From: a virus | Lineage: Duplodnaviria; Heunggongvirae; Uroviricota; Caudoviricetes | Reading direction: 5' to 3' (one strand) | IMG/VR virus record: IMGVR_UViG_3300023710_000192 | Length of the DNA stretch: 64,000 nt | In this document: one piece after another, positions 1-64,000 of the stretch | Layout: each line of letters opens with the position of its first letter | How positions within the stretch are numbered: position 1 is the stretch's first letter | Made by a program: the position numbers and the translations under genes | The notes under the pieces: generated by a model | Database searches by the model: none | The model's input: only the letters and a program-made list of their open reading frames with translations | Told to the model about the DNA's origin: nothing

Positions 1-659
1 ACAAACAACAGGTAGTGGCTTATCACTTGAAAGAAACTTGTTAACTTACGGCGTTGTTGTAGTCGTACACCTTCGAAGCGTTTGAAGGTCACATACTATT
101 TGATTTTTTGAGTAGTCGGCGGTGTGCCCGCTTATGTTGGCTGGAGGCGTGGAAGTAAAAGGACACTGTAAACTCCGTTGCATAGAGTCAACGGCAAGAG
201 CACCCGCAAATAGATATCAACGTAGGGGCGTGGCGTGGGACACCGCAAAACGTACTTGAAACTGATTAAGGTAATGCGAAGGGCTCCAACTCTGATAAGG
301 TCGGAGAAAAAAGGTTGCAGAAACCTCATAAGTTACGATTGCAACATTTATCCAATCATGTATTGATGTTAGTGCTGGATGGTGCTTGTTGGTATTGGAT
401 AATACCACATTGATACAACTTGTTGCAAGGTCGGCGAAATGTTGTGAAAGACACGAGGGACAAACTGGAGAATGTCACAGGCTCGGGCGTTATCATTTAT
501 AATAGATTGGGATTATTGATAACAGCATGACACACAACGATTTTTTAGGCGTGTTGTTTTTGGGATTAGCCGTTCAAATCGGCACACGCCATTTATTATG
601 GTTATGCTTTACCCATTAAAAAGCACTTGCCAATATTGGCAATAATAGGAGGTAGCATT

Positions 660-1388
660 ATGTTAAAAACTAATTTATTCAATCATGTAGCAGATGACAA
701 GATGCAGATGTTCGCACTTGCTGTAAAATGCGAGGCTTGTGACATGACCGTAACACTTAACAGCGAAAAAGTAGCAAAACTCGAAAGAAGACTATCAAAA
801 GAGGAGAACGAAAAAATCAAAGAGGGCATCAAGGCTGAGATTGATATAATCACCGCCGAGAATGACAAAATGCAGCAATTTATCGACAACATAGCGGATG
901 AGGTGGCTCCTGTTTATGATGAAGTTGATATTAAGTTGCTCCGTGTTTTGGCTTGCGTTGACAATTCAAAACTCGAAAAGTACGCTATTGAATGGACAGA
1001 TGCAGATTCTGAGGCGTTGTATAATGCTATGTGCAACAAACATGATGTAGACTTTGACAAGGTGGATTCTGCCAACTTCAAAAAATCTAATGATTTACTC
1101 GAAAAGATTGTACGCCTCAACTGCACAATCGAGGAATCAGAATACAATCAGAGAATCAACATCAGATTAACAAATAACGACCTTCGCATGATTGATGAGG
1201 CGTGGGTTCGTGGTTTCAGAAATAAATACAAGTCAATCAAGGACACCGACGACAAGGAGTACAAAGAAACAACTGCGAACTACCTCGTACGTCGCAAGGG
1301 TTCCGCTAAAAAGGGCTATACTTACGACTGGAGCAACTTTAATGCACTTATTGTAAAAATTATGATTGCAAAGATTGCAAATATCTAA
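660..1388 (+). CDS. hypothetical protein (charged, helical/coiled-coil)
   Basis: ORF 627..1388; internal ATG 660 lies 7 nt after ATAGGAGG; KE-rich sequence, no catalytic motif recognised. Confidence 0.5.
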   Translation: MLKTNLFNHVADDKMQMFALAVKCEACDMTVTLNSEKVAKLERRLSKEENEKIKEGIKAEIDIITAENDKMQQFIDNIADEVAPVYDEVDIKLLRVLACVDNSKLEKYAIEWTDADSEALYNAMCNKHDVDFDKVDSANFKKSNDLLEKIVRLNCTIEESEYNQRINIRLTNNDLRMIDEAWVRGFRNKYKSIKDTDDKEYKETTANYLVRRKGSAKKGYTYDWSNFNALIVKIMIAKIANI

Positions 1389-1629
1389 TATCTAAGTTAT
1401 CCATAGTTTGAAGGGTGTAGAAATAGGTCTACACCCTTTTATAGTGTGGATAATTCCACGATTGCCGGGGCATAACCCTGAGTAAGTACGGATTGCATTG
1501 TGTATTATTGCGTGGTGTAGTCTGCGAACACTTAAAACGGCAAGGGGCGGAAGGGCACAACTTTATAATAAGGTTGTGCCTTTTATAGTGTTTACCACAA
1601 CACAATGATATTACTAGGAGGTGTATTAT

Positions 1630-1842
1630 ATGAAGTTTAAAGTTACATTTTTTAATCCACAAAATTATAATGTTCGTAACTATTTTTATAACTTTGTATG
1701 GGATGGCATAAATCATGGATGGCGTGACAAAAAAACTGGGCTTATTTATAAATGTAACATTGAGAGTCTTGTAAATAAGTGGACAGATTATTTGCGTATG
1801 GATGGTGAATATATAACCATCCGCAAAATTAAAGAGGCTTAA
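1630..1842 (+). CDS. hypothetical small protein
   Basis: ATG 9 nt after AGGAGG; the upstream block 'CTAGGAGGTGTATTAT' is repeated before the next gene. Confidence 0.4.
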   Translation: MKFKVTFFNPQNYNVRNYFYNFVWDGINHGWRDKKTGLIYKCNIESLVNKWTDYLRMDGEYITIRKIKEA

Positions 1843-1929
1843 TATTTACAGCTATGACACATTATGTCTTATAGTGTGTCTTATGGTGTAAATAATTACA
1901 CTAAAAAATATTCTAGGAGGTGTATTATT

Positions 1930-2058
1930 ATGACACAAGAACAATTCAATAGGTTTATTCTGGGTATCCAGTTGGGATACATGGACATTATCGACGGCAG
2001 AGAATACCTGATGAAAATGTACCCTTCTTGGGTATTAAAATATGATGAAATATTTTAG
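1930..2058 (+). CDS. hypothetical small protein
   Basis: ATG after a second copy of CTAGGAGGTGTATTATT; 42 aa. Confidence 0.3.
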   Translation: MTQEQFNRFILGIQLGYMDIIDGREYLMKMYPSWVLKYDEIF

Positions 2059-2075
2059 GAAGGAGGCGAGGAAGA

Positions 2076-2237
2076 ATGAAACACGCTATAATAAGATACC
2101 ATGAAAGAACTACGGGCTTTGCATTGTCAAAATCCGTAGACGTGCCGGTGGAACACGTATTCCGCACGGTGCAGAACTTGAAGAACGAGGGCAACATAAT
2201 CAAGTCCATCGTTTATGTGAGAGGGGGTATATTGTAA
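2076..2237 (+). CDS. hypothetical small protein in a locally GC-richer patch
   Basis: GGAAGGAGG RBS then ATG; 53 aa; composition differs from neighbours. Confidence 0.3.
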   Translation: MKHAIIRYHERTTGFALSKSVDVPVEHVFRTVQNLKNEGNIIKSIVYVRGGIL

Positions 2238-2468
2238 TGTCACAAAGTTTTAGGCTCTACAGACAAGACGCAAGAGTCGCAACCCGTCAATTATTGGCAC
2301 ACAAAGGGGAGGCGACAGTGCGATACTTCATAAGTAAAATAAACTCCGCAAAAACGGAGGCACAAGTTTGTATGGTAATGACAGAAGTACGTCATGCTAT
2401 ATAATCGTAAAAATTGCCATTGACAAGTATGCACTAATATGATAAAAATTGACAAGGAGGTGTATTGC

Positions 2469-2642
2469 GTGAAAAAGGCAATCGGAAATATAGGAATGAT
2501 ACTGTCACTAATCATAATAATATGGCTAGTTGCATCAATTATTGACGTAGACAGACATAATATAGGATTTGGTGACGGAACGGAAACGTATGCGACATGG
2601 AACGCATTTAATCTAATAGAGGAGGTGTATCCATGCAATTAG
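2469..2642 (+). CDS. small membrane protein
   Basis: GTG start 8 nt after AAGGAGG; hydrophobic stretch ILSLIIIIWLVASII; preceded by TAAAAATTGACA motif. Confidence 0.4.
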   Translation: MKKAIGNIGMILSLIIIIWLVASIIDVDRHNIGFGDGTETYATWNAFNLIEEVYPCN

Positions 2643-2827
2643 AAGAACTATTATGGCTAGTAAACGAAAACACAATAGTGCAGATATATTCTGCGGAAAG
2701 TAACGATTTACTAGCAGAGTATGACGGAAAGGAAAGCATTCCGGAAATATACAACGGAAACGAGGTAACTGATATTTTCACAAACGGAAACGTATTGTGC
2801 ATTGAAATAGAAACGGAGGTGGCGTAA
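2633..2827 (+). CDS. hypothetical protein
   Basis: ORF with GGAGG RBS; NGN/ETE codon repeats (ACGGAAACG) inside. Confidence 0.4.
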   Translation: MQLEELLWLVNENTIVQIYSAESNDLLAEYDGKESIPEIYNGNEVTDIFTNGNVLCIEIETEVA

Positions 2828-3016
2828 TTGAGCAAGTCAACTATCATATCAGAACTACCCGACAAATTATTCTGTAAGGTATATCAGGCACTGAAAAATA
2901 CAAATCTTACAGAAGAAGGGATTGCCATTGCGTTAAACGGAACGCTTGGCGACCTAGAGGATATTATTGATATAAATGATGTGCTGGAATAGTAAAAATT
3001 GAGGGAGGCTATAATC

Positions 3017-3394
3017 ATGAGAAAATTATTTTTAACACTTGCAATCTGTATGTGTATAAGCACAACTGCACAAGCGAAAATTATTACGCCGAAGGACTTG
3101 TGTAGTAAAGCAAAGGAAACCTGTTTTAATAACCACAACTCAACCGATGTGTGCGGTCAGATAACGAAAATCAAAAAGGGAAAGAAGGGAAAACGCACAA
3201 TCTATGTTACATGCTACGGAGATATTCCACAATATGACGGGCATATTTACACAATCACTCTCACAAAGGGAGAGTACAACGACTGGGTAAAGGAGCAAGG
3301 CAAAGTACGCAAGGGAGATGATGTCGTTATATGGCTTTACAAAATGGAAACAAAGAAAGTAACTGACGACGTAGTTTTGAATATAAGAAAGTGA
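3017..3394 (+). CDS. secreted protein with N-terminal signal peptide
   Basis: MRKLFLTLAICMCISTTAQA signal-like N-terminus; GAGGGAGG RBS; TAGTAAAAATTGA motif 27 nt upstream of ATG. Confidence 0.5.
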   Translation: MRKLFLTLAICMCISTTAQAKIITPKDLCSKAKETCFNNHNSTDVCGQITKIKKGKKGKRTIYVTCYGDIPQYDGHIYTITLTKGEYNDWVKEQGKVRKGDDVVIWLYKMETKKVTDDVVLNIRK

Positions 3395-3404
3395 GGTATG
3401 TGTA

Positions 3405-3926
3405 ATGGAAATCACAATACGCAATATAACAAAGGATAATGATGTAAGTATCAATCTGCCAATGGAAACGGAAAAATTAACAAATCTTTTAGGTAATGAC
3501 GAGTGGATAATTATAGATTGTCCGGCTGACTGTTCATATATGGGATCATATGCAGAGTTAACCGATATTATGAAGCTAAACGAAATCGTAAGATTGTATC
3601 ACATTGTTTTTATTGACGAATATGCAGATGATATGTTGCAGATGTTATGTAAAACATATTATCTAAACGAAGTCGAAAACCCATGCGACGTTATAATTAT
3701 CGACTTTGACGCTGAAACAGAAACGTGGGGCTGTGGCAACGGAGTTCCATTCACCGATGAATGGAAGGGATTGTTATTATTTACATTGGGTTTAGCAGCA
3801 TTGCCATTCCCATATACAAGCGAAATGGAAGATTGGATTAATTGGGAGATGTTGTGGAATCAGGCAGAAACAGAAGGTTGGCGTGAAGTTTATTACAATG
3901 GAAATCATTATATTGTTCACAATTAA
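3405..3926 (+). CDS. hypothetical protein
   Basis: ORF with GAGG RBS; acidic, no motif recognised. Confidence 0.5.
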   Translation: MEITIRNITKDNDVSINLPMETEKLTNLLGNDEWIIIDCPADCSYMGSYAELTDIMKLNEIVRLYHIVFIDEYADDMLQMLCKTYYLNEVENPCDVIIIDFDAETETWGCGNGVPFTDEWKGLLLFTLGLAALPFPYTSEMEDWINWEMLWNQAETEGWREVYYNGNHYIVHN

Positions 3927-3941
3927 AGGGAGGTATGAATC

Positions 3942-4358
3942 ATGGAATACACAAAGGAAATTAAAGCAGATGGTGAATGGCGAACATACACCGACACCAA
4001 CGCAAAAGAAGAAAGTCTGATTGTTAATATCAGGAAGATAGAGTGTAACTTAAAAGACAAGAAAAGTCTTATGAACTTATGGAAGAAGGCAGGTTATATC
4101 ACAGAAGTAATACCCAACTATTGGAGTATTGACACTTATGTTAATGACATCAACGGAAATTGCAGAAGAGCATATGATCCGACAATTATAGATTATAAGC
4201 AGTTTGACAGCAAGGGAGATGTAGTACAAAACAGATTGGTTATCAATTTTAATTGGTTGCTTGAGGCAACGGAAGAGAATTATGAAAAGCTAATGGCAGA
4301 AGTAGAACGTAGATTTATGGAAATGATTCCAACGGAAAAGAAAAGGGAGGTAGCATAA
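3942..4358 (+). CDS. hypothetical protein
   Basis: ORF after AGGGAGG RBS. Confidence 0.5.
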   Translation: MEYTKEIKADGEWRTYTDTNAKEESLIVNIRKIECNLKDKKSLMNLWKKAGYITEVIPNYWSIDTYVNDINGNCRRAYDPTIIDYKQFDSKGDVVQNRLVINFNWLLEATEENYEKLMAEVERRFMEMIPTEKKREVA

Positions 4359-4359
4359 T

Positions 4360-4785
4360 ATGTATAAGACAAGGGAAGAACTACGTAAGGCACACGAAAA
4401 GGAAATCAATGATTTCCCGATAGTATGGGCTTTCAGTAATGAACAGTTTGAAGAAGGCATAAGGGAAAAGTATGGTCTTAATGCTAAGAAAAAGGCAGAC
4501 TTGAAAAAATTATGCTCAATAGGTATGGGCGGATATATGCTCAAAACAGACGTAAAACCATACCTTGAAATGTTAAAACGTCACTCAAGGGAACTCAAAG
4601 AGTTTAACTCAGATTTCAAACGACTTGTAGAGGAAATTAAGTATGAAATGTGGAATCATGAGTATTCATACTGTCCATATGAGGTAGAAGAAGAAGTAAG
4701 GGAAGCACTTGGCATATACCACGACAATCCAAGATTTGAAGAAGCATGGGAAAAGGCAAAGAAAGAAGTATTGAAAGCACCGTAG
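4360..4785 (+). CDS. hypothetical protein
   Basis: ORF after GGGAGG RBS, start codon overlaps previous stop region. Confidence 0.5.
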   Translation: MYKTREELRKAHEKEINDFPIVWAFSNEQFEEGIREKYGLNAKKKADLKKLCSIGMGGYMLKTDVKPYLEMLKRHSRELKEFNSDFKRLVEEIKYEMWNHEYSYCPYEVEEEVREALGIYHDNPRFEEAWEKAKKEVLKAP

Positions 4786-4883
4786 AAAAAGCGAAACCCG
4801 ACTATGATTTTTATTACGATAGCGAAATAGATGACGAAGTAAGTGAAACATGGATAAATATATATTTAAAGGAGGATAACACT

Positions 4884-5714
4884 ATGAAAATAATGTACAC
4901 AGTAATGGATTATGCAAAGGAAATTGCAAGCAAGGTAAACGGAGAGGTGAAAGTAGTCGACAAGCCAAACGGAGTGCAGAAAGTTGGTATTCAGTTACCA
5001 ATGGCAGAAAATAATACTGCACCGATTGTCTACGTTGACGAAATGTTCAATGAAGGCAGAAGCATTGATAGTATCATAAAATATATCAATGACAATGTAG
5101 ATAAAGGCAATTATAATCGCACATTCAACATAGACTTCCTTGATGACTTTGAGCAGGTAAAGGAAAGGTTAGGTGCTAAACTTTACAACATAAATACATC
5201 TGCAGAAGTATTCCGCAACGCAACAGAGTATGGCTTCGATGATTTGATTATTGTGCCTTATGTTCTTGTGGAAAAAGATACTGACGGTCAGGCAACAATC
5301 AAGGTAACGAAAGACTTACTTGAAAGATGGAACGTAACTGCTGATGAAGTGATTGACATTGCACTTGAAAGAGAAAAGGCAAATATGAAAGTCATGTCAA
5401 TGCTCGACACCTTAAAGGAAATGGGTTTGCCGGTTGACGAGTTGCCACCTTTACCCGAAGAGGATCAGCAGATAATCGTAACCAATAAACTCAAGGTAAA
5501 TGGTGCAATCAGTGTATTATTTGCCAAAGAGAAGTTGGCAGAGTATTTCCCTAACGGATATATTATCATGCCGTCAAGCATACATGAAGTAATAGCCGTT
5601 GCATATGACGAAAACGTAGAACCATATACCGAAATGGTAAGGGAAGTTAACGCAACGCAGGTCGCACCTGAAGAACAGTTAAGCGACCATGCTTATGTAT
5701 TTGCAGGGAGGTGA
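4884..5714 (+). CDS. hypothetical protein
   Basis: ATG 4884 preceded by AAGGAGG; listed ORF 4746 start lacks an RBS. Confidence 0.5.
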   Translation: MKIMYTVMDYAKEIASKVNGEVKVVDKPNGVQKVGIQLPMAENNTAPIVYVDEMFNEGRSIDSIIKYINDNVDKGNYNRTFNIDFLDDFEQVKERLGAKLYNINTSAEVFRNATEYGFDDLIIVPYVLVEKDTDGQATIKVTKDLLERWNVTADEVIDIALEREKANMKVMSMLDTLKEMGLPVDELPPLPEEDQQIIVTNKLKVNGAISVLFAKEKLAEYFPNGYIIMPSSIHEVIAVAYDENVEPYTEMVREVNATQVAPEEQLSDHAYVFAGR

Positions 5715-5718
5715 AACC

Positions 5719-6051
5719 ATGGCAGTGCACAAGATAATCAGACGTGACATTTTACCAAACGGAACCAAGGTTCAGCTTGAAGATTGGAGTCCGTGTAACA
5801 CAAAGGAATACCCAAACTTACATGGATATACAATCGGTGCTTATCCGATAGCAAAGGAAAGCACGAATTTTATAAAAAAAGGCGAAACATTTAGGCTATC
5901 AATACCTCATAATCCATATGATGATTATACCGGAGATAAGATTCTACAAGATTACGATGATTTACTCAACGGAAACAAGACACTCGAAGACTTAGCAGAA
6001 TATTATTATGATGCTACCAAGGCAAAGTATCTAATGGGAATTAACGCATAG
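5719..6051 (+). CDS. hypothetical protein
   Basis: ATG 5719 after GGGAGGTG RBS. Confidence 0.45.
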   Translation: MAVHKIIRRDILPNGTKVQLEDWSPCNTKEYPNLHGYTIGAYPIAKESTNFIKKGETFRLSIPHNPYDDYTGDKILQDYDDLLNGNKTLEDLAEYYYDATKAKYLMGINA

Positions 6052-6360
6052 TTTGTGCCTCCTATATGCTGGCAATGTCGGAAATTAAAGTACGGCATTG
6101 TCGGTATCCATGAAGGCATAAAAAAACAAAGGGAAAGTGGTATGCCACAATCCCTTTGTAATACATGTCAAGGAGGTAAACCCTATGAAAGAGTTTATTC
6201 TTTCAGTTATTGCTTCCATTCTTGCAGATGTAATCTGTAAGGTTGTTGAGCACCACCTCAACAAACGGAAGTAATAACAGGGCTGTGGTTGCTCATTTGT
6301 GACCACGCTCCTTGTCATGATAATAACACAAGGCAAAGGAAATGTAAAGGAGGCATTACT

Positions 6361-7083
6361 ATGAAGGAATACTATTACACAAAAGGAAAAGATGGAACTA
6401 TTTACAGAGCACAGATTATGAGAGATGAAGATCAATTTGAAACGCCAAGGGATTGGGATAATTTATGCAACATGTATATTTGGCACAGAGATTATAGTCT
6501 TGGAGATAGTACAAATGGAAAAGATTTGTGGGATATACTTTATGACTTAATGGAAACTTACTTGCCGGAAGTTGATGCAGATGATATGAGCGAAAATGAA
6601 ATGAGATTAGCATTACCAAAAGACAAGATAAAAATTTATCCGATTTATCTTTATGACCATAGCGGAATTACAATATCAATATCTGGTGAATATCCGTACA
6701 ATGACCGCTGGGATGGTGGCATAAGCGGATTCATAATCGCTGAAAGGGAAACAATAGAAGAGGCTGGTTGTGATTGGAATAATGTCTATGAAATAGCAAA
6801 GGCAGAAGTAGATAATTATGATATGTACCTTGTTGGCGATGTATATGGATATATTGAAGATAAATATCTTGGCGATGATGAGTGGGAAGAAAATGTTGAT
6901 AGTTGCTGGGGATTTTACTCACGCAAATGGGGAGAGGAACTTGCAACGGAAATACTTGGAGAGTTAATAACCGAAGAAGAAGCAATAAAATTGTGTAAGA
7001 CATATGATGAGAAACTTGCCAAAGAAAGAGAAGCGAAGGAACTTGAAGATTGGTTAAATATTGTATCTGCAATAGTTGCATAA
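6361..7083 (+). CDS. hypothetical protein
   Basis: ATG 6361 after AAGGAGG; acidic, W/Y-rich. Confidence 0.5.
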   Translation: MKEYYYTKGKDGTIYRAQIMRDEDQFETPRDWDNLCNMYIWHRDYSLGDSTNGKDLWDILYDLMETYLPEVDADDMSENEMRLALPKDKIKIYPIYLYDHSGITISISGEYPYNDRWDGGISGFIIAERETIEEAGCDWNNVYEIAKAEVDNYDMYLVGDVYGYIEDKYLGDDEWEENVDSCWGFYSRKWGEELATEILGELITEEEAIKLCKTYDEKLAKEREAKELEDWLNIVSAIVA

Positions 7084-7097
7084 AGGAGGTATAAATC

Positions 7098-7433
7098 ATG
7101 GCATATTACGAAATTATTATAGGCAGCGGATTTTATGATTGTTACAGATATGTAGTTAAAGTGGATTATCCCACTACAGATTACGGAGCATTGACAGACA
7201 TATTAATTGACAATCTTGTTGCAAAAGGAAGTCACAACATAGTTGATATGAATGAGTATGAATGGGATGGTGATAATCTAAGAGAAAAGGCAAATCCGGA
7301 ATATATCATCTACCCTGACGAGTTTGTACAAGGTGGAAACTGTGGTGATGTATTACTACATTATGGAGAGTTTAGAATCAATGAAATAAGCGAAAATAAA
7401 ATTGGCGATGAAGAAGTATTGGAGGCGATGTAA
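7098..7433 (+). CDS. hypothetical protein
   Basis: AAGGAGG RBS. Confidence 0.5.
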   Translation: MAYYEIIIGSGFYDCYRYVVKVDYPTTDYGALTDILIDNLVAKGSHNIVDMNEYEWDGDNLREKANPEYIIYPDEFVQGGNCGDVLLHYGEFRINEISENKIGDEEVLEAM

Positions 7434-7627
7434 TGAAGAACAGAGATTTTACTTACAAGGGAATAAAGTTTCATTTAAATGATAACGGATTACCTAATTC
7501 TCCACGGAGAGAGTTTGAAGGCAAATATCAGTTATTGTTTTGGCACAAAGGTTGTGAAAGATGGCAACAACTTTGTACAGTAGATACCAAAAAGGAGGCA
7601 AAGGAACTTGTAAAAACTTTGGTTTAA
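7433..7627 (+). CDS. hypothetical small protein
   Basis: ATGTAATG overlap coupling with the upstream gene. Confidence 0.4.
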   Translation: MKNRDFTYKGIKFHLNDNGLPNSPRREFEGKYQLLFWHKGCERWQQLCTVDTKKEAKELVKTLV

Positions 7628-7642
7628 TTACGGAAAGGAGAT

Positions 7643-7954
7643 ATGAATATGAAAGCAAGCGAAATCAAGGAAATCCTAGAACAAAAGTTTATTGATGAAC
7701 GATGTGGATTTCGTAAGAAAGACATAAAGGTAAATGGAAACAATATTCAGATTAAAGACTACGAACATATTCAATTCGAGATTGAGTTTGAAGATGATGA
7801 TTACTTTGGTAGATGTTGCTATATAATAGAAAAATTTGTTGGAGATAATGATAGAAACATTATTGTTTTTGAGGATTCAAAGAGAAAAACAGACGATGAG
7901 TTACTAACCCATGCATTAATAACGCTTGGTTATTATATAGCGTCAAGATTTTAA
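7643..7954 (+). CDS. hypothetical protein
   Basis: AAAGGAG RBS. Confidence 0.5.
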   Translation: MNMKASEIKEILEQKFIDERCGFRKKDIKVNGNNIQIKDYEHIQFEIEFEDDDYFGRCCYIIEKFVGDNDRNIIVFEDSKRKTDDELLTHALITLGYYIASRF

Positions 7955-7969
7955 AAGGAGGAAAAGATT

Positions 7970-8227
7970 ATGGCAATTAAGAAAAGTGAAAGCAAAGCAA
8001 AGGAAATTAACTACGAGGTAATTGAAGAGTGCGGTACAATCGCAGAACGTAGCGGTGGGTATGAACTTAAACTTAGATATATTTCATGGATTGGTAAGGA
8101 TCCTAAGTATGATATTCGCCCATGGAAGATAACTGATGAAGGTAATGAGATTTGTGGTAAGGGAATTACATTATCTGGCGAAGAACTTGAGTCACTTGGT
8201 AAGTTAATTAAAGAGATGAATGATTAA
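7970..8227 (+). CDS. hypothetical protein
   Basis: AAGGAGG RBS. Confidence 0.5.
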   Translation: MAIKKSESKAKEINYEVIEECGTIAERSGGYELKLRYISWIGKDPKYDIRPWKITDEGNEICGKGITLSGEELESLGKLIKEMND

Positions 8228-8249
8228 TAAAGAAAGGTAGGTAGTTATT

Positions 8250-8702
8250 ATGAAGGAAATTAAAAGAACAAAAACAATCGTGGAACTTGTAGGTTATGAG
8301 GCGTTTGACGGAAAAACATTTAAGACGGAAGATGAGTGTAGGAATTATGAACAATCTGCCTACGGAGTATTAAGAAAAGGACTTGAAGATTTAATGGTTG
8401 GCGAGTCTTTTAATGAAACAATGATATTTGAAGATTTTGGTTATGGTTCTGACGAATACGGATTAGCCGTAATCGAAATCAAAGACGAAGATGATTTGTT
8501 TAAGGCAAATCACTATTACGAGTATGTTTGCAAAAACAATAAGCTAATCGGCAAAGAATATATAGGTAAGAGAGTTTTGATTAATTTGGGATGTAAATGG
8601 GATAGGGCAGTTCCTCCTAATCCAAGAACAGAAGATGAGTTAAAAGAGTGTCTTGAAAGGGCAATAAAAACATACTTTTATCCAGACAAAAAGGAGGATT
8701 GA
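8250..8702 (+). CDS. hypothetical protein
   Basis: AAAGGTAGG RBS. Confidence 0.5.
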   Translation: MKEIKRTKTIVELVGYEAFDGKTFKTEDECRNYEQSAYGVLRKGLEDLMVGESFNETMIFEDFGYGSDEYGLAVIEIKDEDDLFKANHYYEYVCKNNKLIGKEYIGKRVLINLGCKWDRAVPPNPRTEDELKECLERAIKTYFYPDKKED

Positions 8703-8704
8703 TT

Positions 8705-9070
8705 ATGAATTACTTGGTAAGTTTTCAGTATTCGGAAACAACATATTGTGTCAACATTGCTGTAGCGGAAAACGTAGATGATGTGCGGAAACATTACGGC
8801 AAATATAATTGGTTCAATATTAAAGAGGCAACTGATTTAGAAGTTGAATCCGCAAAACGCAAAGGTGTGCCGGTAATCAAGATTGAACCAGAAGAACTGA
8901 AAAGCTTATATGAACTTACAGATAACTTAAAATACAGCAACGAAGATGGTTATATCTTGGTTGATGGAAAACCATATCAGTATGAAATGACATTATCTCA
9001 GAAATACAATGATGATGAATGTTGCAGAGTAAAAATTGACGGAGAATATTATTACTTTGGTCAATTATAA
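8705..9070 (+). CDS. hypothetical protein
   Basis: ATG after AAGGAGG. Confidence 0.5.
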   Translation: MNYLVSFQYSETTYCVNIAVAENVDDVRKHYGKYNWFNIKEATDLEVESAKRKGVPVIKIEPEELKSLYELTDNLKYSNEDGYILVDGKPYQYEMTLSQKYNDDECCRVKIDGEYYYFGQL

Positions 9071-9083
9071 GAGAGGTGATTAT

Positions 9084-9275
9084 ATGTATAGGGTGTATGA
9101 CTTAACAGATAAGGAGATGGATAAGATAACTCGTCTTCGATGGGATGGTGACACACATTATTATGACGTGTTCGACTCACAAGAAGAATGCGATGAAGAA
9201 GAGGCTCGCCTTAAAAAGATTGACGAAGAATATCAGAAACAGAAAGAAAATTATCTAAGAAGTGGGGTGATGTAA
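9084..9275 (+). CDS. hypothetical small protein
   Basis: ATG 9084 after AGAGAGGTG; the listed earlier start overlaps the upstream gene. Confidence 0.4.
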   Translation: MYRVYDLTDKEMDKITRLRWDGDTHYYDVFDSQEECDEEEARLKKIDEEYQKQKENYLRSGVM

Positions 9276-9614
9276 ATGATGTCATTTATTGATGATGAAG
9301 AGAAAATGAGAGATTTTAAAGAACTGACAAAGGAAGAATTTTTACAGACATACAGTTATTTAACTGAGGAAGAATATGATATGACCGAGAGAGAGTATAA
9401 ACAAAAACATATTTATTATTATGACATTTGGGATGGTTGCAAGGGAATTATTATAGCAGATAATTACGAAGAAGCAAGAAAGATATTTAAAGAAGAATTC
9501 GGTGATGAAATACCAATACATGGAGAGGATGTAGACGATTATGGATCCGGTGTTTGCGATATTTCAAATGTTGGAATTTATGAAGGCAACAGTGAATTAT
9601 ATGTAACAGAGTAA
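9276..9614 (+). CDS. hypothetical protein, paralog of 10127..10327
   Basis: shares the block YYDIWDG(C/N)KGII(I/F)A...A..IFK..(F/Y)(G/P)D(E)IP..(G/D)(E/K)DV..Y.SGVC.I..VG.Y.E with the ORF at 10127. Confidence 0.5.
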   Translation: MMSFIDDEEKMRDFKELTKEEFLQTYSYLTEEEYDMTEREYKQKHIYYYDIWDGCKGIIIADNYEEARKIFKEEFGDEIPIHGEDVDDYGSGVCDISNVGIYEGNSELYVTE

Positions 9615-9627
9615 GGAGGTAATGATT

Positions 9628-10113
9628 ATGGCTAAAGAAAGAAAATACGTTGGTACGTTATATTTAGATGGTAAGGTAGATATAACAGATCCTTGTTATG
9701 ACAAAGGTGTATGGTGTAGAACAACAGAAGATTGTCAGCGGGGAGAATATACTGGATATGCGGTTATTTCAGACGAAGGAGAATGGGGTAAGAGAGTTGC
9801 TTCGTTAGCAATTTATAAAGATGATGAACACTATGATATCGACGATATGGAATGGATTGGAGATATTGGTGTTGATGCTGGATTGGCTGGTTTCTTCAAT
9901 AATAAGCCAGATTATCCCGGTGATAAATGGAAAGAGTTTTTAGTAGATGCAGGAGTGTTTAAAACAGAAGATGAGTATGATTATGATAAAAAATATTATG
10001 ATATTGGTTATGGACTTTTTTCGGATTCGGGATACGGAGATGGTTGCTATGAGGTTTATGCAACAATAGATAGAGATGCATTTATGATTGTGTTTATACA
10101 GCAAGGAGAATAA
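9628..10113 (+). CDS. hypothetical protein
   Basis: ATG after AAGGAGG. Confidence 0.5.
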   Translation: MAKERKYVGTLYLDGKVDITDPCYDKGVWCRTTEDCQRGEYTGYAVISDEGEWGKRVASLAIYKDDEHYDIDDMEWIGDIGVDAGLAGFFNNKPDYPGDKWKEFLVDAGVFKTEDEYDYDKKYYDIGYGLFSDSGYGDGCYEVYATIDRDAFMIVFIQQGE

Positions 10114-10126
10114 GGAGGTATAGACT

Positions 10127-10327
10127 ATGAATATTTATGAGTTTGATATTTGGGATGGCAACAAGGGAATTATCTTTGCAGAAACCGAAGAAAAAGCGTA
10201 TGAGATATTTAAAAGAACATATCCTGATATACCAGTATGTGATAAAGATGTTGGATATTATGATTCGGGAGTATGTTCCATAGATTATGTAGGCAAATAC
10301 GGAGAATACGATATGTATATATTTTAA
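10127..10327 (+). CDS. hypothetical small protein, paralog of 9276..9614
   Basis: AAGGAGG RBS; sequence similarity to the upstream paralog. Confidence 0.5.
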   Translation: MNIYEFDIWDGNKGIIFAETEEKAYEIFKRTYPDIPVCDKDVGYYDSGVCSIDYVGKYGEYDMYIF

Positions 10328-10341
10328 GGGGGGTAAATAAT

Positions 10342-10770
10342 ATGGCAAATAATTGTTGTTATTCAATGAAAATTGTAGGAACTAAAGGAAATTGTGAAAG
10401 ATTTGTAAGAAAACTTAAAAGTTATGAAGAACCAAATCATTTTTGGAGAATATTTGAAGCAGGAGTATATAACTGTGACGGAGATGATGATAACTATGAG
10501 ATGTACATTTGTGGAGATTGTGCATGGTCACTAGAAACTTGCTGCAGAGCATCTGGTTATTCACACGGAATTGATTTGTTTGAGGTAAATACAAGGGAAC
10601 TTGAACTTAAACTTGAAGCATGGTCAGAAGAATCAGGTATTGGTTTTCAAGAACATTATATCTACGACAACGGAGAGTGCTTGGCTGATGAGTGTGAAGA
10701 AAAGTTTGATAGCAACGATGAAGTTGTAGTAGGTGGATTTGGCGATGAGTATGAAGAATGGCATATCTAA
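10342..10770 (+). CDS. Cys-rich hypothetical protein
   Basis: ATG after AAGGGGGG; multiple CC/CxxC pairs, possible metal binding. Confidence 0.45.
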   Translation: MANNCCYSMKIVGTKGNCERFVRKLKSYEEPNHFWRIFEAGVYNCDGDDDNYEMYICGDCAWSLETCCRASGYSHGIDLFEVNTRELELKLEAWSEESGIGFQEHYIYDNGECLADECEEKFDSNDEVVVGGFGDEYEEWHI

Positions 10771-10782
10771 AGGAGGTATAAT

Positions 10783-11070
10783 ATGACAAGATTTATAAAC
10801 TTTGATGATCCATATAATAGATGGACTTTAGACAAAATATTATATATTTGCAATAAAGTAAAAGAATATGCAACAAAACATAATTTAGAGAATGTTGTAT
10901 TGGAGACCATAGAGGATAACAGATGGAGTGATAGTAAAAATCAGAGATATGATATTACAATTTCATATTACAAAGGCGATCACATATGGGAACAAAAGTT
11001 ACTATTATTAAAAGGAGAACTTATAGACGGAAAAGAATTTCATCGTAGATTTAATGAGTTCTATTCGTAA
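10783..11070 (+). CDS. hypothetical protein
   Basis: AAGGAGG RBS. Confidence 0.5.
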   Translation: MTRFINFDDPYNRWTLDKILYICNKVKEYATKHNLENVVLETIEDNRWSDSKNQRYDITISYYKGDHIWEQKLLLLKGELIDGKEFHRRFNEFYS

Positions 11071-11083
11071 AGGAAGTGATTTA

Positions 11084-11350
11084 ATGACATACAAGATAAA
11101 AAATGACATGTTCGGGTACTACAACGAAATGACGGGAATTGACATGATATTTGTAGTCGAGAACGAAACACAGTATGAACAAGCAGAGCAAATTGTACGT
11201 GAAGAAATCGACGCATGGGGCGGTTGTGATGACGAAGATGATGAGAGATATTGGGAAGGATATGTAGAAGGAGCAGAAAGGAAACTAAAGGAGAACAACA
11301 TAAATGTAACTATATATGACAAAGTTTCGGAAGAGGAGGAGATGTTATGA
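11084..11350 (+). CDS. hypothetical protein
   Basis: ATG 11084 after AAGGAAGTG. Confidence 0.45.
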   Translation: MTYKIKNDMFGYYNEMTGIDMIFVVENETQYEQAEQIVREEIDAWGGCDDEDDERYWEGYVEGAERKLKENNINVTIYDKVSEEEEML

Positions 11351-11607
11351 AGTACACAATTATGGTAAGTTATTATACATGGAATGAAGAAACGCAAACA
11401 GAAGGAGAAGAATGGTTATATCTTGGAACCGAAGGAAAACATAAGATTTTTATTTTTGAAGATAAGATTACCGAAAACACAAAATTATTCAATAGTGCAA
11501 AGGCAGCAGGGGAATATGTTGATAAACATTTTGGTGCTGACGACCAGAGAGTATGCTACAAAACAGTAAAAATTGTGGAAGTGATTGACCGAATTGAAAT
11601 GGAATAA
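11347..11607 (+). CDS. hypothetical protein
   Basis: ATGA overlap with the upstream stop. Confidence 0.45.
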   Translation: MKYTIMVSYYTWNEETQTEGEEWLYLGTEGKHKIFIFEDKITENTKLFNSAKAAGEYVDKHFGADDQRVCYKTVKIVEVIDRIEME

Positions 11608-11620
11608 AGGAGGTATGTAT

Positions 11621-11935
11621 ATGCAAATAACAAATAGGTTTGGAGAAAAAATTAATCTAGGGTTAGACATACAAAGTTATTGCGTTGAGTCTAAAGATAT
11701 TTATATAGGTATTATTGACATAGATGACGGAGAATTATACGCAGACCTGACCGTTTGGTTAAAACCTCTGTCACAGAATATGGCATGTATAAATGTAAAC
11801 GATTTTAATGAAGCTGAAGAGTTCATTAAGAAGTTTAATTTAGGAATACCGACAGGTGAATACGTAACATCGGGATTTTGTGAGTATCCAGTGTACAAAC
11901 TAAATATGGATGAAATAAAGAAATACAGTATTTAA
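11621..11935 (+). CDS. hypothetical protein
   Basis: ATG 8 nt after AAGGAGG. Confidence 0.45.
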   Translation: MQITNRFGEKINLGLDIQSYCVESKDIYIGIIDIDDGELYADLTVWLKPLSQNMACINVNDFNEAEEFIKKFNLGIPTGEYVTSGFCEYPVYKLNMDEIKKYSI

Positions 11936-11949
11936 AGGAGGTTTTAATT

Positions 11950-12339
11950 ATGGTATCAGAAAATGGAATGGTAATGATGAGCGAACAAGAATATAAAGAA
12001 CTTACAAGCCAGAATAATAAGCCAATGGATAAAGAAACAAGAAAAAAAGAATACAGAAAAAGAATGGTATTGGCAATGGAAATGCTTGTAAGAGCAGTTA
12101 ACGACGAAGAAATTATGATGGCTTGGCTTATGGGTGGTGTTGCCGATGGAGATATAAGCACGGCATCATTAGATACTGAAGAAGTAGATGATGTTTATAT
12201 TGAAGATGGATATTATGCCGATCTAATGACATTATTCTTGAGAACTATGGAAGCTGCTTGGCGTGACGGTGGTTTATACGATAGCGGAATCTCAAGTATG
12301 GACAAGAGAGAATATAAGAAAATGTTAGAGAATATGTAA
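11950..12339 (+). CDS. hypothetical protein
   Basis: AAGGAGG RBS. Confidence 0.5.
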   Translation: MVSENGMVMMSEQEYKELTSQNNKPMDKETRKKEYRKRMVLAMEMLVRAVNDEEIMMAWLMGGVADGDISTASLDTEEVDDVYIEDGYYADLMTLFLRTMEAAWRDGGLYDSGISSMDKREYKKMLENM

Positions 12340-12352
12340 GGGAGATGGTCAT

Positions 12353-12649
12353 ATGTTAATGACAATATATGCAGATTCAACTGGGTTATTTACTGACGAG
12401 TTTGAAGATAAGATTAGTAATTTAATTGAAGTTGAAATTGAAGAATGCTATGTAAAACAATACTTCAAACATGAGATACTTGAGATTTTTAAGCCAGATA
12501 AAGACGAAAATGTTAGCGACGATGGTTTATTTGAAGAGTGGCTTGATGAGTACCACGCAGATGAAACACGAGATTTGTGGGAGTGGTGTAATAGATACGG
12601 AATTGATTGTAAGATTTCTCATATATATGCATTGGAGGTGATTATATGA
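12353..12649 (+). CDS. hypothetical protein
   Basis: GGGAGATGG RBS. Confidence 0.45.
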   Translation: MLMTIYADSTGLFTDEFEDKISNLIEVEIEECYVKQYFKHEILEIFKPDKDENVSDDGLFEEWLDEYHADETRDLWEWCNRYGIDCKISHIYALEVII

Positions 12650-12800
12650 AATTATATTGTGTGGTTTATTTGTCGCCCGGAGGCATACATTACAGATACC
12701 GGTGTAGTGCAAAGAATAAAAGAGAAGCAAGAGAAATGTGCAGAAAGGAAATGTTTTGTTCGGATGCTGATATAACAGATGTTTATGAAGAATAGGAGTA

Positions 12801-13109
12801 ATGCTTATGATAACTGAATTTGAATCTGGCGGCATAAAAACATTACTGGGTGCTATATGTGATTATCTTTATACCGCACCGAAAAAGGAGGTTAAAAAAA
12901 TGACAAGAGATTTAACCGGTATAGCAAAACCGTGTCCCATGTGTGGATCTAAAAGAATTTATATGCCATATCCTAAGATAGATGTTATTTATAGTGTGAA
13001 TATCCAGTGTGCTGATTGTGGATTAAATGGATATAAAAATGTATTTAAAGATGTTGACATTGATGAAGCGATGGAGAGAACAATTAAATATTGGAACACA
13101 AGAGTATAA
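12801..13109 (+). CDS. zinc-ribbon protein (start could instead be ATG 12900)
   Basis: CPMCGS...CADCG paired CxxC; alternative ATG 12900 follows AAAAGGAGG. Confidence 0.4.
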   Translation: MLMITEFESGGIKTLLGAICDYLYTAPKKEVKKMTRDLTGIAKPCPMCGSKRIYMPYPKIDVIYSVNIQCADCGLNGYKNVFKDVDIDEAMERTIKYWNTRV

Positions 13110-13136
13110 AACGAATATTTTAAGGGAGGTATAAAT

Positions 13137-13391
13137 ATGCAATATGAATATATAGAATTAAAAGGAAAAAAGTATTGTAATGTGTATGCTGATAAATCTC
13201 AAGCTAATGGAATCTTAAGATTCACACATGAAATTAATGTTACATTTGTCTTAGAGGATGATGAATGGAAATTCGATAGTGCATGGCACTGTGGTGTTTC
13301 TGATATGGAATGGGAAGCAGATGAGTTAGATAGTTTTGAACAGACATTTCCGGGGTTATACGAAGAAATGGTTCAAGGATTAAAAAAATAA
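13137..13391 (+). CDS. hypothetical protein
   Basis: AAGGGAGG RBS. Confidence 0.45.
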   Translation: MQYEYIELKGKKYCNVYADKSQANGILRFTHEINVTFVLEDDEWKFDSAWHCGVSDMEWEADELDSFEQTFPGLYEEMVQGLKK

Positions 13392-13855
13392 ATCCAATAT
13401 TTGAAGGGAGTGATTATATGAGAATTGTAAAGACATGGTGCGAGAATACAAAAGAAGGAGAGAATTACCTGAAGTATAACGGATATATAAAAGCAAGACG
13501 AATCTTGAATACAAATTATTATATCTGTAAGTTAATTGGAAATAAGTTAGAAGATGTAGAAGTAATACTATAAAACAAGGTTTTCAAGGGAGGCAAGAAT
13601 TTAATGAGTATTACAATAGTGGTGAATAACTGTTGGGATTGTCCTTATAGAGATAAAAATGATGGCGGTAAAGTTCCACATTATTGCAGAAAAAATCACT
13701 CTTGTATGTGTGACGAGGATTTCCCTAAGCATTGTCCTCTAATGCAGTCTGACTCGTCTGTAAAGTAAAACTAATATCCTATAAGAAGACACACTATGAA
13801 TTGGAAATTAGAATAATAGGTTAAATAAAATAATGTTTTGGAGGGAGGGATCAGT

Positions 13856-14086
13856 ATGACAAGAATAGTTTTGTATTATGCAGATAAGAATTGGCAAGCG
13901 AGAGGATATGCAAATAATGTTTGGCTTAATATTTATCCTGATACAAAGAATTATTCAAAGGTCGTTACAATGTGGAGTGATACAGAACGGTCAAATATTG
14001 TGGAAGTAAAACGCAAATCAGATATAAACGATATGGTGGATTACTTAAAGGCAAATGGATATACAGAAAAAGAAGTATCTAACTAA
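13856..14086 (+). CDS. hypothetical protein
   Basis: ATG after GGAGGGAGGG. Confidence 0.45.
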   Translation: MTRIVLYYADKNWQARGYANNVWLNIYPDTKNYSKVVTMWSDTERSNIVEVKRKSDINDMVDYLKANGYTEKEVSN

Positions 14087-14117
14087 TAAAATAACTTTTT
14101 ATGGAAAGGAGATAAAC

Positions 14118-14585
14118 ATGTTTGATGTTGAATGGAAACCAAAAGACTTTGCTGAGAAAGTAAAAGAACATTCTTGTTTCGGTGGATACCATCACTATTC
14201 AGTATCGAATCGAGAAGATGTAGATGGATTTTGTGAATGGTTACGATATCAGGGAGCAACAGATATTAAAGTAACCGAGCATATTCCATATACGTTTGAT
14301 ACTGTAAAAGAAGCGAGAACAAAACGTGGATTAACAACAACGGAAACTGACAAAAGAAATATTCAGTTGATAAAGAGAATCGCTTGTGAATGTAAACCTG
14401 GTAATATCCCATACACGCCAGCTTTTGTGATAGAAACTGCAAAAGAATGTGATAAGACAAAGCCAATTTTAATTTGCATTGGTGGGGATTATTATCCATT
14501 GGAACACGTTTATATTTTACAAGATGAAGACTTGGATGAAGATGATAAAGAACTGGCTGGTTGTTTAGTATTTGAAATGGAATAA
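14118..14585 (+). CDS. hypothetical protein
   Basis: ATG 14118 after GGAAAGGAG. Confidence 0.45.
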   Translation: MFDVEWKPKDFAEKVKEHSCFGGYHHYSVSNREDVDGFCEWLRYQGATDIKVTEHIPYTFDTVKEARTKRGLTTTETDKRNIQLIKRIACECKPGNIPYTPAFVIETAKECDKTKPILICIGGDYYPLEHVYILQDEDLDEDDKELAGCLVFEME

Positions 14586-14612
14586 AATAACTTTTTTAAG
14601 GGAGGTAAAAAT

Positions 14613-14888
14613 ATGGCATATATCTTAAGAGAATCAACTGGTTGTTGTTTACAAGATGCTGATAGAAAAATATACACAACAAAGTCGCCTGGAAAACGGA
14701 TTGAAAAATTATTCTATGGTCTATTAAAGGAAATCAATCTTACGGATAGTGAGATAGATGAAATAAGGAAAGAAATAAAAGAATATGGAGAATGTGAGGG
14801 TGATAGATATGGATTTAGTGGTAATGAAGCATATGTAGATTTTGATGATGTATATAGTACAAGGACTTATTTGAATGTGGTTGCGTAA
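14613..14888 (+). CDS. hypothetical protein
   Basis: TTTTTTAAGGGAGG upstream. Confidence 0.45.
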   Translation: MAYILRESTGCCLQDADRKIYTTKSPGKRIEKLFYGLLKEINLTDSEIDEIRKEIKEYGECEGDRYGFSGNEAYVDFDDVYSTRTYLNVVA

Positions 14889-15094
14889 ATAAAAAAAACT
14901 TTTTTAAGAGAGGTGAGCGTATGAGAATAATAGTAATTAATGAATATGGAATTTTAATAGATGAAAATGAATATGAAACTAATAACGCAACTGAGGCATT
15001 GAGATTATATCTCGATGAAGAACAACCAGTATTAGCAACCGGAGATGTGATTCAGATAAGAGAATAAAAGCAGAGTTTGATTGGAGGTGATTAT

Positions 15095-15403
15095 ATGAAA
15101 ATTTTTGAAAAATTAGAACCAGTTAAATATGTAGAGATTAATGGAAAAGAATTCAGAGCAAGCAGTGTAATCTCTGCTTTATGTGACATGCTCGACACAG
15201 ATGAGGACGATCTTTATGGAGATTATTCTCTTAGGGATTATGAACTGTCAAGTAATACAGAAATATACGATACACTTGCAGAGATGGGATTGGTAAAACA
15301 TTGGATAGGATCACGAGAAGCACGACTATATTGCAGAGCCGCTGGAGCAACAGAAAAATTAGGGGATATGTTAAATGAACTGTATAATAGTTTTGATGAG
15401 TAA
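15095..15403 (+). CDS. hypothetical protein
   Basis: ATG after TTTGATTGGAGGTG. Confidence 0.45.
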   Translation: MKIFEKLEPVKYVEINGKEFRASSVISALCDMLDTDEDDLYGDYSLRDYELSSNTEIYDTLAEMGLVKHWIGSREARLYCRAAGATEKLGDMLNELYNSFDE

Positions 15404-15432
15404 ATTAAAACGAAGTTTGAAAGGAGATTAAT

Positions 15433-15615
15433 ATGAAAATAAAATATGCACCAAATATAATAAAAGCAAGATTAATTGTCGATATTGGAGGAGAATTTTA
15501 TGACGATGAAGCTACAGAGGAAACATTAAGATGCTATGTTGAGCAAGACCTTGAAGATGCGGGATTTAATGTTATAAATGTTGATGTTGCCAATGGTAAG
15601 AGTAATAAAAGTTGA
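15433..15615 (+). CDS. hypothetical small protein
   Basis: TTTGAAAGGAG upstream. Confidence 0.4.
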   Translation: MKIKYAPNIIKARLIVDIGGEFYDDEATEETLRCYVEQDLEDAGFNVINVDVANGKSNKS

Positions 15616-15636
15616 GTTTTAAGGGAGGTGTTTATT

Positions 15637-15888
15637 ATGACAAACGGAACTTTATTAGTTAATAATTCTAATGGATTAGCAAATGATATTTGGCAGTATA
15701 ACGGAGAGTTTGAAAAAGAAGACTGGGAAAAGAGTTTGGTAACCTTTAGAAATGCAGTAGCAGACGCCAAATTGTATATTGAAGAATTGGAAGACGGAGA
15801 GTTTGGAGATGATAGATTATATATTTTAGGGGATATAATCAACCTGTTCGATAGTATTAATGTAGAGATGAAAAAAGATTGTAAATGA
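15637..15888 (+). CDS. hypothetical protein
   Basis: TTTTAAGGGAGG upstream. Confidence 0.4.
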   Translation: MTNGTLLVNNSNGLANDIWQYNGEFEKEDWEKSLVTFRNAVADAKLYIEELEDGEFGDDRLYILGDIINLFDSINVEMKKDCK

Positions 15889-15964
15889 TGAAATGAAGAG
15901 AAAACTTAAGAGAAGCAATGGGAAATGTATATGATAAGTTATGTATATAATTGATGGGGGATAA

Positions 15965-16189
15965 ATGATGGCAAAAAGAAGAGAAAGATTTCAAAAATGG
16001 TGTGCCAAAGATTCAAAAGACGATAGAAAAATCAACTATACGTGTCGTATTGGAGATGAAATTCACCAGTTTACATCAGAAGATAGTAAGTCGCATTTGG
16101 TACTTGATTGGTTGCGTCATGAAGCAATGATTGACAGTGTGGAGCTTGTAGATAATGAATGGTATGTCACATTGTCAGATAAAAGATAA
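15965..16189 (+). CDS. hypothetical protein
   Basis: GATGGGGG RBS. Confidence 0.4.
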   Translation: MMAKRRERFQKWCAKDSKDDRKINYTCRIGDEIHQFTSEDSKSHLVLDWLRHEAMIDSVELVDNEWYVTLSDKR

Positions 16190-16243
16190 TACCAGAATTA
16201 AAAGAAGAAAGGGCAGCCGGAACGGCTGAAAAGGTGAAAACTT

Positions 16244-16678
16244 ATGAATAATTATTATGTTATTGATACCGTTAACAATTCAGATGAATTTATTTGCGGA
16301 AAATATCAGGAATTAAGCGTAGCAATAAAAGCGGCTCGTTATGAGTGGGACAAGCTGACAGCGGGCGAAAAGAAAACGCATGTTGTCGAGGTCAGACAGT
16401 ACGAGGAAGACATTGAAAACGAAGAATGTAATAATTTTGAATATGATTGCTTTGATTGGGGCTACATCATAAGAGACAGCGAAGCAGGAAACGAGATAGA
16501 ACGAGTCAAAACAATAAAAGAAGCTGAAGATCTTTTATGGGACTATGTAAAAGAAGACGAGAACGAAGAAGAAGACGAAGAAAAAAGACTTTTATTCTAT
16601 GAAGTAATAGACACGGCAAGCGGTGAAGCGTTAAGCCTCTCGTGGGATTACGCAAACGATGATGTGATTATTTATTAA
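16244..16678 (+). CDS. hypothetical acidic protein
   Basis: AAAAGGTGAAAA RBS; run of E/D. Confidence 0.45.
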   Translation: MNNYYVIDTVNNSDEFICGKYQELSVAIKAARYEWDKLTAGEKKTHVVEVRQYEEDIENEECNNFEYDCFDWGYIIRDSEAGNEIERVKTIKEAEDLLWDYVKEDENEEEDEEKRLLFYEVIDTASGEALSLSWDYANDDVIIY

Positions 16679-16694
16679 GAAAGGAGGTGCAAAC

Positions 16695-16985
16695 ATGGAA
16701 TCATTTGAATTATGTATAGATGAATCTTATTCAAAAGAAACATGTATTGACGAATGGGGCGCTGCTCAGTATTGGAACGGAGATAAAGGTGTAGAGTACA
16801 ACTTCTGTAAAGACACCGGCAACGATTGCTCTGCAATTTATTCAATGAGTATAAATTCTGAAGGATATGTAGAAACAGATTATGATAATTACATACATTA
16901 TGAGATTGATTTTAATGATAAGCATTGGAGACTTAAACTTAGAGAAGCAATGTTGAATGTATATAATTCTCTTTGTAAAGAGTAA
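16695..16985 (+). CDS. hypothetical protein
   Basis: AAGGAGGTG RBS; followed by a 10-bp-stem hairpin (AAGAGTTCGT...ACGAACTCTT). Confidence 0.45.
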   Translation: MESFELCIDESYSKETCIDEWGAAQYWNGDKGVEYNFCKDTGNDCSAIYSMSINSEGYVETDYDNYIHYEIDFNDKHWRLKLREAMLNVYNSLCKE

Positions 16986-17025
16986 GAGTTCGTAACCGGG
17001 TGCAATGACGGAAACGAACTCTTAG
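16983..17025 (+). terminator. strong hairpin at the end of the early small-gene block
   Basis: AAGAGTTCGT-N18-ACGAACTCTT inverted repeat overlapping the stop codon; a long AT-rich intergenic region follows. Confidence 0.35.
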
Positions 17026-17177
17026 ATGTTTATTTGGTAGGTTTTTATAATAGCACGTAATTATAAAAATATCAAGTGAAACTATATTAGTAATTGAGCA
17101 CAATAAATTAAATAAATATTCGGGAATATGACGAAAGAATAGTAGTTTATAATTGATTTAATAAAGGAGGCGATGGA

Positions 17178-17495
17178 ATGGCAGGATTAGGGTTAATGAT
17201 ATTTGTTATTTGCTTATTATGTACAAATATAGGCAATTCGATAAGAAACGGTAATGCTAGAGATGAGGCTAGAAAAAAAGGGAATGAAACATATTTTGTT
17301 AATGGACACACATATTACACATCAAGCGGAAAACCATATGATTATGCTGGTTGGGGTGTTAATGTAGAACATAAATTAAGAATGGAAGAGTTTGAGAGAT
17401 TTAAAGATCATTACGGAACATATGAAAATTATTTAAAAAAGAAGTATGGTAGTTATTGGACTACAATTTTAGCAGATGAAAGAAAGTATTTATAG
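17178..17495 (+). CDS. membrane-anchored hypothetical protein
   Basis: N-terminal hydrophobic segment GLGLMIFVICLLC; AAGGAGG RBS. Confidence 0.45.
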   Translation: MAGLGLMIFVICLLCTNIGNSIRNGNARDEARKKGNETYFVNGHTYYTSSGKPYDYAGWGVNVEHKLRMEEFERFKDHYGTYENYLKKKYGSYWTTILADERKYL

Positions 17496-17507
17496 GAGGG
17501 TATTATT

Positions 17508-17735
17508 ATGAATAAACAAAGAAGAGAAAAGATTAAAGAGTGTAGATCAATGATAGAAGACGTAAGAGATATGTTAGATGATATTCAATCTGATGAACAA
17601 ATGGCATTTGATAATCTTCCTGAAAATCTACAATATAGTTTAAGAGGGGAAGAAATGGAAGAAGCCATAGATTATATAGGTAATGCAGTAGATTATTTAG
17701 ATAACGCAGTAGATGAACTTGATGGAATAATATAG
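17508..17735 (+). CDS. hypothetical acidic protein
   Basis: TAGGAGGG RBS. Confidence 0.4.
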   Translation: MNKQRREKIKECRSMIEDVRDMLDDIQSDEQMAFDNLPENLQYSLRGEEMEEAIDYIGNAVDYLDNAVDELDGII

Positions 17736-17748
17736 GGAGGTGTGTATT

Positions 17749-18771
17749 ATGACTGGTAGACTTGAAGGAGAAATTAAGATAAGAGAAGCAACCGAAAAAT
17801 TATTATTAGATTTACCAAATTATGTTGAGGATTGGACGAGATTATTAAGAGCATCTGATTGTACTGAAGCAACTATTAAAAATTATACAGATAAGATTAG
17901 TAAGTTCCTAAGATATATAAACACTAATGCAAAAGATGTTACACCAGATGATATTACACCGGATATAACTATTGATTATTATACGTCGTTAAAAACAAAG
18001 ATTAAAAATGGTAAGGTATGTGAAACATCTGATAGTTATAAGAGAACTTGTTGGTATGCTTTAAATAGTTTTCTTGGTTTCTTGGCTAAAAGAGACAAGA
18101 TTAAATATAACTATATAACAGATATTGATAAACCCAAAGATAATGATCTTGATAGAATAAAGGAAACACGTATTAAGTTAACTGAAAAAGACTTTCACAA
18201 TATTCTTAATGCAGTTAATAATGGAGCCGGAAGTCACAGGGCCAGAGCGAGACAACGTGAATGGAAAGAAAGAGATATGTGTATATTGGTATTATTTATG
18301 ATGACCGGTATGCGTAATACTGCAATGAGTCAAATTAATCTTGAAGATATTAATTTTGAAGATCGTACATTAATTGTTAGAGATAAAGGAAAGAGGACAC
18401 ATAAATATTATATTGAAGATGCAGCCATGAAAGTATTAAACAATTGGTTAATTAAAAGAAAAGATATTCTTACAAAGAAAAAAGTAGATACTAATTCGTT
18501 GTTTATCTCAAACAGATGCGAAAGAATATCTGCAATGAGTATTTCTGACATGGTAAAGAAATATTCTGAGGCCGGAATGGGTGTAGGAATATCACCACAT
18601 AAGATAAGAGCAGGTTTTTGTTCTATTCTTTATGAAAAGAATCCGGATCTCTTGTTTGTGAGTCGTGCAGTTGGACACGCAGATACAAAGGTGACATTAA
18701 GATATATTGTAACCGACGATTCTTTAATTAAGAAATCTGCGGGTATTATGAATAATGTAATTACAAATTGA
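17749..18771 (+). CDS. int: tyrosine recombinase / phage integrase
   Basis: C-terminal catalytic region HKIRAGF...GHADTKVTLRYI (His-x-x-Arg ... Gly-His ... Tyr) typical of the XerC/D-phage integrase family; N-terminal SAM-like core-binding region; ATG 17749 after GGGAGGTG. Confidence 0.8.
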   Translation: MTGRLEGEIKIREATEKLLLDLPNYVEDWTRLLRASDCTEATIKNYTDKISKFLRYINTNAKDVTPDDITPDITIDYYTSLKTKIKNGKVCETSDSYKRTCWYALNSFLGFLAKRDKIKYNYITDIDKPKDNDLDRIKETRIKLTEKDFHNILNAVNNGAGSHRARARQREWKERDMCILVLFMMTGMRNTAMSQINLEDINFEDRTLIVRDKGKRTHKYYIEDAAMKVLNNWLIKRKDILTKKKVDTNSLFISNRCERISAMSISDMVKKYSEAGMGVGISPHKIRAGFCSILYEKNPDLLFVSRAVGHADTKVTLRYIVTDDSLIKKSAGIMNNVITN

Positions 18772-18846
18772 TATAATTAGAGAGGTGTGACATAAAGGAA
18801 CTTGATGCGGTATAAATATACTGCATTGATATAATAGTAAAAATTG

Positions 18847-18875
18847 TTGACAGAAGTGATAACATAATATATAAT
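18847..18875 (+). promoter_or_regulatory. sigmaA-type promoter TTGACA-17-TATAAT with upstream TAGTAAAAATTG
   Basis: exact consensus hexamers, 17-nt spacer, A-tract UP-like element. Confidence 0.6.
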
Positions 18876-18927
18876 TTGAAAGGTAAATACAATAAAAATT
18901 GATTTTTATTAAGAGGAGGTAAATAGA

Positions 18928-19242
18928 TTGATAATATATATAGCACATTGGAATTATAATAATCCAAAAAATATAATAATAGAAGAAATAAATGCTGATT
19001 ACGACGAAAATAAATGTAAATGTCATTGGGATCAATTATTAACTCCTGAAATATTCCCGGTATATAATATGCTTTGTTGTGGACATGAAGAAAGAGCTTA
19101 CTTTAATAATAAAATACATTATTTTGTGTCAGGATCACTAGAACAATTAAAATTATATATTAATGATATGATAAACAGACGTAAAGAATATTATAAAAAG
19201 AAATTAGAGATGATTGAAAATATAAATATCGTTATTAAGTAG
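18928..19242 (+). CDS. hypothetical protein (TTG start)
   Basis: TTG 8 nt after AGGAGG; Cys/His-containing. Confidence 0.4.
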   Translation: MIIYIAHWNYNNPKNIIIEEINADYDENKCKCHWDQLLTPEIFPVYNMLCCGHEERAYFNNKIHYFVSGSLEQLKLYINDMINRRKEYYKKKLEMIENINIVIK

Positions 19243-19268
19243 CAAAAATTGACAGAGGAGGTAATAGC

Positions 19269-19898
19269 ATGAGTTATTGGACGTATATAAACGGAAATAT
19301 TAAGGTGGATGTACCGGGAAGAACTCAACCAGAAATTGAGTATATACTTAAAAGTATAATTGATCATCTTCCGATTGTAACTGGTTCTGAACATGATATG
19401 GACATATATCTTAATAAAGTAAATGGTATAAATTGCAGCAGTTCTCATGATGAATATGAAATGCGTACAAATAACTTGACGGATATATACGGAAATAGAA
19501 ACAGGAATGGATCGCTAAATACACAAAGCGAATATTTAATTACAGTTGATGCTTCTTTGAGAGATAGAATGTTTGAAGAAACGTTTAAAGAGTTTATGAA
19601 ATGGTTGTGTCGTTTATCAAAGAGGATTAGTGTTGATTCTATACTAGTAAAAATTGAAGGATACGATGAGTTAGGTAATAAAAGGGAATATATTATCAAC
19701 GAAGGTTATGAATCCCCTTATGATGATATGTATGAATATCCTAGTTGGAGTAATAAAACTGGTGAGCCATGCTGGTGGGAACATTTAACGTGGGATAGAT
19801 ATAATAATTGGCCCTTGCCGATTAATCATGTTGTTAAGTATTTTGAGTGTGAAGAAGCCGATAAAGAGTTTGGTGTGAAAACGGAGGTGAAAAAATAA
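19269..19898 (+). CDS. hypothetical protein
   Basis: AGAGGAGG RBS; TAGCAAAAATTGAC motif 29 nt upstream. Confidence 0.5.
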   Translation: MSYWTYINGNIKVDVPGRTQPEIEYILKSIIDHLPIVTGSEHDMDIYLNKVNGINCSSSHDEYEMRTNNLTDIYGNRNRNGSLNTQSEYLITVDASLRDRMFEETFKEFMKWLCRLSKRISVDSILVKIEGYDELGNKREYIINEGYESPYDDMYEYPSWSNKTGEPCWWEHLTWDRYNNWPLPINHVVKYFECEEADKEFGVKTEVKK

Positions 19899-20180
19899 AT
19901 GAATGTAAGTAAAAAAATATGTGAATCCATAGAGATACTTTGTTCGTTTAATCATATATCAATTTCTGAACTTGAGGATAGGATTGGTTTTTCAAAAGGA
20001 TATATTTCACGATGTAAGAACGGCAAGAAAAAATTGAGTGTCGATTGTTGTTATGATATTGCAAGTATATTTAATACGACAATTAACGACTTGTTATCAG
20101 ACAAATACAAAAATGAGTTTAAAGAAAAGAAAATTGAAGAACTTAAGAAACAGATTGCAGAAATTGAAAAATCAACATAG
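19899..20180 (+). CDS. XRE-family helix-turn-helix transcriptional regulator
   Basis: ISISELEDRIGFSKGYISRCKNGKK matches the HTH_3 pattern (S..L....G.s...is..E.G). Confidence 0.55.
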   Translation: MNVSKKICESIEILCSFNHISISELEDRIGFSKGYISRCKNGKKKLSVDCCYDIASIFNTTINDLLSDKYKNEFKEKKIEELKKQIAEIEKST

Positions 20181-20186
20181 GAGGAA

Positions 20187-20606
20187 TTGTGTATGGGTAT
20201 GTATACGGAATTAAATATTGGAGTACAGTTATCTTCTAATAAAAAAGTAATACATAAGCTTCGCTATATGCTTAATGAAAAAAGCGAAGATATAGAAATA
20301 CAACATCCGTTATTTACAAAAACTGAAAGATGGAAATATATGCTATTGACCGGAAGCTATTATTTTGATGGGCAAGCGGATAGTAAATTATATGAGGATA
20401 ATTTATATAAAGATGATCCAATGTATTTTTTAAATGTACGCTGCAATTTAAAGAATTATTGTAGTGAGATTGAGTTATTTTTAGATTGGTTGTGTCCTTA
20501 TATAAAAACAGAAGGATTTATTGGATATATGAGATATGAAGATGATGATAATCCGGTTCTGATTTATAAAAAAGGTAATGAAATTGCATATAAGAAAGTG
20601 AGGTAA
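20187..20606 (+). CDS. hypothetical protein upstream of the methyltransferase
   Basis: TTG/ATG start after TAGGAGG; no nuclease motif recognised. Confidence 0.45.
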   Translation: MCMGMYTELNIGVQLSSNKKVIHKLRYMLNEKSEDIEIQHPLFTKTERWKYMLLTGSYYFDGQADSKLYEDNLYKDDPMYFLNVRCNLKNYCSEIELFLDWLCPYIKTEGFIGYMRYEDDDNPVLIYKKGNEIAYKKVR

Positions 20607-20610
20607 AATA

Positions 20611-22638
20611 ATGGCTAAAAATGCAGATTTATTAAATGCCAAAAATGCAAAGAAAGATGAGTTTTATACTCAGCTTGAAGATATAAACGCTGAGATGGTT
20701 CATTACGAAAATCAATTCAAGGGTAAGATAGTTCTGATGAACTGTGATAACCCTATTTGGTCAAATTTTTGGCGTTATTTTCATACCGAATTTGACCGTC
20801 TTGGTTTGAAAAAAATCATTGCTACGCATTATGAGTATGGCGAGACTGCTTCTTATAAAATGGAATATACAGGCGGTAACGATAATTATATTGAAGTCGG
20901 TGTAAAAACTCCGCTTGAGGGCAACGGCGATTTTAGGAATCAGGAGTGTCTTGACCTGCTTGACGAAACCGACATCGTGGTAACCAATCCACCCTTCAGT
21001 TGCTACTCTGCCGACACAGAGGTTATGACAGATAAGGGGTGGAAACTTATCAAAGATGTTGACATTTCAAAAGATATCATTATGTCATTAAATCCTGACA
21101 CGAAAAATATTGAAATGGCGAAGGCTGTCGATTATATCAAAAGTCCTGTTAATGGCGAACTTTATCATTATCATACAAGACATATGGATTTTTGTGTTAC
21201 GGGAAATCACAGAATGTATGCAGAGTATAGAAATTGTAATAGTGAAAATATAAGTATTCCTTTTGTAAAGGCAGAGGATGTAAAGAAATCTTATATGTTG
21301 CCATTGGCGGGTTTTTCATGGTCAGGTAAAGATAAAGAATATTTTGTTTTGCCTGCTACAACCCAGCTTGAACAGTATTCCAGAAAAGAAATAACGATAC
21401 CGGAAAAGAAAATTCTCATGGAAGATTGGCTTGAATTTTTCGGATTTTATCTTGCTGATGGTTGTTATAGAGACCATATAAACTCTTGCGGCAAAAGAGA
21501 TTATACAATCTCAATCAAACAGAATAAGAGCAATGAAGAATATGTATTGAATTTGATTGAAAAGATTGGCTATAAAGTTGAAATAAGCCGAGGAAGTACA
21601 GATTCAAATAACAATTATAATATCTATTCAAGACAGTTATGGGAGTATTTGTCGCAATTCGGTCGTAGTGCTGAAAAATATATTCCCCGTGAATTTCTGG
21701 ATTTAGATACAAAGTATTTAATGACATTATACAAAGGATATACAAACGGAGACAGTTCTTTATGTGCAGACGGACATACACATTTTTCAACAACATCTGT
21801 TCGTCTTATAGAAAATATACAGGAAATAATCTTAAAGATTTTCGGCAGAGTTGTGCAGTATCATAAATATATCAGAAAACATTCTTATGATGATAATTAT
21901 GGTGTTTGCTATAGTATCAACTTGATTATTGATAAAAACAGAGATAATTACAGCAAGTATGGTGTGGCTGAAAAAGTTCCCTATAACGACAATGTATATT
22001 GCCTTACACTCGAAAAGAACCATATTATGCTCGTAAGACATAATGGTAAAATGGGTTGGTGTGGAAATTGTTTCCGTGAGTATGTAGCTACTTTGATGGA
22101 ATATGAGAAGAAGTTTTTGATTATGGGTAACATGAATGCTCTTACATATAAAGAAATATTTCCGTTATTTAGAGATAATAGATTATGGTATGGAGCATCT
22201 ATTCATTCAGGTGATAGAAAGTTTGGAGTACCTGACTCATACCCTCTTGATGCAGCAGGATGTGGTATTGATGAAAATGGTCAGAGATATATTAAAGTCA
22301 AGGGAGTTCGCTGGTTTACAAATCTTGATTATGCTGCAAGACACGAAAAATTGGTACTTTGGAAGAAATATAATTCTGAAGAATATCCAAAATATGATAA
22401 CTATGATGCTATCAATGTGGATAAGACATCTGAAATTCCGATGGATTATATGGAAATGATGGGTGTTCCTATTACATTTCTTGACAAATACAATCCCGAA
22501 CAATTTGAAATTGTGGGTATTAGTGGTGATTTGGCTCAACCGTTAATCATTGAAGGCAAGAAAAAATCGGGTCGATTCTATGTTGACGGACGAAGATTAT
22601 ATGACCGCATTGTAATTAAGCGAAAGGCATGTAAATAA
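20611..22638 (+). CDS. EcoRI-family N6-adenine DNA methyltransferase interrupted by an intein
   Basis: N-terminal KKDEFYTQLEDI...KGKIVLMNCDNP...GLKKIIATHY resembles the M.EcoRI N-terminus as I recall it; the NPPFS motif is followed directly by an intein N-terminus (CYSADTEV...). Confidence 0.7.
   Translation: MAKNADLLNAKNAKKDEFYTQLEDINAEMVHYENQFKGKIVLMNCDNPIWSNFWRYFHTEFDRLGLKKIIATHYEYGETASYKMEYTGGNDNYIEVGVKTPLEGNGDFRNQECLDLLDETDIVVTNPPFSCYSADTEVMTDKGWKLIKDVDISKDIIMSLNPDTKNIEMAKAVDYIKSPVNGELYHYHTRHMDFCVTGNHRMYAEYRNCNSENISIPFVKAEDVKKSYMLPLAGFSWSGKDKEYFVLPATTQLEQYSRKEITIPEKKILMEDWLEFFGFYLADGCYRDHINSCGKRDYTISIKQNKSNEEYVLNLIEKIGYKVEISRGSTDSNNNYNIYSRQLWEYLSQFGRSAEKYIPREFLDLDTKYLMTLYKGYTNGDSSLCADGHTHFSTTSVRLIENIQEIILKIFGRVVQYHKYIRKHSYDDNYGVCYSINLIIDKNRDNYSKYGVAEKVPYNDNVYCLTLEKNHIMLVRHNGKMGWCGNCFREYVATLMEYEKKFLIMGNMNALTYKEIFPLFRDNRLWYGASIHSGDRKFGVPDSYPLDAAGCGIDENGQRYIKVKGVRWFTNLDYAARHEKLVLWKKYNSEEYPKYDNYDAINVDKTSEIPMDYMEMMGVPITFLDKYNPEQFEIVGISGDLAQPLIIEGKKKSGRFYVDGRRLYDRIVIKRKACK
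21001..22068 (+). other. intein with LAGLIDADG homing-endonuclease domain inside the methyltransferase (about 356 aa, ends GWCGN | C)
   Basis: block A CYSADTEV at Cys131; LAGLIDADG-like WLEFFGFYLADGCY and YKGYTNGDSSLCADG; block F/G VYCLTLEKNHIMLVRHNGKMGWCGN followed by a +1 Cys; the extein resumes CFREYVATLMEY. The C-terminal junction is uncertain by a few residues. Confidence 0.65.
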
Positions 22639-22803
22639 TTATGGCTATGACTATCAGACTTATTGTGACAGACTTGCTGGAGTGTTTGACAAAACACAAG
22701 TCGAGATAACCATATTGCAAAACAGATGTTATTCACTAACAAAAGGTGCTATGTGTGCATTTTGTCAGTTTGAATGTGCATATAAAGAAAGCGAGGAAGT
22801 AGT

Positions 22804-23211
22804 ATGACAAGAGAAGAAGCAATAACAAGAATTAAAGAACATAAAATTATTCATAAGATGGATGAACCAAGAGCAATTTATATTTCAAAAGCCCTTGATA
22901 TGGCAATTAAAGCATTAGAACAAGAATCTAAAGTATGGAGTTTAGATGATGCACGAGAGGATTTTGTATATGATGTTTACAATACACTTGATTTTTTACC
23001 AACAAATGATGAAGCTAATAGAATTATAGATAGTTTCGATAGAGTGACAAGTAATATTAAGCAAGAATCTGTTCTTGACAAGATAAGAGCTGAGATAGAG
23101 CAAAAAGCAAGACCTAATGAAATAGGCGGCAGAGGAAATGGAAAATCAATTAGATATGGTCTTTGTATGGCATTAGATATTATCGACAAGTACAGAGAAA
23201 GTGAGGGATAA
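22804..23211 (+). CDS. hypothetical protein (paralog family with 23441 and 23929 ORFs)
   Basis: shared LDKIRAEIE and C-terminal IIDKY(K/R)E motifs. Confidence 0.5.
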   Translation: MTREEAITRIKEHKIIHKMDEPRAIYISKALDMAIKALEQESKVWSLDDAREDFVYDVYNTLDFLPTNDEANRIIDSFDRVTSNIKQESVLDKIRAEIEQKARPNEIGGRGNGKSIRYGLCMALDIIDKYRESEG

Positions 23212-23214
23212 GGA

Positions 23215-23481
23215 ATGATCGATTTTGAAGCCTTACTAACAGGCTTTCCGATATATATTGCCACAAAGGAAATTCAGAAAAGAAAACATCATAAAAAACG
23301 CATAAATAAAAAGTGGAAAAAGAAATATGGAACGATTGAATTAAACAGTATGCCACACGGGGAAGTAATAATGATGGATAATGGAGTGATTTGGATGACA
23401 AAAAGAACATATGAGCAGATAAAGAAAGGATTGATATATAATGACAAGAGAGGAACGTTTGGAACTATTAAAACAGATTGA
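23215..23481 (+). CDS. hypothetical basic protein
   Basis: KRKHHKKRINKKWKKK basic stretch; AAGGAATG RBS. Confidence 0.4.
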   Translation: MIDFEALLTGFPIYIATKEIQKRKHHKKRINKKWKKKYGTIELNSMPHGEVIMMDNGVIWMTKRTYEQIKKGLIYNDKRGTFGTIKTD

Positions 23482-23932
23482 GAAAGATATTCATGTTTGC
23501 AGCCTTGTAAGCACTTTACTTGAGGATGCAAAAAGCTGTGCTATACATTCTGTAATAGAGGAACTAGAACAAGAGCCTTGTGAGGATTGTATCAACAGAG
23601 AAAAAGCAAAGCAATTCCTGTATGAAAGACTCGACAGACTTAATGATGATGAACTCTACGATATATTTTCAAGGATTATAGACGATATGTACAATGAGTT
23701 GTCATCCGTAACACTACAGCCATTTATCAACAAGCCTTGCATTTCAAAAGGTACTTGTCAGCATCATACAGAAGATGTACTTGACAAGATAACAACCGAG
23801 ATAAATGGAAATTACAGAATAATATTAAAAGGTACTTCCAAAGATGATTGGGCTATAAAATGGAATGATTGTCTTGATGAAGTATTGCAGATTATTGACA
23901 AGTACAAAGCAGAAAATGAGGATAGAGTATGA
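23441..23932 (+). CDS. hypothetical protein (paralog family)
   Basis: C-terminal LQIIDKYKAENE; overlaps the upstream ORF by about 40 nt. Confidence 0.45.
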   Translation: MTREERLELLKQIEKDIHVCSLVSTLLEDAKSCAIHSVIEELEQEPCEDCINREKAKQFLYERLDRLNDDELYDIFSRIIDDMYNELSSVTLQPFINKPCISKGTCQHHTEDVLDKITTEINGNYRIILKGTSKDDWAIKWNDCLDEVLQIIDKYKAENEDRV

Positions 23933-24147
23933 CGAGTGAAGAAGATTTTGAATTGGATTTTATTCCGTCACATAAAATAATTGGAAAACTGAAAAGCGTT
24001 ATTATTCTCGATAAGATAAGAACAGAGATAGAGAATCTACCAACGACAAAATGTACAGAAACACATAGAATATATATTGATGCAGCTGATTTTAAGAAAA
24101 ATGTCCTTGCAATTATCGACAAGCATAAGGAAGAAAGTGAGGAATAA
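23929..24147 (+). CDS. hypothetical protein (paralog family)
   Basis: ILDKIRTEIEN and C-terminal AIIDKHKEESEE. Confidence 0.45.
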   Translation: MTSEEDFELDFIPSHKIIGKLKSVIILDKIRTEIENLPTTKCTETHRIYIDAADFKKNVLAIIDKHKEESEE

Positions 24148-24148
24148 T

Positions 24149-24421
24149 ATGGAAATGATAGAATTGGTAATTAAGATACCAAAAGAAATATATGAAGCAT
24201 CACAGATATTAGATGCTAAATATGAAGATACTATTCAGATTCCACTTGAAGTTATCAAGAATGGCAAACCGTTGCCAAAAGGACACGGAAGATTGATTGA
24301 TGCTGATTATGCAATTAAACAATTATTAAGTTTGCCAAAAAATGAATTATCAATCGAAGATATGTGGGCTATGGAGGTATTGGATTTAGTACCAACAATC
24401 CTAGAAGCCACAAAGGAGTAA
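24149..24421 (+). CDS. hypothetical protein
   Basis: ATG 24149 after GTGAGGAATAAT. Confidence 0.45.
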   Translation: MEMIELVIKIPKEIYEASQILDAKYEDTIQIPLEVIKNGKPLPKGHGRLIDADYAIKQLLSLPKNELSIEDMWAMEVLDLVPTILEATKE

Positions 24422-24600
24422 GAGTAGATGATAAGGGAAGATAAATATTTGTTAGGCTGCTTATATGCAATTAACCGGTTAACAGAAAAGGGTAGTATCT
24501 ATTTTGCAGTAAAAGATGATGAGAAGTGGGAGAGTATTCCTTGGGAAGAAATAACAAAGTGGATAAAAAAACAATATGTAATAGAGGAGAGTGAAGAAAT

Positions 24601-25092
24601 ATGAATAAAAAAATAACTGACTTAGAAAATAAATTAACTCAATTAACTTCCGAGTTAAATGAGTTAAAATCTGAATTAACAGAGTTAAAGACACCGGACA
24701 GATGGAGGCCGAAGCTTGGGGAATTCTATTACTCCATAAATACGGATGGTAAGGTTATAGAAACTTTCTGGGATGGCCATTTTTGGAATGAAGATAGATA
24801 TGCAATAGGTAATTATTTTAAGACAAAAGAAGAAGCAGAGTTTGAAATAGAACGTCTAAAAGTCCTTGCAGAGATGAGAGAGTTTGCTGAACCTGAAGAC
24901 AGACTATGGAACGGAGATAATTACCATTATCATATTTATTACGATTATTGTGGTAATGAGCTTTATATTTCTTGGACGAGAAATATAAGAGGCGATGGTA
25001 TGTATTTTGAAAGCCAAGAAAAGGCACAACAATGTATTGCATCCGTTGGCAAAGAACGCATTAAGAAATACTATATTGGAATCAAGCAGTGA
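24601..25092 (+). CDS. hypothetical protein with N-terminal coiled coil
   Basis: heptad-like LENKLTQLTSELNELKSELTELK. Confidence 0.5.
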   Translation: MNKKITDLENKLTQLTSELNELKSELTELKTPDRWRPKLGEFYYSINTDGKVIETFWDGHFWNEDRYAIGNYFKTKEEAEFEIERLKVLAEMREFAEPEDRLWNGDNYHYHIYYDYCGNELYISWTRNIRGDGMYFESQEKAQQCIASVGKERIKKYYIGIKQ

Positions 25093-25096
25093 TCAT

Positions 25097-25210
25097 ATGT
25101 CGGAAGATCTCTTAATAAAATTTTTGGTTGGCTGGGATATTGGAGTTGTAGTTGGATTATTTATTATACTTATTATTTTAGGAATAATAATTCTAACAAA
25201 TAAACTATAA
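25097..25210 (+). CDS. small membrane peptide
   Basis: ATG 25097; VGLFIILIILGIIIL hydrophobic segment. Confidence 0.3.
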   Translation: MSEDLLIKFLVGWDIGVVVGLFIILIILGIIILTNKL

Positions 25211-25225
25211 ATGTAGTAAAAATTG

Positions 25226-25254
25226 TTGACAATCACCATATTGAGGATTATAAT
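25226..25254 (+). promoter_or_regulatory. sigmaA-type promoter TTGACA-17-TATAAT with TAGTAAAAATTG upstream
   Basis: consensus hexamers, 17-nt spacer; drives the DGQHR gene pair. Confidence 0.6.
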
Positions 25255-25286
25255 TTATATAATAAAAATTGAAGGTGGTGATTATT

Positions 25287-26492
25287 ATGTTGCAAGATAG
25301 AAAGGATTTGGAAGATTATTTATATAATGCATTTAAACGTTTTAATAATTCAAAGGATAAAAAGCGATATATAATTAATCTGTTTGAAACATATAATATT
25401 CCAATTGCAATGTCGAGCGATATAATATCATTACGTCGTGATTTGAGTGATTATAGTGAGTTTATTCTATTTACTCTAATTGATATTTTCGATGAAAAAT
25501 TAATAGATAAATATTATAGTTCAGCAGAAATAAAAAAATATAAAAAAACTAAATTTAATATTGAAAAAATAAGTTTTCCAATCGAGTTTGATGTGTGTCA
25601 AGTAACCAACGACCAGTGGATAGGTGCAACGACATATGGTTTTTTAATGAAATTAAGAGATGCACAGTTAATTCATTACAATGAAAATACGCAAAGAACA
25701 CTTACTCATAAAACAAGAGGCGGTGTTGAACGTTGGGTTCCTACGGTAAATAAACGTGCAGTAGACGCTATCAGAGAATCATTTGCCGAAAAAAGATTTA
25801 TTCCAAATACAATAACACTTAATATTCAGATAGACGAAGAAGCAGATTTTGAGTATAAGGATCATAAATTAATAATAAACAAACTCGATTCATTTGATAT
25901 TACAGACGGTTTCCATAGATATTTAGCCTTTGGTCAGGTGTTTGATTTTAACAAAGACTTTGATTATCCAATGGAAATACGTATTACCAATTTTGGAGAT
26001 AATAAAGCAAACCAATTTATCTATCAGGAAGATCAGAAAACAAAAATGCGAAAAAGTGATTCTGATAGTCACAATCAATATAATTATTCCGTACAAGTAT
26101 TAAATAGATTAAATGAAGATAATACGTGTAATCTATTTGGAGAAATTAACAATACAAATGGAATGATGCATTTTGGTACTGCGGTACTTGTTTTGGATAA
26201 TACATACTTTTCAAAAAAGAAAAAGATAAGCAAAAAAGAAATAATAGAAATAAGCAAAGAAATAAAAACCGGGATAAATAATTTTACAGAAGAATATGAT
26301 GATTTCCTAAACAAAAGATGGACTAATAATCAAATTATAGTTGTTTTATATGGTATTTATAAACAGAAAACATCTTCTCAAATTAAAGATATATTAGAAT
26401 TAATACCTAAAGGTACTAGATCATATATACACGATGGTAAAATAAGTAAAAAAATCTTTAATATTATTGAGGAGGTGTGTGACAATGAGTAA
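25287..26492 (+). CDS. DGQHR/ParB-fold (DndB-like) domain protein
   Basis: conserved ...NENTQRTLTH... then ITDGFHRYLAFGQ, matching the QR ... DGQHR signature of the DndB/DUF262 branch of the ParB/Srx superfamily. Confidence 0.5.
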   Translation: MLQDRKDLEDYLYNAFKRFNNSKDKKRYIINLFETYNIPIAMSSDIISLRRDLSDYSEFILFTLIDIFDEKLIDKYYSSAEIKKYKKTKFNIEKISFPIEFDVCQVTNDQWIGATTYGFLMKLRDAQLIHYNENTQRTLTHKTRGGVERWVPTVNKRAVDAIRESFAEKRFIPNTITLNIQIDEEADFEYKDHKLIINKLDSFDITDGFHRYLAFGQVFDFNKDFDYPMEIRITNFGDNKANQFIYQEDQKTKMRKSDSDSHNQYNYSVQVLNRLNEDNTCNLFGEINNTNGMMHFGTAVLVLDNTYFSKKKKISKKEIIEISKEIKTGINNFTEEYDDFLNKRWTNNQIIVVLYGIYKQKTSSQIKDILELIPKGTRSYIHDGKISKKIFNIIEEVCDNE

Positions 26493-27423
26493 TTACAAGA
26501 TCTATAATGGAAAACAAAAGGAACGATATTTAAAAACAATTGATATAAGAAAGCGTTCACCCCTTTATTATCAAAGATTATTTGATAAAACTGCGGAAAT
26601 TGAGACTTTATATAATAAAGATTGCTGTAATTTTTCTGTAAATGAGTGTTTGGAATTGTTCAAGTTTATGAGTATACGAAATCTTGATAGTCTAATTAAC
26701 ACAAAAATAGACTTAATGTCGTATACCACATGGGCAATAACAGAAACTTTAGTAGATGATGGTATTAATCATTACGATGAAATATCTATAGAGATATTAA
26801 CGAGTTGTGTTGATAAGAATGCATTTGATAAATCTATTTTGAGCAGAGATGAATTAATACAATTCGTTAGTAAGCTACAAAATCCTAGAGAAGCATTTGT
26901 TATAATGTGCTTTTTTGAAGGTATATCTGGTGTTGAATATGAAGAAATAATAAAATTAAAGATGTCAGATATTAAAGACCATATTTGTAATACATGTACC
27001 GGTAGAAAAATTACGGTTTCCGATGATTTTATTAAGTATGCAAAATTATCAAATGCAGCAAATGAATATTATTTAAATCATGGTGGTGCAGAATGCGCAG
27101 AATGTTTAGAGCCTAGTGAATATATTTATAAAAATATTACAAATCGAACCAAAAACACCAGTATAACCGGAACCTATAGACGAATGAGAACAACGATGTT
27201 GCGATTATTCAAGGAAAGAGGTTATACATCTGTAACATCTAATTCTATTATTAATTCTGGTGCAATAGAATTGGTTAATAAATTAGCGAAACAACATAAC
27301 ATAAGTTCGAAAGATGTATTATACGATCCTGAATTATTTAATATTATAAGTGATAAATACAAAATCAGTATTTCATATCGAAAAAAATGGTATCTCGCTC
27401 ATAAGGATTATTTGGAAGAATAA
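26485..27423 (+). CDS. hypothetical protein with a possible degenerate tyrosine-recombinase-like C-terminal fold
   Basis: FVIMCFFEGISGVEYEEIIKLKMSDI resembles integrase box I (lal.ll.tGlRisEl..L...di) but with Arg replaced; a later TYRRMRTT...GYT block; translationally overlapped with the upstream gene. Confidence 0.3.
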   Translation: MSNYKIYNGKQKERYLKTIDIRKRSPLYYQRLFDKTAEIETLYNKDCCNFSVNECLELFKFMSIRNLDSLINTKIDLMSYTTWAITETLVDDGINHYDEISIEILTSCVDKNAFDKSILSRDELIQFVSKLQNPREAFVIMCFFEGISGVEYEEIIKLKMSDIKDHICNTCTGRKITVSDDFIKYAKLSNAANEYYLNHGGAECAECLEPSEYIYKNITNRTKNTSITGTYRRMRTTMLRLFKERGYTSVTSNSIINSGAIELVNKLAKQHNISSKDVLYDPELFNIISDKYKISISYRKKWYLAHKDYLEE

Positions 27424-27462
27424 TCCTAATTAGACATAATGATAAAAATTGATAAAAAACTG

Positions 27463-27491
27463 TTGACATCATCAAATGAATATGGTAATAT
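27463..27491 (+). promoter_or_regulatory. sigmaA-type promoter TTGACA-17-TAATAT driving a small tRNA-like RNA
   Basis: consensus -35, 17-nt spacer, good -10; no ORF downstream before the T-run. Confidence 0.55.
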
Positions 27492-27497
27492 AGTCAA

Positions 27498-27556
27498 TGT
27501 AGGGATTAGCTGGTTGGTAGCTTAATGGGTTCGACTCCTATAATTCTATTTTTTTT
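27498..27556 (+). ncRNA. small tRNA-like RNA: acceptor-like stem + D-arm + T-arm, no anticodon arm; ends in a T8 run
   Basis: GGGATTA / TAATTCT stem (2 GU); AGC-TGGTTGGT-GCT D-arm-like element; ATGGG-TTCGACT-CCTAT T-arm with a GGTTCGA-TCC TpsiC loop; terminated by TTTTTTTT. Confidence 0.45.
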
Positions 27557-27592
27557 AGATAATAAACAGTAAAAATTGACAGAGGATATTGC

Positions 27593-27844
27593 ATGAAAGA
27601 CAAAAGAAAAACAGCTTGTCAATGTACTCGATGTAAGAGTACATTTGATATAAAAGATACTTCAATCGTACCAAGAAGTCTATATGGGTTCACAATAAAG
27701 GAGAAAAGATGTCCTGTTTGTAAGGGTGAGTTTAGACAGCTTAATGTCGATGGTTACTATGAACGTAATAGAGATGCTTGGTATTTGAAAAATCCATTGG
27801 ATTCCAACTTAATAATGTGGACATACTTTAATAGGGAAAACTAA
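27593..27844 (+). CDS. zinc-ribbon protein
   Basis: CQCTRC ... CPVC paired CxxC; CAGTAAAAATTGAC motif 26 nt upstream of ATG. Confidence 0.45.
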   Translation: MKDKRKTACQCTRCKSTFDIKDTSIVPRSLYGFTIKEKRCPVCKGEFRQLNVDGYYERNRDAWYLKNPLDSNLIMWTYFNREN

Positions 27845-27933
27845 TTCCTAACTTTCTTTCTTATGTACTGTGACGCTTACAGCAAAATTATCGGATATGA
27901 CTGCTAATCATAAAACCAAAAAGCGTCATGTTT

Positions 27934-28052
27934 GGGAAGATAGCTCAGTTGGTAGAGCGCAGTATAGTTAAGGTGTCATAATGTGACACTAGCAGCAATC
28001 TTACTATTGCTTTCTAAGCCTGAGGTCGGTGGTTCGAGTCCATCTCTTCCCA
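27934..28052 (+). ncRNA. tRNA-like gene with a roughly 60-nt insertion (two hairpins) in place of the anticodon arm
   Basis: perfect acceptor stem GGGAAGA/TCTTCCC; canonical D-arm TAGCTCAGTTGGTAGAGC; T-arm GGTGG-TTCGAGT-CCATC; the intervening region holds hairpins GTGTCA-TAATG-TGACAC and AGCAAT-CTTACT-ATTGCT. Confidence 0.5.
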
Positions 28053-28149
28053 TTTTACAAGTTTAGGTTTGTGTCCTTTCCTATTTGTACCTTACGGCGT
28101 ATAGGTTAACCGTCGTTTACCCCCTTTGCAACACCTTTTTATAGGTGGA

Positions 28150-28209
28150 GTTAAGTCGCTCGGTTGGGAGTACACATTAAGTTGTGCGGGTTCAAATCCC
28201 GGCTTAACT
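28150..28209 (+). ncRNA. compact (about 60 nt) tRNA-like element
   Basis: GTTAAGT/GCTTAAC acceptor-like stem with one GU, CGGG-TTCAAAT-CCCG T-arm, short CACA-TTAAGT-TGTG hairpin; too short for a canonical tRNA. Confidence 0.35.
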
Positions 28210-28376
28210 TTTCCATTCATAAATGGATCCTCCCTTAATATAGTTTGTGACTCTTACAGCAATTAATTACAAAACAAGTTTGGTGTTTTTTACAGAGTCA
28301 TGTAATTGTGTGACACACACAGCGTTATATAGTAAAAATTGATACTAACAAGTGTCATGAAAGGAGAAAAAAGACG

Positions 28377-29867
28377 ATGAATTTTGCAGAAACATTAAAA
28401 AAAGAAAGCAGTAAAACACTAACAGAAAACGGGGCAACGGCTCTCAATACAACAGGAGACAGATGCCTTGATTTTTTTGCGTCTGGCGGCAGTCTAAGAG
28501 ATGCAGATGATATTAGGATTAAGAGATTGTTTGATGATGCTTATGCTGAAGATTCAGTTACTGCAGTGAGAACACTTTGGTATATCCGTGATCGAGAAGG
28601 TCTTGGAGAAAGAAAGGTATTCCGTAATCTCATTAATCATTGTGCAGTGTATCACCCTGAAACAGTTAGACCTAATTTGCAGTACATTGGTGAGTTTGGT
28701 CGTTGGGATGATATTTATTCTTTGGTTGGAACACCGGTTGAGGACGAAATGTGGGCGGTTGTTAAGGCTCAATTTGAGAAAGATCGTACTGATATGGCAA
28801 ATAAAATGTCAATTTCATTGTTAGCAAAGTGGCTTAAAACCGCCGATGCAAGCTCAAAAGAGACAAGAAAACTTGGTATTTATACCGCTAAAAAGTTAGG
28901 ATACTCAGTTTATGATTACAAACGAATTGTTAAATCAATGCGTAAGTACATAAAAGTTGTAGAAAGTCTAATGTCAACGGAACAGTGGGATAAAATCGAG
29001 TATTCGGAAGTTCCAAGTAGAGCAATGATGATTTATCGCAATGCTTTTGGTAAACACGACGAGAAAAGATTTAATGACTTTACAAATAAGGCAGTTATTG
29101 GTGAGGCTAAAATTAACTCTTCAACACTTTATCCATATGATATTGTGGATAAGTTTGCAGTTTGGAAATGGAATGCTCCTAAATTAAACGACAATGAAAA
29201 GAAAGTATTGGAAGCTCAGTGGAGACAGTTGCCAAATTATGTCGAGGAAGGAACAAATGCAATTGTAATTGCAGACGTTTCCGGCTCGATGACTTGTAGC
29301 AACGGTAGACCATTAGCTACTTCCATAGGATTAGCAATTTATTTTGCTGAAAGAAACAAGGGTGATTATCATAATCTTCTTATGACTTTTAGTGACAATT
29401 CAGATATTGTTGAACTTAAAGGAAGTACATTAGAACAGAAGATACAGTTTGTTAGCGAGATTGATTGGGGTAATGGTACTAATTTACATGCAGCGTTTAA
29501 AAAGATCCTTGATTTAGCTATTAAAAACAATACCCCACCAGAAGATATGCCAAAATCAATAATTGTAGTATCCGATATGGAGATTGATAATTATTGGAGT
29601 CCAAATGAAGATTGGACATTTTATGACACTATTAAAGCAGAATATGGTAGTCATGGGTATGAGATTCCTAACGTAATATTTTGGAATGTTGATAGCAGAC
29701 ACGATATATTCCATACAGATGCTAAACGCAAAGGTGTTCAGTTATGTTCTGGTCAATCAGCAACTACATTCAAACACTTAATGGCTTGTATTGGTATGAC
29801 ACCGGTTGAAATGATGAATAAGGTAGTTAACTCTGAAAGATACCAGTGTATTACGATTGGGAGGTAG
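28377..29867 (+). CDS. TROVE + von Willebrand A (Ro60/Rsr-like) protein
   Basis: C-terminal vWA with MIDAS AIVIADVSGSM ... SIIVVSDMEID; about 300-aa N-terminal domain of the size and position of a TROVE module; sits directly downstream of tRNA-like ncRNAs, as bacterial/phage rsr-yrlA loci do. Confidence 0.45.
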   Translation: MNFAETLKKESSKTLTENGATALNTTGDRCLDFFASGGSLRDADDIRIKRLFDDAYAEDSVTAVRTLWYIRDREGLGERKVFRNLINHCAVYHPETVRPNLQYIGEFGRWDDIYSLVGTPVEDEMWAVVKAQFEKDRTDMANKMSISLLAKWLKTADASSKETRKLGIYTAKKLGYSVYDYKRIVKSMRKYIKVVESLMSTEQWDKIEYSEVPSRAMMIYRNAFGKHDEKRFNDFTNKAVIGEAKINSSTLYPYDIVDKFAVWKWNAPKLNDNEKKVLEAQWRQLPNYVEEGTNAIVIADVSGSMTCSNGRPLATSIGLAIYFAERNKGDYHNLLMTFSDNSDIVELKGSTLEQKIQFVSEIDWGNGTNLHAAFKKILDLAIKNNTPPEDMPKSIIVVSDMEIDNYWSPNEDWTFYDTIKAEYGSHGYEIPNVIFWNVDSRHDIFHTDAKRKGVQLCSGQSATTFKHLMACIGMTPVEMMNKVVNSERYQCITIGR

Positions 29868-29870
29868 AAT

Positions 29871-30068
29871 ATGGCGAGTGATTTTTGGGATATATTTGGT
29901 AATACTTTTGGAACGAATACCGCCAAAACCTACGAGGAGCAACTAAATAAATACTACTGCAAACATATGGAAAACTATTATACCGCATTAAACAATGCAA
30001 AAGCTGCAGGGTATAAGGTATTTAGAAACAAAGAAGGAAAACACGTTGTAAAAAGAAAGGAGGGTTAA
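29871..30068 (+). CDS. hypothetical small protein
   Basis: GGGAGG RBS. Confidence 0.4.
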   Translation: MASDFWDIFGNTFGTNTAKTYEEQLNKYYCKHMENYYTALNNAKAAGYKVFRNKEGKHVVKRKEG

Positions 30069-30070
30069 TT

Positions 30071-30388
30071 ATGGAAGAGTTGATTTTCACAGGAGTAGAC
30101 GTAAGAAAATATGTTGATTATATGTTGGAGAATACAGAGCCACGTATAAAAAAAGAGATGACCGATGACGAAAAAAAGGTATTTAATTACACCATAGATT
30201 TGGTTTTGTCATTACTTGAAAGGCTTCCTACTGATGAATTTGTTGTTTTAGCAAGTGGAGATAACGTAAAATTTAACTCAAATGACGTACCTTTAGAGGA
30301 GTTTACCTTGGATGATTTACTTAAGTTAAAAGGCTTAAAGTATACATTTGAGACAATAGATGATAAAGATAGAGTAATGGTTTATTAA
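30071..30388 (+). CDS. hypothetical protein
   Basis: AGGAGGG RBS. Confidence 0.45.
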   Translation: MEELIFTGVDVRKYVDYMLENTEPRIKKEMTDDEKKVFNYTIDLVLSLLERLPTDEFVVLASGDNVKFNSNDVPLEEFTLDDLLKLKGLKYTFETIDDKDRVMVY

Positions 30389-30403
30389 CTTGGAGGTTTA
30401 ATA

Positions 30404-31156
30404 GTGAAATTTGAAAATACGAATGTCTATAATTTTGAAAATGCCTTTAGAGGAATGAGAAATCCTAAGAATAGTTGGGATAAATCAGATAGCGGATATG
30501 GTTGTGATGGTGAATTATGCAGTGTTTGCATGTTTAAACCAGACTATTGTGAACATACTCCTGAATATGTTGTAGGCGAAGATGATTTAAAACTTGCCCA
30601 AAAGCTTATTAAAGGAGGAAGTGAGCATCGAAAATTCATGCGGCAAATATTTGTAAGTGTTGATATAACGGCACCTTTGTTTTGGTGGAAGGAGTTTGAT
30701 ACTTATAAGGTTGGAACGGTTGCAAATAGTACATCTACTATGCATAAGTTAGCTACTACTCCAATTACTATTGATTGTTTTGAAACAGATGACATGATTG
30801 ATTTGAATACAGTAATTATTAATTACCCCAATTTATCAAAAGATTATACGATGTCTTTGTCAAAGTATTTAATGATATTGATAGACACTTGTGAAGGCTT
30901 ACGTCTTAAATATCTCGAAACAGAAGACAAGAGATATTGGAAGGAACTTATAAGATGGCTTCCTGAATCATGGTTACAAACACGTACTGTTACTATGAAC
31001 TATGAAAATGTATTAAATATATGTAATCACCGTAAATCACATAAACTCAATGAGTGGAGCGGTGCAGATAATTCGGAATTACCTAATTTTATATCTTGGG
31101 CAAAGACATTGCCTTATGCGCAAGATTTAATATTTATAAATGAGCAACAAAAATAA
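30404..31156 (+). CDS. ThyX-like (flavin-dependent thymidylate synthase fold) protein lacking the canonical RHR motif
   Basis: HRKFMRQIFVSVDITAPLFWWKEFDTYKVGTVANSTSTM aligns position-by-position with ThyX [39 protein letters not shown], but RHRIAS is replaced by DTYKVG; GTG start after TTGGAGG. Confidence 0.3.
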   Translation: MKFENTNVYNFENAFRGMRNPKNSWDKSDSGYGCDGELCSVCMFKPDYCEHTPEYVVGEDDLKLAQKLIKGGSEHRKFMRQIFVSVDITAPLFWWKEFDTYKVGTVANSTSTMHKLATTPITIDCFETDDMIDLNTVIINYPNLSKDYTMSLSKYLMILIDTCEGLRLKYLETEDKRYWKELIRWLPESWLQTRTVTMNYENVLNICNHRKSHKLNEWSGADNSELPNFISWAKTLPYAQDLIFINEQQK

Positions 31157-31184
31157 AATTTATATATGAAAGGATGATAAAGAA

Positions 31185-32342
31185 ATGGCTTGGAAGAAAC
31201 CAGAAGTAAACAGAATTACAGCGGATATTAGTACGTTATCTATTTATCTTAGATCTGTAAAGAAATTTGGTAAAACTACATTGTTTAGAGATGTAGTTAT
31301 GGAAAAGTATGGCGATCCAGAAAGAGGATTATTAGTAGGTTGTGGTGCAGAAGTCGGTTATTCATTGCTTGATAATTTAAATTATACACAGGTAGAGAGT
31401 TATGCAGACCTTGTAGAGCTTGGAAATTGGTTAATCACACAAAAAGGCAAAGAGCATAACATTGAAATGATTGCTTTTGACACAGTTGACGAACTTGTTT
31501 TAATGGCTGATAAGGAAACCATTGCAAGATATAAAGAGGAATCTAATAAGCCTTGTAGATCAATTAAAGGGGCTTTTGGTGGTTTTGGTGCTGGTACACA
31601 GTACTCTGCTAATAATATTATTAAGCCTTATATGACAACGCTTAAGAAAGCTGGTTTTGGTATTTGGGCAATTGCACATACCAGTATGAAAACGATTAAA
31701 AATAAGGGTGATATTGAGGAAGATGGTTATCAGATGCTCACATCTAATCTTGAGAAAAATGCTGAAAGTGCTTTTGGCGATATTTTTGATATAACACTTA
31801 CTGGTGTTATTGATAGAAATATGAACACCAAAGTCAAAGAAGGTTTTAATGGTAAAAAAATTAAAGAAAACTTTGTTACAGATGAAGTTAGAAAACTTTA
31901 TTTTAGAGGTACTTCTGTAATAGATGCCGGCGGACGTTTTGCAGATGGAGCAGTTCCTGAGTATCTAGTGTTTGATAAACGAAATATGGCTCCGGAATTT
32001 ATCCAAACCGTAGAAGACGGAATTGAAAAGTCTAAAACCGATTTTAGTCCAACAAATAAGAAGATTAAAGCCAAAGAGGAATCTAAACCAACAGAGCTTA
32101 AGGCTGATAACGACGAAACAGATGGAGTTACAGATTCGGGTTTGTTTGGGGATGAATCACTCGAACCAACAGAAGATTTAGCTTCTCTTAAGAAGGAGAT
32201 TGTTGCCAAGTGTAAAGAACTTGGTGGTCAGAAGAATGAAGCAGTAATGGCTGCAGTTAAGAAGTATGGTAATCCAACCGGATTAAAAGATATTAATAAA
32301 GCACAAGAGTTCTTGAATGAACTTAATAATATTAAGGAGTGA
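31185..32342 (+). CDS. hypothetical protein upstream of ssb; possible degenerate P-loop/RecA-like recombination-associated protein
   Basis: KKFGKTTL (Walker-A-like without the first Gly) and IAFDTVDE (Walker-B-like); acidic C-terminal tail; position next to SSB. Confidence 0.3.
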   Translation: MAWKKPEVNRITADISTLSIYLRSVKKFGKTTLFRDVVMEKYGDPERGLLVGCGAEVGYSLLDNLNYTQVESYADLVELGNWLITQKGKEHNIEMIAFDTVDELVLMADKETIARYKEESNKPCRSIKGAFGGFGAGTQYSANNIIKPYMTTLKKAGFGIWAIAHTSMKTIKNKGDIEEDGYQMLTSNLEKNAESAFGDIFDITLTGVIDRNMNTKVKEGFNGKKIKENFVTDEVRKLYFRGTSVIDAGGRFADGAVPEYLVFDKRNMAPEFIQTVEDGIEKSKTDFSPTNKKIKAKEESKPTELKADNDETDGVTDSGLFGDESLEPTEDLASLKKEIVAKCKELGGQKNEAVMAAVKKYGNPTGLKDINKAQEFLNELNNIKE

Positions 32343-32349
32343 TAAGAGT

Positions 32350-32760
32350 ATGAATAAGGTAATTTTAATTGGTCGCTTGACCAGAGATCCTGAAGTTCGC
32401 TATTCAGCGGGTGAAAATGCAATGGCAATTGCAAGATATTCACTTGCAGTTGACCGTAGATTTAAAAAGGAAGGCGATGAGCAGACAGCAGACTTTATTA
32501 ATTGTGTTGCATTTGGTAAGGCAGGAGAGTTTGCAGAGAAGTGGTTCAAAAAGGGAACCAAGGTTGCTATTACAGGAAGAATTCAGACGGGAAGCTACAC
32601 TAACAAAGATGGCGTAAAAGTTTATACTACAGACGTAGTAGTAGAGGAACAGGAGTTTGCTGAAAGCAAGAAAGCTGCAGAGGCTAATACACCAAGACCA
32701 AATTCTAGCGATTTTGTGTCAATACCAGATGGAGTAGCAGACGAACTTCCGTTTGAATAA
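32350..32760 (+). CDS. ssb: single-stranded DNA-binding protein
   Basis: MNKVILIGRLTRDPEVRY...ADFINCVAFGK...VAITGRIQTGSY OB-fold signature and C-terminal acidic tail ...DELPFE. Confidence 0.85.
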   Translation: MNKVILIGRLTRDPEVRYSAGENAMAIARYSLAVDRRFKKEGDEQTADFINCVAFGKAGEFAEKWFKKGTKVAITGRIQTGSYTNKDGVKVYTTDVVVEEQEFAESKKAAEANTPRPNSSDFVSIPDGVADELPFE

Positions 32761-32844
32761 TTAAGCTTTTTCATTTGTTTTCCAAATATAGTGGCGAGTA
32801 GCATACGGCAATATGTTATTCGCCACAATTTTAAGGAGGGTAAT

Positions 32845-33303
32845 ATGAAGTGTGCATGGAAACATTGTAAATTGGGGAATGAAATTAAAGATACTGATGA
32901 TTATGTAAAAGTAAGTACAAAGTGTTATCACACTGAATGTAATAAAGAACGTGAAAATATCAACGAATGTATTTCGTTGTTTAAGGAATATATAAACGAA
33001 AATGTAGTAATGGCACAGCTAAGAAAAGTCATTAATACACTAATTTATACGGATGGATATAGTTCAGATTATGTACTTTTTTGCATTAAAAGTGCAGTAA
33101 GTAGTACAAATTGTAAACTCAATTATCCACCGGGATTATTTTATGTCTGTAAAGACCAAAAAATGATGGAGTCGTGGAAGAAGAAAACGGCTCAAGAGCA
33201 ATTAAAAAATAAGAAAATAGAAATAACAGAGGTCGAAAGCAATAGCGTAGAGTACCACAGAAACCAGATTAAACCTATGTCTGTTGCTGATTTGTTTGAG
33301 TAG
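32845..33303 (+). CDS. Cys/His-containing hypothetical protein
   Basis: ATG 32845 after AAGGAGGG; CAWKHC...CYHTEC. Confidence 0.4.
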   Translation: MKCAWKHCKLGNEIKDTDDYVKVSTKCYHTECNKERENINECISLFKEYINENVVMAQLRKVINTLIYTDGYSSDYVLFCIKSAVSSTNCKLNYPPGLFYVCKDQKMMESWKKKTAQEQLKNKKIEITEVESNSVEYHRNQIKPMSVADLFE

Positions 33304-33317
33304 GAGTTGAGATTAGT

Positions 33318-34679
33318 TTGATAAACGAAAAAATGGTATCAGAGACAGCGGAAGCGACGGTTATTGCTACGGCATTAAAACATCCGGAGTTTACATTACA
33401 ATCAGATATGTTAAAACCCGGATATTTTTATAACACCGAAAACGGTTGCTTACTGTGGTCAATTAACGAGCTTTACAAAAGAGGAATTGATAAGATAGAC
33501 GCTCTTAATCTTAAGAATATTCTTGAATCTGATAAAGCGGTAAGTCAAGTGATGAAATCAAAAAACATCGTAGACATTAACAATTATATTGATATGTCAA
33601 GATTCGCTGCAAGGGACACGATTGAAGAATATATGCTTGCCGTTAAGGAAGTATTAACAATGGCATATAAACGTGATTTATCTAACACATTAAAAACATT
33701 AGATAAACAGTGCCACGATGATGCAGTTAATCTTAAAACATTAGAAAGTAATGTTAATAACAGTATCAATAAAGTAACCGAGAAATACATTATTGATGAT
33801 GATATGGCATTGTTTGGTGATCTTGTTGATATGCTCTGGGCAGAGATTGAAAATGAAAGAAATGAAAATGGTACATACGGAATTGAAACAATATTTCCCG
33901 CATTAACAGAACGTGGTTTGGTATTAGAAAAAGGAGAACTAATACTTGTAATGGCCCAAAGAAAAGTCGGAAAGTCAACACTATTGCTTAACGATTGTGT
34001 AGATAAACTCAAAAAAGGTTTGGGTTGTTTATATCACGACACAGAGATGTCAGATAAGTTATTCATGATCCGTATGATTGCAAATCTCTCAGGGGTTGAA
34101 CAATCAAAAATTAAGTCTGGAGCCTATACAAATGCTGAAGGTAAAAAGATTAAAGAGGCATTAGAGTGGTTAAAGAAGCAACGATTTAAGCACATATTCG
34201 CACCCGACTTCAATGAAATGGAAATCTTTAATCAGTACAAGATTTTTATGTATAAGTATGGTAACGATATAGTTGGCTACTATGATTACTTTAAGAGCAA
34301 TAAGGATTCGGCATCTGAAAATTATAATCAACTTGGTAATAATATTAACTTTATGAAGAATGAAGTCGCTGGAATACTAGACATACCAATAATGGCAGCA
34401 GCACAGTTAAATCGAGATGGTAAGGTTGCAGATAGTTATAAACTTGAAATGTATGCTTCTGCCGGTATTACATATAGAATTAAAACATCGCAAGAGATAA
34501 TGGATTGTGGTGGATTAGAAGCTGGTAACTGTGCATTGCATTTAGATTTTGCTAGATCTGCAGAGCCTATGGGCGAAGATGAGTTGTTACATATATCTGT
34601 TGATGGTGCAAGAATGCGAGTAAAACAAGCAGAAAAACAACCAAAATTAATGACACCATTTGAGGAGGGCAAGGAATAA
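33318..34679 (+). CDS. DnaB-like replicative DNA helicase
   Basis: DnaB N-terminal domain pattern (AE.TVIATALKHPEF...FY...LW.I..L...G.ID..NL); RecA-like core with Walker A QRKVGKSTL; 453 aa. Confidence 0.7.
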   Translation: MINEKMVSETAEATVIATALKHPEFTLQSDMLKPGYFYNTENGCLLWSINELYKRGIDKIDALNLKNILESDKAVSQVMKSKNIVDINNYIDMSRFAARDTIEEYMLAVKEVLTMAYKRDLSNTLKTLDKQCHDDAVNLKTLESNVNNSINKVTEKYIIDDDMALFGDLVDMLWAEIENERNENGTYGIETIFPALTERGLVLEKGELILVMAQRKVGKSTLLLNDCVDKLKKGLGCLYHDTEMSDKLFMIRMIANLSGVEQSKIKSGAYTNAEGKKIKEALEWLKKQRFKHIFAPDFNEMEIFNQYKIFMYKYGNDIVGYYDYFKSNKDSASENYNQLGNNINFMKNEVAGILDIPIMAAAQLNRDGKVADSYKLEMYASAGITYRIKTSQEIMDCGGLEAGNCALHLDFARSAEPMGEDELLHISVDGARMRVKQAEKQPKLMTPFEEGKE

Positions 34680-34885
34680 TGTTGGGTTGGAGAAGTGTTA
34701 AAAAAATAAAGCCTAATAACTTTGTAAGACTTGAATTAAAGACCTCAGATGGCAAGTATCACATAGGTTATTGGACTGGTAATGAGTTTCTTGAAACCGA
34801 AGGTCACAAGATAATTAAGTCATGTATATCATGGAGGTATTTGCCGAAAAAAGATTACATGAGATTTTACAAGGTAGGTGATTAA
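34679..34885 (+). CDS. hypothetical small protein
   Basis: ATAATG overlap with the dnaB stop. Confidence 0.4.
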   Translation: MLGWRSVKKIKPNNFVRLELKTSDGKYHIGYWTGNEFLETEGHKIIKSCISWRYLPKKDYMRFYKVGD

Positions 34886-35693
34886 GATAGAAGAGTTAAC
34901 ACAAGAACAGATACGACAAAAGATTGATGGAATGGTGTGGAGTTTCAGTAGATTATCAAGTTTTCACAACTGTCCATACGAATGGAGGTTAAAATATATA
35001 GAAGGATTAGAACGAGATAACTCGTATTATGGTGCGTTAGGTGGATTTAGCCATGAAGTATTGGAGAAGTTCTTTAAAGAAGAATTATCAATATTTGATT
35101 GTGGTGATTACTTTGAACAGAATTATATGGATAAAGTACCTTACGATGCACCGCCTAATCCGTATGTTGACCTAAAAGAAAAGGATTATAATTTAATTTT
35201 GGATTATTTTCAAAACATTAACTTTCCTTTTGAAGATTATGAGATATTAGGCGTTGAAAAAGAGATTAAGTTTAAGGTTGATAAGTATGAGTTTATTGGA
35301 TATATTGACTTGCTTTTAAGAGACAAAAATAGCGGGAAGATTATTCTTGTTGACCATAAGAGTAGTCACTTTGATTATCTTAAGAAAGGTGGAGTATCAA
35401 AGAAAAACCAAGAGCAGTTTGATAAGTATAAAAAACAGTTATATTTATATTCAATTCCAATTTACGAAGAGTACGGGGAATATCCGGAGGAACTTCGTTG
35501 GAATATGTTCAAAGATCAACAGTGGTTAACAGTAAAATTTGATGAAAATGAATACAAAGAAACACAAGAGTGGGCAATCAACGAGATACATACCATAGAA
35601 GACGAGATGTTATATCTTCCAAATACTTCTGATAGTAATAGTTTTTACTGTAGATACTTATGTGGTGCAAGTTATTGTCCGTACAGAAAGTAG
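34878..35693 (+). CDS. PD-(D/E)XK exonuclease with 4Fe-4S cysteine cluster (Cas4/RecB-like)
   Basis: N-terminal FHNCPYEW Cys, GYIDLLLRD...IILVDHKSS (D ... D-x-K), QLYLY, C-terminal CRYLCGASYCPY three-Cys cluster. Confidence 0.65.
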   Translation: MIKIEELTQEQIRQKIDGMVWSFSRLSSFHNCPYEWRLKYIEGLERDNSYYGALGGFSHEVLEKFFKEELSIFDCGDYFEQNYMDKVPYDAPPNPYVDLKEKDYNLILDYFQNINFPFEDYEILGVEKEIKFKVDKYEFIGYIDLLLRDKNSGKIILVDHKSSHFDYLKKGGVSKKNQEQFDKYKKQLYLYSIPIYEEYGEYPEELRWNMFKDQQWLTVKFDENEYKETQEWAINEIHTIEDEMLYLPNTSDSNSFYCRYLCGASYCPYRK

Positions 35694-35702
35694 GCGATTA
35701 TT

Positions 35703-36299
35703 ATGAGTTATTATTATAATTATTATCTTGGTGTTAAAGATAAAGATGGGAAAATAAAACCATTAGGCCCTTATGATGTTGATGGTAAATTACATGCAAT
35801 TATTGAGAAATCAAGGTCTTATGCGAGTGATTTATACGAAGATTTTTACATGATAAAAAAAGAACAAATAACTGATAAGTTGCGTGATGAGTTTGGGTAT
35901 GAAGATTACAATGGTATTAAATGTATACATGTTAAGTACTTGCCGTTAAAAGAACTTCCAAAGGGTAAGTATATAAAAACAAACTATTATCTCATAAAGG
36001 ATATTGAGGCTTATTATGAGAACGGTGAAAGTGCATGGGATTTAGATATTTTTTATGATTATATTCCTGAAAATATGTACTATCGAATGATAGAAAATGA
36101 TTGGAAACCTGAAAAGGATACGGAAGGTTATTATATTGGCCATGAAGAATTATCGCATTATACATACTTTACTTATCCAGATTATGAATCTAAGGAATAT
36201 GAGTGTCATTGTATAAGAATGGCAGCAAATATGTTTGATCCATATGATTTAGGTTTAAATGATGGAGAAGAAATTGTTGTCTTAGAAACAGAAGGCTAA
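35703..36299 (+). CDS. hypothetical protein (Y-rich)
   Basis: ORF with weak RBS. Confidence 0.45.
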   Translation: MSYYYNYYLGVKDKDGKIKPLGPYDVDGKLHAIIEKSRSYASDLYEDFYMIKKEQITDKLRDEFGYEDYNGIKCIHVKYLPLKELPKGKYIKTNYYLIKDIEAYYENGESAWDLDIFYDYIPENMYYRMIENDWKPEKDTEGYYIGHEELSHYTYFTYPDYESKEYECHCIRMAANMFDPYDLGLNDGEEIVVLETEG

Positions 36300-36325
36300 A
36301 TTAACAAAGAAAGGGGATTGTTGTT

Positions 36326-37330
36326 TTGAGATACAGTAAAGAAGCATTAGACAGAATGGCAGAACAAATAGATCTCCTAGAGTATGCAGAGAAAACAATG
36401 GACTTCACTAGAAAGAGTAAAAATTATTTTACTCATTGTCCATTACATGTTGATAACACGCCATCGTTGTGTATTAATCCTGAAAATAACCTATGGTATT
36501 GTCATTCGTGCCACAAAGGTGGTTCTATATTTCAATGGATGCAGACCTTTGAAGGATTATCTTTTACTGAAGCCATTGAAAAGGTTGCAGACATAACCGG
36601 TACAGATGCTCATGAATATTTAAAATCTGAAACAGTAGGAGTGTTTGAAGAATTGAAAAGGTGTAATGCTAATAAAGAAACGGATTTATCGGAGAGAAAG
36701 ATATTAGATTTTCAAAAAGATTACCTTGAAAAATATAAAGATGATATACCGAAAGAATGGATTGATGAAGGAATCACTATTGAAGCCCTTAAAAAATATA
36801 ATATTATGGTTGATGATAGTTCAAGAAGAATTGTTTATCCCGTGTTTGATGCTGGCGGAAATATGATTTCTGTTAAAGGTCGAACAAGAATAAATGATTT
36901 TAAAGAATTGAAAATAGCAAAGTATATTAATTTGTATCCAATAGGAACAATAGATTTCTTTCAGGGTTGGTGGCAAGCATATGATGAGATCATTGCTAAT
37001 AAATCCGTAATCATTTTTGAGGGTGTTAAGTCTTGTATGAAAAGCTATGGGTGGGGTATTAGAAATACAGTTGCAGCAGAAACTTCGGAATTATCAGAAG
37101 GGCAGATTAAGTTGCTAATTAAAAACAAAATCCCAGAGGTAATAATTGGTTTTGATACTGATAAACCTTTTAAGAATATAGTAACAAATGACAAAATAAA
37201 AATGCTTAAAAACTTTTGTAGAGTAAGTGTTATTAAAGATACACAACATTTACTTGGCGAGAAAATGGCCCCGGTTGATAATGGCGAAGCGATATATAGA
37301 AGATTACTGGAAGAAAGGGTAATTATATGA
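36326..37330 (+). CDS. DnaG-type DNA primase (zinc-binding + TOPRIM)
   Basis: CPLHVDNTPSLCINPENNLWYCHSCHKGGSIFQW CHC2 zinc finger; later TOPRIM-like IIFEGVKS...GFDTD. Confidence 0.75.
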   Translation: MRYSKEALDRMAEQIDLLEYAEKTMDFTRKSKNYFTHCPLHVDNTPSLCINPENNLWYCHSCHKGGSIFQWMQTFEGLSFTEAIEKVADITGTDAHEYLKSETVGVFEELKRCNANKETDLSERKILDFQKDYLEKYKDDIPKEWIDEGITIEALKKYNIMVDDSSRRIVYPVFDAGGNMISVKGRTRINDFKELKIAKYINLYPIGTIDFFQGWWQAYDEIIANKSVIIFEGVKSCMKSYGWGIRNTVAAETSELSEGQIKLLIKNKIPEVIIGFDTDKPFKNIVTNDKIKMLKNFCRVSVIKDTQHLLGEKMAPVDNGEAIYRRLLEERVII

Positions 37331-37749
37331 CAGATAAAAGATTTTATAAATGTGTTAATGGAAAACTTATTACAATTCCACCAATGGATGAACTTTGTGA
37401 AATGTTAAAAGAAAAATTTGCAGAACAAGCTCTTACCAATGAATTGCTTAAGGAAGAAAACGAAAAACTAAAATCTAATGTTTGGGCAGATGAAACTATG
37501 GCTGATTTAAAAAATAAGTATGAAGTAATGTGGAGGGCTTATTATGACGGGTTTCCAATAAGCATTGAAGAAAAGAAAGTATTATTAGAATGGATAAGGA
37601 GTCATGAAGAAGACAAACATAACGGTGAATTATATAGTGGTGCGGTAGGCGGCGCTTATACATATAAGTTTACTCCTACAAGTATTGGAACGATAGGAGA
37701 AATTGAGTGTAATTGCGGTGAGAAGTTTTGCTTCAGAGAGTTAGATTAA
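37327..37749 (+). CDS. hypothetical protein
   Basis: ATGA overlap; coiled-coil N-terminus. Confidence 0.45.
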   Translation: MTDKRFYKCVNGKLITIPPMDELCEMLKEKFAEQALTNELLKEENEKLKSNVWADETMADLKNKYEVMWRAYYDGFPISIEEKKVLLEWIRSHEEDKHNGELYSGAVGGAYTYKFTPTSIGTIGEIECNCGEKFCFRELD

Positions 37750-37770
37750 TTAGAAAGGAAAAATAAAAAA

Positions 37771-38193
37771 ATGGATGATCTGATTGAAAAAACAAAAAAT
37801 GCTTCGGCTGGCACTCCATATATGGGTGGGGGGATTTCTATAAAAACATCCAATATCGCCACCAGTCAGACGACGAATAGACCAATGACGCTACATCATT
37901 CTTTGGATAAAGGGGATAAATATATGGATAATAAAGATTTATTTAAGACCATGCGACCTTTTATTTGTGAATATAATTGTAAACTTCAAGAATTAATTGA
38001 TGATATTGAAAGATTAAAGTTACATGATCATGAGATAAATATAATGTATTTACAACAATTGAGAGATGTAGGTCTCTATTCTTTAGATAAGAAAAAGAAA
38101 ATAGATAATGTAAAGAAAGCATTTACAAAGTTATACGATAAATATAGTTATGAACTCGAACAATTGATTGAAAATAAGAGGAGAAACGTATGA
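37771..38193 (+). CDS. hypothetical protein
   Basis: ORF with AAAGGAAAAA RBS. Confidence 0.4.
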   Translation: MDDLIEKTKNASAGTPYMGGGISIKTSNIATSQTTNRPMTLHHSLDKGDKYMDNKDLFKTMRPFICEYNCKLQELIDDIERLKLHDHEINIMYLQQLRDVGLYSLDKKKKIDNVKKAFTKLYDKYSYELEQLIENKRRNV

Positions 38194-38825
38194 TTAAAAC
38201 ACTATATTCAACATTCCAACATTGGTCAAAATCTGGCTCTGTATATATAATCAGCGACACACATTTCGAAGATTCTGATTGTGAATTAATGGATCCTGAG
38301 TGGGTAACACCGCAAGAGCAAGTTGATATAATCAACAAAATTGTTAGAAAAACAGATACATTAATACATCTTGGAGATGTTGGCAATCCTGAATGGATAA
38401 AGAAGATTAAGGCTGATTATAAAGTTCTTATAATGGGTAATCATGATGTTGGTGCTTCGAAATATAAAGAATATTTTGATGAGATATATACCGGGCCTTT
38501 GTTTATTGCAGACAAGATATTGTTGTCGCATGAACCAATTCCGGGGATAAGTTTTGCTCTTAATATACATGGGCATAATCATGTAAGTCAGTTGCCTATG
38601 GGTAAAGTTGGTGAATACAATTTTACGATGGCCGATGTTAATACACACATTAACCTCGCTGCTAATGTTTGTGGGTATACGCCAAAGAGTTTAAGTAAGA
38701 TTATTGATAGTGGTGCTTTGAAGAATATTTCAAGTATTCATAGACAGACAATTGATTTGGCAGGATTGAGAAAACGATTTAAAGAGTTGGATGGGAAAGG
38801 TTTAGAGGTAGAAATTGATCGATAA
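38190..38825 (+). CDS. calcineurin-like metallophosphoesterase
   Basis: YIISDTHFED ... IHLGDVGN ... LIMGNHDVG ... GHNHV: the D-x-H / GD / GNHD / GH-H motifs of the MPP superfamily. Confidence 0.7.
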   Translation: MIKTLYSTFQHWSKSGSVYIISDTHFEDSDCELMDPEWVTPQEQVDIINKIVRKTDTLIHLGDVGNPEWIKKIKADYKVLIMGNHDVGASKYKEYFDEIYTGPLFIADKILLSHEPIPGISFALNIHGHNHVSQLPMGKVGEYNFTMADVNTHINLAANVCGYTPKSLSKIIDSGALKNISSIHRQTIDLAGLRKRFKELDGKGLEVEIDR

Positions 38826-39113
38826 GTAACAATTAATTTATCGTATTAACATTTAAATTGTTATTATAATTGATTAAATGTGATTATATACACCAATAAA
38901 AACTATGTTTTATAAGGAGTGTGGTTGATATGAATGAGTTTAATGATGAGGAAAAGGAACTAATAAAGAAACTATTAAATATAGGGGAAACCATAGTTAA
39001 ATCAAGTGATTCGTTTTTTATTGATGAAATTGATTTTGACATAGAACAAATAAATGCCCTAGCAAAGAAACTTGACGATTATTAATAGTAAAAATTGAGT
39101 AAAGGAGTGACTC

Positions 39114-39620
39114 ATGGATAAAATAGCAATGCGACTTATGCTGCTTGTGTTGATTTTACTAATACCAGTAAAAGCACAGGCAGCGGAAACAAAAAAAATA
39201 CAGTATATTACAACTGAATCAGGGTTTGAAAAACAAATAATTGGGTATAAATATAAGTGGAAAAAAGTAAAGGTTAAAAAACAGAAAAAGAAATATTTAG
39301 GCAAGTTTACTCTTACATATTATTGTTCATGCTCAAGGTGTGGTGGTGGTAGAACTGCAACCGGGACAAAGCCTAAAGCAGATAAAACAATAGCAGTTGA
39401 TCCGAGGGTTATACCTTATGGTTCCAAAGTAAAAATAGGCAAGAAAACATATATTGCCGAAGATTGCGGTGGTGCAATAAAGAACAAACGTATTGATGTG
39501 TTTGTTTCAAGTCACGATGAAGCTTTGAAACTCGGAGTAACACGCAAAAAGGTATGGTTAATTTATACAGTTACTAAAACTAAGAAAGTGAGGGTAAAAT
39601 GTCCTATATACGAAAAATAA
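39114..39620 (+). CDS. secreted 3D-domain protein (MltA/RlpA-like cell-wall-acting domain)
   Basis: signal peptide MDKIAMRLMLLVLILLIPVKAQA; FTLTYYCSCSRCGGGRTATGTKPKADKTIAVDPRVIPYGSKV...DCGGAIKNKRIDVF 3D-domain signature with conserved Asp residues. Confidence 0.65.
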   Translation: MDKIAMRLMLLVLILLIPVKAQAAETKKIQYITTESGFEKQIIGYKYKWKKVKVKKQKKKYLGKFTLTYYCSCSRCGGGRTATGTKPKADKTIAVDPRVIPYGSKVKIGKKTYIAEDCGGAIKNKRIDVFVSSHDEALKLGVTRKKVWLIYTVTKTKKVRVKCPIYEK

Positions 39621-40765
39621 TATTATTTATACTAATTTTGTTACCTTGTTGTAAATGTCATGCGACAGAAACAAGTTTGTTAAATAAGTCGTTTACGGAA
39701 TGGAGTAATCCATATACAAACTCGGTGAGGCGAGAGAATGTTTTTACTTATGAGTTAATTGGTACATTTAATGCAACGGCATATTGTGGCTGTGCTCAAT
39801 GTTGTGGTAGAGCTGGTGGAAATACCGCCAGCGGAACAGTTCCACAATCAAATTATACAATAGCTGCAGATACAAGTGTATTGCCGTTTGGTACAGAGGT
39901 TTATATTAATGGTAATAAATATGTTGTTGAGGATACTGGTGGAGCAATTAAAAGTAATAGAATAGATATATTTTTTGGTTCACATTCAGATGCCTTAGCA
40001 TACGGAAGAAGAAATGAGAAATTATATAAGAAAGGACATAAGGTGATAGTATTGAAAGAGATAACATTTGACAATTATTTAAAGTTGACAGACAGATTAA
40101 TAAATAATAATTTTGGAACAAAGGTTAAAAACGAAAAAGGAGATATTGATTGGTACGATCCTTCAGGAGAAACAATAGTTTGCTCAAGGGGAAAGAAATA
40201 TTATTTTAACGACGAAAAATACGAAAACAATAGTACCGGTAATGTTATTAAAAAGATATATGTACTTAATGGCAGTGGACGTAGCGGCAAGGATAGTATG
40301 TGTAACTTTGTTGCCGATGAATATGAAGATGACGACTTTATGGTTGTTAATATATCAAGTGTTGATCAGATTAAGCAGTGTGCGAAATTATTAGGATGGA
40401 ATCCTACATCTAAAACAGAGTTGGATAGAAGATTTTTAAGCGACTTAAAAGACTTGGCAACTAACTATAACGACTCTCCATTCAATTACGAAAAGAAAAG
40501 AATAGAAGATTTTTTGAAATCTGCTAAACAAGGAATAATGTTTATTCATATACGAGAACCTGAAGAAATAAGAAAACTTGTAGAGCAGTATCCACAGATA
40601 GAAACAATATTAGTAACCAATCCTAAAGCAGTTGAGATTACTGGTAATCATGCAGATAAGTTTGTCAATGAATATCAGTACGATCATTACTTAAGTAACG
40701 ACGGTACTTTAGATGATTGGAAGAATACTTGCATAGAGTTTGTACGAATGTCGTTGAGTAAATAG
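39599..40765 (+). CDS. secreted 3D-domain protein fused to a C-terminal P-loop kinase-like domain
   Basis: signal peptide; second 3D domain (FNATAYCGCAQCCGRAGGNTASG...DTGGAIKSNRIDIF); C-terminal VLNGSGRSGKDS Walker-A variant like T4-type dNMP kinase (GxKRSGKDT). Confidence 0.55.
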   Translation: MSYIRKIILFILILLPCCKCHATETSLLNKSFTEWSNPYTNSVRRENVFTYELIGTFNATAYCGCAQCCGRAGGNTASGTVPQSNYTIAADTSVLPFGTEVYINGNKYVVEDTGGAIKSNRIDIFFGSHSDALAYGRRNEKLYKKGHKVIVLKEITFDNYLKLTDRLINNNFGTKVKNEKGDIDWYDPSGETIVCSRGKKYYFNDEKYENNSTGNVIKKIYVLNGSGRSGKDSMCNFVADEYEDDDFMVVNISSVDQIKQCAKLLGWNPTSKTELDRRFLSDLKDLATNYNDSPFNYEKKRIEDFLKSAKQGIMFIHIREPEEIRKLVEQYPQIETILVTNPKAVEITGNHADKFVNEYQYDHYLSNDGTLDDWKNTCIEFVRMSLSK

Positions 40766-40774
40766 TAAAAATTG

Positions 40775-40803
40775 TTGACATTAGTGATAAGATGTGATAA
40801 TAT
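40775..40803 (+). promoter_or_regulatory. sigmaA-type promoter TTGACA-17-TAATAT with TAGTAAAAATTG upstream
   Basis: consensus spacing; precedes the 40824 gene. Confidence 0.55.
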
Positions 40804-40823
40804 ACAGAATGTGAGGTGATTTA

Positions 40824-41285
40824 ATGTATAACAGAAAAAAACAAGTAAACTCTGCATTTAGCAAATATTATACCAAAAATATATTTAAGATAATCAAATA
40901 CTTCTTTCGAGATTTAAAGTTTTGTTGTCAGAGAATTAAATATGGTTGGTGTGAAAAGGACTGTTGGTCGATAGACACATGGTTTCTTGGAATTATGCCT
41001 GATATGATAAGACACCTCAGAGATAATAAATGTGGGCATCCGGCTGATTTAACTGAAGAAGAGTGGGATAACATTCTTGATACTCTTATAGTATTGTTTA
41101 ATGAAGCTGACGAAGATAACTGTCAACGGATGAAAAATGAATATGAAGATGCATTAAGTAAAAAAGATCCTGAAATATATCATAAGTATTTTGAACGAGA
41201 AAAAGAGATTTTTCAATATAGGAACGAATGTAAAGATAAAGGATTTAAAACGTTTTCAAAATACTTTTGGAATTTATGGGATTAA
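40824..41285 (+). CDS. Cys/Trp-rich hypothetical protein
   Basis: GTGAGGTG RBS. Confidence 0.45.
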   Translation: MYNRKKQVNSAFSKYYTKNIFKIIKYFFRDLKFCCQRIKYGWCEKDCWSIDTWFLGIMPDMIRHLRDNKCGHPADLTEEEWDNILDTLIVLFNEADEDNCQRMKNEYEDALSKKDPEIYHKYFEREKEIFQYRNECKDKGFKTFSKYFWNLWD

Positions 41286-41317
41286 ATAGTAAAAATTGAT
41301 AGGAGATAGTGTAAAAT

Positions 41318-41922
41318 ATGAAAGGTAAAGATTGGATTGGTAATAAACCTGCTGTTTTTACAACATTGGCAGCAAGTAATCATAGTAATAATCAAAGAGC
41401 AGACAGGGATTTTTATGCAACCGAACCTCGTGCTTTAGATGTTTTATTTGACGAGGGGGGGTGAAACTTGACACAAATATTCTTGAACCTTCTGCCGGTA
41501 ATGGACATTTAGCAGAGGTACTTAAAAATCATGGATATAGCGTTACTTGTAAAGACATAGTACAAAGAGATTACCCACTTGATGCCACATGGGATTTCTT
41601 AAAAACAGAGGAAAAGTGGCATGGCGATATAGTAATGAATCCACCATATAAAGATGCTCTTAAACATGTTGAAAAAGCAATAGATATAATTCAACCGGGG
41701 CATAAGGTATTAGCATTCTTAAAACTTCAGTTTTTGGAGGGTAAGAAGCGTAGAAGATTTTTTGAAACAAAACAGTTAAAAACAGTATATGTGTCAACCT
41801 CAAGATTAAATTGTGCAAACAATGGTAACTTTGAAAAATTCGAATCTTCAGCAGTGTGCTATGCGTGGTTTGAATGGGAAAAGGGATTTAATGGTGATCC
41901 GATTATTAAATGGATTAATTAA
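41318..41922 (+). pseudogene. small N6-adenine DNA methyltransferase split by a frameshift in a G7 homopolymer (in frame with G8)
   Basis: upstream piece MKGKDW...DRDFYATEPRALDVLFDEGG stops at TGA right after GGGGGGG (41455..41461); downstream piece (GTG 41461) carries motif I EPSAGNGH and motif IV NPPY; inserting one G fuses them as ...DEGGVKLDTNILEPSAGNGH... Confidence 0.6.
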
Positions 41923-41933
41923 AAGGAGGAATT

Positions 41934-42167
41934 ATGAAACCGGTTGTAGGAAAAAAATATTTATACGAGGGTACAGATAGATATGTAACAGACAGATATT
42001 TAACACCAATGAAATTGTCTGGTACGCATATATTAATAAAAACAAGAGATAGTATTTGGGATAGACTTAATGGACGTTCAATGTATATGGTTACTGATCT
42101 TGGTGTCGAGGTTAATATTGGGCGTGGCTCATATATAGAAGAAAAATGTTTAAAGGAGATTGAATAG
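41934..42167 (+). CDS. hypothetical protein
   Basis: AAGGAGG RBS. Confidence 0.45.
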   Translation: MKPVVGKKYLYEGTDRYVTDRYLTPMKLSGTHILIKTRDSIWDRLNGRSMYMVTDLGVEVNIGRGSYIEEKCLKEIE

Positions 42168-42358
42168 TGATACGAGTAGAAAATAATTGCGTATGTTGTG
42201 CGTTACCTTGTATTCACTGTGAAAGAGGCAGAGATAGATTAGTTCATTATTGTGACGAGTGTAACTGTACGGCTGACGTATTGTATGTATATGATACCGA
42301 AGAATTATGTGAAGAGTGTTTACTTAATAGATTTGAGATAGTTGATCAGGAGGAGTAG
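42167..42358 (+). CDS. Cys-rich zinc-ribbon-like small protein
   Basis: CVCCALPCIHC...CDECNC. Confidence 0.4.
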   Translation: MIRVENNCVCCALPCIHCERGRDRLVHYCDECNCTADVLYVYDTEELCEECLLNRFEIVDQEE

Positions 42359-42362
42359 TAGT

Positions 42363-42530
42363 ATGAATCCAGTTTTTATCTTATTAGTATTAATTGGTGC
42401 GGTAGCATTATGGTTCTTATTGTCTTTTGTATTTTTGCCATTAGGAAAATTCATTTACAGAATTGGTAAAGATGCAACAGATGCTATAAATAAAGATAAT
42501 AATGATGAAGAAAAGGAGAAAGAATTATGA
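42363..42530 (+). CDS. small single-pass membrane protein
   Basis: MNPVFILLVLIGAVALWFLLSFVFL TM segment; CAGGAGGAG RBS. Confidence 0.4.
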   Translation: MNPVFILLVLIGAVALWFLLSFVFLPLGKFIYRIGKDATDAINKDNNDEEKEKEL

Positions 42531-43453
42531 AAAAAGGTTATTTAGGCGGAGTTACTTTAGGAGTAATTATCGTATTGGCACTTATTATTTTAGGTTTATC
42601 CGCAGAGAGAGTACCAGCGGGATATGTAGGAGTTGTATATAACATGTCAACTGGCGTATCTGATGAAACATTATCACAAGGCTGGCATTTAATACCACCA
42701 ACAAAGAGAGTTACTTTGTATTCAATAGGTATTGAACAGTCATATCTTACTTCGACAGAAGATGGTGATTCTAAGGGTGATGATAGTTTTTCAGCACCTT
42801 CCAGTGATGGTAAAGGATTGCAGATGGAGTTAACGTTTACATATAGATATGATTCAGAAAAGATTGCTGATACATTTACAAGATTTAAAGGTCGTGACGG
42901 TAAAGAGTTACTCAATAGTTTTATTAAGCCTAATATTATCAGTTGGACTAAAGAAGTAACTGCAAAATATCCAGTTACAGATATTCTTGGAGAAAAGAGA
43001 GCTGAACTTAATACAGTTCTTTCCGAGTATTTAGCAGAAAAGTTCAAACCTTATGGGATTATTATTGAAAATGCTTCATTGATCAATATTGAAGTAGATA
43101 AAGAAACCAAAAAGAGTATTACTAATAAGGTTAAAGCGCAGCAAGAATTGGAACTTGCGAAGATTGAGTCTCAGACGGCTCAGATTCAGGCCGAAAAAGA
43201 TAAACAAGTTGCACTTATCGAAGCAGAAAAGAACAAGGAAACGGCTCAGATTCAAGCAGAGCAGGCCAAGATTAAGGCTCAGGGTGAAGCAGATGCTAAG
43301 AAGATTGCTGCAGATGCAGAAGCACAGGCTAATAAAAAGATTTCAGAATCACTTACACCAGAACTCATTGAAAAGTTTAAGTATGATAAATGGGATGGTC
43401 AGGTTAGTAAGATTACTGGAAACACAACACCTATCGTAAGAGTTGATGAATAA
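42527..43453 (+). CDS. SPFH/band-7 (prohibitin/HflK-like) membrane protein with coiled-coil tail
   Basis: N-terminal TM, then ERVPAGYVGVVYNMSTG... typical SPFH core, then AQ/KE-rich coiled coil; ATGA coupling with the upstream small TM protein. Confidence 0.65.
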   Translation: MKKGYLGGVTLGVIIVLALIILGLSAERVPAGYVGVVYNMSTGVSDETLSQGWHLIPPTKRVTLYSIGIEQSYLTSTEDGDSKGDDSFSAPSSDGKGLQMELTFTYRYDSEKIADTFTRFKGRDGKELLNSFIKPNIISWTKEVTAKYPVTDILGEKRAELNTVLSEYLAEKFKPYGIIIENASLINIEVDKETKKSITNKVKAQQELELAKIESQTAQIQAEKDKQVALIEAEKNKETAQIQAEQAKIKAQGEADAKKIAADAEAQANKKISESLTPELIEKFKYDKWDGQVSKITGNTTPIVRVDE

Positions 43454-43456
43454 ATA

Positions 43457-43497
43457 ATTTACCTACGGTAGTTGTCAAAGGCTACCGTAGGATTTTC
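43457..43497 (+). terminator. rho-independent terminator
   Basis: perfect 10-bp inverted repeat CCTACGGTAG-N10-CTACCGTAGG followed by ATTTT. Confidence 0.6.
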
Positions 43498-43509
43498 GAG
43501 GAGTGTTAT

Positions 43510-43866
43510 ATGGATAAGATAGAATATTGGGTTGAAGATGATGGATGTTATTTTACTCCCGGCGGTGATCCGCTATGGAGTTGTCCAAGATGTGGCAACG
43601 GTAAACATGTTTATGGGATAGAATCACCTTACAGAGAGAACAAGTGTAAAGATTGCGGGTTAGAATTAAGGTATCCGAGCGATGACAAATGCGTAAATTG
43701 CAAGTATTTTCATAGACTGAAATGTGATTTTAAAACAGGTTGGGGATTTAAAGAATCATCTTGTTGTATAGCATTAACCAGATGTAATGAGGATATTGAT
43801 GATTATGATTCGTTTGTTGTTGAATGTAGAGAAAATGATCGTTGTGAAATGTTTAGTAAGAGGTAA
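43510..43866 (+). CDS. multi-CxxC zinc-finger protein
   Basis: CPRCGNGKH...CKDCG...CVNCKY... Confidence 0.45.
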   Translation: MDKIEYWVEDDGCYFTPGGDPLWSCPRCGNGKHVYGIESPYRENKCKDCGLELRYPSDDKCVNCKYFHRLKCDFKTGWGFKESSCCIALTRCNEDIDDYDSFVVECRENDRCEMFSKR

Positions 43867-43869
43867 TTA

Positions 43870-44174
43870 TGTTGGATTTTGAGATTAAACTACCCACGAT
43901 GCTAAAGCATCGGGGATTTTGATAGCCTTCGGCTGTTAGTATCCCAAGTTTAATAGCCTAAGTTCTTCGAGAGCTACGTTAAGAGAGAATATATAGTTAC
44001 CTACGGATATAGTACCAAGTCTGTAGCTCTAAGGTCTGTGATTAAACAATCCTGTTGGGTAGGGATAGTGTTGCAGATATATAAAACCTCTCATTAACAT
44101 TGGCGATGGTACGCTTAACCACTCTTCGGAGTGAGTAATTAACTCTTAATTGAGTTGGAAAGGAGACGGACTTT
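43870..44174 (+). ncRNA. candidate omega-RNA (OMEGA guide RNA) of IscB
   Basis: about 300-nt ORF-free, hairpin-rich leader immediately 5' of iscB (GATGC-TAAA-GCATC, GCC-TTCG-GC, CACTC-TTCG-GAGTG tetraloop hairpins), which is where IscB omega-RNAs are known to be encoded. Confidence 0.55.
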
Positions 44175-45419
44175 ATGGTTTACGTCTTAAACCAAAACGG
44201 ACAACCTTTAATGCCTACGGAAAACCATGCTAAAGTCCGTATTCTGTTAAAACAAAGAAAGGCAAAGGTTATTAAGAAATGTCCGTTTACGATACAACTG
44301 TTATATAGTAGCACGAATTATACTGGAGAGATTACTTTAGGCATAGATAGTGGAAGTAAGCATATCGGTCTTTCGGCAACTACAAAAGACAAAGTATTAT
44401 TCGAGTCTGATGTAGAACTACGAAACGATATAGTAGATTTACTTTCTACACGTAGGCAAAACCGTAGAACACGAAGAAATCACAAAACCAGATACCGTAA
44501 ACCTCGTTTTAATAATCGAAAGCGTAAAGACGGTTGGTTGGCACCTTCGGTTCAAAACAAGGTAGATAGTCACTTAACCGTTATCCGCAGAGTACACGAA
44601 ATCTTACCTGTCAGTAAGATTGTTGTAGAAGTAGTAAGTTTCGACATACAAAAGATTAAAAATCCTGCAATAAGCGGTGTTGATTATCAGCAAGGCGAAC
44701 AGTTAGGCTTTTGGAATGTTAGGGAATACGTTTTCTTCCGTGACGGACATCGGTGCCGGTGCTGTAAAGGTAGGTCAAAAGATAAAATACTCAATGTTCA
44801 CCATATAGAAAGTCGTAAAACAGGAGGTAACGCTCCTAACAACTTAATTACGCTTTGTGAGACTTGTCATAAGGGGCATCACAAAGGAACTGTAAAATTA
44901 CCAAAGACTATCAAGCGTGGCATGAGTTTTAAAGATGCTACTTTTATGGGAATTATGCGATGGGCTTTCTACAATAAACTAAAAGAAATCTATCCTAATG
45001 TTAGTCTAACTTATGGTTATATCACAAAGAACATAAGAATAGAAAATGGTTTACCAAAAGATCACCATATAGATGCACGTTGTATTAGCGGAAATCCATT
45101 GGCATCATCGGATGGTACAGTATATTATCAAAAGAAAGTAAGATGTCACAATCGTCAAATACATAAGAATACTATTCTTAAAGGTGGCATCAGAAAGCGT
45201 AATCAAGCGGAATACGAAATTAAAGGATACAGATTATTTGATACTGTAGCCTATAAAGGTAATATCTATACTATATTCGGCAGAAGAAAAAGTGGTTTCT
45301 TTGATATTCGTACTATTGATGGTATAAAAGTAAACAAAGGCTCTGTGAGCTGTAAGAAACTACGGCTTATTCAACCGAATAGTAACTATTTAATCGAGTT
45401 TAGGAAACAAGCTGTTTAG
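44175..45419 (+). CDS. iscB: IscB, IS200/IS605-family OMEGA RNA-guided nuclease (RuvC + HNH, Cas9 ancestor family)
   Basis: PLMD domain MVYVLNQNGQPLMPTENHAKVRILLKQRKAKV; RuvC-I ITLGIDSGSKHIGLS; Arg-rich bridge helix RRQNRRTRRNHKTRYRKPRFNNRKRK; HNH CRCCKG...NVHHIESRKTGGNAPNNLITLCETCH; RuvC-III DHHIDARCI; 414 aa. Confidence 0.8.
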   Translation: MVYVLNQNGQPLMPTENHAKVRILLKQRKAKVIKKCPFTIQLLYSSTNYTGEITLGIDSGSKHIGLSATTKDKVLFESDVELRNDIVDLLSTRRQNRRTRRNHKTRYRKPRFNNRKRKDGWLAPSVQNKVDSHLTVIRRVHEILPVSKIVVEVVSFDIQKIKNPAISGVDYQQGEQLGFWNVREYVFFRDGHRCRCCKGRSKDKILNVHHIESRKTGGNAPNNLITLCETCHKGHHKGTVKLPKTIKRGMSFKDATFMGIMRWAFYNKLKEIYPNVSLTYGYITKNIRIENGLPKDHHIDARCISGNPLASSDGTVYYQKKVRCHNRQIHKNTILKGGIRKRNQAEYEIKGYRLFDTVAYKGNIYTIFGRRKSGFFDIRTIDGIKVNKGSVSCKKLRLIQPNSNYLIEFRKQAV

Positions 45420-45560
45420 ACGGCTTGAGGGATTAGGGAAGGGCGGCTTTCCTCCCCTCTGCTAAAGCAAAGGGGTTTCCAGCCGTGGGTATATGAAATA
45501 ATTAGAAGTAAGGTAGAATCAAACGAAAAATGGCGGGAATGGTGTAAAAAAATAAAGCCA

Positions 45561-45821
45561 TTGAAATTTGATTCTAAAATAAATGTAACTATAATACCAC
45601 CATTTGCAGGAGCATTAACACGATTTGTATGTGATTATAATGGCAAGAGTGTTTCCGTATATTTCGACGGATATTCACAGTTGGGACATATGTATGAAGG
45701 AGAAGAGGCTATTCCTTATTATGAAGCATATCCTATAGATGGTTATAATCTACGATATTTATTAGGAGAAGAAGATTTGTTAATGGCAGATATTAAAAGA
45801 GAATTAGGTATAAGTGAATAA
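45561..45821 (+). CDS. hypothetical protein (TTG start)
   Basis: ORF directly after the IS-like element. Confidence 0.4.
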   Translation: MKFDSKINVTIIPPFAGALTRFVCDYNGKSVSVYFDGYSQLGHMYEGEEAIPYYEAYPIDGYNLRYLLGEEDLLMADIKRELGISE

Positions 45822-45854
45822 AACTACAATTTCATTATAAGATTGGAGGAACTT

Positions 45855-46289
45855 ATGAAACATAGAATTGGTGGATTACAAAACACATATATGGGATTAG
45901 GTGCCGACAATATTCCCTATGAACTCGACAATACATTTAGTGGCAATGAGAAATTAGATAAAGTTGCTCATGAAATGTTTGAGGTGGCATTAGAAACTAT
46001 TTGTAAAAAGAATGATATAGATGCTTTTGATTTTAAGGTAATAAGCGACAATAAGAGTTTTGATATAAAGTTTGGATATGAACCGGCTTATATGCATGAT
46101 CCGTATTTTATGATTTGTATAACAAGTTTTTATAAGGATAGTTACATTGCCAAGGGTGTAGCCAAAGGATATTACGGCAAAGATATTGAAATCACATATC
46201 ATAAAACAGCGGTAGATGAAGATCGAGATAAAGATTTCGGAGAATTTCTGGATGAGTGGTATCCAAAGTTATTAGAATGTTTTGAATAA
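45855..46289 (+). CDS. hypothetical protein
   Basis: ATG after TTGGAGG. Confidence 0.45.
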   Translation: MKHRIGGLQNTYMGLGADNIPYELDNTFSGNEKLDKVAHEMFEVALETICKKNDIDAFDFKVISDNKSFDIKFGYEPAYMHDPYFMICITSFYKDSYIAKGVAKGYYGKDIEITYHKTAVDEDRDKDFGEFLDEWYPKLLECFE

Positions 46290-46315
46290 AAGTAATTTTT
46301 TATGAGGAGGTTTTT

Positions 46316-46774
46316 ATGAGCTACAGGACATATGTTGAAGGTGTTCAAATATTTGGGAACAATGAATGTTATAAAAAGTGGATTAACTTTATCGTTAAGG
46401 AAGGAATAAAGGTTGATGAAGATGAATGTTACGACGGATACATTTCTGATATTCAAGGCGCAGTTGAAGTAATCGAAGAAATTATTTTGGACATAGCAAA
46501 AGAAAGAAATGATATGAAACTCTGCAATATTTTTGATTTTACCGATATTTACAACGAAGAAGTTGAAGCCAGAAATAATAACGATTACAGTTTGAATTTA
46601 ACATATAGGCTTAAACATATTATGGATAACGGATATATATTTATGTCTAACAATTTTATTGAAGCTTGTGGGGATAAAGTTAGGAGTTATTTAGATTTTA
46701 AAGACAGTAGAAAAAGGACTGAATATTATAAACTTACCAATAACGATATAAAAATACATGTCGAAGCATATTAA
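46316..46774 (+). CDS. hypothetical protein
   Basis: GAGGAGG RBS. Confidence 0.45.
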   Translation: MSYRTYVEGVQIFGNNECYKKWINFIVKEGIKVDEDECYDGYISDIQGAVEVIEEIILDIAKERNDMKLCNIFDFTDIYNEEVEARNNNDYSLNLTYRLKHIMDNGYIFMSNNFIEACGDKVRSYLDFKDSRKRTEYYKLTNNDIKIHVEAY

Positions 46775-46789
46775 TCAAGGGGTGTGAGT

Positions 46790-46987
46790 ATGACAAAAGA
46801 AGAATACATAAACTCGTTTAAAATAGACAATTTAACGCCGCAATTAGAATGGAGTGAACCTAAGTTTGATTGCTCAGAGTGCGGCGGTGGTATGTGCAAA
46901 AATAATATGATTGTGTTAACGAGTAATCCACCACAATACCAATATCGTTGTAATAAATGTGGACATGTGGAGTATTTAAGATTTTAA
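46790..46987 (+). CDS. zinc-ribbon small protein
   Basis: CSECGGG...CNKCGH. Confidence 0.4.
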   Translation: MTKEEYINSFKIDNLTPQLEWSEPKFDCSECGGGMCKNNMIVLTSNPPQYQYRCNKCGHVEYLRF

Positions 46988-47005
46988 ATCAAGAAAGGAA
47001 ATAAT

Positions 47006-47539
47006 ATGAAAATACAAATTAGAAAAGGTTGTTTCGAGACAAATAGTTCAAGTACACATGCAATATGTATATCAAGAGATAATGTAAATATTGATGATTT
47101 GCCTAAACATATTACCTTTACTCATGGTGAGTTTGGATGGGAAGCAGAAGTGTATGATGGTACATGGGAAAAAGCATCTTATTTATATCAGGCCATTTGT
47201 GATTGTTGCTATGACAATGAAAACGAATTGCGAGAAAAGTTAGAGCAACTTGAAAGATTGTTGGCTACATATGGAATAGAATGTGATTTTGAACCAGAAA
47301 GGAAAAACGTCTGGGGTAGCGGTTATATAGATCATGGTTATGAGACAATTGACTTTGTTGATGCCGTATTAAAAGATCCGGATAAACTTATGCGATATTT
47401 ATTTAATGATTCTATTATTATAACAGGAAATGATAACGATGATTGGTTTGAGGAATATATGTATAACGAACCATATCAGTATCCACAAACTTACAAAGAT
47501 GAATTTAAAAAATATGAAATATTTAAGAAAGGAAATTGA
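47006..47539 (+). CDS. hypothetical protein, family with N-terminal (R/K)G.FETNSSSTH motif (paralog 1)
   Basis: MKIQIRKGCFETNSSSTHAI; a tandem paralog follows. Confidence 0.5.
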   Translation: MKIQIRKGCFETNSSSTHAICISRDNVNIDDLPKHITFTHGEFGWEAEVYDGTWEKASYLYQAICDCCYDNENELREKLEQLERLLATYGIECDFEPERKNVWGSGYIDHGYETIDFVDAVLKDPDKLMRYLFNDSIIITGNDNDDWFEEYMYNEPYQYPQTYKDEFKKYEIFKKGN

Positions 47540-47542
47540 TTT

Positions 47543-47941
47543 ATGAAGAAACAAATTAGAAGAGGTGTATTTGAAACTAATTCATCGAGTACACATTCAA
47601 TCACAATGATGATGAAAGAAGATTACGACAAGTGGGAAAAAGAAAATTTATATCTATTTGATGGAAATGGTAACCATTTTCCTAAAGAATGTCGTCCGGA
47701 AATTGGTAAGATGTATACAAAGGAAGAAGTAATTGATTTTTTAAAGGCTCATGACAGAAAATATGAATACGAGTATTTTGATTACGAGAATAATGAAGAA
47801 GAATTTGATGATGTACGACGAGATGAAGAATTCAAACTTATTGAAGAAGGAAATGAATACTTAGAAGGTTATTATAAAGAGTTTACTACTCCTAGTGGAG
47901 AAACAGTAGTAGCATTTGGAGAATATGGATACGAAGGTTAA
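47543..47941 (+). CDS. hypothetical protein, same FETNSSSTH family (paralog 2)
   Basis: MKKQIRRGVFETNSSSTHSI. Confidence 0.5.
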   Translation: MKKQIRRGVFETNSSSTHSITMMMKEDYDKWEKENLYLFDGNGNHFPKECRPEIGKMYTKEEVIDFLKAHDRKYEYEYFDYENNEEEFDDVRRDEEFKLIEEGNEYLEGYYKEFTTPSGETVVAFGEYGYEG

Positions 47942-47953
47942 TGAGGTAAATAT

Positions 47954-48862
47954 ATGTTATTAGGGAAATATAAGAACGGAACATATTATGTTTCTATATA
48001 TGACGACGGAACCAAAATAAGAACTGCACCAAACGATGAATTTATTCCTGATTTTTCAGAGTCGTGCGATGTTACTATCACAGAGTATTGCGATGGTGGT
48101 TGTGCTTGGTGCTATGCTGGTTGTTCATTAGATGGTAAACATTGTGATTTTAATAAATATGATAAATTGTTGGATTCACTTCATCCGTACACTGAGTTGG
48201 CAATAAATGGCAACGATCTTACACACCCACAATTAATTCAGTTTCTTGAGAAAATGCAGCAGAAAAAGATTATTGTTAGCATGACAGTTAATCAGATGCA
48301 TTTTGAAAAGAATATTGAATTATTGCGTGATTTATGTAATAAGAAGTTAATTTATGGGTTAGGTATTTCATTAAGAAATGCCAATAAAGAGTTTGTTAAA
48401 TTGGTACAAGAGTTTCCAAATGCGGTAATTCATATAATTAATGGATTATTTACGCCAGATGAATACGAAGTTCTTAAAAATAATAACTTAAAAGTATTGA
48501 TTCTAGGGTACAAACAAATAGGTCGTGGCGTTGATTGGTATAAACAGGATAATATTAATATTACTAATAATCAAAAATGGTTAACGGATATATTACCCAA
48601 TATAATTAATGATTTTAAGGTTGTTAGTTTTGACAATTTATCATTAAAACAATTAGAAGTGCGTAGATTAATGTCTACTGATGAATGGGAACAATTTTAC
48701 ATGGGAAACGATGCAACGTTTACCTACTTTATTAATCTTGTTCAGGATTATTTTGCACCAAGTTCATTATCTGATAAACATTATCCAATTAACAATATGA
48801 ATATAGATGAGATGTTTAAAATTATAAGGAATAACAATAGGGTAGAAAATAGTAAAAATTGA
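47954..48862 (+). CDS. radical SAM protein (possible glycyl-radical activase / NrdG-like)
   Basis: CDGGCAWCY = CxxxCxxC with an aromatic before the third Cys, followed by an ELAINGNDLT glycine-rich SAM-binding-like motif; the only rSAM in a window that contains nrdD. Confidence 0.5.
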   Translation: MLLGKYKNGTYYVSIYDDGTKIRTAPNDEFIPDFSESCDVTITEYCDGGCAWCYAGCSLDGKHCDFNKYDKLLDSLHPYTELAINGNDLTHPQLIQFLEKMQQKKIIVSMTVNQMHFEKNIELLRDLCNKKLIYGLGISLRNANKEFVKLVQEFPNAVIHIINGLFTPDEYEVLKNNNLKVLILGYKQIGRGVDWYKQDNINITNNQKWLTDILPNIINDFKVVSFDNLSLKQLEVRRLMSTDEWEQFYMGNDATFTYFINLVQDYFAPSSLSDKHYPINNMNIDEMFKIIRNNNRVENSKN

Positions 48863-48875
48863 AGGAGTAATATAC

Positions 48876-49526
48876 ATGGAATACAACAAACTTGTAAATC
48901 AGGATTGTATGGAATATATGAAAAATATTGGTGCGGGGGGGGTAGAACTCACCTTAACTGATATACCATACGGAGAAGTAAACAGAGATAGTAATGGTTT
49001 GAGAGAGTTAGATAAAGGTGCAGCAGATGTAATGATTTTCAATATACAAGATTTCCTTGATGAAATATATAGGATAACTCGAAGTACAATTATTATTTTC
49101 TGTGGCAAAGAACAATTATCTGAAATACATAGGTATTTTTCTGACAAACAAAAACAACAAAAAGGTACTGTTAGACAGTTAATTTGGAGAAAAACTAATC
49201 CGTCTCCTATGAATGGACAGAATATTTATTTATCAGGCATTGAAAATGCCGTGTGGTTCAAGAAACGTGGTGGCACATTTAATGCATATTGTAAGAATAC
49301 TGTTTTTGATTATCCATGCGGTAGAAGTAAAATACACCCAACGGAGAAAAATCATGAGTTGTTAAAAGAATTAATACTTGATAACTCAAATGAAGGAGAT
49401 GTTATATTTGATCCTTGTGCCGGAAGCGGTAGTCATTTGTTGGTTGCTAAAGAAAATAATAGACAATGGTTAGGTTGTGAGATTAATAACGAGTGGTTTG
49501 ATGTGGCTAGAAATAGGTTGAAATAA
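48876..49526 (+). CDS. beta-class N6A/N4C DNA methyltransferase
   Basis: N-terminal LVNQDCMEYMKNI...VELTLTDIPYG (motif IV D-I-P-Y) and C-terminal FDPCAGSGSHLLVAKENNRQWLGCEIN (motif I); circularly permuted order typical of the beta group. Confidence 0.65.
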   Translation: MEYNKLVNQDCMEYMKNIGAGGVELTLTDIPYGEVNRDSNGLRELDKGAADVMIFNIQDFLDEIYRITRSTIIIFCGKEQLSEIHRYFSDKQKQQKGTVRQLIWRKTNPSPMNGQNIYLSGIENAVWFKKRGGTFNAYCKNTVFDYPCGRSKIHPTEKNHELLKELILDNSNEGDVIFDPCAGSGSHLLVAKENNRQWLGCEINNEWFDVARNRLK

Positions 49527-49560
49527 TATATCACCACAGTGATACTTGAAAGGAGATAAT

Positions 49561-49956
49561 ATGGAGAATTTTAAGACTTGGAATGCAAAAATTACAAATG
49601 TTTCGTTATCTATGAGAGATCATGGTTGCTTAACATTTAATATTACACTTGATGGCGATGGTATAGGATGCGTTTTTGGTGGTTATGTATTAGGTCATGG
49701 GTATGTAGGAGCAAAAGAGTTCAAGGGTTCTGCCGCTGGGATGGAGTGTTTGATGCATATTATGGATACATTAGAAGTTGACAGATGGGAAGATTTAAAA
49801 GGTCAATATGTGCGTGTTCGAGATGGGAGCTGGGGCAGTAGTGTTACATGTATCGGGCATATTATCAAAGATAAATGGTTTGATATTGAAGAGTTTTTTG
49901 AAGAAGAAAAGAAAAAGCAACCAAAGAAAACATTACCAAAAATGGAGGCAATATGA
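49561..49956 (+). CDS. hypothetical protein
   Basis: ATG after AAAGGAGATAAT. Confidence 0.45.
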   Translation: MENFKTWNAKITNVSLSMRDHGCLTFNITLDGDGIGCVFGGYVLGHGYVGAKEFKGSAAGMECLMHIMDTLEVDRWEDLKGQYVRVRDGSWGSSVTCIGHIIKDKWFDIEEFFEEEKKKQPKKTLPKMEAI

Positions 49957-50249
49957 AACGACAAACAAAGATATTAGTAAATAAAATTAAATGTAAGAAA
50001 TGCGGAGATGTTATAGAAAGCAAGAATGTTCATGATTTCGTCGGATGTACTTGTTTTAAAAATACTAAAGGTAGAGAAGGTTGTGCAGTAGATGGTGGAC
50101 ATGAGTATCTGAGAAGATGTTTTGAATTGCCGGATATATATGAGGATTTATCTGAAACACGACCATTCACTGATAAAGAACAAGAAGAATATGAAAATAG
50201 GTTATATGGATTTTGTTATTATGATGAGTATGATCCTACTGATATGTAG
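49953..50249 (+). CDS. zinc-ribbon hypothetical protein
   Basis: CKKCGD...CTC...C. Confidence 0.4.
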   Translation: MKRQTKILVNKIKCKKCGDVIESKNVHDFVGCTCFKNTKGREGCAVDGGHEYLRRCFELPDIYEDLSETRPFTDKEQEEYENRLYGFCYYDEYDPTDM

Positions 50250-50263
50250 TTGATATAAAGTAA

Positions 50264-50336
50264 AGGGGTATCGCCAAGCGGTAAGGCACAGGACTTTGAC
50301 TCCTGCATTCGCCAGTTCGAATCTGGCTACCCCTGT
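50264..50336 (+). tRNA. tRNA-Gln (anticodon UUG)
   Basis: AGGGGTA/TACCCCT acceptor stem; D-arm GCC-AAGCGGTAA-GGC; anticodon stem CAGGA/TCCTG with loop CTTTGAC (UUG); T-arm GCCAG-TTCGAAT-CTGGC; discriminator G; no encoded CCA. Confidence 0.8.
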
Positions 50337-50355
50337 TTGTCGGCAGAGCCGATGT

Positions 50356-50478
50356 TGCGTGGTGGCGGAATAGGTAAACGAATAGCAATATTGAGCAAAA
50401 AGGTCGTAAAGTACACCGTAAGTACAGGCGAGGTCGATAACTCTAAGACCATGTAAGGTGCAAATCCTTACCCATGCA
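50356..50478 (+). ncRNA. possible second tRNA-like element with a large internal insertion
   Basis: TGCGTGG/CCATGCA 7-bp acceptor-like pairing (one GU) and GTAAGG-TGCAAAT-CCTTAC T-arm-like hairpin flanking about 90 nt of non-tRNA sequence; no convincing D-arm. Confidence 0.2.
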
Positions 50479-50506
50479 ATATCAAAAATGAAAGTGAGGT
50501 TTTATT

Positions 50507-50689
50507 ATGCAGCCTGAAACAGACTTGGAAAAGTTTAAAAGATTATTCCGAGAAGTTGGAATTGAGTTTTTTTCAAGAGATCTATTAAGTGGTAATACAG
50601 AACTATGCGTTAAAGAAGATGATAAATGTACGATACTTGCCGTGTTTGATACCCTAACTGGTAAGTATATTGAATTTGAAGCTTATTAA
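50507..50689 (+). CDS. hypothetical small protein
   Basis: GTGAGG RBS. Confidence 0.4.
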   Translation: MQPETDLEKFKRLFREVGIEFFSRDLLSGNTELCVKEDDKCTILAVFDTLTGKYIEFEAY

Positions 50690-50700
50690 GGAGTGGTTTA

Positions 50701-51282
50701 ATGGGAACTAATTATTATTTTAAAACAAAGAGTAAGAGATTAGTCAAAAAATATTTTGCTCAAAGTGACGATTATTGTACTTGGGCCGCAGAATATACTC
50801 TTGAAGATGAACCATATTTTCATTACGAGATACATTTAAATAAGTGTAGTTGCGGTTGGAGAACGTTATTTCAGAAACACAAGTGCTTTAGTAGTTTTAA
50901 GGAGTTGGAAGAGTTTTATTTTAAACATCAGAGATACTTGAAAATATTTAATGAATATGGGGAAGAATTCACTTGGAATGATTACAAAGATCGAGTAATA
51001 GGACATTCAGATAGAGAACCGGAACCAGTTAAGTGGGTATATGATATTTTTGATTTCGATAGACATTTTATGGATAACCCACGAAAAACGCTACATACTG
51101 TTAAATGTAAACCTAAAGAGGCTGATTTATGGATTCCTTTTAATCATAAAGAGTATTTTAAATCACAAGTAGAAGCGAGAAATAGATTAGGTGCATGGGA
51201 TTTATACGTACATGATTATACGCCAAAATATTGGAATGATCCTGATTATAAAGTAGATTGGACGGAAGGAGAGTTTTGTTAA
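50701..51282 (+). CDS. hypothetical protein
   Basis: AAGGAGTGG RBS. Confidence 0.45.
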   Translation: MGTNYYFKTKSKRLVKKYFAQSDDYCTWAAEYTLEDEPYFHYEIHLNKCSCGWRTLFQKHKCFSSFKELEEFYFKHQRYLKIFNEYGEEFTWNDYKDRVIGHSDREPEPVKWVYDIFDFDRHFMDNPRKTLHTVKCKPKEADLWIPFNHKEYFKSQVEARNRLGAWDLYVHDYTPKYWNDPDYKVDWTEGEFC

Positions 51283-51614
51283 TGCCAACAGCAGGTGGAG
51301 ATTATTTTAATTTAAATGATTATTGCGACAGATTTTTTACATCGTTATATGGTTCTATAGAGGACGAAGAAGAAACGTTGTGGAAAGATGTATATGTATG
51401 GGAATGGGAAGAAATACTAGAAGAGTTTGAGGCTTATTTAGCATTTTGTAAAAAAGCAGAATACTATCCAACATATAATGATTTTACGTTTCATTTACTT
51501 TATATAGAGTATATGAAGATAGGTAATTTTAATGGTGATATTAGAAAAAATCAAGAGTTTCTTGATTTGGCTTTAGAAATGCACGAAGAGGTAATTAAAT
51601 ATTTGACTAATTAA
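51282..51614 (+). CDS. hypothetical protein
   Basis: ATG overlapping the TAA stop (TAATG) after GGAAGGAG. Confidence 0.4.
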   Translation: MPTAGGDYFNLNDYCDRFFTSLYGSIEDEEETLWKDVYVWEWEEILEEFEAYLAFCKKAEYYPTYNDFTFHLLYIEYMKIGNFNGDIRKNQEFLDLALEMHEEVIKYLTN

Positions 51615-51642
51615 AACATAGTTTTATAAGGAGGTTTATAAG

Positions 51643-51945
51643 ATGTTAACACTTCCGATTAAAAAGAAATGGTTTGACATGATCTTGTCAGGTGAGAAAT
51701 TAATGGAATATCGGGACATTAAACCGTATTATACCAGTAGATTTAAGAGCGTTGGACTACTCGATGAAGACGAAAAACCAAGCGGTAAAACTACTCAGAT
51801 AGCCTTTAGAAATGGTTATAGTTCAAATTCTCCATCATTTATAGCGGATGTATATCTTGATATTGTATATGGTTATCGTCGTTGGGGCGGAGAACCGTCA
51901 AAATTATATTATGGCTTAGTAATATTAAAGATTAGAGACAGATAA
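51643..51945 (+). CDS. ASCH (PUA-like) domain protein
   Basis: MLTLPIKKKWFDMILSGEKLMEYRDIKP matches the ASCH N-terminal pattern (..Ik.pw...IlsGkKt.EyR). Confidence 0.55.
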   Translation: MLTLPIKKKWFDMILSGEKLMEYRDIKPYYTSRFKSVGLLDEDEKPSGKTTQIAFRNGYSSNSPSFIADVYLDIVYGYRRWGGEPSKLYYGLVILKIRDR

Positions 51946-52031
51946 ATCATAGATTTGTCGAGGTTGATTTGTATTATTGCCCACTTAATACATATAAAAA
52001 AGGATAATTAAAAAAGGACGAGGAATATATT

Positions 52032-55000
52032 ATGGATAATAATTATGTAGTATATCATTTACATACGATGCTATCTAACGGTATCACGAACATAGATTCG
52101 GTAACAAATTATCAAGAATATATAAACCATGCAGCTTCGCTTGATATGAAAGCTATTGCATTTAGCGAGCATGGTTCAGTTTTTGAATGGCTTAAGAAAA
52201 AAGAAGCCACTGAAAAAGCTGGTATGAAATATATTCATGCGGAAGAGTTCTATATTACTGAAACATTAGAAGATAAAATTAGAGATAATTATCATTGTGT
52301 TTTAATTGCGAAAAATTACGATGGAGTAAAAGAGTTAAATAAATTATCAAGTATTGCTTTTAATAGAAATGATAATCATTTCTATTATGCTCCAAGAATT
52401 TCATTTGATGAATTAATTAATACATCTAATAATATTATAATTTGCACAGCTTGTTTAGCTTCTATATTGGCATCAGATAATGGGTTATTAAAAGAAAAAT
52501 TTATATCTTTTTTAATGGATAATAAACATAGATGTTTCCTTGAAATTCAGCATCACAATGTAGAGGCACAGATTGAATATAATAAGATATTATACAAATT
52601 ATCACAATCAACAGAAATACCACTTATTGCCGGAACAGATACACACGCATTAAACAAAGAACACTTAGAAGCAAGAGCAATACTTCAACGTGCAAAGGAT
52701 ATATACTTTGATAACGAAGAAGGCTGGGATTTAAGTTTTAAGACGTATGATGAATTAATTGATGCATATAGTATTCAAAACGCCATTCCGTTAGACATAG
52801 TAAAAGAAGCCATTGATAATACAAATAAATTAGCAGATATGGTAGAAGAATTTTCTATTGACAGAAGTTATAAGTATCCTCATCTATGGGAAAATCCTGA
52901 GCGATTATTAAGAGATAAAATTATTCAAGGTATTAAAGATAAGGGCGTAGATAAATATCCGAATTATGAAGAATATCTTGATAGAATTGAATACGAAATG
53001 GAGGCATATAAACATAATAAAGCAATAGACTTTATGCTTCTTATGGAAGACGTTATTTCTTGGTGTAAATCTCAAGATATTCAAACCGGATACGGTAGAG
53101 GATCTGTAAATGGTAGTATTATTGCTTGGTTATTAGGAATAACTGAAATGGACAGTATTAAGTTTGGACTTAATTTTGAAAGGTTTATGAACGTCGAAAG
53201 GGTAAGTCTAAGCGATATAGATACAGATATACCGCCTAATAGAATTGATGAAGTAAAAGCTTATGTGTTTAATCATCATGGGTTATATTGCAGCGACATA
53301 GTTACATTTAATACAATAGCAGACAAGGGTGCTATAAGAGATATATGTCGTGCTTTATATGGCAACAAAGAAAAAGAAGTAAACGAACAGCGTAATGGAG
53401 AATATTTAAAAATCTCAGAAAAACTATGTTCAGCAGTTGATAACGATGAGGAATATAAAAAGGTAAGAGAGCAGTATCCAGAAGTTTTTAAGTATGTAGA
53501 CTTAGTTAAAGGTTGTGTTGTTTCAGTTGGAAATCACCCATGCGGAATGATAGTATCTCCTACACCCATTAATGATGCGATGGGATTGTTTACGACATCA
53601 ACAGATCAATTTCCTATAAGTCAGCTTTATATGAAGGAAGTTGACAGTATGAATTATGTTAAACTCGATTTATTGAAACTTGATACAATACAATTAATTA
53701 ATGATACTTGTAGATTGGCTGGTATACCTATGATATTACCAGATAATTTAGATATATATGATGATAATGTATGGGATTCAATTAGAGATGATACTACTTC
53801 AATATTTCAGTGGGAATCAAATACTGGTCAAGATTATATTAAAAAGTTATTGTCTAATTCTACTATCAGCAAGTTTAAAGATGCAGGTTTAGAAATTGAT
53901 AAAATGACGTTATTAAGTATAGGAAACTCAGCAATAAGACCTGCTGGTGCATCGTATAGAAATGATTTAGCAAATGGCGTTGTTAGAACGACTGGTTCTA
54001 AGCCTATCGATGACTTTTTATCTAACACATTTGGTTACTTAGTGTTTCAGTGTCAAATAATTGATTTTCTACATCAGTATTGTGGTTTTACAATGGGAGA
54101 GGCCGACATAGTAAGACGTGGTTTTGCAAAAAAAACTGGCACAGATCAATTTATACCGGTCATTAAGAATGGTGGATATTTGAATGATAATAAGAGCCAT
54201 TATATTAATGGTTATATAAAGACTATGGAAGATAAATATGGCATTGCAAAAGAAAAATCTGAACAAGACATTATTTCATTTATTCAAGTTATTGAAGATG
54301 CTAGTTCATATTTATTTTCGTTAAACCATTCACAACCATATAGTTTTATGGGATATGCTTGTGGATATTTAAGATACTATTATCCTACTGAATTTATTAC
54401 AAGTTGTCTCAATATCAACAAAGACAATAATGATAAAACTGCAGCAGTAACGAAATATGCAAAATCGGTAGGAATTAATATTGTACCAATAAAGTTTGGG
54501 CATTCACGAGCTGATTATTCATGTGATGCATCTAATAAATTAATTTATAAAGGTGTTGGTTCAGTTAAATATCTTAATTCCAATGTTGCCGAAGAATTAT
54601 ATGAACTATCAAAAACCAATACTTATAATAGCTTTATAGACTTATTACAAGATATATCAGATAACACTACTCTTAATTCAAAGCAGTTGAATATCCTTAT
54701 CAGACTTGATTATTTTTCGGAGTTTGGAGAAATAAACGAATTATTATTCTTGTCTGATCTATTCAGCAATTATTATGATAAGGGCAAATACAAAAGTAAA
54801 ATTAAAGCATCTAAATCTAATTTTAATCATGAACATATTATGAAATATACAGAGGAATATAAACCAGCAATTGTTAAAGAAGTTAACCTAGATGCAATGC
54901 GTAGTAAGTTGCCACCAAATAGAGTACAAGAGTTTGATGATCTCATTGAACAAAGCACAAGACATAAAAAAGATGGTACACCAAATGGCATTAATTACGA

Positions 55001-55508
55001 GAAGTTCTTTAAGATATCCAATGTTCCCGAAGATATTAAACAGCAATATGCCACCAAAATATCTGAGGCAGAATATATCAATGTTGATATGTATAGATTA
55101 CTTACGAAATTAGAGTATAAAGGAATGCCACGAAGAATCAAAGATATAATCAAAGATCAACAAGAGTTTTTATCGTATGTTGATTATGTGAATCCAGAGG
55201 CTAACCCTAGACAGATTGTGGTAACAGGACTTAATGCAACGTATTCTCCGACATTCAAAGCTTATTGTATTAAGAATGGTGATATATGTGAGATGAAGGT
55301 ACATAAGAGTAGAGCACCAAAGGATAAAACCGTAATAACCGCATATAATAATAAACCATTTGAAGAAGGCGATGTATTGTATATGAAAAAATGTCAGAAG
55401 AAACCTAAATACCGAAAAGACGGTATCAAACCAGACGGTAAGCCTAATTTTGTAGAGGTGCCGGGCGAATATGTTTGGTGGATAAATGACTACGATATAA
55501 TACAATAG
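52032..55508 (+). CDS. DNA polymerase III alpha subunit (DnaE/PolC-type, PHP domain + polymerase core)
   Basis: N-terminal PHP motif VVYHLHTMLSNG...AIAFSEHGSVFEW; 1158 aa, typical DnaE size; no intein evident. Confidence 0.75.
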   Translation: MDNNYVVYHLHTMLSNGITNIDSVTNYQEYINHAASLDMKAIAFSEHGSVFEWLKKKEATEKAGMKYIHAEEFYITETLEDKIRDNYHCVLIAKNYDGVKELNKLSSIAFNRNDNHFYYAPRISFDELINTSNNIIICTACLASILASDNGLLKEKFISFLMDNKHRCFLEIQHHNVEAQIEYNKILYKLSQSTEIPLIAGTDTHALNKEHLEARAILQRAKDIYFDNEEGWDLSFKTYDELIDAYSIQNAIPLDIVKEAIDNTNKLADMVEEFSIDRSYKYPHLWENPERLLRDKIIQGIKDKGVDKYPNYEEYLDRIEYEMEAYKHNKAIDFMLLMEDVISWCKSQDIQTGYGRGSVNGSIIAWLLGITEMDSIKFGLNFERFMNVERVSLSDIDTDIPPNRIDEVKAYVFNHHGLYCSDIVTFNTIADKGAIRDICRALYGNKEKEVNEQRNGEYLKISEKLCSAVDNDEEYKKVREQYPEVFKYVDLVKGCVVSVGNHPCGMIVSPTPINDAMGLFTTSTDQFPISQLYMKEVDSMNYVKLDLLKLDTIQLINDTCRLAGIPMILPDNLDIYDDNVWDSIRDDTTSIFQWESNTGQDYIKKLLSNSTISKFKDAGLEIDKMTLLSIGNSAIRPAGASYRNDLANGVVRTTGSKPIDDFLSNTFGYLVFQCQIIDFLHQYCGFTMGEADIVRRGFAKKTGTDQFIPVIKNGGYLNDNKSHYINGYIKTMEDKYGIAKEKSEQDIISFIQVIEDASSYLFSLNHSQPYSFMGYACGYLRYYYPTEFITSCLNINKDNNDKTAAVTKYAKSVGINIVPIKFGHSRADYSCDASNKLIYKGVGSVKYLNSNVAEELYELSKTNTYNSFIDLLQDISDNTTLNSKQLNILIRLDYFSEFGEINELLFLSDLFSNYYDKGKYKSKIKASKSNFNHEHIMKYTEEYKPAIVKEVNLDAMRSKLPPNRVQEFDDLIEQSTRHKKDGTPNGINYEKFFKISNVPEDIKQQYATKISEAEYINVDMYRLLTKLEYKGMPRRIKDIIKDQQEFLSYVDYVNPEANPRQIVVTGLNATYSPTFKAYCIKNGDICEMKVHKSRAPKDKTVITAYNNKPFEEGDVLYMKKCQKKPKYRKDGIKPDGKPNFVEVPGEYVWWINDYDIIQ

Positions 55509-55526
55509 TAAAAATTGACGGAGTAC

Positions 55527-55555
55527 TTGACATATGTCCCCTAGTATGATATACT
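55527..55555 (+). promoter_or_regulatory. sigmaA-type promoter TTGACA-17-TATACT embedded in the polymerase terminator hairpin
   Basis: consensus -35, 17-nt spacer, -10 TATACT located in the hairpin loop. Confidence 0.45.
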
Positions 55556-55580
55556 ATTCTTTACTAGGGGACATTTTTTA
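55535..55580 (+). terminator. rho-independent terminator after the DNA polymerase gene
   Basis: 13-bp stem ATGTCCCCTAGTA ... TACTAGGGGACAT followed by TTTTTT. Confidence 0.6.
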
Positions 55581-55710
55581 TTGCTGATAATAGTAAAAAT
55601 TGATAGGAAGGTGGCGTTGTGTTGATAATCAAATGTGTTATTGGATTCATTATTGGTTGGTGCATATTTGGAATATTTGCACTTTTTAAAGCGAATGGTG
55701 GTGATAATGG

Positions 55711-56268
55711 TTGATATATATAGATTTTGACGGTGTAATAGCGTCAACAATTGAAACGATTTGTGATTTATATAATTACGATTTTCAATATTATTCAAAT
55801 TATAAGAGAATTAACTGGTGGGATGTTGATACTTGGGAGTTTATAGAATTGAATTGTACGACTCCTGAATACATAGACCAGTATTTTAATCAGCCGAGGT
55901 TTTTTGACAATCTTAAACTTATCCCTAACGCAGAGTTTGCCATTCAAATACTTTTATCTAAATATGATGTATGTATTGTATCTATGGGAAATCCTGCAAA
56001 TCTATTGCTTAAAGAAAAGTATATAAGATCGCATCCTATTTTGAGACGTTGTAAATTCATAGGGTGTATGTTCAAAAATCATAAAGATAAATCTCATATT
56101 GATATGTCGAATGATATATTTATAGACGATTTAGCAAGTAACTTAGAAACGAGTAATGCCAAAACAAAAATATGTTTCGGAGATGATTACTCATGGAATA
56201 AAGATTATACCGGTGCAAGATGTTACAACTGGTATGACGTATTGAGGTATTTGAAGTTGATAACATGA
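55711..56268 (+). CDS. HAD-superfamily 5'(3')-deoxyribonucleotidase-like protein (TTG start)
   Basis: N-terminal IYIDFDGVIA = HAD motif I DxDG(T/V); about 185 aa, like NT5C-type phage nucleotidases. Confidence 0.55.
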   Translation: MIYIDFDGVIASTIETICDLYNYDFQYYSNYKRINWWDVDTWEFIELNCTTPEYIDQYFNQPRFFDNLKLIPNAEFAIQILLSKYDVCIVSMGNPANLLLKEKYIRSHPILRRCKFIGCMFKNHKDKSHIDMSNDIFIDDLASNLETSNAKTKICFGDDYSWNKDYTGARCYNWYDVLRYLKLIT

Positions 56269-56507
56269 TTTACAAAATAAGGTTAAACAGCATAGAAAAG
56301 GTTAAGATATTCTGTGATGCTGCAGAAAAGGTTGATGCGGAAATATATGTTAGGCAAGGGGAATATGATGTACTTGCAACATCAATCATGGGTATATTTA
56401 GTCTTAACCTACTCGAAGAATTAGAACTGGTTATTGAACCTAATACTAAAGTCGGAGAGATAAACGAGTTTATTAATACCCTTAATAAAAAGGGTTTGAT
56501 AATATAA
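56265..56507 (+). CDS. hypothetical protein
   Basis: ATGA overlap. Confidence 0.4.
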   Translation: MIYKIRLNSIEKVKIFCDAAEKVDAEIYVRQGEYDVLATSIMGIFSLNLLEELELVIEPNTKVGEINEFINTLNKKGLII

Positions 56508-56530
56508 TAAAAATTGACGGAGGTTTTGAT

Positions 56531-56902
56531 ATGACAACACAAGAAATGGTTAATATCGCAGATCAGAACAATAAAACTTATGAGTCAGCATATGGAACAT
56601 ATAATAAAGAAAAAGGTTTTTTGTTTAATACAAATGCGATTACTATGGCAAAACACAATTTGGCATATGATTTATTTCATGACGCTACTTGGTCGATTAA
56701 AAAGGAACCGGTTAAAAAGATGACAAAGGAGCAGATTGAAAAAGCTTTAGGTTATAAGGTTGACATAGTTTTAGATGACAAGGAGAAAGAAATAGTAGAT
56801 AAATCTAAAAAACCAAGTCCTCCCAAAAATAAATCTGCGGAAAAGGGCGACGTAATAACAATTGACGAACTTATGAGATTACTTTTTGGATCGGAGGACT
56901 AG
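56531..56902 (+). CDS. hypothetical protein
   Basis: TTGACGGAGG RBS; TAATAAAAATTGAC motif 26 nt upstream. Confidence 0.45.
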   Translation: MTTQEMVNIADQNNKTYESAYGTYNKEKGFLFNTNAITMAKHNLAYDLFHDATWSIKKEPVKKMTKEQIEKALGYKVDIVLDDKEKEIVDKSKKPSPPKNKSAEKGDVITIDELMRLLFGSED

Positions 56903-56906
56903 AATA

Positions 56907-59900
56907 TTGACAAAGGTATGTAAAAGAGATGGCAGAAAGGTAGATTTCGATAAGGACAAGATTAAGATTGCTGTCTTAAAAGCCTTTGTAGATGTTGATG
57001 GCGAAGAAACACAATATGCCAAAGATAAGGCTAGGGCAATTGCTAATCATGTTGAATCTCTTAATAAGAATCTATCCGTTGAAGAAATACAAGATATTGT
57101 TGAAGAAAAATTAATGAGTAGTAATCGTAAGGATGTTGCAAGGTCTTATGTTATTTACAGAAACGATAGAAGTCGAGAACGAGAAAAACGATTACAGATA
57201 ATGAAAGATATATCTGACAAGATAAGTGGAAATAACCCACAAAATCAAAATGCCAATGTTGACGAAATGTCGTTTGGTGGAAGAACAGGAGAAGCCACAA
57301 GCGCATTAATGAAGAAATATGCATTGGATAATTGTATGTCTGAAATGGCTAGAAATAATCATCTAAATAATGAAATATATATACATGATTTAGATAGTTA
57401 TGCGGTAGGGCAACATAATTGCTTTGATTCTGAAACACAATTTATCACAAAATCCGGAGTGATGAAATTTGGTAATTTACATGAAAATCAAAAAGTTACT
57501 GTACTTGATATGAATGGAGAATGGAGAGATGCAGTAATAAAAAAATATGAAAAACAAAAAATGTATGATTTAACATTTAAAAGTGGTACAACAGAAAAAA
57601 CAGTTACATGCACACGTAATCATAGATGGGTATTATTAGACGGAGAGATAACTGATAATATTCAATTAGGAGATAAATTATTTAAAATGCCAGAGTCTAA
57701 TATTTATTTTGTTGAGAATAATTGGTTATGGTGTTTTGGGTTTGTTTTAGGAGATGGTTGTGACTTCATAATGCGTTCCAAAGATAAGAAACGAATTACA
57801 AATAGTGGAATGAAGGTTCGATTGTGTGGTGATAAGACAAAATATTTAGATAAGTTTTTAAGTTGTGGTTGGTCTATTCAAGAACATTTTGACAATGGAG
57901 ATGTAACTGTATCAACTAGAGGCAACGGATCTTATAAACAAAAATATTTAGATGGTGAAATGTGGAATATATCATCATACGATGATTTATGTAATATATT
58001 TAGAGGATACATTGCGGCAGATGGGCATATTAAAAGCAATGGTTCAATAATGGTTTCAACCGCCGATATTAGAATAAAAAAATTTATTGAAAAAGTTTCA
58101 TCTACAGTAGGTTATCACTTATGGTCATACAAAGAAAAAAATAATACTACACAATATAAAAAAGGTAGAATCTTATATGAATTTTATTTAATTAAAAAAC
58201 AAGAAAAGACGCCTTGGAAATTAATTAATATAAAAGCCAGTAGAAGTGGTAAAAACGGGTATAAAAGTACTTGGTGTGTCGAAGAGCCTATCACTCATAC
58301 ATTTACGTTACAAGGTGGAATGGTTACGGGTAATTGCTTATCTGTCCCTTTTGATAAGTTATTGTCAAATGGATTTAATACACGACAAACAGATGTAAGA
58401 CCAGCCAACTCAGTAAATACCGCATTTCAATTAGTAGCGGTTATTTTCCAGTTACAATCATTACAACAATTTGGTGGCGTGAGCGCAACACATTTAGACT
58501 GGACTATGGTGCCGTATGTGAGAAAAAGTTTTTATAAACATTTTAAAAACGGAATGAAATATATAGAAGAAGGGTTTGCAAATTGTGAATCACATAATTT
58601 AAAACCAGAAGGTATATCAATTGATGGAGATTTTTATAAGGAATTTGTTTCTTGCGATAAAGCATATCAATATGCAATGGATATGACGATTAAAGAAACT
58701 CAACAAGCAGTTGAAGGTATGTATCATAACCTAAATACACTTCAATCGAGGTCGGGAAATCAATTACCTTTCACAAGTATTAATTATGGTACTTGTACTC
58801 TTCCAGAAGGACGTATGGTGATTAAGGCGTTACTTGAAGGAAGTATAAAAGGTGTAGGTAAGTTTCATAAAACGAGTATTTTCCCTTGTGGCATCTTCCA
58901 ATGTATGAAAGGAGTAAATCGAAGTCCGGGAGATCCTAACTATGATTTATTTCAATTAGCATTAAAATCGACATCGTTGCGATTATATCCAAATTATGCA
59001 AATGTTGATTGGAGTGGCAATGCGGGATATGATAAAAATGATCCGAGAACATTTTTTAGCACTATGGGATGCAGAACGGCTAATGGATATGATATTAATG
59101 GTTTTGGTCAATTAAAAGATGGAAGAGGTAATATCTGTCCAGTAACTATAATAATGCCAACATTGGCAATGCAAGCAAAATTAGGAGAACCCGAATTTGA
59201 TGACGATACGGTTGTTGAACAGTTTATGAGAATCCTCGATGTTAAAATTCATGAAGCAAAAGATATGTTACTCGAAAGATTTGAATGGATATGTTCACAA
59301 TCCCCCGCATCAGCAAAATTTATGTATGAAAACGGAGTGATGGAGGGATATGTACCAGAAGAGGGTATTCGTTCAGCATTAAAACATGGAACGCTTGCAC
59401 TAGGGCAACTTGGACTAGCCGAAACATTACAAATACTAATTGGTTGCGATCATACAACCGACAAGGGTATGGAACTTGCAAAAAGAATTGAGCAGTTATT
59501 TAAAGACAGATGTGCTGGGTTTAAGGAAAAATATAAACTTAATTTTGGCGTGTACTTTACACCTGCCGAAAATTTAGTTTACACATCAATGAAGAAGTTC
59601 AAAGAAAAATATGGTGAAATCCCCAATATTTCTGATAAATTATTCTTCACAAATTCTATTCATTGCCCGGTATGGTATGAATGTAGTCCATTTGAGAAGA
59701 TAGATATTGAATCGCAATTAACCGGATATAGTTCTGCAGGCTGCATAACATACATAGAATTAGAGTCTAGTGTAAAAAATAATATCGAAGCACTAGAAAC
59801 GATTGTAAATTATGCAATGGATAAAGATATACCATACTTTGCAATAAATGTACCAAATGATATGTGTACAAAATGTGGTTACACCGATGAGATTGGAGAT

Positions 59901-60032
59901 GAATGCCCCATGTGTGGAAATAAAGATATTAGAAGATTAAGAAGAGTTACTGGTTATCTAACAGGAGACTATAAAACCGCATTTAATTTGGGTAAACAAC
60001 AAGAAGTTGAGATGAGAGTAAAGCACAAATAA
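56907..60032 (+). CDS. nrdD: anaerobic ribonucleoside-triphosphate reductase (class III, NrdD) interrupted by an intein
   Basis: N-terminal ATP-cone (TKVCKRDGRKVDFDKDKIKIAVLKA, compare E. coli NrdD VMKRDGCKVPF); C-terminal zinc ribbon CTKCGY...CPMCGN and glycyl-radical motif RRVTGYLTGDY; TTG start 8 nt after GGAGGA. Confidence 0.75.
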   Translation: MTKVCKRDGRKVDFDKDKIKIAVLKAFVDVDGEETQYAKDKARAIANHVESLNKNLSVEEIQDIVEEKLMSSNRKDVARSYVIYRNDRSREREKRLQIMKDISDKISGNNPQNQNANVDEMSFGGRTGEATSALMKKYALDNCMSEMARNNHLNNEIYIHDLDSYAVGQHNCFDSETQFITKSGVMKFGNLHENQKVTVLDMNGEWRDAVIKKYEKQKMYDLTFKSGTTEKTVTCTRNHRWVLLDGEITDNIQLGDKLFKMPESNIYFVENNWLWCFGFVLGDGCDFIMRSKDKKRITNSGMKVRLCGDKTKYLDKFLSCGWSIQEHFDNGDVTVSTRGNGSYKQKYLDGEMWNISSYDDLCNIFRGYIAADGHIKSNGSIMVSTADIRIKKFIEKVSSTVGYHLWSYKEKNNTTQYKKGRILYEFYLIKKQEKTPWKLINIKASRSGKNGYKSTWCVEEPITHTFTLQGGMVTGNCLSVPFDKLLSNGFNTRQTDVRPANSVNTAFQLVAVIFQLQSLQQFGGVSATHLDWTMVPYVRKSFYKHFKNGMKYIEEGFANCESHNLKPEGISIDGDFYKEFVSCDKAYQYAMDMTIKETQQAVEGMYHNLNTLQSRSGNQLPFTSINYGTCTLPEGRMVIKALLEGSIKGVGKFHKTSIFPCGIFQCMKGVNRSPGDPNYDLFQLALKSTSLRLYPNYANVDWSGNAGYDKNDPRTFFSTMGCRTANGYDINGFGQLKDGRGNICPVTIIMPTLAMQAKLGEPEFDDDTVVEQFMRILDVKIHEAKDMLLERFEWICSQSPASAKFMYENGVMEGYVPEEGIRSALKHGTLALGQLGLAETLQILIGCDHTTDKGMELAKRIEQLFKDRCAGFKEKYKLNFGVYFTPAENLVYTSMKKFKEKYGEIPNISDKLFFTNSIHCPVWYECSPFEKIDIESQLTGYSSAGCITYIELESSVKNNIEALETIVNYAMDKDIPYFAINVPNDMCTKCGYTDEIGDECPMCGNKDIRRLRRVTGYLTGDYKTAFNLGKQQEVEMRVKHK
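57420..58334 (+). other. intein with LAGLIDADG homing-endonuclease domain inside nrdD (305 aa; CFDSETQF ... GGMVTGN | C)
   Basis: starts at Cys179 after ...YAVGQHN; Hint blocks; LAGLIDADG WLWCFGFVLGDGCDF and IFRGYIAADGHIK; C-terminal HTFTLQGGMVTGN followed by a +1 Cys. Confidence 0.7.
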
Positions 60033-60120
60033 GTAACACTACTATATATGGTGGTATAACATTATATATACCACTGTATATAGTATTATTTTACCGATAA
60101 AATAGAACTTTTATTGGAGG

Positions 60121-60444
60121 GTGTGTATGGAAATAAGACAGATTATACAAGTAAAAATATATATATTGGTCTTGAATAATATGTATGGTCGTTGTGAAGA
60201 TGGAAATGTAGTTGCTATTTCTCCAGAATATGAAAATTTAATCAAATACTATAATGACAACCTATTAACCGAACCTATCAGAGATAATGAAGGATACCTT
60301 CACTCTTTTAAAGAGGGTGGTTTGTACTTTTATAATCCTTGTTATTCATTAGAAGTTGGTTCTGTAGATTCCTTTGGACACGGTATACATTTTGAATGGT
60401 GTACAGAAGATATTTTACATAGTGGTAGATATTTTGTGGTATAA
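60121..60444 (+). CDS. hypothetical protein
   Basis: TTGGAGGGTG RBS. Confidence 0.4.
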   Translation: MCMEIRQIIQVKIYILVLNNMYGRCEDGNVVAISPEYENLIKYYNDNLLTEPIRDNEGYLHSFKEGGLYFYNPCYSLEVGSVDSFGHGIHFEWCTEDILHSGRYFVV

Positions 60445-60469
60445 AATGAAACTTTGATGGAGGTGTAAT

Positions 60470-60670
60470 ATGAGTCAAATTATAGATAAACTCGTTGCCA
60501 TAGATTCAAAAAATAAAGTTGAAATAAATGGTGAGTGGTGGATTGCTAAACCATTGTATGATATTTCTTTAACAGGTAGGATTAAGGATGCTTGGAGAAT
60601 TTTAACCGGCAAATCTCAAGCTTATCATTATTTTGAAGATGTTATTAATGAAGATAAGCATAAAAAATAA
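60470..60670 (+). CDS. hypothetical small protein
   Basis: TTTGATGGAGGTG upstream. Confidence 0.4.
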   Translation: MSQIIDKLVAIDSKNKVEINGEWWIAKPLYDISLTGRIKDAWRILTGKSQAYHYFEDVINEDKHKK

Positions 60671-60696
60671 AATAAACTTTTTATTGGAGGTAAAAA

Positions 60697-60852
60697 ATGG
60701 ACAAATTTATTAAAATCGGCGAAATTACGCTTGAAATGAGTGATGACGCTAAAAAGATTGTCGAAACCCTTATCCAGCAAGGGTTTTCAGTATGCTTGGA
60801 CAAAAATTATGGGCAGTATGATTCGTATGTAATTATGCGAAAATACCAATAA
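60697..60852 (+). CDS. hypothetical small protein (51 aa, not in the ORF track)
   Basis: ATG 8 nt after TTGGAGG. Confidence 0.3.
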   Translation: MDKFIKIGEITLEMSDDAKKIVETLIQQGFSVCLDKNYGQYDSYVIMRKYQ

Positions 60853-60877
60853 AAGTACAATTTGATGAGGTGAATAT

Positions 60878-61261
60878 ATGAAGTTTGAAGATATTATAAA
60901 AACAGAAGAAGAAATCATAGCTGATGGAAATTCTATAGAGAATAATATTATTGTCGGCGGTGATATTAAGTGTATTGGTCATTTTGGAAACGCGGTTAGT
61001 TTAAATATCTGGGCCGATAATTGCAACTTATTTTATGCATATAACAATACCGATAACATTGGCTGGCAGATAAAAGCATTAGTAGAACTGTTTGACTTAA
61101 CTGATGAAGACGGATTTCTCTTAAGTAAATTCAAAAATATTCCGTGCAGAATTATTACAGAAGGCTCTGGTGGATGGGGCAGTAAGGTAATTGGATTTGG
61201 TCATTTTATGAAGGATAAATTTGTTTATAAGGAAGATTTTGCAAAGATAACAGAGCAATAA
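60878..61261 (+). CDS. hypothetical protein
   Basis: TTTGATGAGGTG upstream. Confidence 0.45.
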   Translation: MKFEDIIKTEEEIIADGNSIENNIIVGGDIKCIGHFGNAVSLNIWADNCNLFYAYNNTDNIGWQIKALVELFDLTDEDGFLLSKFKNIPCRIITEGSGGWGSKVIGFGHFMKDKFVYKEDFAKITEQ

Positions 61262-61288
61262 AAATGTAATTTGACGGAGGTAGTAGAT

Positions 61289-61486
61289 ATGAAAGAAGAA
61301 TTGTATTATTGGTTATCTCAAGATGGAACAAAAACACCTAAAGATGAACTTACAGATATTCATATTTGTCATATAGTATGTAAATATGGAAAAGATTGGT
61401 TAAACGAAAATGGACATTCTGTAATTGTGGATAGGTTTAATTCGCTTAATAAGAAGCTTGATTTTTTTAAGGAATTAAAAATATAA
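61289..61486 (+). CDS. hypothetical small protein
   Basis: ATG after TTTGACGGAGG. Confidence 0.4.
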   Translation: MKEELYYWLSQDGTKTPKDELTDIHICHIVCKYGKDWLNENGHSVIVDRFNSLNKKLDFFKELKI

Positions 61487-61540
61487 TTTGTTAGGAGGGT
61501 AATATGAGACAGATTACAAAAACAAGAAAAGGTGGTAATT

Positions 61541-61753
61541 ATGGTAATTAATTTTAAAAAAAAGGAAACTAAATTACTAGAAGAACTTGATACTGGAGAA
61601 GTATTTAAATACGAAAATAGTGTTTATATTAAAACAAATGACGATTGGGATGGTTATAGTTTTGTAGTAGTCAATTTAGCCACAGGACAAGCAGAAGACA
61701 TGTCGGATGATACAGAAGTTGAACCGGTAAATGCAGTTCTTGAAATCGAGTAA
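61541..61753 (+). CDS. hypothetical small protein
   Basis: ATG after AAGGTGG. Confidence 0.35.
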   Translation: MVINFKKKETKLLEELDTGEVFKYENSVYIKTNDDWDGYSFVVVNLATGQAEDMSDDTEVEPVNAVLEIE

Positions 61754-61765
61754 GGGGGATATATT

Positions 61766-62578
61766 ATGGCAACATACGTTATGAGTGACATTCATGGATG
61801 TCTCAATGAAGTCAAAAGAATGTTAAAATTAATCAACTTTTCAGACGAAGACAAGTTAATATTTGCTGGCGATTATGTTGATCGTGGATTACAAAATAAA
61901 GAAACTCTTGAGTGGATGACTCATGCTCCAGAAAACATAATATTCTTACGAGGTAATCATGATGAAGATTTTGCTAATGACATAAGAGCAATTGAAGCAA
62001 TAGTAAAATCTGATAGCCATATATACAATAACAACGAAGAAATTTACTATGATGTTAAATTAGGTCTATATGATTTCGATCCTTATGGAACAGTATTACG
62101 TATGTTGACTAAAGAAAATGCAAAAATATCTGACCTCATTAATTATAAAAATTGGATCAAAAAGCTTCCTTATTATTATAAGGAAACAATTAATGGGAAA
62201 AACTTCATAATTGTTCATGCGGGATATATGGAAGAAAAGGATTTTCATAGAGGATACTTTTATAAAAATATTGAACAATATTATGTTTGGGCTAGAGAAG
62301 ATGCTTATGCTGAAACTTCAGGTATTCCAAATACAACCATAATTGCTGGTCATACTCCAACAGTTATACCCGGAGAGTTTTGTTACACAGGTGGTAAGGT
62401 TTATAAACAATATAACGAAGCCAATAACTGCACACTATACGACATTGATTGTGGTTGTGTGTTTGGTGTTAGGAATTATAAAGATAGCGATGATTGTAGA
62501 CTTGCTTGTATCAGACTCGATGATGAAGAAATATTTTACATAAATCCAAAGGAGGCTGCCGATGACTACCAAATATAA
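61766..62578 (+). CDS. PPP-family Ser/Thr protein phosphatase (lambda-phosphatase / ApaH-like)
   Basis: SDIHG ... GDYVDRG ... GNHD: the GDxHG / GDxVDRG / GNHE signature triad. Confidence 0.75.
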   Translation: MATYVMSDIHGCLNEVKRMLKLINFSDEDKLIFAGDYVDRGLQNKETLEWMTHAPENIIFLRGNHDEDFANDIRAIEAIVKSDSHIYNNNEEIYYDVKLGLYDFDPYGTVLRMLTKENAKISDLINYKNWIKKLPYYYKETINGKNFIIVHAGYMEEKDFHRGYFYKNIEQYYVWAREDAYAETSGIPNTTIIAGHTPTVIPGEFCYTGGKVYKQYNEANNCTLYDIDCGCVFGVRNYKDSDDCRLACIRLDDEEIFYINPKEAADDYQI

Positions 62579-62753
62579 TATAAACGATACTGTTAGAACA
62601 AAAAAATTTACTGGTGTTATATCAATGATCACGATAACTCGAAAAGGAATACGTTATAGAGGTTTGGGCGTATACGAAGTAGAACCGGGAAATATATTAA
62701 TCAAACACCAGCATGAGTTTATGGAAGATGAAGTTTTAGAATTAATTAAGTAA
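62562..62753 (+). CDS. hypothetical small protein
   Basis: AAGGAGG RBS; overlaps the phosphatase stop. Confidence 0.4.
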   Translation: MTTKYNINDTVRTKKFTGVISMITITRKGIRYRGLGVYEVEPGNILIKHQHEFMEDEVLELIK

Positions 62754-62759
62754 AGGACG

Positions 62760-63119
62760 GTGATTATTATAACTAAGCAACAGTTAGAAGAAGATTATGT
62801 AATCGATGATTATTCAATTCAGAATCTAAAATCACTAGGATTTAGAAAACATCATTTGCTCGATTCTGATAGTTGGTCAGTGTATAGATTTCCAGTTCAT
62901 AAGCATAAGAAGATTACAACATTGGAGTGCGAATTAAAAATTGACTTAGACAACGGTGCTATACGATTAGATGTATTTAATATGAGCAACCAACCATATC
63001 CAGCCTTTTATACCCACCCAACCGGGTATAATAAAAAAATGCTTACATCTATATTTAATAAAATACTAAAAGAATATAAAAAGTTAGGAGTTGTGAAAAA
63101 AGATGAAACCGATTATTAA
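62760..63119 (+). CDS. hypothetical protein
   Basis: ORF with GGACGGTG RBS. Confidence 0.4.
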   Translation: MIIITKQQLEEDYVIDDYSIQNLKSLGFRKHHLLDSDSWSVYRFPVHKHKKITTLECELKIDLDNGAIRLDVFNMSNQPYPAFYTHPTGYNKKMLTSIFNKILKEYKKLGVVKKDETDY

Positions 63120-63477
63120 CCCTTGGATTTTTTATTTTGCTAGTGTGAGTGACATGGCAAAAATGATTGTTCTTATTGTTATGTTTGTTATGGTTTTTAT
63201 ATGTTTTGCCGCATGGCTTGGCAATACAGACGAAGAAGATACTGATTATAAAACAATTATAAAAGTTAGAAAATCATCATTGATAATATTGATATTATTA
63301 AGCTTATTTGAGATTTTTATACCAGACAGTAAGACAATATATCAAATGACCGTAGCATCATGTATAACCGAAGATAATATAAAAGCGGGAACAGAAACCA
63401 TTAAAGAAACTGTAGATTATATTGTAGACAAAATAAATGAAAGCCAAGATAACTGGAATAAAAATACCGAACAATAA
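63103..63477 (+). CDS. membrane protein
   Basis: two hydrophobic segments (MAKMIVLIVMFVMVFICFAAW, SSLIILILLSLFEIFI). Confidence 0.4.
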   Translation: MKPIINPWIFYFASVSDMAKMIVLIVMFVMVFICFAAWLGNTDEEDTDYKTIIKVRKSSLIILILLSLFEIFIPDSKTIYQMTVASCITEDNIKAGTETIKETVDYIVDKINESQDNWNKNTEQ

Positions 63478-63490
63478 GGAGATAGTGAAG

Positions 63491-64000
63491 ATGCAGAAGG
63501 ATGATTTAATATTTGCAAAAGTTAAAACAGAAGCAAAGATACCAACAAAAGATTATGGCAACGCAGGTTATGACATATATGCTTGTTTTGATGAAGATTA
63601 TATCTCCATTAAACCTCATGAAACAAAACTTATCCCAACGGGTGTCGCCGCAGCAACACACCCAAGTAAGTATATTCAAATAGAAGAACGTGGATCAACT
63701 GGTAGCAAAGGCATTAAGAAATCCGCTGGAGTTGTTGATTCCTCTTATAGAGGCGAGATTTTTGTGGCAATTACAAATACTAATAACAGGTGGTTGTTTA
63801 TTACCAAATTATCAGAAGGCGAAATGTTGGAAAAAACTTTATATAATACTGGAGATATTTTATATCCATATAATAAAGCCATTGCTCAGTTAATAGTACA
63901 CGAAGTACCAGTAATGAATGTTCAAGAAATATCATACGAGGAACTTAAAGATATACCTTCGGATAGAGGAGGCGGTAAATTAGGATCCTCCGGAAAGTAA
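63491..64000 (+). CDS. dut: dUTP diphosphatase (dUTPase), 3' end truncated by the window
   Basis: GNAGYDIYA, ERGSTGSKG and GVVDSSYRGEI correspond to dUTPase motifs 2, 3 and 4 (AGyDL, RSG, G.IDsDYRGe); no stop codon before position 64000. Confidence 0.7.
   Translation: MQKDDLIFAKVKTEAKIPTKDYGNAGYDIYACFDEDYISIKPHETKLIPTGVAAATHPSKYIQIEERGSTGSKGIKKSAGVVDSSYRGEIFVAITNTNNRWLFITKLSEGEMLEKTLYNTGDILYPYNKAIAQLIVHEVPVMNVQEISYEELKDIPSDRGGGKLGSSGK

Follow-up and report, generated by a model that had tools for sequence, protein, structure and literature searches.

Phase variation of DNA methyltransferases through homopolymeric tracts is known in bacteria, and switching at polyG tracts is known in phages for receptor-binding proteins. 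The cj0031 Type IIG enzyme of Campylobacter jejuni is a poly-G phase-variable methyltransferase (PMC4889913). In bacterial systems of this kind, which include the 'phasevarions' of Helicobacter and Neisseria, a G/C homopolymer lies inside the ORF, and slipped-strand mispairing of ±1 nt switches the reading frame and produces epigenetically heterogeneous populations. Hypermutable polyG tracts are also found in the receptor-binding protein genes of Campylobacter Fletchervirus phages (Sorensen et al. 2021, Cell Rep 35:109214, cited here at second hand), where the tracts range from G7 to G11, ON and OFF sub-populations occur and bet-hedging is the proposed benefit. Contingency loci in which homopolymer repeats within ORFs give reversible frameshifts have been described in coliphages T2 and T4 (bioRxiv 10.1101/2025.10.21.683753); the preprint takes any homopolymer of at least 6 bases in cultured coliphages as a candidate locus and describes neither the methyltransferase family considered here nor the excess of tracts and the ON/OFF polymorphism of that family in metagenomic phages. 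A Bordetella phage methylase gene with a polyG tract (Liu et al. 2004, cited here from its mention in bioRxiv 10.1101/2025.10.21.683753) is an earlier, anecdotal case of such a tract in a phage gene of this kind. Our literature search returned no description of recurrent tracts or OFF alleles in the methyltransferases of PHROG 799 and their neighbours.

We analysed a stretch of 64,000 nucleotides, hereafter the window, from a Caudoviricetes virus (IMG/VR record IMGVR_UViG_3300023710_000192). The genome is that of a phage of roughly 220-250 kb. A blastn search of the region against GenBank phages gave no match, so that no cultured phage is related to it at the DNA level. The window carries a methyltransferase gene, MT1, that is divided between two reading frames at a run of seven G residues. 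MT1 resembles the bacterial phase-variable enzymes in the G/C homopolymer inside its ORF, and would resemble them further if the tract switches as we infer. Unlike them, it is borne by a phage and consists of an orphan catalytic domain of ~200 aa with no restriction partner; its benefit would presumably be evasion of host restriction rather than control of host genes. With the Fletchervirus loci, the methyltransferases studied here share phage-encoded tracts of similar length, ON/OFF sub-populations and a putative role in bet-hedging; they differ in that the tracts lie in methyltransferases rather than in receptor-binding proteins and belong to other groups of phages and hosts. From comparisons of sequences, we consider it fairly likely that MT1, the gene of an orphan phage methyltransferase with probable adenine-N6 specificity, is a contingency locus that varies by slipped-strand mispairing and is currently OFF.

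A methyltransferase gene divided at a G7 tract

The initial annotation had placed the G7 tract between two ORFs in adjacent frames that carry the N-terminus and the catalytic body of a methyltransferase, and its coordinates, motifs and frames are all borne out by the sequence (Table 1). ORF2 lies in the -1 frame relative to ORF1. The translation of ORF1 ends in ...RDFYATEPRALDVLFDEGG* (48 aa), the tract being read in the context ...TTT GAC GAG GGG GGG TGA..., and its TGA stop codon (41462..41464) overlaps the GTG start codon of ORF2, giving GTGA. The prediction that one extra G would restore a single ORF of about 200 aa also holds: the G8 version reads GAC GAG GGG GGG GTG AAA, corresponding to ...DEGGVKLDTN..., and encodes 201 aa. 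Tract lengths of G5 or G11 would likewise keep the full enzyme in frame. A change of ±1 nt in the tract thus toggles between the full-length conserved protein and truncated products, of 48 and 153 aa with G7 and of 51 and 161 aa with G9.

Table 1. Features of MT1 and of the other methyltransferase genes in the window.
Feature	Position	Strand	Basis
MT1, methyltransferase gene as read with G8 (201 aa)	41318..41922	+	fused translation
Shine-Dalgarno-like AGGAG, 12 nt 5' of the MT1 ATG	41301..41305	+	direct sequence reading
ORF1, 48-aa N-terminal fragment, motif-X-like D-F-Y-A-T-E-P	41318..41464	+	ORF list
G7 homopolymeric tract (in-frame length G8)	41455..41461	+	direct sequence reading
ORF2, 153-aa C-terminal fragment, GTG start, EPSAGNGH and NPPY	41461..41922	+	ORF list
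MT2, second orphan DNA methyltransferase, beta-class N6_N4_Mtase, intact	48876..49526	+	Pfam PF01555, E = 3.4e-23
G8 tract in MT2, in frame (GCG GGG GGG GTA = A-G-G-V)	48935..48942	+	sequence scan
MT3, third orphan methyltransferase, EcoRI_methylase family	20611..22638	+	Pfam PF13651, E = 2.9e-122

The tract is an uninterrupted mononucleotide run of at least 7 nt within coding sequence, as is expected of a homopolymer contingency locus. In a window of 33% GC with a G-skewed composition, two G/C runs of at least 7 were observed, compared with ~1.0 expected under a first-order Markov model. A long G run is in itself unremarkable in the window; what is not due to chance is that this one coincides with the junction between the two frames of a conserved gene.

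The fused translation of MT1 matched 920 proteins, the best with 77% identity over 100% of the length. Nearly all of these homologs (~900) are encoded as single chains by single ORFs of 195-232 aa. When 41 sequences are aligned, the fused protein crosses the frame junction without a gap, and the site of the tract, which encodes Gly-Gly, corresponds to a variable, indel-prone linker. Motifs X, I and IV follow each other as DFYATEP (residues 31-37), EPSAGNGH (57-64) and NPPY (108-111). Residues D31, Y33, A34, T35, E57, G61, G63 and N108 to Y111 are invariant in the 41 sequences, and P37 is conserved in at least 90% of them. Six invariant residues, H22, R27, D31, Y33, A34 and T35, belong to the ORF1 piece.

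MT1 falls in PHROG 799, annotated as 'DNA methyltransferase' (E = 7.8e-51). The match to the Pfam Dam family of phage DNA N-6-adenine methyltransferases (PF05869) scored 17.5 bits (E = 0.0034), below the gathering threshold of 28.1 bits; a search of NCBIfam gave no match, and in the PDB the only sequence matches were weak ones to Erm rRNA methyltransferases. An AlphaFold model of the fused protein was obtained with a pLDDT of 84 and a pTM of 0.80. In this model the ORF1 piece forms a strand (33-35) and a helix (37-45), and the tract lies in the loop between this helix and the first Rossmann strand (54-57). Glycine insertions would be tolerated at the tract, since it sits in a variable loop.

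The best structural matches of the model found with Foldseek were M.TaqI, CamA and M.BseCI, with E-values of ~1e-7 to 1e-8 and a query TM-score of ~0.55; these alignments cover only the catalytic domain of enzymes of 380-550 aa, with target TM-scores of 0.2-0.3. M.TaqI (PDB 1aqj, 2adm, 1g38) ranked first (E = 2.7e-8, query TM-score 0.54-0.58) and shares with MT1 the motif order, the N-terminal T-P motif, a glycine-rich motif I and NPPY. The two differ in that identity is 15-21% and that MT1 has no C-terminal DNA-recognition domain, as reflected by a target TM-score of ~0.3. With 201 aa aligned to catalytic domains alone, MT1 has no separate target-recognition domain. MT1 is therefore predicted to be a catalytic-domain-only DNA methyltransferase of a gamma-class-like, or M.TaqI-like, type. 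Because Foldseek ranks adenine-N6 enzymes first, adenine methyltransferase, the label given in the initial annotation, is a reasonable one; the structural matches and PHROG 799 speak for it and the sub-threshold Dam score against it, and adenine-N6 specificity is probable from the model.

Tract length in independent assemblies and close relatives

The exact 153-aa ORF2 protein (P0003/P0126) was found on 9 JGI contigs and ~10 Logan or ENA contigs, ~19 in total. The DNA was read for 11 of these contigs, from JGI, Logan and ENA, which span different samples, assemblers and archives; all 11 carry G7, and the rest of the sequence is identical to the window. Only contig L005 has an additional 1-nt deletion, in ORF1, which constitutes a second frameshift. 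Sources of the strain include the runs SRR7110432, SRR11831376, SRR11832233 and SRR11832039 and the JGI samples 3300021306 and 3300036548. All tract lengths given here are those of consensus contigs, and the agreement of the ~15-19 known contigs limits the per-assembly error rate to at most ~18% (95% upper bound). A collection of ~15 billion proteins contained neither the G8 fusion protein nor one corresponding to G5. Scans of IMG/VR and JGI metagenomes with variable-gap patterns for other tract lengths of the MT1 locus and of MT2 returned none, the genome itself being absent there; the patterns were valid, and the tract states of the lineage were obtained from look-ups of exact proteins. Since the 11 independent assemblies agree, there is no support for the suggestion that the split might just as well reflect faulty sequencing or assembly. 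This full reproducibility of G7 in the window strain also speaks against any scrambling of tracts of such length during consensus assembly, and the constancy of the tract across these assemblies implies that any switching is below the detection level of consensus assembly.

The two nearest diverged relatives, L007 (a 128-kb contig from ENA) and L008 (from Logan), are each 97% identical to the window, and both carry G9 (positions 4195-4203 and 977-985, respectively). The G9 lineages are represented in SRR30832625 and ERZ27291655. In clusters at 90% identity, the corresponding variant fragments are 51-aa proteins ending in ...DEGGGKA or ...DEGGGKT and a 161-aa protein starting with MFYLTRGGVKL. 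The tract lengths in the lineage, G7, G9 and G9, thus bracket the in-frame length of G8: length is polymorphic between close relatives (~97%) in a gene that is otherwise intact. All three haplotypes are OFF, and among the contigs and the ~15 billion proteins no G8 (ON) form of the lineage is on record.

Apart from the tract, no stop codon or frameshift was found in the 605 bp of MT1 across the three haplotypes. The codons just after the tract are GTG AAA, GTA AAG and GTA AAA, which in the fused frame are synonymous. The window and L007 were aligned over 14.5 kb; where coding sequence is well aligned, no indel other than that in the tract breaks a frame, and all A/T homopolymers have equal lengths in the two sequences. 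L007 has a shorter spacer between AGGAG and the MT1 ATG, owing to a 7-nt deletion. The dN/dS ratio of MT1 is 0.33 in the fused frame versus 0.56 and 1.33 in the wrong frames, although the differences in the fused frame, 11.5 synonymous and 15.5 nonsynonymous, are too few to be decisive. The pooled ratio of the neighbouring genes is 0.18, and the pN of MT1 (0.032) is the highest among the ~25 neighbouring genes compared (mean 0.012). These comparisons suggest that MT1 is still constrained, or was until recently, perhaps in a somewhat relaxed manner. Among the homologs encoded by a single ORF, the nearest (76-77% identity) carry ordinary codons in place of the tract, GAG GGA AAG or GAA GGT GGA, which indicates that the tract is young and arose within the window lineage.

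Tracts and reading-frame polymorphism across the family

A search for related loci with the single fused MT1 protein gave no confirmed relatives, and an alignment-based search was used instead. We surveyed the best 160 of ~1,150 related loci, all intact homologs from IMG/VR and metagenomes with 46-58% identity. In 32 of these 160, a G/C run of at least 7 is present inside the ~600-bp gene, and in 25 the run is of at least 8, the longest being G11. The tracts are spread over ~eight codon positions, the linker that holds the MT1 tract (query residues 45-51) being among the sites, and always consist of Gly-Gly or Pro-Pro codons lengthened by adjacent bases. There are 0.34 of them per kb of gene and 0.10 per kb of flanking sequence.

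The significance of this excess was assessed against 300 synonymous-codon shuffles, which leave every protein and its codon usage unchanged. Of the 81 genes that remain after dereplication at 90% amino-acid identity, 11 contain a run of at least 7, compared with 2.7 expected (maximum 7), and 8 a run of at least 8, compared with 0.9 expected. The excess over the shuffles is 4-9 times and holds when dereplication is done at 70%, so that at the family level tracts are commoner than codon usage predicts. A simple codon test, of GGG in Gly-Gly pairs against GGG at isolated Gly and of CCC in the same way, gave no significant difference.

Tract states were then collected for three tract-bearing subgroups of gut phages by variable-gap pattern scans of IMG/VR. 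The subgroup with the tract at residue 45 comprises 52 contigs, with G6 in 1, G7 in 11, G8 in 23, G9 in 15, G10 in 1 and one interrupted 8-mer. At residue 149 (46 contigs) the tract is a poly-C, with C6 in 2, C7 in 7, C8 in 18, C9 in 9 and ten interrupted 8-mers. At residues 50/51 (34 contigs), G5 was found 9 times, G6 once, G7 7 times, G8 6 times and G9 5 times, along with six in-frame interrupted or offset forms. Over the three subgroups, 59 of 132 contigs (~45%) are out of frame, mainly by ±1 nt. Most of these contigs bear the IMG/VR identifier 3300045988, which probably denotes a catalogue of human-gut viruses based on short reads.

After correction of the tract, all OFF genes of the residue-45 and residue-149 groups that are not cut by the end of the locus are full length. 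In the residues-50/51 group a few corrected genes stay short, mostly because they are cut by locus ends, and one (L301, G7) apparently carries a further disruption. In the first two groups, none of 11 interrupted tracts is out of frame, versus 46 of 87 uninterrupted ones (p = 6.6e-4). Haplotypes of these two groups that are identical over 585 nt differ in tract length; one example comprises three copies with G8, two with G9 and one with G7. ON and OFF alleles are thus both natural within each of these three subgroups, in contrast to the window lineage, and since they share identical haplotypes, the OFF states in the family appear to be readily reversible.

The residue-45 phages carry further tracts close by. 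Poly-G runs of variable length are also present in an adjacent N6_N4 methyltransferase, in a PemK-like ORF and in the gene of a C5 cytosine methyltransferase. This last enzyme has repeated target-recognition modules, and six tracts of G7-G8 interrupt its gene. For the two adjacent methyltransferases, all four combinations of ON and OFF are present. The family-wide pattern, with ~45% of gut-phage contigs OFF, is a more interesting lead than MT1 itself.

Proposed slipped-strand switching, rival explanations and neighbouring methyltransferases

We propose that the length of the poly-G tract in MT1 shifts by slipped-strand mispairing during replication. A tract of G8, or of G5 or G11, would give the full 201-aa enzyme, whereas G7 or G9 would separate the 48-residue N-terminal piece, which holds a motif-X-like AdoMet-binding element, from the Rossmann core, and the split protein would be expected to be inactive. 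With G7 as its consensus, the strain would be OFF. Rare G8 revertants may arise during replication, and this minority of the genomes in a burst could then methylate progeny DNA in the next infection. Such a mixture might hedge between hosts that restrict unmethylated DNA through restriction-modification and hosts with methylation-dependent Type IV nucleases, a benefit argued from the general properties of restriction-modification and methylation-dependent restriction systems. A tract of G7 is at the short end of those known to phase-vary. The phase variation put forward in the initial annotation thus finds partial support, in comparisons at the lineage and family levels (the G9 relatives, the tract enrichment and the ON/OFF polymorphism of the family), from which we infer switching in the window phage; it is partial because no G8 (ON) form of the lineage is on record. 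Also against switching are the invariance of G7 in the strain, the high pN of MT1, the second frameshift in L005, the absence of the tract from the 76-77% homologs, the non-conservation of the MT2 tract and the non-significant Gly-Gly codon test.

The main rival is a fixed pseudogene, for which one-off slippage, from G8 to G7 here and from G8 to G9 in the sister lineages, would have turned the gene OFF permanently in practice, with decay now beginning. We regard this as rather unlikely, although it would explain why every lineage member on record is OFF and why G7 does not vary in the 11 strain assemblies read, and it would fit the elevated pN and the damage seen in L005; MT1 may moreover be dispensable to a phage with two other intact methyltransferases. 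It does not readily explain how at least two independent tract changes, in opposite directions, accumulated within ~3% divergence while no other disabling mutation appeared in 605 bp of three haplotypes, nor why dN/dS is well under 1 and lowest in the fused frame. Similar OFF alleles also coexist with ON alleles in the three other subgroups of the family.

The remaining explanations are all improbable. Programmed recoding, in which the 201-aa product would be made from G7 by -1 ribosomal frameshifting on G GGG GGG or by transcriptional slippage, is quite improbable. The heptamer is in the X XXY YYZ phase in the ORF1 frame and is directly followed by UGA, but this phase arises automatically when one G is deleted from GAG GGG GGG GTG. 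Efficient bacterial slippery sites and transcriptional slippage involve mainly A/U runs. The RNA 3' of the heptamer shows no stimulatory structure (minimum free energy -14.1 kcal/mol, z = -0.03), and the G9 tracts of the relatives would have to be shifted in the other direction, for which reasons a programmed -1 frameshift site was rejected; in the family, moreover, the in-frame length is the commonest and -1 and +1 are about equal, which fits DNA slippage and not a fixed signal. Naturally split methyltransferases exist, and the GTGA stop/start overlap together with a G-rich Shine-Dalgarno-like sequence (GAGG) 5' of ORF2 would suit translational coupling of a 48-aa and a 153-aa product that assemble into an active enzyme. 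Such a functional split is nevertheless very improbable: the layout is not conserved, as the ORFs of the G9 relatives (51 and 161 aa) overlap by 35 nt, the ~900 homologs are single-chain, and in the model the break falls inside a single compact domain, after helix 37-45 and before strand 54-57. There is scarcely any likelihood, finally, that the true sequence is G8 and the gene intact. Homopolymers are classic sites of indel errors and the evidence comes from consensus contigs, but the same G7 recurs in 11 of 11 contigs from varied samples, assemblers and archives, the diverged relatives have G9 and not G8, the G8 protein is missing from the ~15 billion-protein collection, and A/T homopolymers have the same lengths in the window and in L007.

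Beyond MT1, poly-G and poly-C tracts may be a widespread selected device in phage orphan methyltransferases, by which, in many gut and large phages, one to three neighbouring enzymes, the multi-target C5 enzyme with six tracts among them, are toggled independently; one phage population would then hold a combinatorial set of methylation states that hedges between restriction-modification and methylation-dependent defences. We advance this broader idea tentatively. If true, phages, and not bacteria alone, toggle their DNA-modification enzymes by homopolymer slippage, which would explain in simple genetic terms how bursts become epigenetically mixed and how phages escape host defences of both the methylation-sensitive and the methylation-dependent kind. 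Methyltransferases of phage metagenomes that are frameshifted at G/C runs should then be neither silently corrected nor dismissed as pseudogenes, and the ON/OFF state in each sample could be a readable record of host-defence selection.

The window phage, with MT1 at G7 (OFF) and MT2 at G8 (ON), would exemplify such a device. MT2 has the motifs DIPY ... FDPCAGSGS, and its exact protein was found on 6 contigs. Its G8 is the only other G/C run of at least 7 in the window; it is not conserved, as the site is interrupted in L007, the 97% relative, where it reads GGGGGAGG. Methyltransferase genes make up ~5% of the window and both G runs of at least 7 fall in them, with a post-hoc probability of ~0.003. 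No G/C run of at least 6 was found within MT3. Shorter runs of six G residues are located at 10328 and 37828, neither of them in a methyltransferase gene, and one of the two is probably part of a ribosome-binding site.

Homopolymeric tracts in the methyltransferase genes

The only G/C run of at least 7 nt in the window, besides the tract that splits the putative methyltransferase gene MT1, is a G8 tract in MT2, the second orphan DNA methyltransferase gene. This tract codes for Gly-Gly-Val, as was likewise noted for the MT1 tract. It is replaced by GGGGGAGG in L007, an ENA contig from a relative at 97% identity, which changes a Gly to a Glu, and no truncated forms of MT2 are on record. A further orphan methyltransferase gene, MT3, brings the DNA methyltransferases that the phage encodes in this 64-kb stretch to at least three; a long G/C run is absent from its sequence. 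Two shorter G6 runs of the window are listed in the table with the other features.

Features of the window phage and of its relative L007
Feature	Coordinates	Strand	Description
G6 run	10328..10333		Shine-Dalgarno-like context: AAGGGGGG, 7 nt, then ATG
MT3	20611..22638		EcoRI_methylase family, 675 aa, E = 2.9e-122
G6 run	37828..37833		Within a 140-aa ORF without assigned function, 57 nt from its start; codes for Gly-Gly-Gly
3D-domain gene	39599..40765		388 aa (382 aa in contig L003); contains 39802..39829
RRXRR-HNH endonuclease gene	44175..45419		In segment 43885..45492; missing from the same site in L007
MT2	48876..49526	+	N6_N4_Mtase
G8 tract of MT2	48935..48942	+	In frame, 59 nt into the gene
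DnaE-like polymerase gene	52032..55508		5' part, 52032..54548
TnpB/OrfB_IS605 (Cas12f-like) gene	L007:1-783		Directly upstream of the L007 Metallophos gene

A cluster of G tracts in a probable gut-phage contig

The reverse strand of L178 (IMGVR_UViG_3300045988_070032, positions 1..9611), a probable gut-phage contig with an MT1 homolog, harbors nine G7-G9 tracts in 9.6 kb, all of them on the coding strand. Six of the nine lie within a C5 cytosine methyltransferase that contains repeated target-recognition modules and is split across several frames. The others are found one each in a PemK/MazF-like ORF, the MT1 homolog and an adjacent N6_N4 methyltransferase. The arrangement resembles a multispecific methyltransferase that could be switched in a combinatorial way.

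Clonality and variation of the strain

The window phage is large, very clonal and widely sampled. Its strain, whose contigs reach 222-248 kb, is present in at least six JGI samples and at least five SRA/ENA runs. Window positions 38461..44922 are identical at the kilobase scale to contigs L001-L006 and L269-L273, except for small variants in two of them. L003, an otherwise identical contig, has 10 nt instead of the 28 nt at 39802..39829, which is an in-frame length polymorphism inside the strain. L005 (JGI sample 3300036472) carries an extra 1-nt deletion at 41405 (GACAGGG to GACGGG) that shortens ORF1, the 48-aa N-terminal piece of MT1, to 39 aa. The deletion reflects either an error of assembly or variation in the population, the latter in keeping with relaxed constraint.

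Mobile elements and possible mosaicism relative to L007

In L007 a different RRXRR-HNH gene from that of the window separates the NT5C-like gene from the following ORF, as an insertion at window junction 56264/56265. These differences represent presence/absence polymorphism of mobile homing endonucleases. At its 3' end the polymerase gene matches L007 at 97.7% identity over 960 nt, whereas no high-identity match covers its 5' 2.5 kb; this contrast suggests a recombination mosaic inside an essential replication gene.

Follow-up and report, generated by a model that had tools for sequence, protein, structure and literature searches.

IscB is an RNA-guided nuclease and the ancestor of Cas9. One member of the family, OgeuIscB, has the TAM NWRRNA, a pattern that the ATGAAA flank at the locus described here fits. 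The structured RNA known as HEARO is now called the IscB omega-RNA.

In the IscB elements studied by Meers et al. (2023, PMC10055086) the RNA scaffold is derived from the transposon RE and the guide is encoded just outside it, a transposon-encoded motif that differs from the TAM prevents self-cleavage, and the TAM of the ISGst5 IscB was determined experimentally as TTCAT. According to the same paper, omega-RNA biogenesis needs the element to have the same orientation as the genes upstream of it, and tnpA lies near only about 1.5% of iscB genes, about 98% being without it. As to the spread of such elements, a 2026 review (PMC13565253) gives OMEGA homing as shown only for TnpB on plasmids, and treats non-restorative homing by OMEGA elements between phages as theoretical.

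Here we analyse a 64-kb stretch of DNA (called the window throughout) in which a compact IscB element had been predicted. The explanation that we hold to be probable is an IS200/IS605 IscB element whose guide is set so that it would cut, and home into, element-free sister phages.

The iscB gene and its omega-RNA

The plus-strand ORF at 44175..45419 encodes a full IscB of 414 aa. It scored 390.1 bits against NCBIfam NF040563 guided_IscB, the curated equivalog for 'RNA-guided endonuclease IscB' (cut-off 175), 231.6 bits against Pfam RRXRR PF14239, with the whole 174-position model matched (cut-off 25), and 28.1 bits against Pfam HNH PF01844 (cut-off 21.4). Solved IscB chains in the PDB also match it, with a best E-value of 2.9e-54. 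The original prediction had read the full IscB domain series in this ORF, and every motif it listed was found in the 414-aa translation; the score against the curated IscB model takes the assignment beyond a generic HNH match. The N-terminal motifs are PLMP at residues 11-14, GIDSG at 56-60 (containing D58), an arginine-rich segment at 93-118 and VVEVV (containing E152). These are followed by the HNH motifs CRCC...VHHIE (H209/H210)...NNLITLC...CETCH and by DHHIDA of RuvC-III (H297/H298/D300), so that all nuclease residues are intact. The protein thus has the PLMP domain, and its RuvC domain is interrupted both by the arginine-rich bridge helix and by the HNH insertion; these parts align with the solved IscB chains. 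Residues 332-414, where a C-terminal TAM-interacting domain would lie, are outside both the NCBIfam model and the PDB alignments to OgeuIscB, and they are conserved among homologues at least 80% identical. Against four homologous copies iscB gives dN/dS values of 0.03-0.08 and, as judged from such comparisons, the family is under strong purifying selection.

A structured RNA lies directly upstream of the gene. The Rfam HEARO model RF02033 matches 43885..44118 with 122.1 bits (gathering score 83, E=5e-26) over model positions 1-211 of 211, on the same strand as iscB and on its 5' side, and the match stops 56 nt short of the start codon. The fold of this region is more stable than that of shuffled sequence (MFE z-score -3.0), and compensatory (double) changes preserve 15 of 62 predicted pairs in what is a small sample of four homologous elements. 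The roughly 300 nt of ORF-free, hairpin-dense sequence that had been proposed as the omega-RNA is therefore a real structured RNA, with a covariance-model score above the gathering score. We delimit the scaffold as 43885..44160 (plus strand), in which the HEARO core at 43885..44118 is followed by two more conserved hairpins reaching up to the iscB ribosome-binding site; its 3' limit near 44160 is inferred, with conservation as the sole basis.

Deposited phages carry few proteins of this kind: IscB homologues occur in 31 of 50,697 records, the best being 56% identical, and they are annotated there as HNH endonuclease or hypothetical protein. The label 'HNH endonuclease', which is all that PHROGs and GenBank give these phage homologues, and a weak match of our ORF to Cas9d (18 bits) are what speaks for a conventional protein-guided HNH homing endonuclease, or for a remnant of a type II CRISPR-Cas9 system, rather than an OMEGA element. 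We regard this as hardly tenable, insofar as the RRXRR/PLMP-RuvC match is full-length, the IscB equivalog scores 390 bits and a HEARO RNA accompanies the gene, while the Cas9d score compares with a cut-off of 375 and the protein has 414 aa. No CRISPR repeat array was found near the element or anywhere in the window, and the IscB and HEARO scores together with this lack of an array refute both a plain HNH enzyme and a Cas9 remnant.

Limits of the insertion and the interrupted gene

The limits of the element were defined by comparison with a colinear sister contig, L010, which lacks it. In L010 the sequence ATGTTAGATTTTGAGA runs uninterrupted into ATGAAATAATTAG (with a longer left flank, TAATTATGTTAGATTTTGAGA runs into ATGAAATAATTAG). 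In the window the same flanks are split by 43885..45492, and the blastn blocks between the two sequences stop at 43884 and resume at 45493. The same clean 1,608-bp indel is seen against a second contig, L119, with zero duplicated bases and hence no target-site duplication, and terminal inverted repeats are absent from 43885..45492. The L010 flanks are 94-98% identical to the window, and about 98-99% identical within 300 bp on each side of the element. The original prediction had suggested comparing related phages for the presence or absence of the region as a unit; the unit is confirmed by this indel, and its proposed limits of 43868..45500 are replaced by 43885..45492.

The whole insertion sequence (43885..45492, plus strand) comprises, besides the omega-RNA scaffold and iscB, two subterminal hairpins. 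The hairpin at the omega-RNA end, CCCACGATGCTAAAGCATCGGGG, lies at 43893..43915 on the plus strand, which is the transposon's right end in the TnpA convention, and shows compensatory changes in homologous elements. The hairpin at the iscB-distal end, CCCCTCTGCTAAAGCAAAGGGG, lies at 45454..45475 on the plus strand and marks the left end in that convention, with the element ending 17 nt further on, at 45492. The two are related and form a direct-repeat family (D2). The stretch at 45421..45490, which had been taken for a structured, GC-rich flank of the unit, is indeed structured, and it holds the element's own end hairpin rather than being a flank. A strong terminator at 43457..43497 had likewise been described as bordering the unit on its left; a 118-aa gene (43510..43866) separates the hairpin there (43462..43491) from the unit, and a terminator scan did not call this hairpin. 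The element is GC-richer than its surroundings, as had been noted, although the excess is modest (37.7% versus 32.7% in the 5-kb flanks).

As the original prediction stated, the element has no tnpA: of the 79 ORFs in the 64-kb window that reach 90 aa or more, none matched Y1 TnpA (PF01797). This absence is expected, since most iscB elements are non-autonomous. We conclude that 43885..45492 is a typical, intact, non-autonomous element of the IS200/IS605 family (ISC-type) that carries IscB and its omega-RNA.

The element is inserted after codon 5 of a conserved phage gene of 114 aa. The first 16 nt of this gene are at 43869..43884 and its 3' remainder is at 45493..45821, on the plus strand. Intact versions of 109-115 aa (P0121-P0126) are encoded in related contigs, and their N-terminus, MLDFENEIIRSKVESNEKWREWCKK..., is conserved, the first 28 residues included. 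What is left in the window is a 17-codon stub and, as the longest remnant, an 86-aa ORF from a TTG at 45561, so the insertion has probably inactivated or truncated the gene. An intron or IStron, by which the interrupted gene would be made whole again, was considered and rejected, no intron family being matched in 43000..46500 at E-values up to 10.

Carrier genome and related elements

The window has about 33% GC and its substantial ORFs are all on one strand. It encodes replication and nucleotide genes (SSB, a DnaB-like helicase, primase, a Pol III alpha-type polymerase, NrdD and dUTPase) as well as methyltransferases, a Lar-like protein, two tyrosine integrases and a tRNA. The sequence examined, which comprises the window and adjoining parts, showed no structural phage genes. 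The nearest polymerases among deposited phages are those of the Clostridioides phage-plasmid pCD1602_4 (48.6%) and of large Bacillus siphoviruses, and a divergent module upstream of the window encodes proteins of phage-only families. About 0.5-1 kb past the right end of the window the GC content changes from 31% to 39-40%, and the genes to the right are bacterial (DAP epimerase, aminotransferases, a chemotaxis receptor). The element had been described as inserted into a phage genome, and the carrier is phage-like; with bacterial genes past its right end it is probably a large integrated prophage, although the carrier sequence could also be a chimeric assembly. A free jumbo phage, suggested by the 222-kb contig, was dropped because the next 8 kb consist of bacterial genes at 39-40% GC. 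We class the carrier as a temperate phage of large size, or as a prophage, from a rumen or gut Firmicute.

Searches of the public collections returned little for this locus. Megablast of 41000..48500 against the 50,697 deposited phages gave no match, and scans of IMG/VR with two flanking proteins gave none for one and a single weak relative for the other. A scan of IMG/VR with the junction pattern gave five matches, all at chance level and in unrelated sequence, the JGI metagenomes scanned with the upstream protein and the junction pattern gave nothing, and neither did the GTDB genomes scanned with the junction pattern. A TnpB gene in L010 was considered as a reciprocal clean insertion and set aside: it belongs to a module replacement (L010 3844..5657 versus window 37360..38178), which leaves it without a definable empty site.

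In exact-protein look-ups the IscB protein is found on 14 contigs from several samples, in the same arrangement and only at this site; one of them is the 222-kb metagenomic contig (JGI 3300021306) to which the window belongs. Samples holding the contigs of this analysis are 3300021306, SRR11831499, SRR7110432, ERZ27291655 and ERZ27291672. The upstream gene occurs in identical form on 11 contigs, and all 11 carry the element, so this copy may simply be fixed in one strain; given the same two observations, nothing directly indicates that this copy is still moving. A 92%-identical element (P0002) occupies three distinct sites, each of them with its own 5' flank, and close relatives have therefore been mobile recently. 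IscB homologues as a whole number in the thousands, the nearest of them (85-92% identical) coming from rumen and gut metagenomes and from Lachnospiraceae MAGs. The GTDB species genomes hold 413 loci, mainly in Lachnospiraceae, Sharpea and Erysipelotrichaceae, some genomes having several copies.

This distribution bears on whether the element is no more than a passenger, placed in a prophage once by a host TnpA acting in trans, now silent or inactive and without any role for the phage. Such a history would suit a carrier that appears integrated in a bacterial chromosome, a family that is plentiful, with multiple copies, in the genomes of rumen Lachnospiraceae, Sharpea and Erysipelotrichaceae, and an element with no evident promoter and no tnpA in the window. 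We nevertheless consider it quite improbable, because the ORF, the catalytic residues, the omega-RNA and both ends are all intact, the family is under strong purifying selection and the protein is 100% identical on 14 contigs from several samples.

Predicted target, proposed homing and comparison with known systems

With the omega-RNA scaffold beginning on the first base of the insertion, we predict as the guide the plus-strand sequence ATGTTGGATTTTGAGA at 43869..43884, directly 5' of HEARO model position 1; its length of 16 nt is adopted from the IscB literature. The original prediction had guessed the guide near 43868..43890, and the comparison with L010 now places it. A HEARO match that starts on the first inserted base agrees with the layout of scaffold and guide described in PMC10055086. 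The guide is encoded by the phage flank and covers the interrupted gene's start codon and its first five codons. Each independent insertion has a different sequence at the guide position, and the scaffold is conserved.

The TAM is ATGAA (TTCAT on the other strand), which lies at 45493..45497 on the plus strand in the right flank and adjoins the guide-matching sequence in the empty alleles. A search of related phage genomes for a guide match followed by a TAM, as had been proposed, was productive: L119 matches the guide at 16/16 positions and L010 at 15/16, the mismatch being at the sixth base counted from the TAM-distal end, and in both cases the match is followed by ATGAAA. A diverged allele in L120 and L121 has 13/16 guide matches followed by ATAGA and would escape cutting on both counts, the guide match being incomplete and the TAM missing. 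At the occupied site the position of the TAM is taken by TTAAA (43885..43889), which differs from ATGAA at 2 of 5 positions and fits the transposon-encoded motif of Meers et al. Within the window no second guide target was found with up to three mismatches; apart from the element's own site there were two three-mismatch matches, which is the chance level.

The assignment of the TAM is also borne out by other insertions. ATGAA adjoins the iscB-distal end in the window and in L016, L020, L122, L123 and L124, and those in L016 and L020 are independent insertions with ATGAA at the same end. The 92%-identical element likewise has ATGAA at this end in its three contexts, and so does every close relative that was examined. 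The end-hairpin motif GGGTTTCC was found in 49 loci (GTDB plus other homologous loci), 41 of which have ATGA within 45 nt of it, compared with 23% by chance, mostly at an offset of 12-15 nt; ATGA[A/C] is present in most of the GTDB loci examined. A compact IscB of 414 aa with so simple a TAM may be of minor interest to genome-editing tool mining.

We infer expression, cleavage and homing of the element from its sequence, as follows. The element is oriented as are the upstream genes and the surrounding operon, and no promoter was found between a hairpin at 43462..43491 and the guide. Read-through from the phage operon would yield an RNA whose 5' end is the 16-nt flank (43869..43884) joined to the scaffold, and the upstream hairpin may attenuate some of this read-through. 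IscB loaded with this RNA would cut DNA in which a guide match is followed by ATGAA, a combination that only the uninterrupted allele has, and would leave the occupied site, with TTAAA instead of the TAM, uncut. The break would be repaired by recombination with an element-bearing copy through the nearly identical flanks, which is feasible given their 98-99% identity to L010 across several hundred bases to the left and to the right. Repair would restore the element after its excision by a TnpA acting in trans, or copy it into a sister phage genome sharing the cell; since the carrier is a phage, sister phage genomes would be the natural substrates. Because the carrier is probably a prophage that has integrated, one old transposition in a single strain, and not homing, could instead account for the polymorphism of filled and empty sites.

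The question of whether the element is a selfish IS or has been co-opted was raised by the original prediction. The selfish IS fits best, because the guide is the flank that any IscB acquires on insertion and corresponds to the same gene's allele without the element; co-option has less support. A guide that matches the element-free allele also points at competing sister phages, and a phage could accordingly keep the element as a weapon whose main effect would be to destroy or exclude co-infecting or superinfecting sisters with an intact gene, to the benefit of the carrier, with the element's own spread secondary. Consistent with this, intact alleles of sister phages match the guide at all or nearly all positions and have a TAM. 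The element is fixed across the strain's 11 contigs, 31 deposited phage genomes encode IscB homologues, and phage homing endonucleases are known to mediate marker exclusion (review PMC13565253). We consider a co-opted weapon unlikely, insofar as the copy is indistinguishable from a standard IS with both end hairpins intact, its guide is the default flank, has not been retargeted and has no other match in the window, and the phage pays for the insertion with the disruption of a conserved gene; moreover, exclusion and homing would go hand in hand and are inseparable by sequence alone.

Going further with the selfish IS, we suggest tentatively, and with rather less conviction than we attach to the element and its guide, that it may work between related large temperate phages as a natural gene drive that is guided by RNA and independent of TnpA. 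If so, IscB would cut the intact 114-aa gene of the sister during co-infection or superinfection of a lysogen, and recombination would convert the sister in the manner of classical phage homing endonucleases, only with an RNA guide, acquired automatically from the insertion site. The filled allele would then be the carrier, the empty alleles with 16/16 and 15/16 matches and a TAM would be targets, and the diverged allele would be an escape. With exact limits, a perfect target with a TAM in sequenced sister phages and a diverged escape allele, the locus is a natural test case, and its polymorphic allele series recommends it for tests of RNA-guided homing between phages. The homing role of IscB/omega-RNA elements, like the elements themselves, is already established, and the present one is another well-preserved member.

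The closest likeness is to ISGst5 of Geobacillus stearothermophilus (PMC10055086), which is likewise a tnpA-less element of the IS605 family with its omega-RNA upstream of iscB, likewise draws the scaffold from the transposon boundary and the guide from the flank, and likewise is oriented as the upstream genes. The two share the TAM TTCAT (ATGAA on the iscB strand), an end-encoded motif that is two positions off the TAM, and an identical numbering of the catalytic residues D58, H209 and H210. They differ in that the replicon of ISGst5 is a bacterial chromosome, whereas here the element sits in a large phage or prophage whose host is an anaerobic gut or rumen Firmicute, and in that, unlike ISGst5, the element is single-copy here in the sequence available and no cognate TnpA turned up in the window. 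With OgeuIscB (PDB 7UTN, 7XHT, 8CSZ) the protein shares the domain order, and PLMP, RuvC-I, bridge helix, RuvC-II, HNH and RuvC-III are aligned (E=8e-52); OgeuIscB has 496 aa as against 414 aa here, and the alignment covers our protein up to residue 331. The RNA matches HEARO RF02033 over its full length and has the same setting, directly 5' of an RRXRR/HNH ORF on the same strand, with one hairpin enlarged, 43916..43945 being an insertion relative to the model. As far as can be read from the sequence, there is no departure from the known mechanism.

Phage homing endonucleases (T4 Seg/Mob, I-TevI) offer a further parallel, since there too the nuclease gene destroys its own target site by its position, although recognition here would be by an RNA guide and a TAM. 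The IS605 gene drive on plasmids (Mears et al. 2025, as cited in PMC13565253) is described there as driven by TnpB, not IscB. In both the homing endonucleases and the TnpB plasmid drive, as is proposed here, the intact allele of a related genome is the substrate, and the predicted outcome in mixed infections is super-Mendelian inheritance.

Position of the IscB element relative to neighbouring genes

In relatives of the window's IscB element, the target-adjacent motif (TAM), ATGAA or ATGAC, often overlaps the ATG with which the next gene downstream begins, as seen in the right flanks of the independently inserted elements at L016 and L020 and of many of L035-L114. These elements therefore often lie directly before a gene start and not within a gene; at L020, for example, ATGAAAATGAGAAAATG... 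begins a lipoprotein-like signal peptide right after the element. The window copy, which interrupts a 114-aa phage gene, is an exception to this placement within its family.

The iscB stop codon (45417) is in frame with the remainder of the interrupted gene, and a second in-frame stop follows two codons later (45426..45428). Beyond 45428 the frame is open across the end hairpin and into the gene remnant (to 45821), with no ATG, GTG or TTG in this open frame until 45561. Relative to both L010 and L119, the sister contigs in which the element is absent, the remnant has only three amino-acid substitutions of its own (K to Q, C to Y and P to L), too small a number to demonstrate relaxed selection.

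OMEGA nucleases on other contigs

Contig L122 carries two iscB genes of different subfamilies, spaced 2 kb apart among phage-like small ORFs: one (769..2007) encodes 412 aa and has an ATGAC-type end, and the other (4001..5245) encodes 414 aa and has an ATGAA-type end. Three different sites, on L122, L123 and L124, encode this 414-aa protein (P0002) with no difference in sequence.

The sister phage L010 (ENA ERZ27291655 k119_417470) encodes a 384-aa TnpB (4361..5515) with OrfB_IS605 and Cas12f1-like_TNB domains. Since L010 has this TnpB and lacks the IscB element, the OMEGA nucleases differ between the two sister genomes. The region of the TnpB gene corresponds in the window to two 140-aa genes (37327..38193). 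We considered a clean insertion of TnpB and rejected it, as the difference is a module replacement (L010 3844..5657 versus window 37360..38178).

Edge and gene content of the phage-like DNA

Just right of the window, GC content jumps sharply from 31% to 39-40% at approximately 12,700-13,000 of L115, which corresponds to about position 125.2 kb on contig Ga0214508_1000086. Left of this step are small phage-like ORFs, the last encoding an HTH_17 protein, and right of it are bacterial genes (PQQ-repeat protein, DAP epimerase, aminotransferases, chemoreceptor). The step is probably a prophage/chromosome junction.

Two tyrosine-recombinase genes, matching the phrog_1 and phrog_5830 integrases (17740..18771 and 26467..27423), lie well inside the phage-like element, away from its edge. 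The window encodes a 675-aa EcoRI-type adenine methyltransferase (20611..22638) and a second N6/N4 methylase (48876..49526), as well as a Lar-like restriction-alleviation gene.

A tRNA-like RNA and its neighbour

The Rfam tRNA model matches a plus-strand RNA at 27934..28052 (50.5 bits) with acceptor, D and T arms all intact and the 11-nt anticodon-loop region swapped for 57 nt; ARAGORN made no tRNA call at this position. Another, weak tRNA-like match lies at 28149..28210. Approximately 320 nt downstream of the RNA at 27934..28052, on the same strand, is the gene for a 496-aa protein (28377..29867) with DUF2828, DUF7788 and vWA domains that matches phrog_850, 'RNA-binding protein' (434 bits). 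We take this pair to resemble a Ro60-like protein with a tRNA-like Y RNA of the YrlA type.
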